Source: Chromera velia (taxonomy: Eukaryota). From it: a DNA stretch of 59,634 nt. Location of the stretch: the NCBI GenBank assembly GCA_018398765.1, contig JAHBMJ010000008.1, positions 1-59,634 of the forward strand, in the 5' to 3' direction. Made by a program: the position numbers and the translations under genes. The notes under the pieces are model-generated. The model was given only the letters and a program-made list of their open reading frames with translations. It did no database searches and was not told the origin of the DNA. Shown here piece after piece: positions 1 through 59,634 of this stretch; position 1 is the first letter of the stretch; each line of letters opens with the position of its first letter.

Positions 1-221
1 GGGAGGGGGAGAGGGAGAGAGAGAGAAAGAAGGACAGACAATGAGAAAAAAGGAGAAACACCCAGTACAAAAGAAAACCATGAGACAACAGAAAGACAGA
101 AAGAGAACGAAAGGGAGCAATAAGAGAAAGAATATCAGGACCTTATTGACTGACTAAATGATACAATGACGGATAAAAACAAGAGAACAGCATGAGAACA
201 GAAAGTTGATTGGAAGGGGGC

Positions 222-255
<34 letters not shown>

Positions 256-539
256 AAAGGTGCAGACAGAAAGACTTGACAGCCAGAGAGACAACATAAT
301 GCATGAATGGACAAAAACGAGGAAACAACAGAAAGTCGGAAATAGCGGCAAGACAGAGAGGGTTCCGGATGAGCGGGTGAGGGAACAACGCAACAGTCAC
401 TCATTGTGTGGGAGTAGTCTCGGCAGGAAGCAAGGGACTTGAAGGAACAACGAAGAGAAAGGTTCATCTTTCTTCCTTCACACTTAATTTCTCCTTGATG
501 ACAGAGCACCACATTACGCAGGATGGCACATGAACCAAC

Positions 540-3500
540 CGTCCGCTGCTGTTTTGCCTTGTGCGAAATCTCCTCCAGTGGATTCTGCAGAAAGGAAGGA
601 TTCGGGCAGACACACAGACAGATAGACAAACAGACCAAGCGGAACTCTCAGTGAGAGAGTGACAAAGAAATGGACCGAACAGAATTGATTGGTTTTCTCA
701 CTAAGTCGGGTTTGCATTGCCTAACAGAATTCTATACAGACAGAGGGAATTGCTTGATGGAATCTCAGTCTGTAATGACGGACCAAATTTCCATGCAAAC
801 AAAGTCACTTTATGAGATCTTGTGCAGTGACATGCTTTTTCTGTATCCTACAGATCTCTCTTCCCCCACAGTCACTGGAGACAAACAATTCAATCAGTGA
901 AGAAGCAGGGGAGACCTGAGAGAGAACGAACTCACGTACGTTTACTGCCCTCTGGATATCCTTTTGCTCCCTCATTGCTGTGCGTTTCTTGTTCTGAAGA
1001 TGCGTGAGCACCGAACTCATGTCAATCTGCAATGACGGACGTTCAATATGCAGAACAAAAGAGGGAGGCAAGCAGGTTCATGCGCCTTACTTTTACGCTT
1101 CAGGCATTCATCAAGAGAACACAAGTTGTAGACCCGCTCAGCAGTTTTGTCCAAGGATGCGTGCGTCAGAGAGACCGAGGGTGAACAGTACAACACCGGA
1201 AACAATTAAGGAAGAATAGCGCAAACCACAGGAGCACATGGCGAAACCTTCAAAGCACTTGGAGGATGACAGAACATGAAGCGAACGAGAACGATGCTGT
1301 ACATGGACACGGACAATTAGAGTCGGGCAACATCACGGTTTCTCCTTTGGGGCTCGTGACCTCGAAAAGGGGAGGGATAGAAGAATAAATACTCGAAAAG
1401 GGGAGGGATAGAAGAATAAATACTCGAAAAGGGGAGGGATAGACGAATAAGTACTCCCGACATGACAACAAGTTGAACTCGTTGACCATCTCCCTCTCGA
1501 TGTTGTCATCACCTATGCCGTTTTCTTTCATACTTGCTTGATCGAGGATCGAGAGGCCAAGTGAGCACTCTTATTGTCTCCTGACTCGTTTGTTTTCATG
1601 CAAGCCTTTCTCGTACCCTAGACTGATAGTGCAGACTCGCTTACAAATGGGAAAACGGGCTCTTCTCGCTGACCTCTACAATGTACTTTCTTGTGGAGGC
1701 CCCCAGTCTGATTTCATCTCCCGACATGATAGGCACCGGATAAAAGGAAGCCTTCAGCCTCTCCCCGTTCCTGCAGCAGAAGTACGAGGAAGGGGCGAAT
1801 TGAAGTAGTTACTTCATCCAAAAATCAATCGAGCGATGCTCTCTCTCAATCACTGCTAGCTATTGGCAGCAGAAAACCCATGAGCGAGCATTCGATTCGG
1901 CCATGCACATAGCAACAGGCGGTGCTGGCAGGTATTGCTGCCTGCGAGTGGTTTTGTCTTGCCCAAGAAAAAAATGTATGGCACTCATGAACTGCGAGCA
2001 CGAAGAGTACCGAAGACGCAAGAGTGCTCGCTGTATGAGGGACCTCTTACCACCCACTTGAAAGTTCCTGCCGAGGAGGCCATGTCGAAAATTTGCACAC
2101 CCTTCTGCAGTCAGACGAGACAGAAATTCTTATGCATGATTGTGTTCCCTGCATTGTGCGAGGAAGTATAAGCTTACTCACAGTCTGCAGGAAGAGAAGA
2201 GATCGGCGAGCAAAACAAGAATCGGCTCAGCGTCAGATAAGCATCAATCAAATTTCCTATGAACTGAGACCTGTTCAAGTATCTATTTTGTCTGTCTGTC
2301 CGCCGGCTCCGATCGTTCCCTCCTTTGCACCGCCTTCCTTCCTTCCTTCCTTCCTTTATGCATGCATGCATGCTTCCCTCTGAACGAAGAAATGCAATTT
2401 CTTGTCATTCATCTTTGCGATTTGCCTCCTTCCCTCTTCAGCTGCCCATCTCTTTATTTCATGCAGGGACTGTCGACCGGGGAATGCATGTAGGAAGGTC
2501 GACTTGGAGGTGTCTAAGAAGCTCTGGCGATTATGCACGGAAGATGCGGTCGCAGAGAAGAGCGAAAGTCCTTTTGGAACTCAGTAAGAACACATGCACT
2601 GATGGAAAGAGAATCTTGCACTGACAGCTGAAACAAAAATACACGCGTGACGCCTAGACACGGACGGATGAAGAGGCTGCACATCGCACTCCTTCAGCTT
2701 GCCCAGGAGGAAGAAGGCTCTCCTTTCCCTTTCCCCCCCTTCCCCCGCCCTTTTGTCCGCAATCTGCAAAAGATCGTACTCCTTCGAGGCCTCCCCCTCC
2801 TTCTGCTCGTGCAGGATAATTCTGGGTCGCTTGGATGCTTCTCGTTCCATGTGGTGGTTGAAGTACAACCATGCTGTCATAGTGCAGAGTGCAGGAAAGC
2901 AACAATGAAAAAGTGGGGTTGAGGGGGTGACAAAGGCGGCACAAAAGTGCTCAGAACTCCTCAGGATTGGACTGATGCATTGAAAATGTTCACGACCGTG
3001 CACTCGAGCCAGACGTACAAAAAACATAAAAATGAGAACTGCACCGAACAACAGTCTACGCAATCAGAAATGCGGACGCTTCCGCCCATCTCTTTCGGAT
3101 GCCTCCTGTGGGCCTATTTCTCGTTCAAACTTCCCCTTTCATCCGCATGTCAAACAAAACAAACACCAAAATCGACGCTGCCATCCATCCTACAAACAAA
3201 CCACGCACCTTCCATTTCTAAACCGTCCTTCACATCTTGACGAATCTGCATCAAAATTCGGCCCATGTGGTTCTGCCCGTGTCCCCTTACAGTGCCGAGG
3301 TACGAGTCCTGCGAATTCGCCCACTCGATCTGCCGGTCACCTGTGTCGCACAGCTGTGCTCGAATCTCTGCAGACAGACACCGGTTGATGGATGTCTCTC
3401 ATCTCATGTGTGTCGTTTTTTTCTGCAACCGCGCGTACGCGCACTGAAAAGAACCGCACACGCGCACGCGCGCGCTCGCGCACATGAAAGAGAGAGACGG

Positions 3501-4861
3501 AAGGAGAGAGAGGTAGGTGGCTAGGTAGGAAGGAAGGAAGAGTTTGCGGGTCCTTGCAAGGCCTCTTGTTTGTCCCCTCGTTCCACCAGGACGCCGGGGC
3601 AGGGGCAGATGCTGAGGCACACTTGAATGAAGGTCAATGCTGAGGCACACTTGAATGAAGGTCAATGCTGAGGCACACTTGAATGAAGGTCAATGCTGAG
3701 GCACGCGACTGAAGCATGCGGACAAACTCGCACAGTGAGAGACAGTCAGCGAGAGACTCAGAGAGGCGAAAACATAGAAATGAAAGAAGAGACAGGAAAA
3801 GGCACACAGACAGACGGATAGGATTTTTTAAATACTGTTTTTCTTTACCTTCGCAAGTATTGAAAGACAGTGGACAGTCAGTTAGAAGTGAAGAGAGGTC
3901 GAAGCAGAAACACTATTTAGAAAGGCGACTGGAGAGAGGTCCCGGAAAGAGGGGAGCAATGCATGAACTCCAGAAGCCCTCTATCAGGGTTTGCCTGTAG
4001 GGAGGGAGACGGCAAGGCATGAGCTTGCGTGGAGGCGCATGCAAAGCACCAGCCGAGAACAACCTGATTTGCACATGGGCACTTCGTCGGAGAATCTCAA
4101 ATAATTGTTTTCTGCTTAGTACCTGCTGGTGGTGTTCGATGTGCCAAACAGCGTTTTCTCGAATCCGACCGACCCTGGTTTCTCCTGAACTTGTCGCGTA
4201 GGATCCTTTCCAAGAGCAGTCGCCTCTTCTCCTTCCACTCAGGCAGCTCCTGCGCGAACAAACGGGACGAAGAGAAAACGAGACACTAAGAAGAACAGCT
4301 CACTTCGGGTCGGCAGGCGTACAAACTGTGGACTGTCCACACCGAGACATGCGAATAGTCAGAACAGCGAATCCGGAGTGTTTCCAGTTTTTCACTGGCT
4401 CTTCAAGACTTCATCTGTGATGGGATGTTCCCTTGCATCCCCAACTCCCGCGCTTTGCTTTCCCCTTCTTCATTTTACGCAGCAATGATGCTGACACTTT
4501 CAGGGCGGAAAGTGAGGCAGAAACTCCACCCCCGCAAAGGTTTCCTTACAAACCTGACCTGTGCAGCTTCCAGTTCTTTCGCGGCAGCTACGGGTGCATC
4601 TGCATGTTCCATAAGAACTTCTATGTAAGTGATACCATATTTCGCCAAGAGGATCGCATGGGAGGCGCTGGGTAGTGGAAAGACACCGTTGTACTCGACG
4701 GAGGAGAGAAAGTCGTTGGAGACGAACTGATAGACCCCAGAGAAATGGTCGATTTTGCTGAACTTTGCTTTCAGCTCTTCGGCAGAGAGTTTCACGGAGG
4801 GAACACCTACGTCATGGCCTGAGAGGATGGCGAGAAGCTCCTCCTTTGACCGACCACTCAT
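540..4861 (-). CDS. Multi-exon protein with N-terminal NADAR (YbiA-like) domain and FHA domain; probably continues past the left edge
   Basis: Phase-consistent exons 4861-4559, 4249-4174, 3367-3209, 2873-~2645, then ~2104-2058, ~1770-1673, ~1025-940, ~585-540. NADAR-like motifs IDHFSGVYQFVSNDF..VEYNG..PSASH, ILRDKFRRNQEIRAQLCDTGDR, DSYLG..GHGQNHMGRILMQIR. FHA motifs LLGK..ECD..HPSVSRRHA, DMASSAGTF, NGERL, GDEIRLGASTRKY. Confidence 0.75.
1361..1456. repeat. Intronic minisatellite, 31-bp unit x3
   Basis: ctcgaaaaggggagggatagaagaataaata repeated three times. Confidence 0.9.
3609..3704. repeat. Intronic minisatellite, 28-bp unit x~3.5
   Basis: atgctgaggcacacttgaatgaaggtca tandem copies. Confidence 0.9.
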
Positions 4862-5289
4862 TCTTCAGCTGATTAAAGAACAGAACTCTCCTTTCAGAGA
4901 AAAAACGCGCCTTCAGTGGTAGCCGGGATCTCAAGATGCTTCAGCGATACATTTCATCAACAGATTTCGGATGTCAACCAACAGATTTCAGCAGTTTGTG
5001 GCGTGCCTGGTCAACCAATTGTGAATTGATCAGAGAAGGTCATTTTCCCTCCACGATTCAAACTCGTGCCAAATTTTCGTGGAGACGATGTCGAGACATA
5101 TGTGGAGACGATGTGGAGACGGCATGCGCCTGGAGACGGCCGGCATGCATGGACTCGCTCGTCTGGATGACCCGGCCTCCGTGTCAAGTGGCTCTGGTCG
5201 GTGCCTAGGTTTCTGACCCTATGGTGTACGCTTCTAGGGCACAAACCTATGCCGGCGCCTAGGCCTGGCGGTGAGCTCAACTACTTCGT

Positions 5290-6137
5290 ATGGCCCGCGG
5301 AAAGCGAAGCTGAGAGGGCACTTAACAAAAATGGCCCGGAAAGCAAAGCTGAGAGGGTACTTAACAAAAAATACACCCCCCAGACCATACGGATGGCTGC
5401 GTCCGACGTTTACAGGAAGATCTGACGTACGCCAAGCTCAGCCCCGGAAAGACAATTTAGGTGAGGAGGCACTTTCCAAATTTAAAGCAGGGGCAACAAG
5501 AATAAATTTCGCTTTCCGGGTCATTCGAACGGAGTGGCCCGGAAAGCGAAGCTGAGAGGGCACTTAACAAAAATTGTACCCCCCCAGACCATACGGATGG
5601 CTACGTCCGACATTTACAGGAAGATCTGACGTACGCCAAGCTCAGCCCCGGAAAGGCAATTCAGCTAAGGAGACACTTTCCAAATTTAAAGCAGAGACAA
5701 CAAGAATAAATTTCGCTTTCCGGGCCATTCGCACGGACTGCGTCAGATACATCAGATTGCACCCCCCCTAGACCATACGGATGGCTGCGTCCGACGTTTA
5801 CAGGAAGATCTGACGCACGCCAAGCTCGGCCCCGGAAAGACAATTCAGCTGAGGAGGCACTTTCCAAATTTAAAGTAGAGACAACAAGAATAAATTTCGC
5901 TTTCCGGGTCATTCGAACGGAGTGGCCCGGAAAGCGAAGCTGAGAGGGCACTTAACAAAAATTGTACCCCCCCAGACCATACGGATGGCTACGTCCGACA
6001 TTTACAGGAAGATCTGACGTACGCCAAGCTCAGCCCCGGAAAGGCAATTCAGCTGAGGAGGCACTTTCCAAATTTAAAGCAGGGGCAACAAGAATAAATT
6101 TCGCTTTCCGGGCCATTCGCACGGAGTGCGTCAGATA
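5290..6137. repeat. Higher-order tandem array (388-bp period from ~205 and ~183-bp subunits) between divergent genes
   Basis: agaccatacggatggct.cgtccgac recurs near 5377, 5582, 5765 and 5970; an identical 43-nt inverted repeat occurs at 5508-5550 and 5896-5938. Confidence 0.9.
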
Positions 6138-6436
6138 GACGGACGCGCGCGCGCGTGCCCCGGATGCATGCATGGGCCCGCGCCCATATGCGATGTGTCA
6201 TGATGTCACCCATTGTCATCCGTCTCTCCAGATACTCTGCGCTATGAGTCCTGTGATGTCCCGTGTACGCGTGTGCGTATATAATAAACTGGTATGGTAA
6301 GTTACATATTGACGTTTACACGACATTGAGTTTCTCGGGACGCCGATCTCTCTTTCAAGCAGTCTCGTGACAGTCTCAGACGCGTGCCGTCTCTTCGGTT
6401 CCGTCCAGCAGAGAAAGTCTGGAAAAGGTCAAAGAA

Positions 6437-8483
6437 TGGGGCAGAGTGGAGGCAAGATGGGGGCAAGGAGCTCCACCCCAGAAGAGTACAAAGCCAAAAT
6501 CAAGGAGGCAATTGAGAAGAGTTATTTCCTTTCGGAGACCTCGCTGTGCGAGTTGGGAGTTGCCAAGGGGGGGAAAGTGCGGGACATCTACGAGACGGAC
6601 TCAGACATTGTCATGTTGGCCTCTGACCGTGTGTCTGCTTTTGATTACATCCTGCCCAACTTGATCCCCTTCAAGGGCTCCGTGCTTAACGCAATGACTC
6701 GTTTCCAGATGGCACAGACACAGGACATCATTCCCAACGCTCTGAGAGACGTTCAGGTGGATCCCAACGTGGTCATTCAGAAAAAGATGAAGGTCATCAA
6801 GGTTGAAGCAATCGTTCGAGGGTCTGTCAGCGTTTGCCGTTTGTTTCGCTGTGCATCGATACGCGGTGACAAATTTGTGCACAAACCAAGTGTATGGCCT
6901 GGCTGAGTGTTCTCAGGTATGTATGGGGCTCCATGGCAGCTGCCTTCGAGAGGGGCGAGAGGACTTTCTGTGGTCTGACGATGCCCGACTCCCTAATCCG
7001 ATTCCAGAAATTTGAGAGTCCCATTTTTACACCCACCACGAAGGCAGACCAGGGCGAGCACGACGCCGATATGACCTTCGATCAAGTCGTTGAGACCTGC
7101 GGCTCGAAGGAAATGGCAGAAAAGGTTCGTTCGGCGAATCTCCCTTGCTTGAGAAGGGGAGGGTGCGGAACGCGGTGGCAGGGGATCAGTAAACGCAAGA
7201 TCGATGCTCTGTTCATTGCCTCAGCAGACGCCGGTTCTGTACTTGCGATTGTGTTGGTGTTTTGAGTGAAGATAGAATGCTGACTATTTGTGTATGGCCC
7301 TGCAGGAGACCTCCGCCTGCCTGCCTGCCTGCCTTTCGTGCTTCCTCCCTCTCTGTTCGCCTGCCCATTGTCTAATAAGTTTTTTGTCCATTTTTTGCTT
7401 ATTTTTCTTTTCTTTTTGTGGCTTGCTTCTCTTCTTACACTGGACCTGGGCAATTTTTCTGCCGAACGCTCCCGATCAAATTCGGTTGTATGCATGGAAT
7501 CAGCACGCAAGCATCCAAGAAAACATGCAGTTGTGCTGCAACCCTGCATATATCACGCCCGCAAGCAGCTTTTCTCCACTTTTGTGTTCGTTGCATTTCT
7601 TGTGTGCTGGCTTTCACTATGCTCAGCGAGGCAGCGAGGTTGCACGCGTATGTGTCTGAAATGTAGCCAGCGTACATCTACCGCTCTCATACATTTTCTT
7701 TCCGACCGTGCTTCCCTCCCGCGCTGTCACGCAGCTGTCGCATCATCTGCTCCCTCTCTCTTTGGTTCTTCGAAAGCGTCTTTTTCTTCTGTCCAGGTTC
7801 AACCAGGAAACCTACGCAACGTGTTAGACATTCCCTCCCTCTCCATGATTTTCGTCTTATAGAAATGTCCTTGGGTTTGTGCTTTATAAAATAAAATTCA
7901 GGTTCGCGACACGGCACTGGCCCTCTTTGCAAGAGGTTCGGAGCTGGCGGCGAAGAGAGGTCTGATTTTGATCGACACGAAGTACGAATTCGGGCTGGAC
8001 GAGAAAGGAGAGCTCCACGTCATTGACGAGGTCAGCTCCCCTCGCCGTCTTGGGTCTCTTCTCAATAGAAGAATGGGGGGGCTGCAGAGACAATCTTGAG
8101 CAAATCATACATTCGCGCCCGCAAAGCGCCCTGCAGTCATCCACTTCCTCTCACTCAGTCCCTTCTTTAATCTTTGATTGCCGACCAAGATGAAAGGCAC
8201 GCTGGCTGTACAGTTCTCTTCACTTGTCCCGTCATCTCCAACGCTTCCCTGACAAGTCTTCCTTCTGGCCGCAGGTGAACACCCCGGATTCTTCCCGTCT
8301 CTGCGAGCGCTCAGAGTACACAGACAAGTTTCCCAAAATTCAGAAGGAGATGAAAACAGGTCATTGATTGATTGCACAGGAAGGAAGGAAGGAAGTGCAT
8401 GGGTGTGTGTGTGCGTATGTATACCCTGCCGTCGGTGCGCCCCCTTTGCTTCCCGGTGACAGTCAGTGAGTGCGTGTGTGCAT

Positions 8484-8514
<31 letters not shown>

Positions 8515-8580
8515 ACAGAGAGAGAGAGAGCGAGTTTTTATATCCGTTTGTGTGCGAGCGAGCGGGAGAGACAGACAGAC

Positions 8581-8623
<43 letters not shown>

Positions 8624-10327
8624 ACCTTTCATTCGAGTCCCTTTGAAAGAAATTGCCTTACCGCTGTTCATTAAAGGGCTCCCTCAACGAGAGTTGTTGT
8701 CAGTGTGTCGGAGGAAGGATCGATGATGGGAATGAACACAGCTGTATCCACCAGGCAAAGTTCCATGCATCAACGAACAGGCACAAGAATGAATCATTCC
8801 TTTTGCAAGTCATCTATCTTATTTTGGAGGGAAGGGGGGGGGGAGTTTCGGTCTATCTCGTTGATTTGCACGGCATGCACAGTCGCACCTGCACACCCCG
8901 AAACGAGGCCATGATGCAAGACAAGACAACGGACGGGAGGGTTTCTTGATTGGATCTCGAGGTGCATGAAGAACGCGAGCGAAAGAAAATTTTGTATCGA
9001 TATGCGACAATCGGGGATTTGAGAGTGATTCTGCGTTTGTGAAGAAACAAAGTTCAGAAGACACACAAGTTCATGCATAATATCTGGGAAGGACCGGCAA
9101 ATCGAAGGGAATGCATGAGAGAGAGATGAGCACCATGAAAATGAGAGAAGTCAGTTCGAAGGAAAGTGTACGGTTTGCTGGATGGGGGGGGATCTGTGCA
9201 AAGGAGTTGGGACGCATTCAAAGGAATAGTAGGTGTGGAAGGAAGGAAGGAAAGAGTGGATCTGGCACTGTCGTAGAGAGGGGGGGATGGGGCATTGTGA
9301 ATAAATGATCTGTTAGGGTGGGTGTTCATGTTAAGAACCAGTTGTACATCCTATACCTTGCAGGAAAATACGCCCATGTCTCTGCCCTTCTGGAAGCCAA
9401 ACCGGAGCTGAAGATCAAAGAGCTCTCGAAGCAGTACGTGAGGGATGTTCTCCTGGCAAGCGGTTTCGATCCGAAAAAGGGTGGGGAGGTGCCCGTCATG
9501 TCCGAGGAGCAGGTGATCGAGTGTGTCTACAGGTACATACGTGTCTACATGCATGTGCGTGGCTGGCTTCGGGGACTTCAAGGGACCACGATTTGTTTTT
9601 TCTTTACTGTACATCACCTTTGTCTTACAGCCCGTGTATGCCTGAGGGGTTTTGTGCAACCCCCGTTTTTTTACTGCTCGGTGTTACTCTCGCTCCCAAA
9701 CTTCGCCTGTGAGTATCATGCTTCTGCAGTTCTGTTTCTATACGTGATCTTGTCCGTAACAGTTTCTTTTTGGTTCGAAACATCATCTTTTTGCATCTCT
9801 GATGTGCCGACTTTGCAAAAGCTCAGCACCTTCCTCTTGCAGTCGTGAGAACGTTGCAATAAAGATTCATACAGGCTATTGTTTCTCTCTCGGATTGCTC
9901 CTGCAGGTACATCACGGTGTACGAGCGAGTTACGGGAACGCAATTTCAGTTTCCTGACCTCTCTATCCGTCCGGAGACTCGTCTGCTTGCCCGTCTATCC
10001 GGGCAGGGGATTCTGAAGGGTGGCTGTTGCCTCTCTGTGGATGGGGCTCTGAAGTCACAGCTACAGACAGCAGGCATTTCGTTTCAAAGCGTTTCGTCAA
10101 CTGAGATGGGGAAGCTGAAGGAAGCTGTGAAGTACCACAACACTTCTCTAACTCCCGTCGTCGTCCTTGTGCCTTCCTCTGAAGTATTGGAGAAAGTGGC
10201 ACGCCTGTCCAGAAATCCCGTGGTCGTGTCGGAGGACGAGTCCACGATGTCTCTTGTCAAGCAGATCTTTGCAACTGGGGGGGGCGCCACTCCTTTTTTT
10301 AAGGAGGCCCTTGCCTTGTCCGAGTAG
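6437..10327 (+). CDS. purC: SAICAR synthetase, 6 exons, with C-terminal extension
   Basis: Exons ~6437-6821, 6918-7125, 7902-8030, 8275-8359, 9364-9532, 9907-10327. Motifs [66 protein letters not shown]. Confidence 0.93.
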
Positions 10328-11136
10328 GGAGGGAAGCAAAGAGCTAAGCAAAGTTGTCTTGGGAGGGGAAGAGGGGGGGTTTGCTTGGGGAAGACAGGAC
10401 TTCCAGTGAACTCCATCAAGCAAGGCCTGTCAAAAGAGAAAAGGAAAAGGTTCGAAGAGTTTCATCCTACCAGTATGTATGGCACGAGTGAACTGATCGC
10501 GATCGATGGAAATTGCACGCTCCTGCAGGCATTCAGAAGAATTGGGAGTCGTGTGGGGGGTTTGAATGTACGTGCACGGGCATCGTTGGGGCTGCTCTAG
10601 GGTACGCAGAAATCTGCAATGATTTTCTTGAGGTCTATATACGCGACGCACATGTGCACTGAGACAAGGAATGAACAAGGCTTTTTTGTATCATGATGAA
10701 TGCTGTGTGATGAAGTGACCGCGAATGACTGACTCTGACTGAGTGTATGACTGGGTGTATGAGTGACTAAATAGACGAAGGGGTGAATGAATGGCCGGGT
10801 GAATGAATTAAAATTGAAAAGTGATTGAGTGATTCGAGTCACTGAATGAACTTGAATAGATTAAGATTAAAAACTGATTGAGTGATTCGAGACACTAAAT
10901 GATTGTTAGATTCTGTGACTGCTAGACCAGCTATTTTTTCAGTATTGTCACTGAATAGAAATCCAATTGATTCGCATGAAAACATCAGAGAAATTTAATG
11001 AAAATTAATGCGCGGTGGCCCAGGCGGCGGCAGCTTTTCAAATGCCTTAAAAATTGATAGAAGTCTTATATTTTTGAAGTATGCATGTCATAAAAATCTA
11101 TATCGTAAAAATCTGAGTAATTTAATAATTAAAATG

Positions 11137-11558
11137 TGTTGGTATGGCTAGCGTGACGGCAGCGTGACGACTATCAACTTACGTGTAAAGTCTGTGCATC
11201 ACTGGTTCGGTTCCTTCTTCCACTTTGTTTGTCTTTGGACATTGTATCACAAAACTGTTATACATTTTGCTGTCCATCTTCCAATCTCATTTATTTGCAT
11301 TTAATTCGCATCTTCTGTATTTCATCTGTCCAATACAGAAAAGGAATCTGTATCATCATTTCTGTATGACTTCTTTTCATTTATTGCAATACAGTTTATT
11401 TGTTTAATTCCGTGCAACGCATTCAAGTGTTGTTTGGAAAGTGTTGCATAGCTCGTGTGTGCGGCGTGCATCAATCACTCCGGTCCTCCGGGACCGCACT
11501 CCTCATGTCCCCTCAGCCCAGAGCGTCACCCCAGCCCGCTCGCCTCTGAGGCCTAAGA
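11137..11558 (-). repeat. 3' LTR of the Gypsy element
   Basis: Direct repeat of 17460-17881 (19 substitutions counted by eye); adjacent minus-strand PPT ggaggggggagtgg at ~11560-11573. Confidence 0.95.
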
Positions 11559-11802
11559 ACCACTCCCCCCTCCAGTCTGCTCGTCCCGAGCAGATCATAC
11601 AAAGGACAAAGCAGGGGCACGTTAACATGTCATGTACCAATCGAACTCCCGGGGCTGCCCTTACCCCGACGACTTCGTTTCTTTTCATTCACAGAGGCTC
11701 TTGGATACGTCCATCCTTTCGCACATTCGAGCAAGAAGGGAAAGAGGGTTTGCCTCACTCAACCAACCAGAAAAGACAAAGACAGCAATCACTGCGAGAC
11801 AT

Positions 11803-14800
11803 TCATTGGACCTGCCGGAAAAATTTTTCTTTCGCTCTCTCATATGCACCGACCAACTCTGGTGTATCCACCTCACTCTCCTTCATCCATGCGAAAGTCC
11901 CATCATCGAACGAGACTCGATACTCCTCCTCTCCATCCTCTGAGAGTCGTCCAGCCAGAATCTGAACTGGCTGAGGCGCTTTCCGTCTTCCCCTCTCTCT
12001 TTGCCTTTCTTCTGGACGAACCTCCAACTCATCTCCCAATCCGAGCTCGTCGAAGAGCTCATCCATTTCGGGGTTGTCCCCTATCCTGAATGTGGCGGGG
12101 CGATCGCTTGAGTGGGGGACTTGCTTCTCTTCTCTCTCTCTTTCTTCTTTTGCAAAGTCTTCCTCTGCCTCTCCATCATCCTCTCTCTCACGGGACTCTG
12201 TCCGTGGCGTATCTGCGGGGATCTCTTCCCCTCCCCCTTGAAGTTCATGTCCATTTTTATCCTTCTTTCCTTCTTCCCACAATTGCAATCGGTCTTCACT
12301 CACAACTTCCCTCTTCTTTCCTCCAATCGGTCGAATCACAGCGACATACGGTTGGTTGCGTGGTGTGCCAACCACGACAAAAGGCCCATCTGCCTTCGCA
12401 CTAAAAGCAGGGAAGCCGAGCTGAGGTACAGGACGACGGAAGAGAACGCGATCCCCCACTCAAAACTTTCGAGTCATGCGCAAGGGATTTTGTCTCTCTC
12501 TTGCCTGTCGCTCCCTCTCTGCTCGGTTGACCGCTCTGTTAATCTTCTCCACTCGCTTCTGCCGAATAAATCCATAATACTCATCATAGCAGAAAGGGGG
12601 TGCTCTGGCTCCCTCTGCGATTGGCTGAACTCTCAGCACAGACTGCGGTGTGTGTGCGAAGAGAAGCTCAAAGGGAGACAGCCCCATTTCGGAATGGGAG
12701 GCCGTGCGGTAGGCAGCATTGAAGCGCTGAAGGTACAAATCCCAATCCCTCTTCTCATCATCTAACTGCTTCCCTACCCCCTCTGCCCAGGAACGGTTGA
12801 AGCGTTCTGGGATCCCGTTTGTCTGCGGGTGGTATCCGGTGGTGGTGTGGTGTCGGGAACGCATGAGAACAAGGAGCTCCCTTACGATTTCACTGTGGAA
12901 GTTCGTGCTACGATCGGACACCAACACCTCAATGAACCCGTAGCGGTAAATGATCTCCTCAAAGAGAATCTTCGCCATCATCCATCCAGGCACTTCCGAA
13001 TCGGGGAGGGCAAATGTCTCGGGCCATCGGGTGAGGGCACACATCACCACGAGAACGAATCGGTTCCCTCGTTTTGTCAGCGGGAAGGGTCCCTTCACAT
13101 CGATCCCAACCACCTGAAAAGGGCAGGTCGGGACGGGGAGCGTATGAAGGGTTCTCTACGGTGTTGCTGCTCTCCTCTCTTGGCACGGACGACACTTCTC
13201 TACCCATTCTCCCACATCCTTCCGAAGACCTGGCCACTAGAATTCTCTCAACAACCTCTCTGCTAAACGCCTGCCTGCAATGTGGCCTCCCATCGGATGG
13301 TCATGGTGCATCACCATGACAGTCTCTCTCAGGTGTGTGAGCACATACAGCTGTTCTGTCTCTCCCACATAACAGTACAGCAATCTATCCTGCAAGTCAA
13401 AGAGACTCTCCTACGCCATCATCGTTTTCATTTGATTCCGTTCTGTGGGCAAAGTGCCCGTCTTCAGATATTCATACACGTCTTGCACACTGTCAGCAGG
13501 ATTAGAGGGAATAGAGGAACGGACCTTTTCAAGAAAAGGGAGAGCCGCTTGCATGGGGAGGGCATTTCCTGTCGCCCCAGCAATCGCTGCCTCAAAGCCC
13601 GGCCTCTCCGCGCTGCCCCCATCAACTGGACGGGAGCAGTGCCGACAGAACGGAGCCCCTGTGTCAACTGAGTGTTCAGCCGGCATAGGCATCCTCGACA
13701 CCGCATCGGCATCCGTGTGGCTCTTTCCCTCTTTGTAGAGATACTGCAGCCCATACTCCTGCAGCTCTAACGCCCATTTCTCTACCTGTTTATTGGCAAG
13801 CTTATTCTTCTCCATAGCCAGATTTGGTTTATGATCTGTCTGAATCACGCGGAGAAAGACGGAGCTGCCAAGCAAATAATGCCTCCACTGTCTGCAATAA
13901 AACAACCCAGCTAACGCCTCCTTCTCTGGCATTCCATAATTTAACTCAGCACTCTGCAACCTTCTGCTCGCATATGTAACCACCCGCTCTTTCTCGTCTT
14001 TGATTTGTACGAGCACTTCCCCAATCGACACATCATATGCGTTAGGCTCCACAATGAAGGGAGTGTGCGTGTTGGGAAAGCACAGAACGGGGGGCTCAGT
14101 GAGACGACGGCGCAGCTCTTAAAAGGCTGCATCGGCTTCTGCTGTCCAAACAAAGGGGCGCAGCTGTCCTTTCTCGTCAAAGGGCCGGAGAAGCTTATTG
14201 AGAGGGTGAGCTATCCGTGCGAACCCAGAGACAAAAGAGTGGTAATAATTGCACAGGAAGACAAACGTGTGCAGACGTGCACGGTCAGTTACATGGGGTT
14301 GGCCAATTCTTGACCTTTTCGGTGTTCTTCTTGCTTGGACGCACACCCTGAGCAGAGACGTTGTGCCCAAGATACTCAACCTCCACCTTTCCAATTTGTG
14401 CCTTCTCCAACCGCAACTTGAGACCTGCAACTCGGACGAGAAGGAAAACCTCCCTCAAGTCCTGCAGATGCTACTGATGCCTTCGAGAGAAGACAATCAC
14501 GTCGTCAATGTAGACGAGCGCTATGTTTCTCGGGAGGGCTGCAAGGACCATCGACATTGCCCGCTGAAAGATCGCAGGGGCATTTATAAGACCGAACGGC
14601 ATTCTAACGAACTCGAAAAGTCTAAAGGGGGTGATGAATGCGGTCTTTTCTGCATCATCTGGATCCAGAAGGATCTGATAATAGCCGGATGTGTAATCCA
14701 AGGCGAAAAACACAGAGGAACCGGCCAAACGGTTGAGGGTCTCTTAAATGCAAGGGAAGGGGAAAAGGTCCCACTTGGTGACTTCATTTAGACGTCTGAA

Positions 14801-17330
14801 GTCAAAGCAAAAGCGAATAGACCCATCAGGCTTCTTCACAAGGACAACACGTGCTGCCCACGGTGACTGTGAAGGCTTGATGATTCCCCCTTCCTGCATT
14901 GCATTAAGCTCCTTCTTAACTTTGTCTCTATAGTGATAGGGCACGCGGTCCTGACTCCATCGGACCGGTGTGTCTGTGTTTATCGGAATTTTTGTGTAGT
15001 AAAGCTTCCCCTGAAGCCTCAACATTCCCACATTGACTCTCTCTCCACTCCAAATATCCGAAAATTCCTCTAACAACTCCAAATACCGCGGCTTCCACTC
15101 CTCTGGCACAGTACTCAAATCGACAGGAGGCAGGTCAGTTTGCTCTCTCTCTCCCTTCACTCCCTCTTTGGACGTTGACTTTCCCCCTGGGTCAGGAGGG
15201 ACGGATGCACGGGCACCTCCCACCTAAGCAGAGGGCCAAAGACAGGGGGGAGACGAAGGGAAAGGGACAGGCCTGGTCTGACTGGGAGACGCCGAGACGG
15301 CGTTGACTGCGGCGATGTGTGTCGAGGGCTCGGTATGAGTCAAAGTCAATTTTGAACGGGAGACGTTCGTGACCTCGATCATAGCTACCCCTGCACGGAC
15401 AGTTGCGATCTGTGCGGGGACTGCCAGACCCGGAAGAGAACGGGGGAAACTCTTTCAAATGAAGACATCATCTCCATCAGGTACATCAATCCGCACCTGC
15501 AGGAGACTGCGATACCATGCAGGAACCCTTGTTCTCTTTGGAGCACACACCTTTGTCAGCTCAACCCCATCATCATACCACACACCGAACTCTGGCAGGT
15601 CTCCCACCTGCAACCTGTCTTTTTCAAATGCATACCTCACCTCCGGGTGCCACCTCAAGAATCTATGCCCAACACAATGTCATACCTCGAACCCTCAGCC
15701 ACCAACACCGGGTACTCAAACGTTTTCCCGGGATTTGAGGGATGTGCAATTTCAGATATTGTCTCCCCAACACACGGCACTGAATTATTGCCCAAAGCAA
15801 CCAACCCCACACTGGGAGATTTTATCTCCACATCGGTAGCAGCAAGGTACCCCACATCAACGAAAGAAACTTGGGAACCTGAATTAAGCAATGCAGACGC
15901 GGGCTTTCCAAAAAGCAAAACACTCACCCACGGACGTGGTTTGACCTCAACAGACGCAACTTGCGCCTAGACAGTAGGGCAACGCTTCTCCTCCCTGCAA
16001 AAGTGCTCGACAGACATGCATATGGGGTCCTCCTCTCTTGCACACACGGCGGGAATGAGAAGAGGCAGGTCTCTATAGACCGCATGATGGGAGGGCGGGC
16101 CTGCCTCTAAGCCCGACGTCTCCCCCCATTTCCCGGCTTTAGAGGAAGAGGGCACTGCTTAGCATGGTGGGCCTTAGACCCACAGTTCTGGCAGCCGATA
16201 TAGTTTGGATATCCGAGAGTATTGCTCCTGGGGAGGAGGGTTTCAGAGAAGAAACCGGTTGGGGCATGGGACGGATAGAAAGGAAAGTTCGAGGGCGCTT
16301 GTTGCCCTCGGCCTCCTCCAAATCCTCCTCTGCCTCCCCTGCCCAGCCCCCTCGACCCCGACTGAACCCACCCCGAAAGTTACTGCCTGCCTGCCCATAC
16401 TGAGTCGGGGCGGCCTGTGCGAGAGACTAGGTGAGTATAGCAATTTGGGCCTCCAGTTTGTCGAATCGGTCACTCTTCTGCTGCTCCTGCTTCTGCTTAC
16501 CCTTCGAATTTTGATTCGCGTCTACAGCTGCGACTTGTGCCTTGCCCTTCTGCTGTGAGTGTAGAAAACAAACTCGGGCAACGAGCTGGTGGTAGTCGTT
16601 GTATACAGTGGGCTCCCTGGTCAAATCTAAGGAGAGAGACGGGTACAGGGTGCCCAGAAAGGGCATAACTCCGGTTTGGTACAGATGTCCAGGTTGGAAG
16701 ATTCGCATAAGTTTCTCGAATGCCTCTTTATGCGTTTCAAAGTCATCACCAGGGGCCAGTTTGAGTATAGAAAGCTTGTACACTGCCTGGTTTTTCTTGG
16801 TCTCTGTTGGGGTCCACCAGAGTAAGAAGGCATCCTTGAGTTGTTGGAAGGTCAAGCGTTTCTTACTCTCCTGGGCCAACCACACCCGTGTGATAGGCTT
16901 TATGAGATGCTTCTCCACGAGCATCTACCACTCTGCGTCTGTCAGGTTTGCTTTCAAAGCCTTTGCCTCAAACATTTCCTACCACTCGACTGGACAGTCT
17001 TTATCTGGATCAAAATCCTTGACGATCGTGCGGGTGTCAAGGTTCGTGAGTTTTGTTAGGTCGACATCGTTTGGGTTTTGCTGCTGCTGTTGTTGCTGGG
17101 CTGGCTGCTGGGCTTGTTGCTAGGCTTGCTGCTGGGCTTGTTGCTGCGCCTGCTGTTGTGCCTGTTGTACCTGCTGCTACGCCGTCTGAAGGTCTGCTTG
17201 TGCCTGTGCCAGATCTGTCTGTGACTGACAGTATGCAAGCTGTTGCTGCAAGTTGGCAATTTGTTGCTACAGCTGCTGGTCGTCTGCCATCTTCTCTTCG
17301 CCTCCCTAGCTCGAAGAGCTCTTGGAACCA
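11803..17330 (-). pseudogene. Disrupted gag-pol: Gln-rich gag, protease, RT, RNase H, integrase, chromodomain
   Basis: ALLNSGSQ (protease, catalytic D replaced by N), RMPFGL..YIDDVIVFS (RT), YASRRL..NY..EKEAL, TDHK (RNase H), HHCC finger, GIDVKGP, VSDR..F, PQTNGIPERFN, GPF (integrase), EYRVSF..W..ESEV..ELV..Y (chromodomain); many stops and frameshifts. Confidence 0.92.
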
Positions 17331-17443
17331 CTGATTGACTGCCTGGTTGGCTGGCAAGAAAGGGTTGAGGTAAGCCCTTCCCGATCGTGTGGTTCTGGAG
17401 ATGGCTGCAATGAAAGAGAAACAGAGGCCGTGAAAAAGAACGT

Positions 17444-17455
17444 GCTCTGCTACCA
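17444..17455 (-). promoter_or_regulatory. Primer-binding site (initiator tRNA-Met type)
   Basis: Minus-strand TGGTAGCAGAGC next to the 5' LTR, complementary to the ...CTCTGCTACCA 3' end of eukaryotic tRNAi-Met. Confidence 0.85.
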
Positions 17456-17459
17456 CTTT

Positions 17460-17881
17460 TGTTGGTATGGCTAGCGTGACGGCAGCGTAACGACTATCAA
17501 CTTACGTGTAAAGTCTGTGCATCACTGGTTCGGTTCCTTCTTCCACTTTGTTTGTCTTCGGACATTGCATCACAAAACTGTCATACATCTTACTGTCCAT
17601 CTTCTAATCTCATTTATTTGCATTTAATTCGCATCTTCTGTATTTCATCTGTCCAATACAGAAAAGGAATCTGTATCGTCATTTCTGTATGACTTCTTTT
17701 CATTTATTGCAATACAGTTTGTTTGTTTAATTCCGTATAACACATTCAAGTGTTGTTTGGAAAGTGTTGCATGGCTCGTGTGCGCGGCGTGCATCAATCA
17801 CTCCGGTCCTCCGGGACCGCACTCCTCACGTCCCCTTAGCCCAGAGCGTCACCCCGGCCCGCTCGCCTCTGAAGCCTAACA
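17460..17881 (-). repeat. 5' LTR of the Gypsy element
   Basis: TGTTGG...CTAACA, direct repeat of 11137-11558. Confidence 0.95.
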
Positions 17882-19059
17882 AAATGATAACTTTGAGAAG
17901 CGATAACTAGAGCGATCGATCGATAAAGGAGTTAGTGGCTAGGTTAGTGGTGTCTGCATGCCCACCTGTATATAAGCAGTAGCACTAGATGACTATAGCC
18001 TAGTGACTAGCATTAGTACCGTTTTGTCTCCTAGTTAAATCTAGAGTTAAATTGTCTTTCAAGAATAAAAGGATTATTATAAAAACAAACAGCATTGTTA
18101 CAACAAAGAGTCTGCGTTTCTACTGAGCTAGTTGCATTTCTAAGCCGTGTTTCCTTTCACTAAGCTAGTCATTGCTAGAGTCATTGAGACATCAGACCGC
18201 CCCTACTGGCACACCTACTAATAAGTTATCACCTATAGCCAAGCTAGCCCCACACCCCATTAAATTGAGGTATAATTGCGTTAGATGGGGGGATTAAATG
18301 GGAGTCATTATGGGACATAATTTCACCTCAATTTCTCTAAATGGGCCACAGTGACTATTTTTAGGGGGGCGGGTTAATTATATTATTATATTATTATTAA
18401 AGGTGTTTAATCATGGAATATATTTGTTCATTAGTTACTCACTTCAAAAGTAATATAATCAGGAATGTATTCCTAAATTAATTAAGGGGGGGTCTGGGGA
18501 GCGGAGCCCCCCGGGCTACATTTTTGATTTTTTTTTTTTTTAACACAGTTTATGACTATAAAAAATTGGTTTTGAAAAAGATAAACAGGGGCTATCTAGC
18601 TGTTAGGCACTGTTAATAGGCAGTAGTGTAACAGTTACCATACTAGACTGTATTACAGTGTTACTAGAATTTTATAAAATCTTATAATTTATAAACTTAT
18701 TAAACTAGCAAATAATACATCATATGAATACGCGGTTGAAAGTTCATATATATTCTCATTGCATGAACATGCACACACTACACCAAAATACGCATGCACA
18801 CTGCAGCACACACTGCATAGCGAAAGGAGGCCTTACTGTATACACTACGTAAGATGCACTCTTTTTCACTTTCAGCATTCGAACGTGAAACACCAAAACA
18901 CCATAAGCACTGTCGAGCAAAAAATTATTTGGATACAAACAAGCAGTACATCTTCACTGAAGAAGGAAATGGAACCTCACCCTCTATGGTGATGGAGACA
19001 ATGTGAGGAAGCAGAGTGGCGTTATCTCCCATCTTTGCAATTTTTTTTTTGAGCTCATT

Positions 19060-19260
19060 CTAATGCTGGGTAGCGATTGCTTTTTTGATTTCTTCTGTCT
19101 TTTTTTTGCAGCTTTGAAGGTGCGTCCAAAGATTGGACGTCCCTCTACTGCTTCTGGCTGTCGTCCCGCAGGAATTGCATGTATACGATTCTACAGGTTT
19201 GCCGAGCGGTGGCTGAACTGCTTTGAAGAAGTCTCGTACGTCTACTTGACTCATTTTCAA
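19060..19260 (-). pseudogene. BED zinc-finger remnant, probably a DNA-transposon relic in AT-rich sequence (~17882-20100)
   Basis: CNSCG...SRGTSNLWTHLQSC fits the BED CxxC..GTSNLxxHL pattern; no TIRs or catalytic domain found. Confidence 0.55.
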
Positions 19261-20597
19261 ACTATAAAGTTAATCGTCTGAATATATCAGGCCTCAGTCA
19301 TCTCAGACTGGTATCATGGCTTGCTGTGAGCCTGTGACTTTAAGTTTGCATCTTACCTTGTGTTTGAAACTCATGCATGAAGACCCAATTTTTGATGCAA
19401 CCTGTACAATCGGCTATTCGGCTCCGAATGCATGTACCGATGGCCGCGGCCGCTAGTAGGAGCGGTAGGCCGCGCCGGCGCGTGCATGGCTGGCCTGGGC
19501 TGCATGGGCTAGGCCATGCATGCAGTGCACTGGATGTGCACAAGCCTCTAGGCTACTCCCAAAACATTTGTTTTCATAACGTAAAAAAAAACCACGCACC
19601 ATTAGAATGACCTGAGGTATTAAAGACTAGTAAGAATCGGACTTTGGCTAATTAATCACTTTATTCAATCATATTCAATCACTTCATGGGATAATTAAAT
19701 ATATTCTAATCATAAGTGACTAAACACCTTTGATTATTATATATGAAGTTCAAATTAAACTGATAAAAACCGGTTAAATTATGGTTTAATGTTGTTCTTA
19801 GTGTTGCTGTACTCATTTTAAATGCTTTAAAAGCGATTCTTTTTTTATATATTAAAAAAATACAAAAAAAAATATTCAAAGGAAATGCATGAGGGAAAAT
19901 GAGGTCTAGAATGAGGTGTCCCAATTTCTGTTTGCTAGGTTATATTAGGTTAGTATATAGTATTATTAATTAAAGTGACATATATAAAGTCACCCTCATT
20001 GACTGTTAGATTGACTGTTTCTCTTTATCATTATTGTGCATGTACCATATTCTACATTGATAGACTTGCAGTCCTGGAGAAACTCTTGGAAAAATGTTGT
20101 AGCAAATGAATCAAACATGAATCTACAATCGGTTCAACAAGCTACACGTAGAACACAACGTGCTATGGTGAGCGGATGAGACCAAACGACTCGTGCAAAA
20201 ACAAAACAAAAACCGACATCCCGAGGTAGAGGCTTTCTTCTTTTGGCGAGCCGACAACAAGAATGTGCGATTTAGCAACGCACTTCGCCTTTTCGCTTTC
20301 TTTTGTCGTCACTGAATGCGTTTTTGAACACGGTTTTTCTCCCCCCATCTTGATCTTCTACACATGAAAGTCGCAGGCACATGCATGCAAGGGGCCGGGA
20401 AAAGAAAGAAACGCCCCAAGTCGGGTCGGGAAAATGAGCCGTCATACACAACACCTATGCAGCTTCCATGCTTTCAGTTGCTTGCATGACGAATCAATCC
20501 CACGGCCACATTTAAATTCTCATCGCAGCCCCGGCCCCCTCGAAAGGCCCATTGAACAAAATTGTCTGCAAAAGCAATGAAGAGAATTTTTAAAAAA

Positions 20598-23500
20598 TCA
20601 TCGCGGCGGTGTATCTGATGTTTCACCCCCTTTTCTCTTGTCTCTCGGCCTCCTGCCCATGCGGGGAGACTGGCGGAACGAGTCGAGGGTCTGACCCCCA
20701 CTGTAGAAGCGGGAAAACGTTTTTTTGAAAGGAGCTCCGTCCGCTGAGTTTTCCCCATCCTCCGCATCATCGTCATCTGGGTTGTTGCTTTTGCTTTGAC
20801 AGTCCGATTCCGAAACTGGAAAAGGATTTTCAGAGGCGGCAAGCGGGGCCTCGTCAGACGCTTCCGATCGTCGAGCGTTTACACTCACACTGTCGGCTGC
20901 AACCATCGCTGCAGCACTGTTTGCCGCACTCGATTCTCGTCCCTCCTCCTGCCTTTCAACTTTTTTCCCCACACCCCAGAGACTCCCGAAACCTCTCCAC
21001 AGATCCTGTGGCAATCCTCCGACCCCCTCTGCTTGTCCGCTTTCCTCTTTCTGTTCGAGGGCCCGGCGCTTTTTGAGCACAGAGAGCGTACCCACGTTGT
21101 TCGTTTGGGGTCGGCTTTGGGCGCTGCGGAGGATGAGATCCCAAACCTGCAGGCAAGGCATGCATACACGATGAAGAATGGGTTTGTCTGTCTGGCGGGA
21201 GAGAGGGACACAGGGAGGCAAGAACTTTATTCAGAGAGAGAGGCACCGGCTTTGCGCTTTGTTGTGTGTATGCCGAATCGGCCCTTCTTTTTGTGTGTAT
21301 GCAAAACTAAGACTGGTTCTGGTGGGCTATGTGAATGAAGCCTGGACCGAGTGGGCGGGTCCAACAAACTGGTGTAAAGGGGTCAGACAGAGAAGGGAGA
21401 AATGACTTGAGCGAAGACTGCACATGCAATGAAGCTTTCCTTCCGACTCAAAAGAAACCAAACAAAAGCAACCTGCATGCAGATAGAGAGAAAACAAAAG
21501 ACTGCACATGCAATGAAGCTTTCCTTCCGACTCAAAAGAAACCAAACAAAAGCAATCTGCATGCAGATAGAGAGAAAACAAAAGACTGCACATGCAATGA
21601 AGCTTTCCTTCCGACTCAAAAGAAACCAAACAAAAGCAACTTTCATGCAGATAGAGAGAAAACAAAAGACTGCACATGCAATGAAGCTTTCCTTCCGACT
21701 CAAAAGAGACCACAGAAGAACAGAAAGCGGCAAGCTCGGGTGCTTGAGAAGGATTGACATCCAGTCAGAAAAAACTGCCAGAAAGAGAAAATTAATGAAT
21801 TGGGACCCAGACTCAAGCAACACAAAAGGATAAAATAAATGAGTTTTCGACGTTCGGGATGAAAGAAAAAGCGTACCGACCGCATCACCCTTGTACATCC
21901 GCCTTGCCTCCATCTCCAAAAAAATTTGCCACACCTCATCCTGTTTGCCCCCCCTGCTGCAGGCCTTCATTGCTAACACCAAGGTCTCCCGAGTGATACC
22001 AAGACCCCCCGGACCCCCACCTCTCAGCTCCCGAATCAACAACAAAGCACGCCCGCCCAACCCCCTCTCAGCGCAGATGCGCAGGAGGGCGTGGTATGCA
22101 AGTGTCGTTCTCTTGTGTCCCTCTCGCTGCATTCTCTGAAAGAGCACAAACGCGTTTGCAGAGAAACTCCCATCAGCACTTTCCTTTTCCTGCCCCTCCA
22201 ACCCCTCATGAGAACTGGGAGCATTCCCTCTCTGACTCAAGGGCCCGCACACCGCATTGGCGCACGCAACTATGGCCCAAGAATACGTCAGACCTGTTGG
22301 AGAAACGCCTTCGTGTGCCATCCGGTCTAGGAGAGACATTGCCGTAGAGGCGTCACCTCTATCGGCGCAAACAGCGATGGCTGCTGTGTAAGTATCGGCA
22401 TCCGGTTGCATGACTCGGGACTTCAAGTCCTCGAGAACAGCAACAGCCTCTGCGGAAGGCCGACCTTGTGCACGAAGCACCGAAATCAATCCGATGAACG
22501 CCCCCCTACTGGGAGCCCGGGGGGCTTTTTGATCACTACACAGGCCGGTGTACTCACTCAGGAGCATCTTTGCTCTCTCTGCGCCATCAGGCGCTGTCCT
22601 CTGTGCATATATGGACGCTGTGTAGGCAGCGGAGGAAGGCTGCTGACCCAGAGCGGCCTCCATCTTCCTGAGGAGCGTGACCGCGGCAGGGCCCGCGGCA
22701 GGGTTACGTGAAGCAGCTACAGCGCGAAGGGCGGAAAGGAAGTGATCAGCTGTTCTAGGAACTCCGAGGCGCTTCATCTGGTCAAGTACATTGACCGCCT
22801 TCTCCCACGCCCCGCCCTGCCTGCACGCTTCCAGCGTAATGGCAAAATCCTGTACGTCAGGAGTCACCCCCACCTCTGTCATACGATCCAGCAGCGTACA
22901 AGCGAGGACAAATTTTCCATGGATCATGAAGTTGTAAAGAACGCGCGCGTAGTCATCATGGGCCCTCTGACGTCCGGTTTCCGGCGTCTCCTCATTCATG
23001 GCTTTGAATACGCCCATGATGTTTCCCAACGTTTCTCTGCGAAATCTCTTGAGACCCGGAAAGAAACGAGAAGAACCCGGTCGGCGCCGCATAACCACCA
23101 CGCCACCTGAAGAGACACCTCCTCTCGCTGTTGAGGTACCATCAGGTGAGGTGACGGCTTCGGAGGAATGGAGAGTTGTCTCCGAAAATGTGTGGGAGGG
23201 GTCTAGAACCGCTTCCTCCTGTCCGTCCATCAACTTTTCCTGGATAGCTCCGAACTCCTGCAGGCAGGCAGGCAGGCAGGCAGGCAGAAGACAGATTAAA
23301 AACAGGCGACGCGGATGACTTGCTGACAGCCTATGAACATGCATTCGGCATGAAACTGCTTGCTGCTCGTCTGCCCTAAGAAAACGCCCCACGCTCCCCC
23401 CCACACTGCGCCGAGCGACTCACCTGAAGGAAAAAGTCCCACTCTAAAGAGTCACTTGAAGGATGGCCAGAATGAAAGCTGATTGGCGGGCCCCGTCGAG

Positions 23501-23678
23501 CAGAGATAAACAAGGTGGATGCGGGAACGTTATTGTGCCCCCCCAACTTCTCTCGCGGCTTCCTTCTCCAGGATGGCGCCGAAAACACATATGAACGCAA
23601 GGCACCACTAGGACTTTGAAAGGCCGCTACACTGTGACACAACAAGAATGCACACACACCAATCACAAGAACACACAT
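20598..23678 (-). CDS. Pentatricopeptide-repeat protein, 3 exons, probably plastid-targeted
   Basis: Exons 23678-23424, 23257-21881, 21146-20598. 35-aa repeats such as PDADTYTAAIAVCADRGDASTAMSLLDRMAHEGVS and PDVQDFAITLEACRQGGAWEKAVNVLDQMKRLGVP; hydrophobic leader ending VAA-F. Confidence 0.85.
21414..21708. repeat. Intronic minisatellite, 84-bp unit x~3.5
   Basis: aagactgcacatgcaatgaagctttccttccgactcaaaaga at 21414, 21498, 21582 and 21666. Confidence 0.92.
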
Positions 23679-24021
23679 GCCTTTCGACTCAGAGCCAGAT
23701 TGCTAAAACAGGAGAGAGTGCAGGGTGTCTTCAGCACAGCAGCAAGCAGGTGCAAGGCTTCGAAAACCCAAAAGACGAAGAGACGGGGCTCCTTCCAAAC
23801 ATTTCTACCCAACCATCAACCCCCCATCTCTACAAGCAGGACAGAGTTGTGCTTACATGAACAACACGCTCTACAGCATGAAAGCCGGAGTTCGTATACT
23901 AATATACCGGCCTCTGGCAAAAGTGAAAGTGACCTTCAAAGATTCATGACAAAGAGACTGGAGATGTTTGATCAGCGGCAAATGCGGCTCGTAGAGCTCG
24001 GCAAGGCTCGCGCAGCTAGCA

Positions 24022-24227
24022 TGGCCCCGGAAAGCGAAGCGGGGGGCACTTACAAAACAGAAGGATTAACTAAACAGGTGTTTGGATGTTTAAACAGAAA
24101 TACCCCAGCCCACGCATGCATGCATGCATGCACGCGCAGTGTCGTCTTTCACCAAAAACCCGGCCCTTCGCCGGAAAGCGAAGCGGGGGGCACTTACAAA
24201 ATAGAAATACCCCAGCCCACGCGTGCA
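24022..24227. promoter_or_regulatory. GGCCCCGGAAAGCGAAGC/TGCATGCA motif cluster upstream of the PPR gene, continued at 36430-36483 beyond the LINE
   Basis: ccggaaagcgaagcggggggcactta near 24027, 24171 and 36458, related to the 5.3-6.1 kb array; regulatory role is inferred from position. Confidence 0.5.
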
Positions 24228-24444
24228 ACGAAGTACGATCCTTCCTTCTCCTCTCCCCTTTCCTGTTCTGACCATGAGAAACAGAGAGGGCTCCAACAGA
24301 GAATACGTTTGAGACAAAAACGAGCGAAATCGGTGGTAAATTGACAAAATTGGAGGGAGTGGCTATTTTGCCTTACCTTCACAGCCGAGTATACCCCCGG
24401 ATTCTAAGTCCACAACCCGTCTATTCGCTAAGCCCCTCATAGAG

Positions 24445-27400
24445 ATGTCAGGAGAACGTAGATACGGGCAGGTTTGGATGAGTGCAGAGCCAGGAGAGGA
24501 AGGGTCTCGCCCCGAAGACACACAGGGGGCCCACCCCGGGAGTCACAGAGTAGTGAGGATGAGACGCGACGGAGGAACCAAGCCTGAAAGTCATGACCCC
24601 TCCATGTCACCGTCGGGCCGAGTCAGGCTACGCCCTAGAGTAGTATTAACTCCGAGGAGGAGGGACCAAGACATCGAGGCAGAGGGAGAAGAGTCTGCTT
24701 CCAGAATGGGAGATCCTGTGCAGGATGACAGCTGATCGAACAGGTTGGATACAAGTCGGACTGGGGGCGGGGAGGATAATGACGTTGGTCGAGTAGCTCA
24801 CTATTCCCTCCCAGACCTCAATCCGGAGAGTAAAAGCCCTCCAAACCCCTCTACAGCAAAGGTCTTTTCAGACGATTGCTCCGTGGAGATCACAGGTGAG
24901 GCCATGGCTCCATGCAAACCCTTCCCGTTCCCGCAGATCCTCGGCCCCGCAGGATTTCGGAACAAACAACATGAGATGTGTTTAGGTCGCACCCCCATAG
25001 CACTACAAAGTAGGAGAGGGGGGACAGCAGGAACAACAGATGGAGTAGGCCTGATCCCCCCGCGGGTGGGCAATGATAGGAGCGAGAGAAAGGTGTCTAG
25101 CAGGATGGAGTCACACCCTCGACCTGCTCCTGACCACACCCCCGTAAGCACAGGACCTGATACTAGACCCGACCATTCCTTAGTGGCAAGGCTAGCGTCT
25201 ATGCTGTCAGCGCTCCATGTGAAGTGGGCCAGAATGGATCCAAGGGGACCGTGGGGTGATTTCCAGATGGATGAAGAGGTATTGAGAGCAGGTCTGCTGG
25301 CAGTATTGGTCGAGAATCGCTCTGAGTCCCCCCGAGAGTCGAGTAACAAGAAGATATTCGTTTTCAGCATGAGGCTACCCACTGAGGCAGGGGAGACTGC
25401 AGAGGGGGTACCCCAGTTACAATGGGGGAGCGACCACCCAGGTACCTTGTCAGCGGCGCTGGGGGGCCCGTTGAGTGTACTGGGGGGGATGGCACTAGAG
25501 GCAGGGTTCTGGTTCGTCCCAGTGCATGATTATGAAACACGGCAGTGCATAATGGTCAGGAATGGGGGGGAAGGCGCTGATATAGGGGGTAGAGTCATGA
25601 TGGTGAGCTTGGACTCACTTAGTTGCACGACCACCGCCCCTAGCCTCCTGAAGGAGGGGAAAAGGAGAGTGTTCAGAAGAGTTGCTCTAATGGCAATGGA
25701 GCTATACAGGGCGGTGAGAGGATACATTCCTCAGAATTGGGTGGACTTCCTGTGTGAATAGCCGAGCATGGAAATAGTCGAGCTGTCTATCCCCCAGCAG
25801 GCGGATTTCAATGAGTGGCCGCTATTCCAATGTGGCGACTATGTTCTAGCCTGCCTGGTTGCCGTCCTCAGGTATGACCCGGGAGAGTGGGAAAACATGT
25901 TCCACCAGACTGATGACCAGCCGCATGTGATCCTAGCCGGGAGGGGATGGATGGCAATCCGACTCAGGAGGTAGCTGGCGACAGTTATGTCTGAGGTAAC
26001 AGGAACGTGGGGAGGTGAACCCCCAGAGGGGGGATATGAAGTGACGCGGTCGGAGGCGAGGAAGATCGCCAGGAGGTGGATGTGCGGGCCTGGATTGGGG
26101 AGAGCCAGACAGTGTGGCCGAAGGAATACTAACCAGAGGCAACACGCTAGGTCACAGGTCTGTGAGGGGTGGTGACATTGGGGTGTTGTGTTGGGGGTGG
26201 ACTCCCCCCTGATAGAAAGAGGGCTGTACGGGGCTGTAGCGGCACGGCGTACATAGAGTAGTTATTCACGGTTGCGTACTTGCGTGTGCCTGGGAGAACA
26301 GCATCCTAGAGTTGGGCAGTTCTCGACTCATGAGCCTTGCCAATGAGAGTGAAATGCCCTAGAGCTGGGCTACTCTTGGTATCCATACGAAAGCTTGCAT
26401 GGGTGTGTATGTGCCCTAGAGCTGGGCTGCCACCAGCTTGCCACCCCTTGAGTGTGCGTCGCCTTAGAGCTAGGCCGCCCTCGCTTCCTTTTACACATCT
26501 GGACAGTGTTGCCTTGAGAACCCACTGATTCGTGGTGATGGATTCATTTTTGCAGGAGGGAGGACGTTCTGATGCAGGGGTGGCGTTGCAGGACAGCACA
26601 GAGGAGTTCGTAGAAGGGGGGGCCGCTGAGTTGGAGACCCAGCGGGAGGAAGTGATTGCCGCTGTGGCAGCAGGAGAGTCAGCGGCGAATGGTCGCGCAC
26701 CACCTGGGGCCGGGGGGCAGAATAGACAAGTATGTGGGAGGGACGGTAACGAACTGGTTGCTTCAGTATAGGGCATACAGTTGCCTTGCTTCTGAACGTG
26801 TGGGGTGCAGTGCCCTAGAGCTGGGCTGCCCTGGGTTCCTAAACTGAGTGTGCGTCGCCTTAGAGCTGGGCCGCCCTTGTTTTCCCCCACCTACCTGGTT
26901 GAGTGTCACCCTAGAACTGGGCCGCTCGTACCCTCTCGTAATTATGTTGACTGCATAACCCCTTGAACTGGGCTGTGGTCACTCTCTCTGCTGCTATATT
27001 GTTTGAGTGCTTGGGCTAACAGTCAGCAAACATAATATCATGTGAGTTAGCAAAGCTGTGTCTGTCAGGGTTTATGGTTTGGGGACCCACTGTCTGCGTA
27101 GTGATGGATTTGTTTGTCGCAGGGGCAGAGACTCTCTGGTGGTGGGCTGACACCGCGGAATGGCCACGGAAGGGCAGTGAAGAGAGAAACAGTGGGGAGA
27201 CGACGGGAGGGAAAAAGTGCTGGTGGGAGGGCCAGAGCACCGGTCAAGGGATGTGGAACATGGCCTAGGATGGAGGACCGGAGTGAGCAGGTATGTTGAA
27301 GGCAGTGGGGAGGGAAGTTCCTTAGATTCCGCATGTAGGGGTGCAGTGCCACTGCCTTAGAGCTGGGCTGCCCCCGGATTGCCGTCCTGAGAGTGCATTG

Positions 27401-29890
27401 CCTTAGAGCTAGGCCGCCCTCGCTTCTTTGCTCTGTCTGTCTGAGTGCCGCCCTCAAATTGGGCCACTCCTACTCCCCTGTGACTCAGTTGTGAGGTGCT
27501 GGCTACATAACCCCAAGAGCCTTCTTTGCTGCTGTGAGCGTTAAATAGGTGCTTGCGGCTGGCAGTCAGGGGCACTTGTGTGGCAGTGATGACACAGCTT
27601 GCCAGGGGGTGGTTTTGGTGACCCTCTAATTGAGTGATCATTGGCATGATGTTTGTTGCAGGACCAGGGTTCCCCTACTGGTGGCTCCACCCCCCACCGA
27701 GCTACGCCTTGAGGTTTTGAGTGCTCCCGAGGGGACAGGGGGACGTCGGTTAAAGTGGAGGTGACCACTGCACCGAACCCATTCACACCGGAGGGATGGG
27801 GGCAACGTACCCGGTCGCCCAGACCCGTCCGCCTCCCGCAGTTTCTCGATCCCCCAGACGATATCCCTGACTGGGCAGATCAAGATGACCCAGGCCTGAC
27901 GACAGGATCTAGTGAAGCTATACTGAGGTTGTGCCAGAGGACAATGAGGTTGTATGAGGAGCTGTTTGCGCCGGGGGGAATCTTTGAGGGGCGGAGAAGG
28001 GACGACACTGTCAGGGCGGGGCCCAGTGGGGGGGGAGGACCCCTATCGACGGAGATCCCCTCGGTGAGCAGAGCTGCCCCCACCCTTACCGACCCTCCAA
28101 GTCGGGGGGTGGAGGAATTAGGCGACAAAGTGTGGCGGGCACTCTGTGAGAGGGAACGCGTGAATGACACCCTCGGAGAATATGCGAGGGAACTTTTTCT
28201 TCGTCACCTAGGACAGGGTGATCAGTGAGAACATGGGCAGACCTGGCCACATCAGTTGGGAGGAGCAGCTGCCGCCTCAGTCTCACAGACACTGCAAAGC
28301 CAGATGCCACTGAGGGGGGGACGACAGTCGCATGGGCAGTCCTTTAGTTCCGTTGCAGCGGGACCGACAACGCCTCCCCCCAATGTGCAACCCCCACTGG
28401 GAAGTGAGACTGCCCAGCCTGGGGATCCGGGGCTATAGGTGATGATGGCAGGTGGGTGCCACCTGGCTCACAGTGGGCAGGCGACCCCCCCGCAGTACAC
28501 TAATGGGAACCCACCTCAGTCGCACCAGGGTGCTCAGCCTGGTGCAAGCATCATCCCCCGACTCCTGATCTCCCCACCCTCGCAGAGTTCTTGGCAGGTG
28601 ACGTTGCCACAGGAAACGGTAGCAGGACAGGGTGCCACACAGCGAAACACTACTCAGCTGGGAGAGAGGAGGAGGGCCCCTAGTTCAAGCACAGGCAGGA
28701 ATGGGAAAGGAGGGACCCACGCGGCCGCGGTGGCTGCTCTCTCTTTAGCGCAGGGACTCTCCTCCTCTCTGGCAGTAGCAGCCGGAGGATCCCAGGCTGT
28801 AGCATCGCGGAGGTCAGGCAGGGGGGGTAAAGCGAAGCCTGGAGCCGCACCTCCGCAGGCCATCGGAGGTAAACGAGATCACAGACACCTGACGCCCTCT
28901 GACGATATCCAGACTGACGGTCTGACAAATCCCCCCTCGCCCTCAGCACAGAAAGACTCCCCCAAGCGCCCGAAATCCGCTGTATTGCCCCCCCCCCCAC
29001 CCCTCTCTCTGCCTAGTTACTCAAAATCGCTCTCATAGACCCTGACCAACAGTCTTAGAACCTCTCTTCCCGACCGCCGCGTCGCTGCTTCCGCTGAGGC
29101 GATGGTCCCGCCCCCCTTGATCCCAATAGTCGAAAAAGCCCCCGGTTAGCCTCCTGCTGGGTCTAGAGAGACGGCTGCAGCGGGCTGTGGTAGTCTTTCC
29201 ACACTTGGGAAACAGAATTGGGAGAGTGCTACAGTGGCAGCACCGTCTGCTTCAGCAGGAGGGAGGCCCTACCTGACCTTTCCGCATTTGACCGCTCCGA
29301 GGCAGGGTGAATCGGTCTTTTCGACGCCCCCTCGCAGACAATCCCCAGGACAGACCCTCCCTGAGTTCGGTCACGACATGCAGCCCCGCCTAGGGCCCGA
29401 CACTGACGATGGTACAGAACCTACAGCCCTCTCTCTAGCAGGGCTGCCCCCACTAGGGGCCCACACCGAGGCCCCCACAAGGTAGCAGACGCGTGAAGGC
29501 CCTCCCAAAGGCATGCTAATGGATGCGTTTGTAGAGGACCGGGGTTTCTTCACGGGCTCAGCTGTCCCCCAGACAGCGAAGCCCTCCGTCTCCCTGTCTC
29601 CACCCCTCCACCAGCCTCCCCAACCGTCTAGGGTGACAGCTATCCCGGACCCGTTGCCCCCTCCAGGGTCTAGTCTGCTTTTTCTGCCCCCCGTTTCCTC
29701 ACGCCCCCCACAGGACTCGGGTGGGGAGGACTCGGGGGCGATGTTGGGTCTCAGCAGGCAAGCGGCTGCCCCGGAGGGAAACGGAGGCGCTCTGTAGTAT
29801 CGAAACCGAGCACTGGGAGGAAACAGAGGTGTAGTGTGGGGGAGGGTGATGAATGTTGGCTGGGAGAAAACGATCATTGTCTCGCTGGGG
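24445..29890 (+). pseudogene. LINE ORF1 region with Ulp1/C48-like segment and three putative phase-0 introns
   Basis: One frame 24445-26157, exons 26556-26729 and 27123-27290, then one frame from 27662 to ~29890; interrupted by isolated TAG/TGA stops. Confidence 0.6.
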
Positions 29891-30459
29891 GGGTATGAGA
29901 GCTAGGTACAACTGTGAGTTCCCTCCTTGTAACTTATTTCTCGGATGCTCTCAGACACCCTAGTCAAAGCAGGAGTCTGACCCCCTGACTGTCCACATGG
30001 TTGCCTGCTGAAGCCTCAACTGTGCCCCAGTCTGGTGACATTGCACAGGTTTGCTCAGAGGGGACTGCTTTGAGTGGTCAGACTCCTGATGCCTTTAGGG
30101 GGGAATGTAATAGTAAACTGACCGCTGGTGGTAGTGGGTGTCCCTCCATGACTGGGGCCAGCAAGGACCCGACCTCTGACTTTCTCTTACCCCCGCTGAG
30201 ATCTGATGGTAGCCTAGTAACGACGTTGATTGCAGGCCTGGCAATGGGCACAGCCATCGGAGGGTATCGAATGGAGCGGGAAAGCCCCCCACCCCACATG
30301 ACGATAGCCATCCCCTGTCTGACGGCCAGTGAGGCTCGTGAACCCCTAGCAGACCCCCAGAGAGGTTTTCTGGGAGACTCGGCAGGCGGACCATCGTGGT
30401 GTGGACTCTCTGTGTCTTGTTCTGAATTGTCTGATGGCTTCTCTGTGTTCGATAGTTGG

Positions 30460-33400
30460 ATGCTGGCCATACTGTGTGTGAATGTCTATGGACTGTCCGA
30501 CCGCTTGCAGTGTCCCCACTTCCGGGATCTCTTGGACTGCATGGACATCCTCGTATGTACAGAGACGCGCATGCTGTCAGAAGAACTCCACTTGGACACG
30601 CATTGGTGCCTGAATTTCCCGCACTACCATGAAACAGCAGATGATCTCACTAGGTTTACAGGGGGGGTAGCCTTTTTCGTGAATAAACAATTGTGCCCAG
30701 AGGTCCCAAGAAGCAATGCAATTGGCCCTTCTTGCACCTCAATCAGGTTTCCAGCACCTGCTGAGCTTGCCCAGATCCCCGCAAATCCCCTTTGTGACAA
30801 AGCCCCTGTAACCGAGGCCCGGGTGTTTACAATTGTGGGTGCTTACTTTCCTACCTCTTCTGCGCAGCGTTACGTGGGTGTCTCCTTAGACACCCTCTAG
30901 GATGGGATCCAAGGGGTCCTAATGTCCTCGCAAGCTGACTTCAGAGTCTTGTGTGGGGACTTCAATGCACACACGGCCAACCTTTGCACCAAAGTCCCCC
31001 TCCCGTCGTTATCAGACAACGCCTTTATGCCTCATGCCTCTGACCACATAGCCCTAGCTGGTAGAGAGCAGCGTTCAGGTCCCCCTCTCTATATCCAGAT
31101 CCAAAGGGACAGTAGAGATCGCAGGAGGCCAGACCCACAGGAGAAAACCCTTATTGACAGGGCGTCAGAATGTGAACTGACCATATTGAATGGGGTAAGA
31201 CTCATCCCTGCTGTTCAGCCCCCCCTCCTATCATGCCTGCTCCCCAACCCTCCTGCTATTGATGGTGCTCCGATCTTAGGACAGAGCTGTGAACACCCGT
31301 CTATGACTCAGAAATCACCCGAAGAGAGCCGTGAGGACCCTCTCCTGGGGTCGGCCCTGTGGGACCCTTGTCCGTCGTCTGCCGAGCACACGTATTTCCG
31401 AGAAGCTAGGGTTTCGGTTGTAGACTATATCTTCGTCAGTACAAACCTTCTCCCACTCCTTCGCTCCTTCTCCATCAGAAGGGACAGGGAGATAGCACTG
31501 GATCACACTCTCCTCTGCGCGGGGTTTGGGCAAGCTCAGGTTGTACGGCACAGTGAATGCCCAGTTGCAGAACCTAGGCGTCCAGGCCCCCCCCAGGGGT
31601 CGGACGAGTATCAATAACGGTCTAACCCGCGCTGTTCACAGCATGAGCAACGAGTCCCACTTGCCTCCTGGGCCCCCGCCTACCCTGCCTGAGGGGTGGG
31701 AATTCGCCTCCTACCTTCGTGGCAGCTGGCCAAGGCCCGGTGCCCACTGCCCTGTCCCGACTTTCGATTCACCAGGATTTGTCGATGCGTCAAACAAGCT
31801 GTGCTCCTACCTGAATATCCGTAAATCTCTCTGGATGGGCCTAGATATAGGTGCAGTGCAGCCCCTCCCCCTACCCGCTGGCATGGAGCAGGGGGATACG
31901 ATTGATTCCATTTTCTCCGGATGGTTTCAGGCAGTATGTTGTGAGGCAGGTGGCCGTCCCCCCTTGGTTGCTCCCTGTCCTCCTCCTTTGAACTCCGAGA
32001 GCCCATCACCACCTCCCAGATGTGTTACTCCACCTAACGATGAACAAAGGGGGGTATCTGCGGGGGCGACTTGGAGGGTAGGAAGAAGGTCCAATGTGCC
32101 CCAGAACAGGCCCCCGATTCTCCGACCACTCCGATTAAAGGTGCGGTGGTAGGCAATTGAAGTGAGGAAACAAAAGGCGTTGTTGTTGGCTCTCGGACGA
32201 CTTCCTGTAGGGTCCAGCTGACCGTTACACCTTGTCATCGCAGAGACCCACAAAAAGTACAAGGAGGCTAAAACAGCGTACAACCGAGCCTTATCAGCTT
32301 ATGTGAAGTCGGAGGCAGTGGAGCGGGAAAGAGTGCTGCAAGCAGAACTGCAGAAAAGTCCACAGGGAATCTATGAACTACTCAGAGACCTCTGCAAACG
32401 CGCAGCAGCAAGGTTGATGCCCTCTCGTGCCGACGATGGTACGTCAGCTGCCCCTACAACACAAGTCCCCTCCCCCTGGGCTTTTGCTGAGCACTTTGCT
32501 CAAGTATTCCGCTGTCCTGAGGAATCCAGTCCCGAGGAATGCTGTTCAGGGCCCCTTCCGATTTCTTCCTCTCTCACAGCCCCTGGCATATCGGTCTCAA
32601 CTGTCTCACAGAATGCCCGTGCCCCTCCTGTGCGAGGCTTGGCGCCCTTGAGCACGGAGATACCCCCATCACTTCAGGGGTCCTTTGCCCCCCTAGTGCC
32701 ACCGCCAGGTTTTCCTCCCCTCTCCCCCCTCTCAGACCCCCCCCCCCAACCTGAGGCTTCCGACCCCAGAGCCCCGTCTAGTGCATGGGAAGCTACTGGT
32801 AGGGTATCGCCGTTCCCGGATCTCGAATTCTTCTCTCAGGAGGAAGTAAAGTCCTGTCTAAGGGCTAGTAAGAAAAAGAAGGCGGCTGGCGTTGATGGGC
32901 TAGTGGTTGAGAACCTGAGGAAATGGTCCCAAAACCCGCTCTTCGTAGCCTCAGTCACAGACGTGTTTAACGTCTGCCTTGTAGAGGGCAGAATTGCGTC
33001 AATCTGGAATAGATGTCTTATCTCACCGGTGCTGAAGCCCGGGAAAGACCCGGAGGACCCGGCCTCCTACAGAGCGATCCATCTGCTTGGACACCTCTCG
33101 AAGATGTTCAGCTCACTCATTGATCAGCGATTGAGGAAGATTGTTTCGCTTTCCCGGGTGCAGTTTGGATTTCAAAAGGGTAAAGGTACCAGGGACGCTC
33201 TGTTCGTTTTCAACCACATCCTTAAGAAGTATCACTCCCCAGGTATGCATTGTGTTTTTATCGACTTGAAGCAAGCATTTGACTCGGTAGGACATAAGCG
33301 TCTGTGGGAGTGCTTAAAGGATGAGGGGGTCCCCCCTCATTGGGTATGGGTAACACCGTTGTTCAAGGTATGTACACCGACGTGTGGGCAACGGTCTGTC

Positions 33401-35955
33401 AACCTGCCAGTGAGGGTACGCAGAATCGGTGTGTAGCGGGCTTAGCTCCCACTGCTGGCAAGTTTTGGTTTAGAGAGAGCGTTGGGGTCAAGCAGGGCGA
33501 TCCATTCTCACCACTGTTATTTAATCTCTTTATAAATGACCTCCCGTCTTTTATCGCTGACCGACGTCTTACGGCCCTGCCAAATAGGACTGGGCCATCC
33601 GATCAGAATCTTCAACCCCCCCTCTCGTCTTCCACTCTCCCTCCAGCCTTGCTGGCAGCTGTTTCGTCTGCCTCCTCTTCGTCTTCCAGTCACCCGACTT
33701 CCGCCAAGGTTGGGGTTGGGCCTTCTTCTGACTTCTGTGAGCTTGAGTGCCTCCTTTACGCTGATGATCTCGTTTTGTTTCACCCAGACCCAGGTGAGCT
33801 GACTTGCATGCTTGATCGTTTGTCTGCCTACTGTTAGAAGAACGGATTATCTGTGAATGTCTCAAAGTCATACTCGTTGTTTGTGGGGGAGGAATGGAGT
33901 TTGGGCGAAAGGAAGGTCTTTCTCTTTGGGGGGAAAGTCATACAACGTTGTTTGGAGTTTAAATATCTGGGTGCAATTTTCAACAGGAATAGGGCAGTCA
34001 GTCGCGCTTTTGAAATGCATCTAAAAAAAGGGAAGAGGAAGGTGTTTGCATTACTTGGGGAACTTACACTGCTTGGCAAGGTCTTTCCGGGGAGGTTGAT
34101 AACAATATGCAGGACTGCAGCCTCGTCAGTATTCCTCTATTCGGCGGAGACAGTGGACTTGTCCCCTCGACAACTGCATCTTATTGACGACTTCTGGTTA
34201 AGCCTATGCCGGTCCGAGGTTGGCTTCCCCCAAACCTCCCCAAGGATTCTCACCCTCCTTCAGTTTGGTATCCTGCCCGCAGCCGCAACCCTAGCAGAAA
34301 GAGCGCTCAGGTTCCTGTGAGGAGTGGCGCAGAGGCCAGTGAATGACCTAACCAACCTCGTATATAGATAACTGTGTGAGAGGCGACAACTGGCTATCTT
34401 GGACGACTTTGTTTCTTTCGTTTCGTCCTGTTGTCTCGTAGTAAAACTAGACCGCGCTGATGTGCTTCCACAAAGCCCTTTGTCTTCGAGTATGGTGATG
34501 TCATAGGGGGGGGAGCTCTTTTCATCGCCGATGGGTGGTGTGCAGAGAAAAGTCTGGGAGACGGCAACTCAACAGACAAATTGGTCTTCTCCGGGCGTCC
34601 CCCCCCCTTTTTTCGTCTTACCTCTGTCTCTGTTCCCTCCTTATGGTTGCACATACCTTTCCGATGCCTCGTCAAGCAGGTTTGCACGTCTGCTGTAGCG
34701 TCACGAGCCGTGGCCGCACTTTGAAAAACCGTCCCCCCGTTCCTACCTTCTGGAACGCTCGCTTCCTTTCCAGTCTCGTCGAGTTATCTCTCTTTTCCGA
34801 CTGGGGATCTGCCAGACCTCGGCCAGGACGGCCTTGTTTAGAGGTATGACGGCTTTTTCCCCCCTCGCTCGCTGTTCATTTTGCAAAGAACGAAACCTAA
34901 CGACCCCACCGCAAGATCTACCCATCGGTGATGAGCTTCACGCTCTTTCTGACTGCCCGGAATTTGACTCTGCTAGAGATTGATTCCAGCAGGTCCTGCG
35001 GGTCTCGCCGAAAGCGAAGTACTTCAGCCTCAGCGCACTCGACCGCAGCGAGATATTCTTCATCAAAGTCCTTGTCCCACTACTTTCTGAACGCCCTGGA
35101 TTGGTGGGGCGAACGTTGGTAGGGATCAACGAGTCTTTAATTCGCAAACGAAGAGACATAACGAGACAGGACACCCCTTCAGATGGAGAAGATGTGGGCC
35201 GACAGGGTTTGCCAAATCGGTCTGCTGGCACGGGGGGGGTGAGGGGCACAACGTCTGCTAGACAGTCATGTCAAGCCATCGTCATTCAGGGTCAGAGTCT
35301 TCCGATCCTCTCTTCAACGTCTGCAGCCCCCATCCAAGCCAGTCTGCTGCATAGAGTCGCCGCTAAATCAACTCTTTCTGCAGGCCGGCGTTCCACCATG
35401 TTGCCTGCTGTCCGGTCGTTAGATGCCCACCGTTCAGGCACTTACCCGCTTCCCCCCCTTCTGCCACTGTCACAAGTGTCAGTTGTCTACACGGATGGCG
35501 CCAGCCGCTCTAATGGTACACCGCATGCGAAGGTGGGTTATGGAACATATTGGGGTCCTGGACATCTATGTAACCTCAGCTGTAGACTCAAAGGTAAGCA
35601 GACAAACAATCGAGCCGAGCTGAGTGCGATCATAGCTGCACTTGAAACTGGAATTCTCTATGGTCCTCCTCGCACGCTGATAGTCAAATCTGATTTGTGG
35701 TATGCTTGCCAAGCCCTGGAGTCATGGGTTTCGCGATGGGAAAGAAATGGTTGGAGAAGACCTGATGGAAACTTTAAGCCAGTGTGCAATCAAGATTTGA
35801 TTGGCAAGTTGGTCAGCCTTATCAATGAATACGAATGGGTACTGGGGGGGACTGTGTCTATCCAATAGGTGAAGGCGCACAATAAAGAGCCTAGCAACGA
35901 GGCAGCAGATGCTCTCGCTGTCAAGGATGCGTATCTTCCCATCCCTTGTGCGTAA
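30460..35955 (+). pseudogene. LINE ORF2: AP endonuclease, reverse transcriptase, CCHC finger, RNase H
   Basis: APE: NVYGL, DILVCTETR, GGVAFFV, LCGDFNAH, VDYIFV, LDH. RT: AAGVDGL, QFGF, IDLKQAFDSV, GVKQGDPFSPLLFNL, YADDLV, KYLG. CSFC..DELH..DC finger. RNase H: YTDGAS, TNNRAEL, KSD, *VKAH, NEAADALA. Confidence 0.93.
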
Positions 35956-37239
35956 TGTTCTTGTCTGTAAAGGAGTAAGGGGTTGGGTGTGCTGGTCTGA
36001 TATACTGGGCCGGAGTGAGAAAGCGTAACTTAAGGCGGAGAGGGAGATTTGGTTCTGGCTTTGGAAGTCGAAGACTGTCTGGCGCTGCACCCTACTCTTA
36101 GAACTAGAGGAGGTTGTGCTGACTGAATTTATCTATTCTTCTTCTCGGTCGTTGATGCAGCATGCTTGGTAGGAGTTTTTCTCCTCTTAGCATGAGTCGG
36201 TTTTCCGCCTTAGCCTGTTTTTCCTCATTAACTGGTACTGCATGCCGGAGGTTTTTTATCCAGGACCACTCTAGAGAGCGGGCTAATAGACCGTATGCAT
36301 GACTAGATACGTAGTGAGTGGCGGGTAATGCCGAGCAGTTGCGTGATGTATGTGTATAGGGTGGAGGTACTACCCGGACGGGCGGATGCTCCCATACCCC
36401 CCCTTAATACCTAATACCTAATACCTAACACCCCAGCCCACGCGTGCATGCATGGCCCCGGAAAGCGAAGCGGGGGGCACTTAGTAAACTTTTCCTAGAG
36501 CTCACGATGCATAGAGCTTTGATAAAAAAAAGGCCCCAGAAAGCTTCAACCGCTCCTCAGTGGCTCAGAAAAGCGTCAAAAATTAACCACCTACCCTCGT
36601 TTAATCCACTATCACTTGCTGCCAATGCGTCCAAAGTAGGCAGGCGGTTTTAGCATAGTTTTATAGTCAGTACTACCAAACAATACATGTCGCACTCTTC
36701 CAGCATACGTGTCAAGGAAGAAGGAAGAGGGATCGTCTGGTCATTGTTCTTTTGAAAAACTTTGAGACGTCGTTGAGTTGCCCTCTTTCAGAACCACAAC
36801 TTCAAGTTGAAGAAGAATGCCGTCTCCGCTGGCCATCGATGATCGATCTGCATCCCTCTCCTCTCAATTCGCTCCAAGACTTTCAACACTGTCAGCTGCA
36901 CACCAACATCGGGTGAGACGTCGAAGCAATGCACAGCTGTCTGCGACTGTTTGTGTATCTTCATAGATTCTTGGAAAGTTGTTAAGCGCTTGAGCTGTTC
37001 CCGCTCTGTGTTTGCAGCATTCAGTGTCGACTGGAACTGAAGGCGTACATGTAGCTGTCCTTGAATGTCCTGCGTATACGTCGACCTGGTATTTCTCTCT
37101 ATTTTCTTTTCTGCCTCCATCTATTCAGTTTGTTGATGCATGCCCGTCTCCATCAGGAATTAACGTCTCTTCGTGAAAAAATGCGGACTGCGTCTTCTCC
37201 CGGCCTGGATTGGACCGGTCACAATCAATCACGCTCACA

Positions 37240-38240
37240 ATTTTTGCTGAAAAGACTCTCTTCGCTCACTTACCCACTCGCTCACGCGCTCTTTTCCTCA
37301 ATCTCTTCCTCCATGATCGCTTCATCCTTGCCTTCCTCCTCTGACTTACTGACTCACTAACTTCTTTGCTCATCCACTCACCCCCTCACTCTTTTCCGCC
37401 AACCCTCCCTACCTACCTCCTTCCCTGCCTGCTTTCATCCCAGCTTCCTTCCTTCCATCCCTCTGCTCCTTCGCTCACTCGTTCAGTCGCTCACTCACTC
37501 ATTCACTCATTCACTTACTCATTCACTTACACACCAACCCGCTCGCTCACTCACATAGATACCAAGCAACATCTACTTACTCAATGCCTCTTTTACTAGC
37601 TGACTCACTTACTGATATACTTCCTCGCTCTTTCTTTCTTGCTTAATATCTTTCGTTCTCTCTTTCTTTTTTTTTGTTCTTTTCTTTTCTCCCTTTTTTT
37701 ATTCTTTGTGCTTTTGTCCTTCTATCCTTCTTTCCTCTCTTCTTTGTTTCTATACTTTCTTTCTTCCCTTCTTTCTGTCTTTGATCCCTGTTTTATTTCT
37801 TCATTCTTCCACTTTCCGCCTGCCTCCTCTCTTTCTGCATGTTTTTCTGCTATTTCTTTTTTCTGTCCTTTCTCCAGTTTTTGTTTGCTTGCTCGTTTGC
37901 TGGGTACTTGTTTATCTACCTGCTTCTTTCCTACTAAGACTTTCTTTCCTTGATTCTTTCTTTTCTCCCTGCTTTATTCCTTCCGGTTCCTAACCTTCCT
38001 CCCTCCCTCCTTCCCTCCCTCCGTTCGTCTCTTCCATCTTCGTTCCTTCCCCCCTTTCCTCCTTTTTTCCATCCTTCCTTCCTTCCTTCCTTCCTTCCTT
38101 CCTCGGAAGTTCATCCCTCCCTTCCTTTCGATCACCTTCCCTGCCTCCCTGCCAGAACCTACCTCCGTCGCGCCCCCTCTTTCCTCGCTCCCTTACTTGC
38201 TTCATGCTTCCTTCCATGCTTCCTAGCCTTCCTCCCTCAT
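37240..38240. repeat. Pyrimidine-rich low-complexity tract (TCAC, CTTT, CTTC repeats)
   Basis: Runs of tcactcac and cttccttc. Confidence 0.8.
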
Positions 38241-39131
38241 GAGTCATGATCTAGCCCATAATGATGGGTCTCAAACTAGGTCTCAAATTCCGTCCCTCTG
38301 TCTCTCCTTATTTTGCTCCCACTTTTTTGCAAAGATATTGCAAAGTGGGGCTTGAAGCGGCACCTACTGTCGCAGCCGGTGGCAGCTTATCATGCCTTGA
38401 TTAATTAACTTTGAAGTCGTATGAAGAACGTTCAATAATCTTCAATTGAGGCTACAGGAAATTCATGAAAAAATTAAATGAATGATGGGTCAAAAACTCA
38501 AAGTTAAATAAACCATCATCAAAAAATAAAAAATAAAAAAAAATTATGATGAAAGAAAGATTATTCGAGATACTGTTCGACCACTGTGACATTTTATATT
38601 AAAATAATATTAAAAGAAAATCAATTCTCTTATCAAATGTTTAAATATTTTTAAAGATGCATAGCATAGCATTATGAAAAACCCGTACAGCAGTATTCTT
38701 AAATATACGAGTCTACAAAAAGCCTGTCTAAGCCTCACTGAAGTTTATGCTCGATTATGCTCATATAAAAAATAAGTTATTGGTGGCTTTTATTAAGTGT
38801 CAAAATGTCTGGGCGGCTTCTGCCATTATATATCATTAATTCAAATCTGAGTAAATCAGAATGTTCATGGTGTGCCTGGGGTGAAACCACCATGACTCTG
38901 GAAAATAAAACAGGGGACACTAAATTATGAAACAACTATAGACCAAACAATTCTCGCGACCGCGAGTATACCTTTCCGCAGCTTCAAGCATGCAGCCATA
39001 TAGCATGCATCTAGTACGTACGAATAGCGTGCGTCAAGTAATTATCATTTTTCTTGCTTTCCAGGGCCGTTTGCAAGCTTGCTTACGTCAGATGCACGCG
39101 CAGTGTCTTTCAGAAAAAACCTGGCCCCGAA

Positions 39132-42112
39132 CGTAGCGTTGTGAAGGTCTGACAAGCAGTTGTGTTAGGATGAAATGAAGTACGCGCGCATAACATGCGT
39201 AGGGCGTATGCATGCATGCATGCCGGGAATTAATTGTGCAGCATGCAGTCTCTATGAAGACATCCGTTGTTTGTCTTACAGAACAGAGATAGCAGAACTA
39301 CCCATGCATGACAGAACCTTTATCCGTATGTAGGAGCTGATCCCAGCTACGACTAGCTGAGGGCCTACATCCCTACGTGGTAGCAGAGCCTGAACCGGCC
39401 TCAGTAGGTTCGCGTGCTCTCGTTTCATCGATTGAACATGTGAACAGTCCATCTTCTGCTGTGCGAGTGCAAAGTTACGGATTAACTTTTATCGCCTGCA
39501 CGCAGCCACATCTTGAAGTCCGTAATCAGTAGAGAGCCACGTCTTTCTTTTTCCTTGAAAGTTTGTTTCGATGTCGGTGCCTGATCGCTTTGGGGAGTTC
39601 GTTCTCGCTGTCGAGAGACTCGAGAAATTCAAGCATGTCTCTTTTTTCGAAGTGCACAAGAACGGTCGATCTCTTCTCGACGAAGGAAAAGAGCTTGCAG
39701 AGAAGCTCTTTATTGCTGCAGGGGGCAACTTAGAGACTCTGCAGTCCCGGCAGAAGCCCAACTTTTCCGTTTCAACAACACCGCCCTCCACCAATACAGA
39801 GGGTGTCACGAAGAAGAAGACTCGCAGAAGCAAAAGGATGATGGGAAGAGCCTGGGCCCGCAAGCAATTAAGCAAGACGAATGAAGAGAATGCACCAAAG
39901 TTGATGACGTCTTTGGGGAAGAAAAACAAAAGTGCAGATCGTCTGTCCGCGTTGCTATCATCGCAGGCAGATGGAAAGAAAGAGAAGAGCCCGTGCAGAG
40001 GAAGTGGGTGGAGGCCTGTGGCATCCGTTCCTGATGCCCCACCCAGTCAGGAAGAGTATGTTGAGACAGAAGTGAGTGGTCTGCATGCTCTGCTCCCAAG
40101 AACATTCGTAGGAGCATCAGGGAATGGCAGAGGAGAAGTGAGAGAGACAGAAGACCCGTCTTCATACACTGGTCGACCGACAGACCAGGAGGACGTGAAT
40201 ATGCACCATCCCGCAAGTGGAGAGATGCAGCTGGAGATGCAGTCTGTGGGTCTGTCTGATTTTCCCCCTGTGATTACTCCAGCCGGGGGATATTTACAGA
40301 ACGAAGAGGTAGTTCCTATGTTGCTTGGTGTTCTGCACTCCACTTTGCAAACGTAGGAGAAACCAGGGAGAGCCGAAAGGAGGACCGCAAAGCAGCAGAG
40401 GAAGAGGGAGAGAAAGAAAGAAGCTAAACACCAAACACAGTTGTATACAATCAGACAAACTCGAACGGGGGATCACCAGACGACCCTCGGTGGTTCCCTT
40501 CAGAAGGTAGCTGTGCAGACGTAGGGGGAGAGTGTTTGCATGCACACGGGTTTGTGTAGGGGATCTACAGTGCAAGACGAGATGGGAAGAGCGGCTGTCC
40601 TTCAAGGCCGTAAAGAGAGGAAGAAGATGCGAAAAGAGTGGAAGAAGCAAGAGACGCGGAGGGTTGAAATCAAAACGATTCGACAGGAGCAGACAGAGGC
40701 AAGGGGTTTTGGTAATCAGTCAATGCCTCGCCTTAGAGAACCTTTGCCAGCTTCAGAGACCGCTCCTCGTAGATTTGGCTCCATTCGCCTCCGTGGATGT
40801 GTCAAAATGGGAGATGTGCGAGAAACAAGGGGGCTTGGGAGTTCCACGCCTCTGCTGAGAAGCGTTACCCCGCCAAGGAGAATCAGCAGCATCCATCAGT
40901 CCGATCAAGAGCACACACCGAACACACAGCACGAGGGGTACAGAGTGGAAGAATTGCCTCCGTCTGTCCAGGCACTTTTTCAGGAATCTTGGGCACGATA
41001 TGCGATGGGAATGCCCATTTACTGAGCAAGAGAGTAAGCAGAAGGCATCGTGCAGGGAAGAAACAATTGATGAGGGTGCAACGTAGTAAGTGATCATGTA
41101 GGCATGGAGACGGCGTGTGTCTCTATTCAGTCTTGTTGCACGACTGTCCGATCTCGTCCGTTTGTATTCGTTCTTTTCGTTTGAACAGTCGTCTTGGCCT
41201 GTTTGTCTACCCTGGGGGATCGAATTCTCGCAGTGGTTGTCGTTTGGTTTGATAAAGGAATATCTGTCTGCGCTCGCCAGGAATTTTTTTTTTCGGTGAT
41301 CGTTTCAATCGTTGCGTGCCTTTGCTCAGCTGCGGGGCGCGGCGTTGGAGAAAGGGGGCACGGTGTGGGTGAGGAAGGAAGGGAGGAGACGGAAGCAGGT
41401 GGCATGCAGTAAGGAGACAGAGCAAAGAGAGGAAGAGAAGAAGAGCTGACAGTGACTGACGGCCAGAAAGGGAAGACTCTGTTTGTGTAGCATGACGGCT
41501 GAAATAAGGCAGACATTCAGATCGATCAGAAAAAGAGAGAGCAAGAGTTAAAGTAGGCAGAGGTGGCTGTATTGGCTACGGATTAGCCAATCAGAGAAAC
41601 AGTTCATCTCATGTGCTGCTGCATTCCAGGTTCAAATCCTGTGAACGATTCTTCATCCCGCTTTTCATGTGAGAAAAGAGAGCCTGCTTTGCAATCAGTC
41701 GTCATAAGCCTAATCAGCAGCAAAGGCTGGAAGAAGGAGAACATGACTTGAGGTGACTTGCATAGATTCGAGATCGTTCTGTATGGACCGCGCCTTTTTG
41801 AGATCAAATTGCCTCATGCTGATGAAGTGGCGGGATGCCACTCTAGAGGGAGGGGGCACGTAGCGTTGTGAAGGTCTGACAAGCAGTTGTGTTAGGATAA
41901 AATGAAGTACGTGCGCATAACGTGCGTAGGGCGCATGCATGCATGCATGCATGTATGCCGGGAATTAATTGTGCAGCATGCAGTCTCTATGAAGACATCC
42001 GTTGTTTGTTTTACAGAATAGAGATAGCAGAACTACCCATGCATGACAGAACCTTTATCCGTATGTAGGAGCTGATCCCAGCTACGACTAGCTGAGGGCC
42101 TACATCCCTACG
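39132..42112 (+). mobile_element. Non-autonomous LTR element with CGTAG...CTACG termini
   Basis: LTRs 39132-39377 and 41859-42112; TSD CCGAA at 39127-39131 and 42113-42117; PBS TGGTAGCAGAGC at 39378-39389; PPT agagggaggggg at 41845-41856. Confidence 0.92.
39571..41025 (+). pseudogene. Single ~484-codon frame of unknown function in the LTR element, broken by two TAG stops
   Basis: ORFs 39571-40356 and 40540-41025 share a frame; stops at 40354 and 40522; no gag/pol motif seen. Confidence 0.55.
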
Positions 42113-42748
42113 CCGAAAGGCTGAATTGGGCTATGTGTGCATCAGATGCCACTTACCCCGGGGCTTACCCGGGGGGAGGGGGGGATTCCGCGCATATTTT
42201 TTTCCCGTGTAGGGGGGGGGTCGGCGTACGTCAATCGTGCAGTTCTCATTTTTCTTGCTTTCCGGGGCCGTTCGCAAGCTTGCTTGCGTCAGATGCATGT
42301 GGTTGCATGTGTGCTTTCCCGGCCGCGGCCCATCTTAATTGCCCCCGGCCGCGGGCCCGGCCGCGCCATGCGCCAATATATATGCGCCATGGCGCCCGCC
42401 CGGCCGTGCACCCGCGGCCGCGCGCTTTCCGCGGCGGACCCGCCGCGGCCGGCAAAAATTACTGCTCGATCATTCCGCGCCATTTCCGCGCCAATCTTCG
42501 ATCAAACCACCTAACAACATCATATCAAGCCCACCTGGAAAAAAGACACATGCAGTAGTGGTTATTAGAGTGTCCATATAATATCACTGCCCCCCCCGCT
42601 CTCTCGTACAAGACAAGGACAAGAGGTTTTCCACTTGTCCTGGGAAAAAAACCTGAACCCGTTTGCTGAAGCCCAACGGTGTGGAGCAACGGAGCAAGCA
42701 GGAGACGACAGACGGCTGTCAATTAAGTGGAGAACTGAAAGCAGCGAC

Positions 42749-45700
42749 ATGCTTGCGCAAGTTCTCGCAATTGTCCTCCTGGACAGTGAGGGCCAGAGGA
42801 TTGCGGCAAAATACCACCAGAAAAATGAGGCCTTTTCCGACTTTGTGGCACAACAGAAGTTCGAGAAGCAACTGTCTCAGAAACCCAACAGACGAACAAA
42901 CAGGAATGAAGGTGGGTGATTCTGATGCTCGTGCAGGAGTGCTGAGTCGGGTGCAAAAGTTGTGAGTGCATGTAGAGGAAGGGATGGTGAGGGGTTGGGC
43001 GGGTTCATCGGTCTACACATGCACGTCGCCAGAGAGCTCGCGATCCATGCCAGTAAATTTGGTGAAAGTGTATCTGATTCTCTCGCGAGGCAGCTTCAGC
43101 GTCAGGACGTTCCTGGGTCTGATTTTTGGGTTCACGCTTCCTCTTTTTTTCACATCCGTTCATTCTTCCCTTCTTTGCTTTTCTCCGATCTTTCCCCTCT
43201 TCATTGTTTCCTCCGCTCCATTTTCCACCTCCATCCGTGCCGCCTCTTCCCCCACTCTTCTTTCTTGACTTTTCGTTTTTCCGTTACCGTGCTTCTCAAT
43301 TGTTCGATTCAACTCGCTAGTATGTACCCGTACATTCGCCCACCAACAAATGCAGTTGAGGTTGTAACGATCGACGACTTTGTGGCACTCTTTCGGTCCT
43401 CCAATGATGTTTTCCTTTACGTCGTTGGGGACCCCGCGGAGAACGAGGTGATCGTCCTGGAACTCGTCAACGCACTCCACCAGGCCTTGACGAACATATG
43501 CGGGTGGGTGGATAGGTGGGCAGTTGGTCCTGTGGCATGCATACAAAGTTATTATCTCTCAAGACCCCCAGGCAGCAATGCGAACCCCTTGGCATGCTAG
43601 TCGATGGGCTCTCATTAATTAATTTCTTTCCGTTGCCTTCTTTTCTTTTCCCCGCAGAGGTGGTATCTCCAAGAAAAGCTTGTTCGACAATTTGGATTCC
43701 GTGTTTCTCTTGTTGGACGAGGCCACTGACGGAGCGTAAGTCGACCCTCCCTCTCACCGGCAGTGCTTGCCCTTTTGCCTGTCTTGATCTGCCGGTGAAA
43801 GAAAGGAGAGAAAAGGAAACAGAGACTGTCTGTACGTGTCTGCCCGAGTTCAGTAGGAAAAGGAGAAGAAACGGACAAAATGATCCACCCTGTCGCACAG
43901 TCTGTTGTCTTCTGTTTGGCGGTTGTCTGTTCTCTGTTGTGTAAGTGAAGAAAAGAGGAGAGGGAAAAGAAAAGAAACATGTAGTATGTCTCTCTGTCTG
44001 TTGTTTTGTCTGATGTTATCTTTACTGCTTATCTCTCTTATCTTGTGGAAGTGATGATTAGCGTGTGACTTCCAGTGATCACGTGAAAACTCGCAAACGC
44101 AAGGGGCACCTAAGTCTCTCATGTCCTTCGGGCCCCCTTCCCCAGTGTCTGTCTGATCGATCCTTTTGTCCGTCCGTCTGCTTGACCGGAAGACAGAAAC
44201 AAACATACGGGCTGTCCATCTCTTTGTTTGAGCCTTCGTCGAGTTTCCTCTTATCGCGAAAAGTGTCGTCGGGGAAGCACCGCAACGGAGGCAAAAGTCT
44301 ATTTCCTCGGGCGCACCTTCCACGCTGTCTAGCTCTGTGTCATTTCTTCGCGTGACAGTTTGAGTTCTCTCCCCTTTTTTTCTTGGCTGTGTGTTTTTTT
44401 TCCGCGTGGTTCTGCTGTCTGTCTTGAGATTCTCTGTCATTGTCTGTTATGCACGAATACATTGTCGTCTTTTTGTCCGTCTTGGTGTCCGCCGTCTCTC
44501 TGTCTCTGTGTCAAAAGACAAAATGAAGTCATGTTGCCTGCCTGAAGTCGCAAAGCGTACTTGTCTTAATGAAAGGAGAGGAAGAGAAGTCATAAAGCCT
44601 TTTCTGAAGCAAGAAAAAAGGAAAAACAAAAGGGAAGAAAAGAACGGTATTGTCTGTTTGTCGGTCTGTCTGTCTGTCTGTCTGAAAGAAACCAAATAGT
44701 CTGTCTGTCCAAGTGAGCAAGAAGAAAAAGAAGAAGAAGAAGAAGAAGCAGCGGAAAGACATCAGATGAGATCGATTTTCCTCGTTTTCCCTCTTTTTCC
44801 GCTATGACGGAGAGGTGGGAAAGAATAGCACGCGATTGTTTTGTCGTTGTGACCGGGAGCAGAAGGAAAGCCTGCCGATTTAGCTCTCTGTCGTGCTGCA
44901 TGTATACGGGATTCAAAGGCTCCCACATGCATACAGAGGGAGCGAGAGCAAGAAAGATAGACACACAGGGTTGTCTGTCTGGATGCCTTTGGGAAATGAA
45001 CGTTTCTTTTTTCACGGTCTGCATCCATCCAAAAATTCTGGAAGAGGGCGGACTAGGAGAAAAAGGAAAGGCGTGACGTCACGGCTTCGTGCTGCTTCAG
45101 TTGAGGAGTAATTTGCATCTCCGTGTCCTCTCTTGGAGTCCCTCCCCCACGGAGACCTCAAATTCCTCTCCCTGTCCAAATCTTCTTTTCTTCTGCAGAG
45201 TGATTTTTGAGACCGAACCAGGACTTCTTCAGCAAAGGGTTCACATGAGCGACGGAGATCTTTCGGTGGACAACCTGACCTTCAATCAGGTTAGTCTTTT
45301 CTTTTCTTTCAGAAGATGGCAGACAGAGAGTTTCTTTGAAGTCAGCTGAAAACCCTTTCCTTTCAGTCGGGGAAGTAAGTACTTGAGGCCTTGATAAGAT
45401 CCTTTTGTATTCCGGTGTAGCTTGACGACCGACAGGCGTTTCTTTCCTTTGTGTAGCTTGCAGTTGGTCTCTTTTGTGTGAGTGAAGTGTCAGTTCCTCT
45501 GTACTCGAAAGCAGTAGTGCCATGAAAACGGAGAAAGATATCTGCCTACTTTCTTACTTATGAGAGAGAAGGGCCGATTTGTTTTGATACCGAAACACGC
45601 ATAATTATAGAAGAAGAAGTCATTGGAGGCAGCTGCGCATTGTTGGTTGCATGCGTCGATTGTGTGGACTTGTAGATACACCGTGCGCGCACACGTCTGT

Positions 45701-45768
45701 CCTGTCCGCAGGCTCTCGCATCCGCTAAAGAGCAGATCACCAAGTCGTTCCTTTCGGGAGGGTCCTAG
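42749..45768 (+). CDS. COPZ: Coatomer subunit zeta, 5 exons
   Basis: Exons ~42749-42911, 43356-43503, 43658-43735, 45199-45289, 45712-45768. Motifs LLDSEGQRIAAKY, QQKFEKQL, LYVVG..ENE, LFDNLDSVFLLLDE..DG..IFET, QALASAKEQITKSFL. Confidence 0.93.
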
Positions 45769-46199
45769 TCGTATGTGGGCTTCAATCTATACCTCAACTT
45801 GAAGTCTTGCCGAACTCGCAGCTGCAAATCATACTCTGCAATTTCACTGCATCGGCCAGGGATACCACAAACTTCAAATGAAAGCAAATAAAAGTACGCA
45901 CAAATCAGGACAAGACTTGACTTTTCTCGTAGCCTGGCCGGCTTTGACATTAATTATGTTTAAAGTCATTCAAACATTTTAGCCAGAGATGTAAAAGATC
46001 ACAGTCTGTAAATTGATTTAGATTGATCATTGACTGAGACCAAGACTGATAGATCCCTTTTTCCCTAGCTTTTCCCTCTCCCCTAGTTTTTCCTTTTTCT
46101 AAGAATGAACAGAAACATTCCCTTCTAGATTCGCTTGCCTATAACGCTAGAAGTATCTGCAACTATATATGGATGGCGATGACGCATCAATATGACTAG

Positions 46200-47370
46200 T
46201 AATTAACTAGGTCGAAGCTCTTAGCAAGACAGTCGAAGCCCGCATTGACGCAGCAGAGAAGGCATTGGGAGCTGTGTTTGGCACTCTCTCATCTGTTGGT
46301 TTTATTTCTCCCTTCACTAAAATTACTTTGTTCAGGGCTCTCTGGCTGCCAGTCGTGTTGTATGGACTGGAAACGATCCCGCTGAGGAAAGCAGATGTTG
46401 CCTGCCTCGATGCTTTACAGTTATGTTTTGTTTGATGTTGTTTTGGTCTCTCTCACCACTCTTTTGTTTCACCTTCTCTTCTTTCTCTCTCTCTTGAGCT
46501 ATTTAGTTCTCTACTTGGTAAGTTGATTAGAGGCTTCGTTCAATGCATCAAATCGATCGATCGTGCTCTACCCCGGGCAGTGTAGAATGAGTACTTGGCT
46601 TGCTCGTGTGAACCCTTCAAGGCTTTGTTAAAACAATGAAATGGCCGGCCGTTCCTTTGGACTGCTCCCTTTTGTGGCCTCCTTTGCTAAGCTTGGTGGG
46701 GGACAAGTTTAAAAAAAAAAGTAAAGGCAGAAGGAAAAGGGTGGCAAAAAAGATCGTGGAGGGTGCCTGGCTGTCCGGTTAGTTAAAAGAAGACCATAGA
46801 AACGTTAGAGACAGAGACGGAATTTTTCCCCGCCTTGCGAATGTCTCTCCTTTCCAATATGAGAACCCAAGCAAACAGTGTTTGGCCATGCATTTTCTGA
46901 GTAAAAGGAAATGGCGATTGAGAAGCGAAATAATAGAGTGCAGTGTTGACCCTCTCCCTAAGAGTCTGTTGCAGTGCTCCGCAAACTTTTGTATACTTTT
47001 TAGGGCTCTCACGGGGGGGAACATCGATAGAACTCAACCAGAACGACTGTGTAACAGATGTTTGTCCCCCTTGCATGTGATCAAAGATGAGGTTCATATT
47101 CTGATGGAATGCAAAGACTCCGAAAAGGAGCGGAGCAGGCTGAAAGAACTGTACGAAATTGCAAAAGAGAGAGCGCCTATTGACATGAGAATAAAAATCA
47201 CATAAAGCGTTGCAGGTGCAACAGGGAGAGACACTTCAAATAATGATCGAGAAGAAAACGAAGGAGATGGTGTTGTTGTTGTACATGATCCTGCCTAGAA
47301 GCAGCTCTAAAGTGTTAGCTGACTGTCTGAAAAAGGTTTATTGTGTCGATCAGGCAAGTTGAGTAGAGTC
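46200..47370 (+). mobile_element. 5'-truncated, decayed LINE fragment (RT C-terminus and CCHC finger)
   Basis: RIDAAEKA..TKITLFRALWLPVVLYGLET; ERLCNRC...DEVHILMEC; several stops. Confidence 0.75.
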
Positions 47371-47900
47371 GTTTTAATTGGCATGCAGGCTTCCTCCTAC
47401 CGCTCCCCCCCCCCATGAATGTGTGCTCTGGGTTGTCCTCAAAGCCTTGTTAGTGGCTTGGGATTTGGCGTCGCTGAATTTAGGATTTAACCCTGAATCA
47501 TCATCAGGTAATTGACATAGTTTTTGAGTCATTTTTTAACTTGGTTTACAAATAGTTGCTCTAGCCAATTTGGGTTATTTGCTAGTTACATATAAAAACT
47601 AATAAAAACTAATTTCATTAAGACAAACATTTTTTAAAGCAATTTTTATAACTATAAACTCATAGTTAAACCTAGAGCTAAACTCCTTCTAATAGGCTGA
47701 TATAGAACTGGAGTTTACTGAACTTGAAGCTAGTGCCTAGGCCTAGGCCTAGGCCAGTGTTGACCGATGTATGATTGAGCGTTTAAGCGTAATTTACGAA
47801 TTGAACCAATGGACGTCGATCGGCGATTTAGCAAGCATTCGCTGCATGATTCGCACAGATCGATGCGCAATTTTGAACATAGATGCAGAAGAATTCTGAT

Positions 47901-49215
47901 TCAATTGTTTCCATCTCCGTTGGACTCTCTTGCAACTGTTTCCATTTCTCTCATCAGGTCGTCAGCCTGTTTCTCCAACTCAGTCTGCTCGTCAGACTTT
48001 CCCTTCGTCCTCCGCTCTGGTGACGCTCGCCTGACGGCCTCGTGCAGCATCCGCATTGCATCCTGCCGAGAGACGCCTTCTTTCTCGGTTGCTCTTATAT
48101 AAGCTCTGCTTGCCTTGATGAAGCTCTGAGGGTCGCGTGCTGCATCGAGAATAATTCGAGAGGCTCGGTCAAAGAAGACAAATAAGATCCGGTCCGCTGA
48201 GCCGGAGGCAGAATATTTGAATTTGAGCGGTTGGGATAATTCGAAGAGTGCGTTTTGCATCTTCGGCAGTGCCTCTGCAACAGGCTTCAGCTTGAAGGTC
48301 GGGTCCCGCTTACGGGCTCGCATCTCCGCCTCCTTCCTCATCAAACCCACCCCAAGGACCAGAGCCCACTCCTCGGGCTCTGCGAGACCGAGGGACCGAA
48401 ACACACGCGGCAGAACGGAGGCGAATCCCCTTTTCGCTTCGTTGTCGTCGTCGAAAAGCAGGAGCTTGCGAGACGTCTGCACGACGCTTGCAGCTGCCCA
48501 CGCCCGAAGTATGAAGCTCATGATTGGAAGCAGGCGCCTGCATGCGGAACAAATCAATGAAAGGAATGCAGAGGTTGAAAGGAACCGACGTTCAATCGCA
48601 CCCAAAGGAAACGCAGTGAGTGGCTACACAGACGACCGACCTGCAGATGGGCTTGCAGGGACGCAGATGAAAAAGGGGGCATGTGCACAGAAGTCCTCAT
48701 CGTTTCTTTATGTGTTGTTCACTCTCTTTCCAAATAGCCCACAGCACAGACCTCACAACAGAGACAAGCAAGAAAGCAGAAAACGCTCGCACGATCTTCT
48801 TTCTGATTCTCTCCTTAGACCCCTTTCGATCCTTTCTGTTCTACTTGAAGACAACAAGTCCTTTCAATATAAGAAGCAACAACCTTCCTTCTTTTACCCT
48901 TCCTTCGGAAAAAGCTACAAGGACCAAAAACCATTTTGCCGCGGCGACACTCCCGTCTGCTGACCTTCGCTCTTCGTCTGAAAGCTTTACTTGAGAAGCA
49001 AAAGCTACCAGAATGTCGATCACCGGCTCTGAAAAGTCCGATACGTGTGACCTAATTCTCTTGTACATTGCGTTTTTTTGGGTCTCGCTCAGACCCGCTG
49101 CCTCCGAAGGCCACTTCCCCATCCCAACGAGTGCACTTCCAATCACAGGCCCAACGTGCTGCACTTTCACACACACACACACACACGCACGCAAGCACAC
49201 AAGCACAAAGGCACA

Positions 49216-49275
<60 letters not shown>

Positions 49276-51559
49276 AAGAGAAATGGATCTGACATACTGC
49301 GAACACCACGCACTGCAATGGAACCGACGAACGCAACTTCTCCCTCACACCGCACACTCTTCGGCCTAAACTTGCCCTCCCACAAAAGTCGGTGCTTCGA
49401 CCCCATCTTCAAAAAAAAAATCTTGCAGTTCGATGAAAGGAAGGAAGGAAGCCAAAACGAAGGGCTCACTCATCCCAAGAAACGATTCTATGGGGGGACT
49501 TCTTGACAATGAAGACGAACCGCGGTAGACGGAGTTTCATACCGATGTGGCTTCCATGTCTCTGTCGGCATCTATCGTTCTCTTCCTTGGCTGCTTATTT
49601 CAATCAGTACTTGACGAGATTCCTTGACTAACGGTTTCGGACCTCGCTCACTGCATACACTAGATTCCCTTCCGGCCACGTTTCCCGTATGAAACAGGAA
49701 AGAGAAGAAAAAAGAGAAAGGACAAAGGAAATCAATCAAGGGACAGTGAGTGACCTCTCGAATACATTCGTTAGGGTCCTTGGTCTCAGACAGATAACGC
49801 TGGACGTGCCACCAGACTAAGCAGCACTTCCTTGCCATTGTCTTGCGAGTCTTCACCTTCAACCTCTTCACAACCTGCACGCTCTCAACACATGCAGAAA
49901 TAGAAAAGGAGCTGCAAGAAAGAGAAGAGACACGGAGAGCCGACAGAAAGAAGCATCTGATGACAGACGGAAGAGAAAACGATTGAAATCATGATTAGAT
50001 AAAACAAAGCTTCTTTCCCCGCTTCTAGCTTTCACTTTTGAACTTCCTCGTTGAGCGACTAACTGTGTTACGGTTATCCTCGCTCATGCTTATGCAAACA
50101 GAAAGAAGCATCTGGCCACCGAATCGTCCAGAAGCTCGCGCCCGAAAGTCACTATGTTTCGAATGGAATCCGTAAACTGCGGAGAAAACTCCTTCACGTC
50201 CTCACACATCAACCCACCTTAAACTCCATCCAGTACTCATAAAACTCAGATCCCCATAAGTCCGTCATGTGCGCAGACGTAAAGAGTTCCAGCTGCTGGT
50301 CCGGAGTTTCAAGCATCTTCTTGAGAAGGAGATTGTAGTTGGCGTCCTCCTTGAACTTTCTCCCGAGATCTCTTTCAATTCTTGCCTCCTCCTCCACAGG
50401 GTTGTAAAGGAGGTTGTCTGAAATGTGACTCGTGTCGTATCTGCAGTAGAAGAACACTTGTGTTTTATCAATCTCTGTGTGTGTGCCTGTCTGCCTTGCT
50501 CACTGCCCCCCGCCCCGCTTCCTTCCTCTCTCTCCTTTGCTTCTGAAGCGTGCCCCTCCCCCTGTCTTTGTCTAGTCCCCTACATTTCTCTTGGTCCGTT
50601 TGTCTCTCTCGTGCCCCCCGCCCCCCGACGCTGACAAGTCGCCTGCCTGCCTACTTTTTTGCATCAGGAAACCTGCCTTGTTTTATCAGGAAACCGACCT
50701 TTGTGCATCAGGAAACCTACCTTTTTGCATCAGGAAACCATGATTCCATATCGTCTTCGTATTCCTCGTCCACCATGTACACGTACTCGTCGTATCTGGT
50801 GGACAGCCCCTCGATCTGAGTCCCCGCCCTCCCCTCTTGTTTCTTCGCATCCGTCTCCTCTTTTTCCTTCATGATCTGCTTCAGCTTGAAGACCTGAGAC
50901 CGCGTCAGTTTGATCTTCACGGCCTCAGGCAGGTCCTCCTCGTCCCTCATCAAGTTCAGGCGCTGCTGTAGCCCGTCAGGGTTCTTCTTCACCTCGCTGT
51001 TGACAAAATTTTGAAGAAACAGACGCTCGACGGCCGTCATATTTCCAACAGGCATGGGAAGCTCCACGTATTCATCGCCCTTCTTACTCTTTCCCCACAC
51101 AACGTCCACCCTGTCACCCTCTGCCGACATGGCCCCAATCACTCTCGACTCCCCTGGCATTAGCACAGGGGCTGCTTCTGCTCTGGGCTTGACCTCTGCT
51201 GACTCTTCTGATGGAGACGGCGCTGCAAAGCGGGGAGTGACCTGCTTCTTGCATTCGGACAAGAAGGAAGAGACGGCATTGCCTCTACAATGGCGTCCCA
51301 CCCCTGCAAAGAGAGTGCAGCATATGGAAAGATTCTTGACAGCTGCAGCTCCTACCAGACCGATCTGTTGCATGCACCTGGTGCAGATGAAGGCAGGTGA
51401 GAAGATGACAGCCGGAATTGCGAGAGACGGAAAAAACAGTCACGTACTTGCGAAAGGGGCGTTGAGGAAGGCCAGTCCCGTCTGCCTGCTGTCGAGGGTT
51501 CCGCCCAACCTCAAGGCTGAAAAGAAAAACGCGGAAAACAAAACGCAAGCTCGTGGCAT
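47901..51559 (-). CDS. Multi-exon hypothetical protein with hydrophobic leader (possibly plastid-targeted)
   Basis: Exon 1 MPRACVLFSAFFFSAL..AFLNAPFA splices in phase to ~51302-50720; further GT-AG-bounded coding blocks at ~50441-50218, ~49875-49755, ~49160-48965 and ~48640-47901; no domain recognised; middle exon boundaries uncertain. Confidence 0.6.
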
Positions 51560-52362
51560 CTCCTTTCTCCAAACAGTCATTCCGTCTCGAGCCAAGAAAA
51601 AATCGTTCCAGGCTGCACAAGGCACGCAGCCTTATCGCGGAAGCTTACAGGCAAGGAGAGACACACTGAAAGACAAGAAAGTTGGAGGGTTTACCCCTAA
51701 CCGATTCACATTTACTACATACGAAGATGAGTTTCCGCTGGCAAATATTTGCTAGTGGCTCATTTGATCACACATTATGCGTGGTCGAAGCTGTTCATGC
51801 GGATGTGAACTTTCCACGTAAACCGATCAATCGGATGGCTAGCTGTGCTTCCCGGATGGCAGTGAAGGAATCCGGCAGTCTGCACGACTGGTCACTGAGA
51901 CAATCTGAGACACCAAAGCAACAGTGTGGAGACGCCGTGAAGTTGGAGCTTGACCGAGCTATCATGCACATGCAGATGTTTGACGGGGCCGCAGCCCGCG
52001 CCCGCGGGACGCATGCGCGAGGTCTTAAAACGCGAAATCTGACCACAATCTCACCCGAGTATTTTTCAATGTTTTTCCGGGGCCGCACATTTTCAGAAAG
52101 AAAAATGGCAGCTGGGGCACTGAGATGATCTGAGATGAGCTCCTCTATAGCTCAGGCTGTCAAGGTGCCTTGCTGCCTGTGATTGTCTGTGTGTGCCGCC
52201 TGCTGTCTGTCGGTGAACGAACGATTGGTCACAGCTGCAGCACCAGCCTTTCAGTCGACCTCTCGTTCAGGCTTGAAGGTCCACTTCATTGCTTTGTGTT
52301 TGAAAGAAAACTTTTGCAGTCTCAGTTCCCCACCAACTTGACTCAAGTCATCAAAGCAGTCA

Positions 52363-55300
52363 ATGACAGGGTCCTTCACTGAGTTCTGGAGCCGACCTGG
52401 CGTCGGCTCCGAGCTTGCCAGCTCCTTCCAATGGCCAATTTTGATCTCTATTTGCGTTTACATTCCGGTCGTGATGGGGTTGGTAAAGTTCATGAAGAAA
52501 AGAGAGGCCCTGGAATTGAAGTGGGTGAGCCTCATCTGGTACACGGCCCTCTCTGTCCTGTCAGGGATGGGAGCAGGCATGATGGTCAGCTGCTTTTTCG
52601 AGTAGCTTCTCTGGTGCCCCAGTCGAGGTTTTTTCTGTTTTGCAGCTGCCGGAGCATCTTCCTTCTGTTCTTCTTTCAAGGTGATCTATCTCTGTTTTAT
52701 ATCTCGTTCAGGTATTCGACGATGCTTCTTTGTTGACTCGTGCATTTGAGCCCGAGGACAACTACAAGGTGAGCGACGGATGCACTTCTCGGCTCTTCAT
52801 CTTAAGCTTGGAAACCTCTCTTGTGTTTGAGTTTGGAAGTAAGAGAGCTAGAGAGACGCGCAGGTTAGGCAAGGACAACAAAATGATGTTTGTGCGGTGT
52901 CCTTGTCGTTTAGAGAAACGAAAGAAACGCGTGCAAGCAGCGTGCTCTTTTCCTTTCTTCGATGGCGCTCTCGTCTCTGATCTTCTGCAGTCCGCCGGTC
53001 GTGTGAAGATGTCGGCACTTCGTTTGTTCTTCTCTAAGCTTAGTCACCTGTCGTTCATGTCGCGAAAAAGAAACTCCATCACTTCAAAGTGGCTTGATCC
53101 ATGGCGTGAACATTAGTTGGCGTGCGTACGTGTGTTTCCTCTGCAGCCCGCTACTCGTGCCGCTGTCGCCCTCTTCTGTCTGACGAAGACTCTGGAGTTC
53201 GGCGACACCATCCTCCTGGCTCTCAAGAAACGCCCAGTCTCCTTTCTTCACTCTTTCCACCATTTCACAGTGGTCAGTCAGCACAACAATTGCACCTCGT
53301 CTTGCGGCTCTTAACTCCCGGAGGACTTGCATTGATGAAATAGATGTCCCAGAAAGTCACAATTGCCACACGTACGACATTACGCACGCGGTCATTGAAC
53401 AGCGTCTAAGGAGACGGCAATTATGCATGAGTCGGCTTACGAATGACAGCCGGTGAATCCTTCCAGCAGAGCACATGGGGGATGGATGTAGTGAGAGAGC
53501 TGAGTTTCCTCTTCCGCCCCTTCTCGCTCGCAGGCACTGTACTGCTGGCATGCCCAGCTGGTCAACGTTTCCTTCGCACACCTCTTCGTCCTCATCAACC
53601 TGTGCGTCCACGCGACCATGTACGGCTACTATGCCCTCTCGGTCGTCTTCAAGGGATCCAGAGGGAGTCAGGGCATCGCTGGGGCAATCTGCGCATGCCT
53701 TTTCACCCTCCGCCCCTACATCACCTCTTTCCAGCTTGCGCAGATGTTCGTCGGCTCCGCAATTTCCTGGTGCGCTGTCCACGGTCAGGCGGGGATTCTG
53801 GTCAACGACGTGGAGAAGAACAACGCCAAATGGTCAGTCGGGGGCGTAAAAACTGCAGAGTCGACCGAAAACGAGAAAAGACATGAGCAAGTGAAGATCT
53901 GTCGTCCTCTCTGAATGTCGTCCTGCATTGCTGTTTGATGTGTGAAAGTGCCCCAATTGTTGTCGTCTGCAGGGCTCTCGCGATGTACGTCTCGTATGCT
54001 GTCCTTTTCGGGCATTTCTACGTGAGGAGTTACTTCAAGGGGTACCGGGCGGCGATGACGACGCTGATGGCCTCTTTCCACGCCTTTGCGCTCTACGGAC
54101 TCTTCATGGTGGCCTGGCACGACGCCAGAATGCGCCTTCTTGTCGAGGTCTGTCTGCGTATCAGTCAGTCAGTCAGTCAGGGAAAAAAAGAGAAGGGAAA
54201 AGAAAGAAGCCTATGATCTATCGGTCAGCAGTCCAAGTCCAAGGAGGCGAACATTTTCTTTCCTTTTCAGCGCAAGACAGACACCAATGCAGATTTTGAA
54301 CGCCCCTAGTATAGTACGGGTCTGGTCGGGAACCCCTCTTTTTGCAGTCTTGACACACACCCGCATGGTTTCAGTGAGGGAGCGCAACCCAACCACTTAC
54401 AAAGACACTTGGTGAAGCTTGCAGGATGACATCTGTCGAGAATGAAAAATGAATGCTGCGTCAAAAAGAATGGGGGCTGTGTTTGACAGACCTAACCTGA
54501 CTGATAATTCCCTCACGTCCGTGCATGCATGCATGCAAGCAGGTGTTCGTCATGTGGCAGATCTGTGGCTTTGGAATCACTGTGGGCGCACACAGACTCT
54601 GGGCGCACAGGTCCGTCCGTCTGTCTGCAAATAACGCCGTTAAAAAAAAAGGGGGGGAAGAGGTGTGCAACGCATGTTTCTTCCCCTCTCTCTCGCATCT
54701 GACGCTAGTGCCTGCCTGCCTCATTGGCTTGGGGGTAAGTGCGCATCCTCTTGGTTTTTCCAGTTGTACCAGACACAGTCTTTCCCTTTTTCCTGCAGTC
54801 TTCCCCTCCTCTTTCTGTTTGCAACCGTGCCGCAAGGTATGAGGAGTGAGTCTTCATTGACGGACAATCGTGCCCAACTTACGGAACACCGTCTGTTTGA
54901 AGCATGCGTATGCATCTTTCTCTCTCCCCTCCTGCCTCTGCACTTGCAGGTCTTTTGAGGCGAAGCTTCCAGCCCGTGTATTCCTGATGATTCTCAACTC
55001 CATCGCTTCTCAGGTCCGTCCGTCCCTCTGTCAGTTGGTGAGGCAAATGCACGCACAAATACATATGTGTGTGGATGTTTATACGCGGTCCAGAAAACAG
55101 ATACGTAGGAGGGCAGGCATTCAGAACGGAGGAACCGACGCCCCTTTTGCTTGATTAAAAAGAAAACAGGAGAAAGACGGCAGAGAGGGCTGCACGAATT
55201 CTCCACCTTAAGTGAGTTGCCTTCATCTTTCTTTCTGTATTCGAAGATGCTGGTTCTGCGTCCGTTTGGATTGTCGGAGACAATGTCGGGGCTGGCCGGG

Positions 55301-56404
55301 CAGCGAAGGGTTTGGTGAAACACGCCTCCCTTTTCTTTGCCCCTTTACTGCTTGTCTTTCTTTGCAGGGCTCCATTTTGCACTGGGCAAGAGACCACAGA
55401 ACACACCACCGCCACTCAGAAACTGACAAGGACCCCCACAATGCAAAGAAGGGTTTCTGGTCAGTCGCAGGCAGGCAGAAGAGAAGGGAGATAACCGGCG
55501 GGCACTCTCTCTTCTCTCTGCTTTGCAATGTGCCACCGCTCTTTCTCTTTTATTAATATTGTGGAAGGGGTGGACAAGAGGGAAAGCACGGGAGCGAGAA
55601 GCAAGTTGTGGTCTCCCAACCCAAACAAGCGCACAAGAGAGAATTCAGGACGAAAGAGGGAGCTGCACAAAAGGCCTGCGTCATCTTTGACGGTTCTTTG
55701 TTTCTTCCCATTGAGCCCGCGCTTACCGTTGCTACAAATTTCAGACCAACAAGAGACAAGGTTAGGACGATGTGGTCATCGGCTCCCACCGTGCTTCTGT
55801 CTGTACAGGTACGCACACATGGGCTGGCTCCTTCTGAACAAGCCGGACGAGGTGAAGCACGCAGGAAGAGAGATCGACTGCAGGTCCGTCTCTCTCTCTT
55901 TTCTCTCTCCAGTTTTGTTTGTGTGTTGATGCACCTTCTGCAGAACCTGTGCTGTCTTTTTCTCCGTCACCTTCTTTTCCCTTTTGTTCTCCCCTTCGCG
56001 CGTCTTTCTTTGTATCTTGACTTTGGAGGGTCTCTGTGGGCCTGCTTCCCTGGCCGCGTTTCCTTTCACAAAGGTTTGGAACGTGTACAGGTCGGTCCCG
56101 ATTCCGACTTTTTTTCTCTCTCGTCCGACCCTGGCTTCCTTCCCTGATTGCTGTGAGACAGAGACAGAGAGAGAGACCCTGTTGCATGGATGGATGCATG
56201 CAGAGACCTGTACGCGGATCCTGTGGTGATGCTCCAGAAGAGGTTCGATCCCTGGTGGAACTTTTCCTTCTGCTTCCTTCTCCCGGCTTTTTATGGCTGG
56301 GCTGTCTACGGGTCCTTCTGGCTAGGCTTCTTCGTCCACGGGTGCCTCCGCTGGATTGTTGTCCTCCATGCCACGTGGTACGTCTCTCTTTCTCTCTCTC
56401 TCTT

Positions 56405-56438
<34 letters not shown>

Positions 56439-56462
56439 TCTCACACACACACACTCACTCAG

Positions 56463-56496
<34 letters not shown>

Positions 56497-56507
56497 TCAC
56501 TCAGTCA

Positions 56508-56558
<51 letters not shown>

Positions 56559-59500
56559 TCCTCACGGGTGTGTAGGTTTGCGGAATGTGTATGTGAGGGC
56601 GGTGTCCGTTTGTCCATCCGTTCGGTTGGGGGGGCGTCAAGATGATTTCAGCAAGCATGTCCCTGTCCGTTTCTGACTCCTGTGAACTGAAAGAATCAGT
56701 GCGTTGATATGTCTGGTTGTTTCTTCCGCGCGGGCAGATCACTGAGTCCATGCAGTCACTTACTTGTTCTTTCCCTCCGATGTGGCCTTTCCTTTACGCG
56801 TCCTCGTGCGTGCAATGCCTGCAGGTGTGTGAACTCTGTTGCTCACTTGTGGGGAGACAGGCCTTATGACCCGAAAAGCAACCCTGCAGAGAACGTGTGG
56901 GTGTCTGTGGGTGCCGTCGGGGAGGGCTGGCACAACTGGCACCATGCGTTCCCTTTTGACTATGCTGCTTCGGAATTGGGTCTTTCATTCCAGTGGAACC
57001 CATCCAAACTTCTCATCGACTTCCTCGCAGCCATCGGACAGGTATGTGAGGAGGAGAGTAAAGGGGGGGGTATAGAGAGAGGCAGGCAGGGCCGGGCTGT
57101 CTAGACAGTCAACGAGTGTGGGTCGAAACAATAGGGGTCTGGTAATGAAAGCGGGTGTGTGTGTGTGTGTGGCTGTACATGTGTGTATCTGTCTACATGT
57201 GTGCGCTTGTGTGTAATCGTGAGCGTTCTTGTCTCTGATTCCTTTCTCTTCGCAGGTCACTCACCGCAAGCGTGCGACGAAGCACTGGCAGTCAATTGTC
57301 AAGAGCAGAGAGGCGCGTGCCGCACGGCTGCAGCATCAGCAGACAGAAAGCGAGAAGGATACCGCAGATGAAGAAGCGAGCAGCAGCTCGCCCTCTCTCA
57401 CTGTCAGCGAACCGGCGAGCGAGCCCTCGAAGGAGGAAATCGAGGAAGCAGCGGATGTTGACACAGGGTTCGAGACCACAACCACCTCTCAGGAAGGGGG
57501 GAAACGCGAGGGAGTATTGGGAGGGGTGCGAGTTGGTGGAGGACTGAAGAGAGTTCCTTCCAGTGGCGACGTCCCCTCGATGGTCCCCCGACCCTCCACG
57601 TTCACCTCGCTCCTCTTTCTTCTCCGCGATGCATCCGTCTGCGGGCTCATTGCGGCATTTGCCCTCTCATTGGTCCTCTTTGCGGACGTCCCTCGAGTCA
57701 GTCAGTCAGTCAGTCTCTCATGGAGCCGGGTAGCTAGACATCAGCCGGCAACAAAACCAAGAACTAAAATGCGCCAGAAAAGGGGCAGACTCGCTAACGG
57801 AGGCCGTAGCGTCCCTCTGTGTTGCAACGTTCATTTTTCACTGGCCCCTTCAGCAACGAAAGACATTCCAAAAGTGCGTTCTTTGTAATTGGCAAGCTGG
57901 CTGCCTGCCCGTCTGTCCTGGACCGTCTCGCTCTTGAAGTAAAATGTGAACAAAACAAACTGAAAAAAAAACCATGATGTTCCTGCATGTGCCTGACTGA
58001 CCTTCATTGCAGGTTTTGCACGGACCTCTCTGGGCCCTCTACGCGGTTGCTCAGGGCACTGTCTGTATGGGACTTTGGGTGATTGCGCAAGAGTGCGCCG
58101 CCGGAAGGTTCACATCCCGGTTTCCTCTCGTCAACCACATGGTCGGCTTGGTCGTCTCCACAACGCTGCTGATCCCCTACAGGTCGGTCGGTCGGTCGGT
58201 CAGTCAAGTCGTTGAGAGAGGAATGGGCAACTGGGGATTGTATCTGTCCTTCTGTCTTGTTGGGGGAGTTCTAGTCCCCCTGAGCGGTGCGTCGGTCATC
58301 ACATTGCCTTTCTTTCTTGGCTCTTGCTTTTGTTTTGCAGGTACGGACTGAAGCAGCAGCTCCTCGAATCCGAAGGGAGATGGGGAATTCTGCCTGCCAT
58401 CAGGGAACAAATTGTGGCACTGCCCCGACTTCCGTTGACCGTCTTCGTCCGCGTTTTCTCCAGGTTCCACCAGCACGCAAGACTGCCTGTGATCACCCTT
58501 CAGGAGACCGTCAGCCTTGCCGCCCTGTCCGCACACGTGGTCTGTCTTTTCCAGTTCTCCCGCGCCTTTGGTGTGACCTCCTTGTCCCGCTGGGTCGCGG
58601 GTCCATGGATCGTCTTTCAGGCGTGGCTGGGTGTCTACTTCGTTCTTCTCTCGGTGAAGGACGAGAAGGTTCGTTCGTTGGCAGGGAGTGGAGGTTTTTC
58701 TTTTTTTCTCAATTTGCCTTTCTGTCGGTCCTCGCAGGATGATAGATTTCGCTGCACCGTGTGTGTGTGTGTGTGCCCTGTATCTCTGGAGACTCGTTTT
58801 CTTCAAGCGGGGCATGACATGAGACGCACAGCTCCTGGGTCCTTCCTGATCGGGTGTCTAGTTCCTTCCTTGTCTTTCATTGCCATTTCTTTTCTTTTTG
58901 TCTGCATGTGTCTGCAGGTCCATTCCCTCGCCTCTGCTGCTGAGGAGAATGAGAGAGAAAGAGAAACCGTGGCCTCTCCGGCTGCTTCCCCTTCGCCTCT
59001 CGCGGTCGAGGATGATCCCGAGGAAATCTTCAGATGGAGATGGATCAAGGCGTCTCTCCAGGTATGCGTGCCACCGCGGTACAGCCTAGGCTTCTCATTA
59101 AGTTGCTTGCATGTACGAAGGAAGACCGCATGCGACAACCTGCATGCATGCATATGCCAAAATGAATCAACAACCACTCGAGGGGTCAAGCGGTGATTGT
59201 CAATCAGTCTTTTGTTGGAGGAGAACGCTGTGTTGGTTGTCTCGTTCACATTCACTTGACTCATCCATCCATGTGCGTTGTGTGTCGTCGCAGATTGCTC
59301 TTCCCTCCTCGACACCGGTGCTTCCCTCTTTTTTCGTCCACTTTCTGGAGTTTGTGCATCACAACCTCCTGAAAGTGCATGCCTTGCACTCTGCAACGAA
59401 AACAAAGGTAGATAAAATGTCTCACAATTGTTTCGTTTCCTCTTTCTTTCTTTCTTTCCTTCGGGGAGGGACTGAATGGTCCCGTTTGATGATCGAGTCG

Positions 59501-59634
59501 CCTGTGTAGATCTGTCTGTCTTCGTGGTTTGACAAAACCCAAATTCATTCCCTGCCAGCTTTTCCCATTTCCATTTTCTCACAAAAAATACTGCCAGCAG
59601 CAGGAATCTACACGCTGATATAATGAACGTGTGT
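52363..59634 (+). CDS. Fusion of ELO fatty-acid elongase, delta-9 acyl-CoA desaturase and degenerate delta-12-like desaturase; at least 15 exons, runs off the right edge
   Basis: ELO: KTLEFGDT, FLHSFHH, NLCVHATMYGYY, TSFQLAQM, LFGHFY. Delta-9: GITVGAHRLWAHR, DHRTHHRHSETDKDPHN, NSVAH, GEGWHNWHHAFPFDY. FAD2-like: SLLFLLRD, LWALYAVAQGTVCMGLWVIAQEC, NHMVGLVVSTTLLIPY. Confidence 0.88.

What the first reader, a model, noticed from the sequence alone, without database searches (positions are those of the whole stretch)
24228..36429. A retrotransposed LINE that appears to keep three spliceosomal introns
Seen: hallmarks of target-primed retrotransposition (19-bp TSD, (TAATACC)3 tail, APE-RT). Yet ORF1 is split by three GT-AG segments of similar length: 26158-26555 (CAG|GTCTGT..TTTTGCAG), 26730-27122 (CAA|GTATGT..GTCGCAG) and 27291-27661 (CAG|GTATGT..GTTGCAG). 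All are phase 0, the 174- and 168-nt exons are open, and splicing joins the 24445-26157 frame to the long frame from 27662. Splice sites resemble those of host genes here. Known: retrotransposition normally removes introns; Penelope-like elements are the main exception. Inference: the element translates a spliced mRNA but copies the unspliced RNA. Best candidate for an undescribed system in this window.
Basis: partly seen in the sequence, partly recalled or inferred. Interest (0 to 1): 0.88.

Follow-up and report, generated by a model that had tools for sequence, protein, structure and literature searches.

The report
LINE retrotransposon that keeps three introns
In the alga Chromera velia, a family of LINE jumping genes keeps three introns in its genomic copies although those introns are cut out of its assembled transcripts, so it likely makes its proteins from spliced RNA but copies itself from unspliced RNA, a habit described for Penelope-like elements that we could not find in print for LINEs.

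Summary
24228-36429 is a decayed, full-length APE-RT-RNase H LINE with an exact 19-bp target-site duplication and a (TAATACC)3 tail; protein hits name the host as Chromera velia. Contigs from two putative RNA runs (one study) of a sibling about 5% divergent skip exactly 398, 393 and 371 bases at the predicted junctions. In two DNA runs (two studies) the introns are covered as deeply as the exons, sibling contigs cross intron-exon borders, and a sibling gene model reads into intron 1. One single-copy DNA contig lacks intron 2 alone. New here: the three introns are paralogous (65-74%) and carry a repeated UAGAGCU-loop hairpin; exon 1 likely encodes a Ulp1-like protease; two distant Chromera-type families (32-44% protein identity) show signs of an intron at the same place. 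Best model (0.8): proteins come from spliced RNA, new copies from unspliced RNA. That the hairpins select the unspliced RNA is a weaker inference (about 0.35). Ten literature searches found no intron-retaining LINE; Repbase and subscription journals were not covered. No genome or raw reads were available, so ends and introns were linked physically only in this one copy.

The parts
24209..24227 (+). Left copy of the 19-bp target-site duplication, inside a short very-high-copy genomic repeat
   Evidence: Exact match to 36430-36448; DNA depth over 23883-24204 about 700-800 times the single-copy flank
24228..24444 (+). 5' untranslated region; 5' end of the element
   Evidence: Sibling contigs start to match at 24228 (X3), 24235 (X8) and 24237 (X4) after sequence unlike this flank (tables 7 and 8)
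24445..26157 (+). ORF1 exon 1 (571 codons, 3 premature stops); about 25234-26082 is a likely Ulp1/C48-like cysteine-protease domain
   Evidence: Sibling models 89-90% identical; ESM Atlas features 0.94 with a cluster in which 16% carry PF02902, and 6 of 6 structure rows are C48 clusters, TM 0.50-0.64, each under the tool's bar for naming; HW, D, QQ and C motifs kept in families at 32-44%; Pfam and PDB sequence searches blank
26158..26555 (+). Intron 1 (398 nt, GT-AG, phase 0), with hairpin repeats whose loops start at 26307, 26360, 26417, 26465
   Evidence: Skipped in X3 and X4 contigs; read-through present in sibling model Cvel_18765
26556..26729 (+). ORF1 exon 2 (174 nt)
   Evidence: Open only in the joined frame; present in spliced contigs; model Cvel_5290 joins exon 1 to it at the same residue
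26730..27122 (+). Intron 2 (393 nt, GT-AG, phase 0), hairpin loops at 26816, 26861, 26912, 26963
   Evidence: Skipped in an X3 contig; X4 loose end before 27120 matches the end of exon 2; missing from one single-copy DNA contig in both DNA runs
27123..27290 (+). ORF1 exon 3 (168 nt)
   Evidence: Open only in the joined frame; X3 record 2 carries exon 2, exon 3 and the start of exon 4 in one contig
27291..27661 (+). Intron 3 (371 nt, GT-AG, phase 0), hairpin loops at 27358, 27404 and a degenerate copy near 27455
   Evidence: Skipped in X3 and X4 contigs; sibling DNA contigs cross both borders (table 8)
27662..29917 (+). ORF1 exon 4, largely low-complexity; likely ends at TGA 29915 (TAG 29903 is the alternative); joined ORF1 about 1436 codons
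   Evidence: no Pfam family
30022..35955 (+). ORF2: APE endonuclease (about 30460-31530), RT (about 32810-34150), Cys-Cys-His-Cys motif (34873-34956), C-terminal RNase H (35479-35931); frameshifts near 31612 and 33350 in this copy
   Evidence: Pfam; PDB best hits eukaryotic RNase H1, E 2e-20; sibling model P0009 starts at 30022 and crosses both frameshifts; sibling contigs lack the 7 and 8 extra bases and show no intron between ORF1 and ORF2
36095..36109 (+). 3' UTR hairpin with a loop one base from the intron loop and a different stem
   Evidence: Only plus-strand hit outside the introns in the 59.6-kb scan; 2 hits on the minus strand give the background; folding z -0.74
36405..36429 (+). 3' tail: (TAATACC)3 plus a partial unit
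36430..36448 (+). Right copy of the target-site duplication

Best explanation
This is a dead copy of a Chromera velia LINE family whose first gene is split by three introns that are spliced out of the family's transcripts yet stay in most genomic copies, so the element likely keeps two RNA pools: spliced RNA that would be translated and unspliced RNA that is likely reverse-transcribed at the target site. Shown: LINE anatomy and ends in this copy; the three splice junctions in contigs of putative RNA runs; introns in sibling DNA. Inferred: ORF1p (about 1436 aa; unspliced RNA would stop after 576 codons) and ORF2p (start 104 nt after the ORF1 stop) come from the spliced RNA, so ORF2p would have to act on another RNA molecule than its own mRNA. 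Speculative (about 0.35): the repeated intron hairpins are binding sites that make only unspliced RNA a good template, so that copies of spliced RNA are rare dead ends and the introns persist. The three introns likely arose by tandem duplication of one intron-plus-exon unit inside the element.
For: Ends: 19-bp duplication and tail. Splicing: joints of 398 (X3, X4), 393 (X3; X4 as a loose end) and 371 bases (X3, X4), in 2 of 4 putative RNA runs laid; mean contig depth 3.7 and 4.9 over the four bins holding the introns against 14-31 over exons 1 and 4. Retention: in both DNA runs per-site depth at 5 intron sites is 12-22 times the flank against medians of 13 and 11 at 35 exon/UTR sites; those intron sites carry sibling letters in 5-11 contigs each; contigs about 89% identical cross four of the six intron borders; of 15 joint rows shown (1 hidden) none skips intron 1 or 3. 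Cvel_18765 reads into intron 1. Independent insertions: three sibling 5' junctions with flanks unlike this one; sibling gene models under about ten separate Cvel gene-number groups. RNA route: one single-copy DNA contig lacks exactly intron 2, as a partly spliced RNA copied back would. Age: read-through ending Q-V-C 25, 27 and 29 residues after a conserved W in this family and in two at 44% and 32% identity, and a spliced-looking Q-E-G at the same offset in P0002. Introns 65-74% identical to each other.
Against: Only this one copy has both ends and introns on one molecule; no genome was held and contigs are short. The RNA label of X3 and X4 is the tool's guess, both come from one study, and these are contigs, not reads; depth is not a copy number, and paralogous introns can cross-map. 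One DNA joint row is hidden and only 16 of 3125 pieces are shown. The intron-2-less contig has 12 extra letters at the joint and 33 letters on its short side. Translation from the spliced RNA and the identity of the template were not tested. Hairpins: 8 of 9 folded into the motif but z-scores run from -2.3 to +0.5; the covariation count (45 of 48 cells paired) is partly circular, and two of its three two-sided changes come from the 3' UTR copy alone. The intron position in distant families rests on predicted proteins, not DNA.
Confidence: 0.8

Rival explanations
1. Introns persist passively: splicing is slow or partial and the enzyme copies whichever RNA it meets, mostly unspliced; the hairpins have no selective role.
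For: Introns have some cover in X3 and X4; an intron-2-less DNA copy exists; hairpin z-scores are weak.
Against: Contig depth over introns is several-fold lower than over exons in X3 and X4, though contig depth is a poor measure; only one intron-less joint among 15 DNA rows shown; signs of the same intron in families at 32-44% identity suggest long retention. This shares the main claim (unspliced RNA is copied) and differs only in the selection step.
Confidence: 0.4
2. An unseen intronless master copy makes the junction-bearing RNA and the proteins; intron-bearing copies are a non-productive or DNA-duplicated side branch.
For: The expressed sequence differs from the window copy at about 5% of sites; one DNA joint row is hidden and the tool filters some records.
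Against: A fully intronless copy needs three clean DNA joints; one row is hidden and the visible intron-2 joint has 12 extra letters that the RNA joint lacks. This intron-bearing copy has its own target-site duplication and tail. Intron depth equals or exceeds exon depth.
Confidence: 0.08
3. The template is an antisense transcript, in which the spliceosome cannot see the introns, as proposed for Penelope elements (PMC3846280, passage read).
For: It would explain retention simply; contigs give no strand, so it was not excluded directly.
Against: The repeat tail lies at the sense 3' end against the duplication, the polarity of ordinary target-primed reverse transcription (established knowledge); exact loss of intron 2 in one DNA copy needs a sense, spliceable RNA.
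Confidence: 0.05
4. The segments are internal structural repeats removed by cryptic, host-defensive splicing (as in human L1 SpIREs); the working proteins come from unspliced RNA.
For: Human L1 splicing yields dead ends (PMC5860796, abstract read); unspliced RNA could give a 576-codon protease-only product.
Against: All three junctions keep one frame through two short exons that are open only in that frame (about 1 in 27 by chance), and splice ends are kept across introns only 65-74% alike.
Confidence: 0.06

Closest known systems
Penelope-like elements (Penelope, Athena, Chlamys): PMC8557442 and PMC3846280, passages read
   Same: [quoted passage not shown]
   Different: This element has APE, LINE-type RT, RNase H, two ORFs, a repeat tail and no terminal repeats or GIY-YIG domain; it has three coding-region introns, paralogous and hairpin-bearing.
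Ty1/Copia EVD subgenomic splicing: PMC5580714, abstract read
   Same: A spliced RNA serves translation while full-length RNA serves as genome.
   Different: An LTR element with particle packaging; here a LINE, whose proteins normally prefer their own mRNA (PMC5860796 summary), and splicing is needed to build the full ORF1.
Human L1 SpIREs: PMC5860796, abstract read
   Same: Spliced LINE RNA can be copied back and gives dead-end copies; the intron-2-less contig may be the counterpart.
   Different: In L1 splicing is cryptic and destroys function; here it restores the ORF1 frame.
NeSL and Utopia-1_TSP with a Ulp1-like protease; RNase H-bearing LINEs (I group, plant L1, Proto1, Dualen): PMC4640811, passages read
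   Same: N-terminal Ulp1-like protease and an RNase H domain occur in known non-LTR elements.
   Different: Those protease bearers use a restriction-like endonuclease in one ORF; here the likely protease sits in a separate spliced ORF1 ahead of an APE ORF2 with RNase H at the extreme C-terminus.
RTE-group / RTEX LINEs (clade features recalled, not from a call)
   Same: The nearest RT hits (25-33% identity over most of the region, nearly all unnamed) share a C-terminal Cys/His region that I recall as RTEX-like; short-repeat tail.
   Different: No reference-anchored tree could be built; clade not established.

Membership tests
APE-type non-LTR retrotransposon (LINE) | Non-LTR-type reverse transcriptase | tested here: met
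   RVT_1 above cut-off; nearest hits are RVT_1 proteins, many with an APE family
APE-type non-LTR retrotransposon (LINE) | APE endonuclease N-terminal to RT | tested here: inconclusive
   Exo_endo_phos families at E 0.007-0.04, below cut-off, in a decayed copy with insertions; motif order visible in the translation
APE-type non-LTR retrotransposon (LINE) | Target-site duplication, 3' simple-repeat tail, no long terminal repeats | tested here: met
APE-type non-LTR retrotransposon (LINE) | Dispersed copies with a common end and different flanks | tested here: met
   Three sibling 5' junctions with other flanks; sibling models under many gene numbers; their target-site duplications not seen
APE-type non-LTR retrotransposon (LINE) | Genomic copies free of spliceosomal introns (usual expectation) | tested here: not met
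   Three introns spliced in putative RNA contigs and kept in DNA: the exceptional feature, not a reason to reject LINE status
Penelope-like elements | GIY-YIG endonuclease or none, pseudo-LTRs, telomerase-like RT | tested here: not met
   No GIY-YIG hit, no terminal repeats; no hammerhead or other Rfam match
RTEX / RTE group | RT phylogeny within the clade | not tested
   Hits nearly all unnamed and no reference set at hand; resemblance is recalled
RTEX / RTE group | Esterase domain in ORF1 (recalled for RTEX) | tested here: not met
   No Pfam family in ORF1 exons 1 or 4
Ulp1/C48 cysteine protease (ORF1 exon 1) | C48 fold with His-Asp-Cys triad and oxyanion Gln | tested here: inconclusive
   Atlas features and structure point to C48 but under the naming bar; motifs kept in distant families; Pfam and PDB blank; own fold failed, pLDDT 31; the His is lost in this copy and in P0003
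Introners (transposon-made introns) | Many near-identical introns in unrelated host genes | tested here: not met
   Intron depth is of the same order as the element's exons at 80% likeness; no other copy in the window; more diverged copies elsewhere not testable
Two-pool (mRNA versus genomic RNA) retroelements | Proteins from spliced RNA, new copies from unspliced RNA | not testable with these tools
   Needs ribosome profiling or proteomics and a transposition assay

The most novel reading that the evidence does not exclude
A long-lived lineage of Chromera LINEs has abandoned the cis-preference of LINEs and works like a retrovirus: proteins from spliced mRNA pick out unspliced RNA through multiplied hairpin signals placed inside introns and related to a 3'-UTR recognition stem-loop, so that introns are essential heritable parts of the element.
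Probability: 0.3. Interest if true: 0.93.

Novelty: new variant of a known kind. Interest (0 to 1): 0.82.

Why it matters
Loss of introns is the textbook mark of retrotransposition: it underlies retrotransposition reporter assays and the calling of retrogenes (established knowledge), and papers on Penelope-like elements treat intron retention as their exception. A LINE family that keeps three spliced coding introns through many insertions shows that target-primed reverse transcription can favour unspliced RNA. It makes an open question testable in a culturable alga: how a retroelement keeps introns, with candidate cis-signals at known coordinates. It also offers a case of intron multiplication by tandem duplication inside a mobile element.

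Tried and rejected
No genome was held, so copies could not be enumerated. A fourth intron joining ORF1 to ORF2 (candidate 29914-29954) was rejected: X4 record 9 runs unbroken over 28372-30541. Runs X7 and X8 (two other studies) had no cover at the junctions: no evidence either way. No listed holder is on record as RNA. AlphaFold model of ORF1 unusable, so no fold search was run. Rfam: one chance snoRNA match outside the element. Introns do not align significantly to the 3' UTR as a whole. Metagenome scan with the ORF1 alignment: 87 pattern matches, 0 relatives. The Atlas search on the start of exon 4 did not complete. No RT tree was built for lack of named references. A telomeric origin of the tail is unlikely: the Chromera telomere repeat is given as TTTAGGG (PMC3622300, passages). 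Target specificity for the flanking high-copy repeat is not supported: another copy's 5' flank differs. Literature: ten full-text searches listed no intron-retaining LINE; passages of PMC5718144, PMC9940879, PMC7175516, PMC12810828, PMC11203168, PMC13343379 and PMC4120745 had none. PMC4501334: passages and supplement rows seen (LINE total 5.2 Mb, no family detail; files 13-16 not searched). Repbase entries and subscription journals could not be seen and may bear on novelty.
Full report
Observation. The element runs from 24228 to 36429 between exact 19-bp repeats (24209-24227, 36430-36448; the 20-mer is unique) and ends in three TAATACC units. ORF2 has RVT_1 and RNase H above Pfam's cut-offs and weak APE matches below them; the RNase H is closest to eukaryotic RNase H1 and lies at the extreme C-terminus. 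The three segments have the stated coordinates, GT-AG ends and phase 0. Each has 4-9 stops per frame, while the two short exons are open only in the joined frame. The copy is decayed: 10-11 premature stops in ORF1, more in ORF2, and two frameshifts that sibling contigs and a sibling model lack.

Host and family. Protein searches return Chromera velia gene models at about 80-94% identity for ORF1 and ORF2 pieces, under about ten separate gene-number groups, and two models identical to this window over their matched parts. Relatives of the ORF1 domain at 32-44% are further Chromera models plus one unnamed record; 10 proteins passed E 0.001 among 1.84 billion. No genome was held, so public-run contigs were used.

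Splicing. Four putative RNA runs were laid (the RNA label is the tool's guess). X3 and X4, two samples of one study, give joints skipping 398 (both), 393 (X3; in X4 a loose end matching exon 2) and 371 bases (both), at the predicted junctions once the 3-4 base ambiguity is resolved. One X3 contig carries exon 2, exon 3 and the start of exon 4. Mean contig depth over the four bins that hold the introns is 3.7 and 4.9, against 14-31 over exons 1 and 4. The transcribed sequence differs from the window by about 5%, so it comes from a sibling. X7 and X8 do not cover the junctions. An unbroken contig over 28372-30541 rules out an intron between ORF1 and ORF2.

Retention. Two DNA runs from two studies were laid on 23400-28200. 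Depth is not a copy number, but introns and exons can be compared: 12-22 times the single-copy flank at the 5 intron sites listed, medians 13 and 11 at the 35 exon/UTR sites listed (40 of 969 sites shown). The intron sites carry non-window letters in 5-11 contigs each, and contigs about 89% identical to the window cross the end of intron 2, both ends of intron 3 and exon 3 (16 of 3125 pieces shown). Of 15 joint rows shown (1 hidden), none skips intron 1 or 3. One, at single-copy depth in both runs, skips 393 bases at intron 2, with 12 extra letters resembling a local duplication; I read it as a copy made from partly spliced RNA, which tells against absolute retention but for an RNA route. Sibling model Cvel_18765 reads into intron 1, and Cvel_5290 joins exons 1 and 2 at the predicted residue. 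Three sibling contigs begin to match at 24228-24237 after other flanks, so copies sit at different sites; their duplications were not seen, and only the window copy links ends and introns on one molecule.

Intron anatomy. The introns are 65-74% identical to one another and adjacent exons about 61-65% with gaps, which suggests tandem duplication of one intron-exon unit. Each carries repeats of a 4-bp stem with a UAGAGCU-like loop. A scan of the whole window gave 8 plus-strand hits, 7 in the introns and 1 in the element's 3' UTR, and 2 minus-strand hits elsewhere. On 12 aligned copies 45 of 48 cells pair and 3 of 4 pairs change on both sides, but copies were chosen by the motif and two of the three changes come from the 3' UTR copy; single-hairpin z-scores are mostly weak. 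An X8 contig joins 22 letters of an intron-2 hairpin to 3'-UTR-like sequence, a hint that a related element has the motif near its 3' end. The introns do not align to the 3' UTR overall.

Depth in time. In this family the unspliced frame ends Q-V-C 25 residues after a conserved W. Models of two distant families end Q-V-C at 27 and 29 residues, and another model of the first of these has Q-E-G at 27, as the spliced form here does. This suggests the same intron position across families at 32-44% identity; it rests on predicted proteins only.

ORF1. Exon 1 likely encodes a Ulp1/C48-like protease: Atlas features and all 6 structure rows point to C48, under the naming bar, and the motif residues are kept in distant families, while Pfam, PDB and my own fold gave nothing. 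Such proteases are known in NeSL and one Utopia family (PMC4640811, passages). The RT's nearest hits are 25-33% identical over most of the region and nearly all unnamed; an RTEX-like placement is recalled, not tested.

Mechanism. Unspliced RNA would stop ORF1 after 576 codons, about 3.8 kb before ORF2; spliced RNA gives about 1436 codons ending 104 nt before the ORF2 start, the usual bicistronic layout. Since inserted copies keep the introns, the template is likely unspliced sense RNA and the proteins likely come from spliced RNA (0.8). Whether the hairpins select the template (about 0.35) or unspliced RNA is copied passively (about 0.4) is open. A hidden intronless master, an antisense template and cryptic splicing are each under 0.1.

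Known systems and novelty. Penelope-like elements keep introns and are described as unusual or unique in this (PMC8557442, PMC3846280; passages); this element fails their defining features. Copia elements split translation and genome RNA by splicing (PMC5580714, abstract); human L1 splicing yields dead ends (PMC5860796, abstract). Ten searches listed no intron-retaining LINE; Repbase and subscription journals are outside the library. Unchecked notes of this scan propose intron-split LINEs in other genomes; they are leads, not support, and suggest that the trait may recur. Verdict: real, a new variant of a known kind, interest 0.82.

Noticed in passing
window 11137-17882: Decayed LTR retrotransposon on the minus strand: 423-bp terminal repeats 95.5% identical, integrase and RT-RNase H Pfam matches.
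   Followed up: partly
window 24019-24227 and 36449-36489: The LINE sits in a short repeat (core about 40 bp) with DNA depth about 700-800 times the flank and many different neighbours: a very abundant small interspersed element of unknown type.
   Followed up: partly
window 24228-36429: Nearly all premature stops are TAG or TGA, from CAG or CGA where siblings were checked, and CpG is depleted (0.57 against 0.76-0.78 in the flanks): a pattern expected from cytosine methylation and deamination of repeats.
   Followed up: no
window 26730-27124 (DNA runs X1, X2): A single-copy DNA contig lacks intron 2 and has 12 extra letters at the joint: candidate partly processed retrocopy.
   Followed up: partly
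window 26805-26826 and 36190-36322 (run X8): A contig joins an intron-type hairpin to 3'-UTR-like sequence with further skips: possibly a related LINE or a non-autonomous partner.
   Followed up: no
window 46783-47205: An open frame with a Cys/His pattern like the C-terminal region of LINE ORF2 proteins; no Pfam match and no tblastn match with four RT hits.
   Followed up: partly
window 39131-39377 and 41858-42112: A 255-bp repeat pair, 94% identical, around the gene piece at 39559-40356; the public model P0005 fuses this LINE's RT to that gene piece and looks chimeric.
   Followed up: no
window 21383-23419 and 6313-10327: Host genes: a PPR protein whose frame runs into an 84-bp tandem repeat, and a SAICAR synthetase with introns.
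   Followed up: no

What the first reader, a model, noticed from the sequence alone, without database searches (positions are those of the whole stretch)
39132..42112. LTR element with non-canonical CG...CG termini
Seen: both LTRs begin CGTAG and end CTACG. The ends are fixed by the CCGAA TSD, a directly abutting PBS and a PPT. Known: LTR integrases almost always need TG...CA ends. All four termini agree and the change runs against the local C-to-T bias, so decay is an unlikely cause. Inference: a family mobilised by an integrase with altered end specificity, missed by standard LTR finders.
Basis: partly seen in the sequence, partly recalled or inferred. Interest (0 to 1): 0.7.

Follow-up and report, generated by a model that had tools for sequence, protein, structure and literature searches.

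The report
CG-ended LTR retrotransposon family in Chromera
This is a real, multi-copy jumping gene of the alga Chromera velia whose end repeats finish in CG instead of the usual TG...CA; it has no copying enzymes of its own and is likely pasted by a still unidentified helper integrase, probably a separate case from the CG-ended Troyka elements of animals.

Summary
Observation confirmed. The 2,981-bp element has LTRs of 246 and 254 bp (6 substitutions, one 8-nt indel), all four ends CGTAG...CTACG, a CCGAA duplication, an abutting PBS and a PPT. Contigs of public runs show other insertions whose LTR match starts (8 and 11 contigs in two runs) or stops (5 contigs) at exactly these bases. A paralogous empty site has one CCGAA. 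The ends are therefore a family trait, not decay. The host is Chromera velia. The element lacks gag/pol but carries a 484-codon orphan ORF, intact in other copies and found only in C. velia, in at least three divergent groups. CG...CG ends are not unprecedented: Troyka elements have them (PMC12440569), but with 3-bp TSDs, CGCCA...TGGCG ends and animal hosts, none of which fits here. The helper and its integrase were not found, so 'altered specificity' remains inferred. Verdict: new variant of a known kind, probably an independent origin of CG ends. Interest 0.45.

The parts
39127..39131 (+). left target-site duplication CCGAA (5 bp)
   Evidence: single CCGAA in a paralogous empty site, table 5c (run X3)
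39132..39377 (+). 5' LTR, 246 bp, CGTAG...CTACG; the two ends match as an inverted repeat at 9 of 11 bases
   Evidence: junctions of other insertions at 39132 and 39377
39378..39389 (+). primer-binding site, abutting the LTR; likely initiator-Met tRNA (recalled, not tested)
   Evidence: same 12-mer follows the LTR of the neighbouring gypsy element; no tRNA gene in the window
39571..41025 (+). 484-codon orphan ORF; two in-frame TAG stops (40354, 40522) in this copy; about 50-aa helical N-terminus, remainder likely disordered and partly basic
   Evidence: natural copies P0001, P0004, P0034 read through both positions
41026..41844 (+). non-coding 3' internal region, no pol remnant detected; ends in a short predicted hairpin with a GGGA loop just before the PPT
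   Evidence: fold z -1.4, not significant
41845..41858 (+). polypurine tract (12 purines) plus a 2-nt CA spacer
   Evidence: the same junction in 5 contigs of X1 with full agreement
41859..42112 (+). 3' LTR, 254 bp, CGTAG...CTACG
42113..42117 (+). right target-site duplication CCGAA

Best explanation
It is a multi-copy, non-autonomous LTR retrotransposon family of Chromera velia with fixed CG...CG ends and a 5-bp target duplication, likely copied and integrated in trans by an unidentified helper element whose integrase is predicted to prefer CG-3' ends, probably arisen independently of Troyka. Shown: anatomy, boundaries, independent insertions with the same ends, absence of detectable gag/pol, an ORF intact in other copies. 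Inferred: transcription from the 5' LTR; tRNA priming at the PBS; plus-strand priming at the PPT; removal of the 2-nt spacer at the PPT-side end (both ends read CTACG then TG on the strand that is joined); joining of the 3'-G to target DNA cut with a 5-bp stagger. A change at each end is copied to both LTRs in one replication round, but the U3 and U5 changes are two separate events, and both have been kept against C-to-T pressure, which points to selection by the integrase. The helper is slightly more likely Ty3/gypsy-type than copia-type (weak). The orphan ORF likely serves the element's own RNA handling or packaging (guess from basic motifs kept across 36-49% identical relatives).
For: Four identical ends, TSD, PBS, PPT. 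LTR match starts exactly at the C in 8 contigs (X1) and 11 (X3) with unlike flanks, and ends at the G in 5 (X1); one more each in X5 and X2. Paralogous empty site of the right length with one CCGAA. Mutation pressure runs C to T. No pol or gag similarity inside the element. ORF open in P0034 and P0001; 0 of 2000 shuffles give such a frame; relatives only in C. velia where a source names one. Ty1 integrase rejects changed terminal dinucleotides (PMC2939329, passages). Troyka diagnostics fail. Gypsy hint: one C. velia gene model joins an ORF relative to a Ty3-type capsid (P0029).
Against: TSD length rests on this one copy plus one empty paralog. Four X3 contigs begin two bases inside with a consensus ending CA, so some copies have lost the 5' CG (read as CpG decay, polarity inferred), and 36 loose-end rows were hidden, so TG-started copies are not excluded. 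X1 and X3 are the same organism, so their counts overlap and do not add. The 3'-junction row was shown only for X1. The window's own left junction had no cover. P0029 may be a chimeric gene model, as P0003 is. Lotus elements with different ends cluster together on the integrase tree (PMC9804982), so changed ends need not mean a changed enzyme.
Confidence: 0.6

Rival explanations
1. The family is moved by an ordinary TG...CA-type gypsy or copia integrase of C. velia that merely tolerates CG ends; the CG ends were fixed by founder amplification, as proposed for TARE1.
For: TARE1 spread a single end mutation by amplification (PMC3701649). Many non-TGCA plant elements sit among TGCA relatives. The neighbouring TG...CA gypsy uses the same PBS 12-mer and a 5-bp TSD. 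CA to CG keeps the penultimate C.
Against: Both ends changed symmetrically, which needs two events against the C-to-T bias. In the plant surveys read, CG ends were not listed, and the first T was invariant in two of them (AA...CA is an exception). No LTR similarity to the neighbouring gypsy beyond the PBS.
Confidence: 0.22
2. It is a non-autonomous member of a divergent Troyka (Kuafuortervirus) lineage outside animals, perhaps acquired from corals, whose integrase has shifted to a 5-bp stagger.
For: CG...CG ends, LTR and internal lengths within the Troyka range, non-autonomous Troyka exist, variant ends such as TTACG and CGTCA are recorded, Troyka is common in Hexacorallia. The coral association of Chromera is recalled.
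Against: TSD is 5 bp, not 3. Ends are CGTAG/CTACG, not among the variants listed for 603 Troyka LTRs. No Troyka outside Metazoa; a screen of 1029 protist genomes found one ascidian endosymbiont only (whether Chromera was screened could not be seen). No CX2CX8-10HX4C knuckle in the ORF.
Confidence: 0.12
3. The CG ends are an accident of this copy (mutation, mis-set boundary or assembly error) and the family has other ends.
For: The window's own left junction was not covered; a one-base boundary ambiguity exists in the window alone.
Against: Independent insertions in four runs start at the same C; TSD, PBS and empty site agree; decay goes the other way.
Confidence: 0.03

Closest known systems
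Troyka / Kuafuortervirus LTR retrotransposons (Kojima 2025, PMC12440569; Gong and Han 2024, PMC11673190)
   Same: 5'-CG...CG-3' LTR ends, LTRs of 100-400 bp, non-autonomous members known
   Different: 5-bp rather than 3-bp TSD; CGTAG...CTACG rather than CGCCA...TGGCG; alveolate host rather than aquatic animals; orphan ORF without the Troyka zinc knuckle
Non-TGCA plant LTR elements: Tos17, TARE1, AtRE1, TGTT/AACA, lotus Copia (10.1101/137141, PMC9804982, PMC5659011, PMC3701649)
   Same: short LTRs (about 250-300 bp), 5-bp TSD, PBS and PPT, family-wide non-canonical ends, TRIM-like members (AACA3/4)
   Different: none listed in the passages read starts with C or ends with G; most are not symmetric; here both ends changed and stay a perfect inverted pair
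TRIM / LARD non-autonomous LTR elements (5.98 Mb putative in C. velia, PMC4501334 Supplementary file 2)
   Same: LTR-PBS-PPT-LTR, no gag/pol, about 3 kb, multi-copy
   Different: carries a long ORF kept open in other copies and conserved across divergent groups; CG ends
Diatom CoDi3.2, 4.2, 4.3 copia families (PMC2806351)
   Same: protist LTR families reported to lack TG/CA ends
   Different: autonomous copia; their actual end letters could not be seen (supplement unavailable)

Membership tests
LTR retrotransposon | two direct LTRs | tested here: met
   246/254 bp, 6 substitutions, one indel
LTR retrotransposon | 4-6 bp TSD | tested here: met
   CCGAA; empty paralog; one copy only
LTR retrotransposon | PBS and PPT inside the LTRs | tested here: met
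   identity of the priming tRNA is recalled, not tested
LTR retrotransposon | dispersed copies with the same boundaries | tested here: met
LTR retrotransposon (canonical) | TG...CA termini | tested here: not met
   CG...CG at all four ends and in other insertions
Autonomous LTR retrotransposon | gag and pol | tested here: not met
   no Pfam hit, no tblastn hit of 22 integrase/pol proteins better than E 0.006
Troyka | 5'-CG...CG-3' termini | tested here: met
Troyka | 3-bp TSD | tested here: not met
   5 bp; a 3-bp reading needs ends that break the LTR pair
Troyka | CGCCA...TGGCG or a listed variant | tested here: not met
   CGTAG...CTACG is not among the variants of 603 LTRs
Troyka | aquatic animal host | tested here: not met
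   window matches a C. velia gene model at 100%
Troyka | Gag knuckle CX2CX8-10HX4C | tested here: inconclusive
   absent from the ORF, but the element is non-autonomous
Troyka | RT/IN phylogeny | not testable with these tools
   no pol in the element; helper not found
Ty3/gypsy versus Ty1/copia | pol domain order of the helper | not testable with these tools
   only hints: P0029, pre-PPT hairpin
TRIM/LARD | non-coding internal region | tested here: not met
   484-codon ORF intact in other copies

The most novel reading that the evidence does not exclude
C. velia hosts an undescribed lineage of LTR elements whose integrase joins G-ended DNA with a 5-bp stagger and whose members carry their own orphan protein in place of, or ahead of, Gag: an origin of CG end recognition separate from Troyka, or the first Troyka-related lineage established outside animals.
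Probability: 0.25. Interest if true: 0.7.

Novelty: new variant of a known kind. Interest (0 to 1): 0.45.

Why it matters
The terminal CA is close to invariant for retroviral and LTR integrases, and changing it abolishes Ty1 substrate use. A natural family with CG ends and a 5-bp TSD separates end recognition from target stagger, which go together in Troyka (CG, 3 bp). If the helper is a gypsy or copia element, comparing its integrase with close TG...CA relatives in the same genome would point to the residues that read the last base. Practically, motif-filtered LTR annotation would likely miss this family, and its ORF is entered as host genes and spliced into false gene models in C. velia.

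Tried and rejected
Pattern scans of metagenome, prokaryotic genome and viral collections gave 2, 4 and 2 loci, all chance 16-22 nt matches without further similarity. The search for related loci in viral contigs with P0001 and P0029 found nothing. No longer (848-2420 aa) relative of the ORF was found, weak evidence. An integrase search found 7 C. velia proteins related to the neighbouring gypsy among 22 hits, none linkable to this LTR. Pfam, ESM Atlas, PDB sequence, Foldseek and VIA searches left the ORF unassigned. No Rfam match. Hairpins at U5 and before the PPT fold no better than shuffles. No RNA holder on record was listed; run X5 is only guessed to be RNA. The window paralog of the target repeat at 24128 is not a clean empty site. 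The neighbouring gypsy was rejected as parent: no LTR or internal similarity beyond the PBS. Rejected readings: TA...TA ends with CG flanks (other insertions include the CG); 3-bp TSD; 4-bp TSD with an A start.

Full report
Observation. The sequence is as described. The 5' LTR (39132-39377, 246 bp) and 3' LTR (41859-42112, 254 bp) both start CGTAG and end CTACG; CCGAA flanks the element on both sides; a 12-nt PBS abuts the 5' LTR; a 12-purine tract followed by CA precedes the 3' LTR. The LTRs differ by 6 substitutions in 246 columns, all transitions, and one 8-nt indel in a GCAT run. Enumerating boundaries within 12 bases gave the 5-bp solution and one alternative compatible with the LTR pair, a start at A 39131 with a 4-bp duplication.

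Is it a family? On the 5' LTR alone, contigs with unlike flanks begin matching exactly at 39132 in 8 cases (X1) and 11 cases (X3), and stop exactly at 39377 in 5 cases (X1); PPT junctions form a separate row at 39131 (5 and 6 contigs). Single junctions in X5 and X2 also begin at the C. This excludes the A start and shows that CG ends belong to independent insertions. Against: 4 X3 contigs begin at 39134 with a consensus ending CA, which I read as CpG decay; 36 rows were not shown, so a few TG-started copies cannot be excluded; X1 and X3 are one organism and their counts overlap; the window's own left junction had no cover. A contig in X3 from a paralog of the target repeat has the length of the empty site with one CCGAA (table 5c). 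Internal depth of 246 and 136 against 25 and 19 on long flank contigs suggests about 7-10 close full-length copies; the tool warns that depth is no copy number, so this is rough.

Mutation bias. Of the 40 rows shown table 3, 38 lie in the element; 33 have T or A in the window where other copies have C or G, 4 are the reverse and 1 is a transversion. I passed 34 of the 38 to (left out: 39253, 41374, 41790, 41831). Contexts of the 33 were CA 13, CG 12, CC 4, CT 4. With the other copies taken as ancestral (inferred), decay runs C to T, so TG to CG at the ends is against the bias, and CG...CG would decay towards TG...CA rather than from it.

Host and coding content. A gene model of Chromera velia CCMP2878 (P0003, Cvel_14246) matches the window at 100% over two stretches, which fixes the host. 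The internal region holds a 484-codon frame (39571-41025) with two TAG stops in this copy; natural copies P0001, P0004 and P0034 read through, and 0 of 2000 shuffles gave a frame with so few stops. The 22 changes examined in the ORF were 6 synonymous and 16 not, as expected for neutral decay of this copy after insertion (33% synonymous expected). HMMER over 1.84 billion representatives found 9 relatives; all with a named organism are C. velia, in groups at about 90%, 44-49% and 36-39% identity. One cluster member comes from a transcriptome collection (P0033), a weak hint of transcription. No Pfam family, solved structure or fold match was found; an alignment-based model of a relative gives three confident helices in the first 50 residues, then disorder. 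No gag, RT or integrase remnant is detectable. One relative, P0029, continues into a Ty3-type capsid unlike the neighbouring gypsy's gag. This could mean that autonomous forms carry the ORF ahead of gag, or it could be a chimeric gene model like P0003.

Mechanism. Shown: anatomy and family-wide ends. Inferred from established LTR biology: the element is transcribed, packaged by a helper's Gag, primed by a tRNA at the PBS (initiator Met, recalled; the neighbouring gypsy has the same 12-mer) and at the PPT, and integrated with a 5-bp stagger. On the strand that is joined, both ends read CTACG followed by TG (from the PBS at one end, from the CA spacer at the other), and these two letters are not integrated, which fits 2-nt trimming at least at the PPT side. 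The ends match as an inverted repeat at 9 of 11 bases, which fits a symmetric recognition site. Since U3 and U5 ends are templated separately, two changes had to be fixed and kept against CpG decay; I take this as likely selection by an integrase that prefers CG-3' (0.6), with tolerance by an ordinary integrase (0.22) and a divergent Troyka (0.12) as rivals. The helper was not found.

Comparison with what is known. Troyka elements have 5'-CG...CG-3' ends, 3-bp TSDs, CGCCA at 573 and TGGCG at 522 of 603 LTRs, and were found only in aquatic animals (PMC12440569; passages and parts 2-4 of 5 of the text read; supplements not held). A screen of 8001 genomes with 1029 protists found the lineage in one protist, an ascidian endosymbiont (PMC11673190; passages; its held supplement does not mention Chromera). 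This element shares only the dinucleotide and the size range, so it works like Troyka at the last two bases but is not filed as a member. Plant surveys list non-TGCA ends with the first T invariant (10.1101/137141 and PMC9804982; passages), with AA...CA as an exception (PMC5659011; passages); none of the passages lists CG. TARE1 shows spread of one end mutation (PMC3701649; passages). Ty1 integrase rejects reversed terminal dinucleotides (PMC2939329; passages). Three diatom copia families lack TG/CA (PMC2806351; passages; supplement not held). The C. velia genome paper gives only class totals for TEs, with 5.98 Mb putative TRIM/LARD (PMC4501334; passages and Supplementary file 2). Ten literature searches listed no description of this family; Repbase and subscription papers were not searchable. 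Unchecked notes of this scan report CG-ended diatom copia elements with 4-bp TSDs; if right, CG ends recur in several lineages, which lowers the surprise of any one case but raises the value of the comparison.

Verdict. Real, family-wide, undescribed in the papers searched, but not unprecedented: a new variant of a known kind. Interest 0.45; about 0.7 if the helper proves to be a distinct lineage with a CG-specific integrase.

Noticed in passing
window 11137-17882 (-): Decayed autonomous Ty3/gypsy element with 423-bp LTRs, outer ends TG...CA, TSD CATTT, the same PBS after a 4-nt spacer; its 3' LTR starts TC rather than TG. The integrase has a long tail that looks chromodomain-like by eye but has no Pfam match.
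   Followed up: partly
window 31303-40353: Gene model Cvel_14246 (P0003) splices a LINE-like reverse transcriptase (32246-33241) onto part of this element's ORF; very likely a false model. An RNase H lies at 34984-35868.
   Followed up: partly
window 39027-39131, 42113-42300, 24128-24200, 5332-6128: The element sits inside a very abundant dispersed repeat (summed depth above 30,000 at 42176-42292); related pieces lie at 24128 and 42224, and a 204-bp tandem array at 5332-6128 starts with a similar motif.
   Followed up: partly
window 39132-42112: C-to-T decay of this copy hits CA as often as CG (13 and 12 of 33), which suggests non-CpG methylation or a RIP-like process in Chromera repeats (selected rows, no background correction).
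   Followed up: no
window 39140-39142 and 39367-39369: A TGT...ACA pair lies 8 bases inside each LTR end, symmetrically; it could be the trace of older canonical ends or chance.
   Followed up: no
window 39389 and 41832: Loose ends show a second, more divergent subfamily with the same PBS, PPT and LTR but a different leader and 3' internal region; a candidate route to the helper.
   Followed up: no
window 21383-23419 (-): Pentatricopeptide-repeat gene frame with an 84-bp tandem repeat at 21414-21712.
   Followed up: no

What the first reader, a model, noticed from the sequence alone, without database searches (positions are those of the whole stretch)
52363..59062. Elongase, delta-9 desaturase and delta-12-like domain in one polypeptide
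Seen: both junctions lie inside single open exons. Exon ~53973-54147 runs from the ELO end (LFGHFYVRSYFK) into the desaturase first helix (FHAFALYG). Exon ~57256-57696 runs from the delta-9 end through an acidic linker into a FAD2-like start (STFTSLLFLLRD). ELO and delta-9 His motifs are intact. Known: these are normally separate ER enzymes acting in the order 16:0, 18:0, 18:1, 18:2. Inference: a substrate-channelling fusion in pathway order; I cannot check whether it has been reported.
Basis: partly seen in the sequence, partly recalled or inferred. Interest (0 to 1): 0.75.

Follow-up and report, generated by a model that had tools for sequence, protein, structure and literature searches.

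The report
Elongase–desaturase fusion with dead third domain
This alga, a relative of malaria parasites, makes one spliced message for a single protein that joins a fatty-acid elongase, a delta-9 desaturase and a likely inactive remnant of a delta-12 desaturase; intact three-enzyme versions occur in virus-like DNA, and the remnant likely explains the unexplained tail on the desaturases of related parasites.

Summary
The fusion is real. Sixteen GT-AG exons (52363-59407, then beyond the window) give one open frame identical to Chromera velia Cvel_14249 and to a 997-aa transcriptome ORF; single spliced contigs cross both junctions in 4 of 5 runs (2 studies). The elongase and delta-9 domains keep their catalytic motifs and fold like ELOVL7 and SCD1. 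The third domain is FAD2-like but keeps only 2 of 8 iron-binding histidines, so it is likely inactive, and the proposed 16:0-18:0-18:1-18:2 channel fails here; neither hand-over would be direct anyway. The architecture is old and widespread: the dead third domain persists in Vitrella, gregarines, coccidia and a haemosporidian desaturase, likely explaining the C-terminal extension reported for Plasmodium SCD. All three domains are intact in intronless genes on giant-virus-like contigs and in haptophyte transcripts. A 2020 paper lists this gene as both elongase and desaturase; I found no paper describing the fusion family. The scan earlier noted a different viral elongase fusion. New variant of known enzymes; interest 0.62.

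The parts
52363..59407 (+). Gene (Chromera velia Cvel_14249), 16 coding exons in the window: 52363-52584, 52712-52768, 53147-53272, 53534-53832, 53973-54147, 54543-54610, 54950-55013, 55368-55459, 55809-55883, 56204-56377, 56825-57041, 57256-57696, 58013-58182, 58341-58668, 58918-59061, 59294-59407; continues past the window (997 aa in all)
52429..54042 (+). ELO (GNS1/SUR4) elongase domain, aa 23-258
   Evidence: Pfam PF01151 E 7e-48; model matches ELOVL7 6y7f_B Z 23.2, rmsd 2.6, 233 aligned
53249..53263 (+). ELO HxxHH motif, H128/H131/H132, intact
53973..54147 (+). Junction exon 1: last ELO helix runs with a linker of about 5 residues into desaturase helix 1
   Evidence: helices 227-255 and 261-283
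54061..57285 (+). Acyl-CoA delta-9 desaturase (SCD/OLE1 type) domain, aa 265-533; H310/H315, H347/H350/H351, N454/H458, H487/H490/H491 all present
   Evidence: phmmer to mouse SCD1 E 1e-74; Z 31.6, rmsd 2.5, 275 aligned
57319..57561 (+). Acidic linker (about aa 545-625), predicted disordered for 567-620, specific to this species in the alignment
57562..59407 (+). FAD2/omega-6-like domain, aa 626-about 960, likely catalytically dead
   Evidence: profile of 29 intact FAD2-like domains: E 2.5e-16 for a search size of 1e5; Atlas features: FA_desaturase/delta-12 clusters, score 0.90-0.91; fold Z 16.6 to 8xks_K and 8xqw_M, 8.6 to AlkB
58088..58102 (+). Degenerate FAD2 His box 1 (QECAA in place of HECGH), aa 696-700
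59378..59392 (+). Partly kept FAD2 His box 3 (HALHS), aa 913-917, in the exon that the 884-aa annotation and the finding omit

Best explanation
The gene is spliced into one message for a 997-aa membrane protein that likely works in the ER as a two-activity enzyme, an acyl-CoA delta-9 desaturase plus a fatty-acid elongase condensing enzyme, followed by a FAD2-derived domain that has lost most iron ligands and likely serves a structural or lipid-binding role instead of making 18:2. Shown: exon structure, single transcript contigs, domain order, motif status, spread of the architecture. Inferred: both N-terminal activities; that the fusion keeps the two enzymes together and co-expressed; that any direct hand-over would run desaturase to elongase (16:1-CoA to the 18:1n-7 precursor, both using acyl-CoA; C. 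velia contains 18:1n-7 and 18:1n-9, PMC7464705 passages), not elongase to desaturase; that the protein descends from an intact ELO-delta9-delta12 ancestor and is the orthologue of the large apicomplexan SCDs, in which the elongase has often died as well.
For: Fusion. Motifs: in alignment A1 (21 proteins) all delta-9 ligands are kept in 21 of 21; the ELO HxxHH is intact in 10, broken in 10, absent in 1; of 16 with a third domain 5 have all FAD2 boxes and 11 (chromerids, apicomplexans, two unnamed Logan proteins) have no His in box 1. Three discrete folds in the model, mean pLDDT 79. The dead domain is kept at 23-30% identity to Chromera across Vitrella, Selenidium, Lankesteria, Cardiosporidium, eimeriids, Toxoplasma and Besnoitia, and is detectable in Hepatocystis SCD (E 5e-7) and an unnamed look-alike P0267 (E 7e-10; best reversed control E 14). 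Delta-9 tree: chromerids, Digyalum, apicomplexans and the virus-like fusions form one clade, 100/99. Precedent for a non-catalytic desaturase fold: FAD6a in the Chlamydomonas import motor has partly conserved His boxes, no iron density and a bound fatty acid (10.1101/2024.09.02.610899, passages); the best fold match of domain 3 is a chain of that complex (that the chain is FAD6a is my inference).
Against: No activity is measured. The Chromera ELO has Tyr for the TM2 Asn that the other ELO domains printed keep, and strain differences fall 5 nonsynonymous to 0 synonymous in ELO against 0 to 2 in the delta-9 domain (very few sites), so the elongase may be decaying. Four ELO-delta9 proteins (Rhytidocystis and relatives) and a second Vitrella paralogue lack the third domain altogether, so it is not always needed. 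One origin is not fully shown: the ELO tree joins virus-like and myzozoan domains only weakly (82/72), the FAD2-domain tree separates dead from intact domains on long branches, a Diplonema-labelled delta-9 with another N-terminus sits inside the clade, and no clade test was run. Transcript evidence is assembled short-read contigs, not long reads.
Confidence: 0.75

Rival explanations
1. Only the delta-9 desaturase is active; the elongase is already a non-catalytic appendage, as in Toxoplasma and Eimeria.
For: ELO HxxHH broken in 10 of 21 aligned relatives; TM2 Asn replaced by Tyr in Chromera; 5 nonsynonymous, 0 synonymous strain differences in ELO.
Against: KxxExxDT, HxxHH, NxxxHxxMYxYY and TxxQxxQ all intact; 54% identity to the Vitrella ELO; confident ELOVL7-like model.
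Confidence: 0.13
2. The third domain is a functionless relic that is slowly eroding.
For: Long branches; absent from 5 of 21 aligned proteins; box 2 region deleted.
Against: Open frame, helix pattern and the same residual motifs (TM2 G-T, LxPY, a His pair before box 3, V-P-x-Y) are kept from chromerids to haemosporidians; much of it models at pLDDT 70-95.
Confidence: 0.2
3. One reading: three active enzymes channel 16:0 to 18:0 to 18:1 to 18:2 in this organism.
For: Domain order matches the pathway; intact three-domain relatives exist (11 of 356 representatives examined).
Against: 2 of 8 His kept in domain 3; no Pfam FA_desaturase hit for domain 3; C. velia has separate omega desaturases (PMC7464705 Table 5); neither hand-over is direct (established biochemistry, recalled; PMC5037126 passages).
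Confidence: 0.04
4. Adjacent genes joined by gene prediction or assembly.
For: Only short-read contigs were available; in run X1 the transcript is in several contigs.
Against: Junctions inside exons; single contigs in X2-X5 from 2 studies; same architecture in many lineages and in intronless ORFs.
Confidence: 0.01

Closest known systems
Cvel_14249.t1 in Tomcala et al. 2020, PMC7464705 (passages and tables seen; supplements not read)
   Same: Same gene; listed both among S/MUFA elongases (Table 4) and delta-9 desaturases (Table 5), predicted ER.
   Different: The passages I saw do not call it a fusion or mention a third domain; the 884-aa model lacks the last 113 aa.
Apicomplexan large stearoyl-CoA desaturases: PfSCD PFE0555w (PMC2731242, passages), TgSCD TGGT1_238950 (PMC4870972, passages)
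   Same: ER delta-9 desaturase with long N- and C-terminal extensions; PfSCD is 949 aa with 18 predicted membrane spans. Toxoplasma, Eimeria and Hepatocystis proteins align with this one.
   Different: The extensions are unexplained in the passages seen. In Toxoplasma both flanks are dead (ELO relic found by an iterated profile, E 4e-7 for a search size of 1000); in Chromera the ELO looks intact. The P. falciparum sequence itself was not retrieved; Hepatocystis stands in.
SCD1/OLE1 acyl-CoA delta-9 desaturases (PDB 4ymk, 4zyo, 6wf2)
   Same: Fold and all metal ligands.
   Different: Embedded between two other membrane domains; no fused cytochrome b5.
ELO/ELOVL elongases (PF01151; ELOVL7, PDB 6y7f)
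   Same: Fold and motifs.
   Different: C-terminus continues directly into a desaturase; TM2 Asn is Tyr.
FAD2/omega-6 methyl-end desaturases, and FAD6a of the Orf2971-FtsHi motor (10.1101/2024.09.02.610899, passages)
   Same: Sequence and fold resemblance; like FAD6a, His boxes only partly kept.
   Different: Fused to an active-looking delta-9 enzyme; FAD2-like rather than FAD6-like by the local profile.

Membership tests
ELO/ELOVL elongase | Pfam PF01151 above its curated cut-off | tested here: met
   163.7 bits against 27
ELO/ELOVL elongase | HxxHH, KxxExxDT, NxxxHxxMYxYY, TxxQxxQ motifs (motif list recalled) | tested here: met
   a further conserved TM2 Asn is Tyr
ELO/ELOVL elongase | Condensation of acyl-CoA with malonyl-CoA; chain-length preference | not testable with these tools
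   needs an assay
Acyl-CoA delta-9 desaturase (SCD/OLE1) | Three His boxes plus TM4 Asn/His | tested here: met
Acyl-CoA delta-9 desaturase (SCD/OLE1) | SCD1 fold and sequence | tested here: met
   E 1e-74; Z 31.6, rmsd 2.5, 275 aligned
Acyl-CoA delta-9 desaturase (SCD/OLE1) | Delta-9 activity on acyl-CoA with cytochrome b5 | not testable with these tools
   shown for PfSCD in parasites according to PMC2731242 passages, not for this protein
FAD2-type delta-12 desaturase (active enzyme) | Homology to FAD2-like domains | tested here: met
FAD2-type delta-12 desaturase (active enzyme) | Eight His in three boxes | tested here: not met
   box 1 0 of 2, box 2 0 of 3, box 3 2 of 3; TM4 Gln-His lost
Apicomplexan large SCD orthologue group | Delta-9 domain groups with apicomplexan SCDs | tested here: met
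   one clade of 26 of 62 hand-picked rows, 100/99, midpoint root only; haemosporidians not in that tree
Apicomplexan large SCD orthologue group | Haemosporidian C-terminal extension is a dead FAD2 domain | tested here: met
   E 5e-7 and 7e-10 for a search size of 1e5, three colinear stretches
Apicomplexan large SCD orthologue group | Haemosporidian N-terminal extension is an ELO relic | tested here: inconclusive
   9.7 bits for P0267 (best of 202 shuffled or reversed controls 4.3), nothing for P0268; low-confidence model
Substrate-channelling multifunctional enzyme | Intermediate passed between active sites without release | not testable with these tools
   needs kinetics or isotope dilution

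The most novel reading that the evidence does not exclude
An ancestor of chromerids and apicomplexans had a single-chain elongase / delta-9 / delta-12 enzyme for making unsaturated C18 fatty acids. Giant viruses captured it and still carry it intact in one 870-aa gene, while in the line to Chromera, Toxoplasma and malaria parasites the delta-12 domain (and often the elongase) became a conserved pseudo-enzyme that binds lipid and scaffolds or regulates the desaturase, which explains the 18-helix parasite SCD.
Probability: 0.45. Interest if true: 0.8.

Novelty: new variant of a known kind. Interest (0 to 1): 0.62.

Why it matters
It gives an origin for the unexplained extensions of apicomplexan stearoyl-CoA desaturases, a proposed drug target, and points to a conserved pseudo-enzyme domain that host SCDs lack. 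It shows that ER elongases and desaturases, treated as separate enzymes, are naturally fused in several orders across protists and virus-like contigs; a family survey that kept only 350-550 aa proteins (PMC5037126) would have missed them. The intact three-domain genes make coupling between these enzymes directly testable in yeast and offer one-gene modules for engineering oleic/linoleic acid synthesis.

Tried and rejected
No whole genome is held for the window. Pfam FA_desaturase gives no hit on the full protein at E 0.01 and only weak hits on two delta-9 exons; local profiles were used instead. My first FAD2 profile was contaminated by a protein with another domain order and was rebuilt. A search with a third-domain region found only 3 proteins among 607 candidates. 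No fused form was found in IMG/VR: 0 of 5 loci and 0 of 80 listed loci matched outside the delta-9 core; phages gave 2 single-domain hits. No run is on record as RNA; the contigs lack the introns. A hydropathy count was too crude to use. The model of the haemosporidian-like P0267 was unreliable outside the delta-9 core (mean pLDDT 57). Literature: searches listed no paper whose title, abstract start or read passages describe an ELO-delta9(-delta12) fusion; the library lacks most subscription papers, and the supplements of PMC7464705 (Figs S1, S4) and of the bioRxiv preprint were not seen and may bear on this. One search found nothing. Neighbouring sequence in the window shows no linked lipid genes among ORFs of 150 aa or more (read by eye).
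Full report
Observation. Reading 51000-59634 and fixing splice sites by GT-AG gave 15 exons to 59061 with an open frame of 884 aa and a 16th exon at 59294-59407. A search with one delta-9 exon found a 100% identical protein, P0002, whose cluster holds Chromera velia Cvel_14249.t1 (884 aa) and a 997-aa MMETSP transcript ORF; the latter matches my model at 922 of 922 residues and adds 75 residues that the window does not encode. Contigs of five coded runs from two studies lack the introns; 13 of 15 introns show as GT..AG joints, the other two are bridged by contiguous contig coordinates, and single contigs run from the elongase into the third domain in X2, X3, X4 and X5, while X1 is in pieces. 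These are assembled contigs, not long reads.

Anatomy. Residues 23-258 are an ELO domain, 265-533 an SCD1-type delta-9 desaturase. An AlphaFold2 model from a 21-sequence alignment (mean pLDDT 79, pTM 0.57) has three units: 11-257 matches ELOVL7 (Z 23.2), 256-541 matches SCD1 (Z 31.6), 625-946 matches chains of the Chlamydomonas Orf2971/Ycf2-FtsHi motor (Z 16.6, rmsd 3.7, 244-248 aligned) and AlkB (Z 8.6). ELO and delta-9 are joined by about five residues; an acidic, predicted disordered linker precedes domain 3. All ELO motifs checked and all delta-9 metal ligands are present; one conserved ELO Asn in TM2 is Tyr. Domain 3 is FAD2-like by a local profile of 29 intact domains and by language-model features, but box 1 reads QECAA, box 2 is deleted, the TM4 Gln-His is gone and box 3 reads HALHS: 2 of 8 His. 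Since these His bind the di-iron centre (established knowledge), it is very likely inactive.

Relatives. Searches and look-ups show a family. Vitrella has the same intact-intact-dead layout. Selenidium, Lankesteria, Cardiosporidium, eimeriids, Toxoplasma and Besnoitia keep the dead third domain and have a broken ELO motif; Rhytidocystis and three similar proteins have intact ELO plus delta-9 and no third domain; Digyalum (a squirmid, recalled) has delta-9 plus an intact FAD2 with only a short N-terminal piece. Hepatocystis SCD and an unnamed look-alike carry the dead FAD2 domain; an ELO relic at their N-terminus is inconclusive. Gratraud et al. reported unexplained N- and C-terminal extensions and 18 predicted membrane spans in the 949-aa P. 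falciparum SCD (PMC2731242, passages); the C-terminal one is likely this domain, though I did not retrieve that sequence. Among 356 cluster representatives held, 51 had an ELO-like domain before a delta-9 domain and 11 had all three domains intact (the set is biased to delta-9 hits, and its thresholds miss the eimeriid third domains and the most decayed ELOs). Four of the 11 are about 1200-aa proteins with an extra degenerate desaturase-like unit at the N-terminus, one in a cluster with Pavlovales records. Seven are 843-884-aa metagenomic proteins; matching loci hold intronless ORFs on gene-dense, 34-41% GC contigs beside Erv1/Alr (Pox E10-like), thioredoxin, XRN, RNase HII, nuclease, ABC1 kinase, collagen-repeat and DUF5760 genes, and one neighbour's closest relatives (3 loci, 68-73%) are IMG/VR contigs, two of them over 200 kb. 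That reads as giant-virus DNA, but the fusion itself was not found in IMG/VR, so the viral label is inferred. Other orders also occur: ELO-degenerate-delta9 in chlorarachniophyte and Mataza records, degenerate-delta9-delta12 in euglenids.

Trees. The delta-9 domains of chromerids, Digyalum, apicomplexans and the virus-like fusions form one clade (100/99; 62 hand-picked rows), apart from haptophyte, euglenid and chlorarachniophyte fusions, which suggests repeated fusion elsewhere; one Diplonema-labelled delta-9 with another N-terminus falls inside. The ELO tree joins virus-like and myzozoan domains only weakly (82/72) and the FAD2 tree splits dead from intact domains on long branches. A common intact ancestor is therefore likely, not shown, and the direction of transfer to viruses is untested.

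Mechanism. The most likely reading is an ER protein with two active sites and one pseudo-enzyme domain. Head-to-tail fusion fits the usual topology (ELO C-terminus and both desaturase termini cytosolic; recalled). Direct channelling in gene order is unlikely: ELO makes 3-ketoacyl-CoA, which needs a reductase, dehydratase and enoyl reductase before desaturation (recalled), and delta-9 enzymes of this class use acyl-CoA while methyl-end desaturases use phospholipid (PMC5037126, passages). The one direct hand-over available is delta-9 product to ELO, which would give cis-vaccenate; C. velia contains both 18:1n-7 and 18:1n-9 and has separate omega desaturases (PMC7464705, passages). The dead domain's persistence in parasites argues for a non-catalytic role; FAD6a of the chloroplast motor, with partial His boxes, no iron and a bound fatty acid, is a precedent (10.1101/2024.09.02.610899, passages). 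Against: the domain is missing in 5 of 21 aligned proteins, and the Chromera ELO shows small signs of relaxed constraint.

What is known. Tomcala et al. 2020 list Cvel_14249.t1 in both their elongase and delta-9 tables without, in the passages I saw, calling it a fusion; database Pfam tags already show ELO with FA_desaturase on many hits. Eight searches listed no paper on the fusion family, the dead FAD2 domain or the intact virus-like genes; PMC13486548, PMC6668581 and PMC4870972 (passages) do not describe it. The scan's notes hold a different giant-virus elongase fusion and nothing like the virus-like protein by sequence.

Verdict. Observation confirmed and extended; interpretation partly supported. 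A new variant of known enzymes with a real evolutionary story and a clear yeast test; interest 0.62.

Noticed in passing
L006:2744-5362, L007:2164-4779, L009:6214-8853, L010:42-2675: Intronless 872-880-aa ELO-delta9-delta12 ORFs on giant-virus-like contigs; the matching proteins aligned (P0154, P0155, P0159, P0164) keep all His boxes. Possibly the more striking member of the family.
   Followed up: partly
L010:3028-3972: Next to the three-domain gene lies a second fusion, ELO plus a cytochrome b5-like domain, cut by the contig end.
   Followed up: no
proteins P0008, P0024, P0051, P0093, P0110, P0113, P0190-P0223 group: A second kind of degenerate desaturase-like unit (FAD6-like by recalled motif) is fused before delta-9 domains in chlorarachniophyte, euglenid, haptophyte-like and many unnamed proteins.
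   Followed up: partly
protein P0220: Yet another order: intact FAD2, degenerate unit, delta-9, cytochrome b5 in one 1008-aa chain.
   Followed up: no
proteins P0177, P0188: Delta-9 domain fused behind a SAT-like (PF16073) domain; P0177 is labelled Diplonema yet groups with the myzozoan clade.
   Followed up: no
window 52552-53780: Runs of study P1 differ from the window at five ELO codons, all nonsynonymous, against two synonymous changes in the delta-9 domain.
   Followed up: partly
window 11800-17500 (-) and 29989-35868: LTR-retrotransposon-like (integrase, RT, RNase H) and non-LTR RT-like ORFs, read by eye.
   Followed up: no
window 6313-10327 (+), 21383-23419 (-), 42926-43600 (+): Exons resembling SAICAR synthetase, a PPR protein and a coatomer small subunit (recalled resemblance).
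   Followed up: no
window 50717-51000 (-): An upstream gene on the opposite strand, divergent from the fusion gene; not identified.
   Followed up: no
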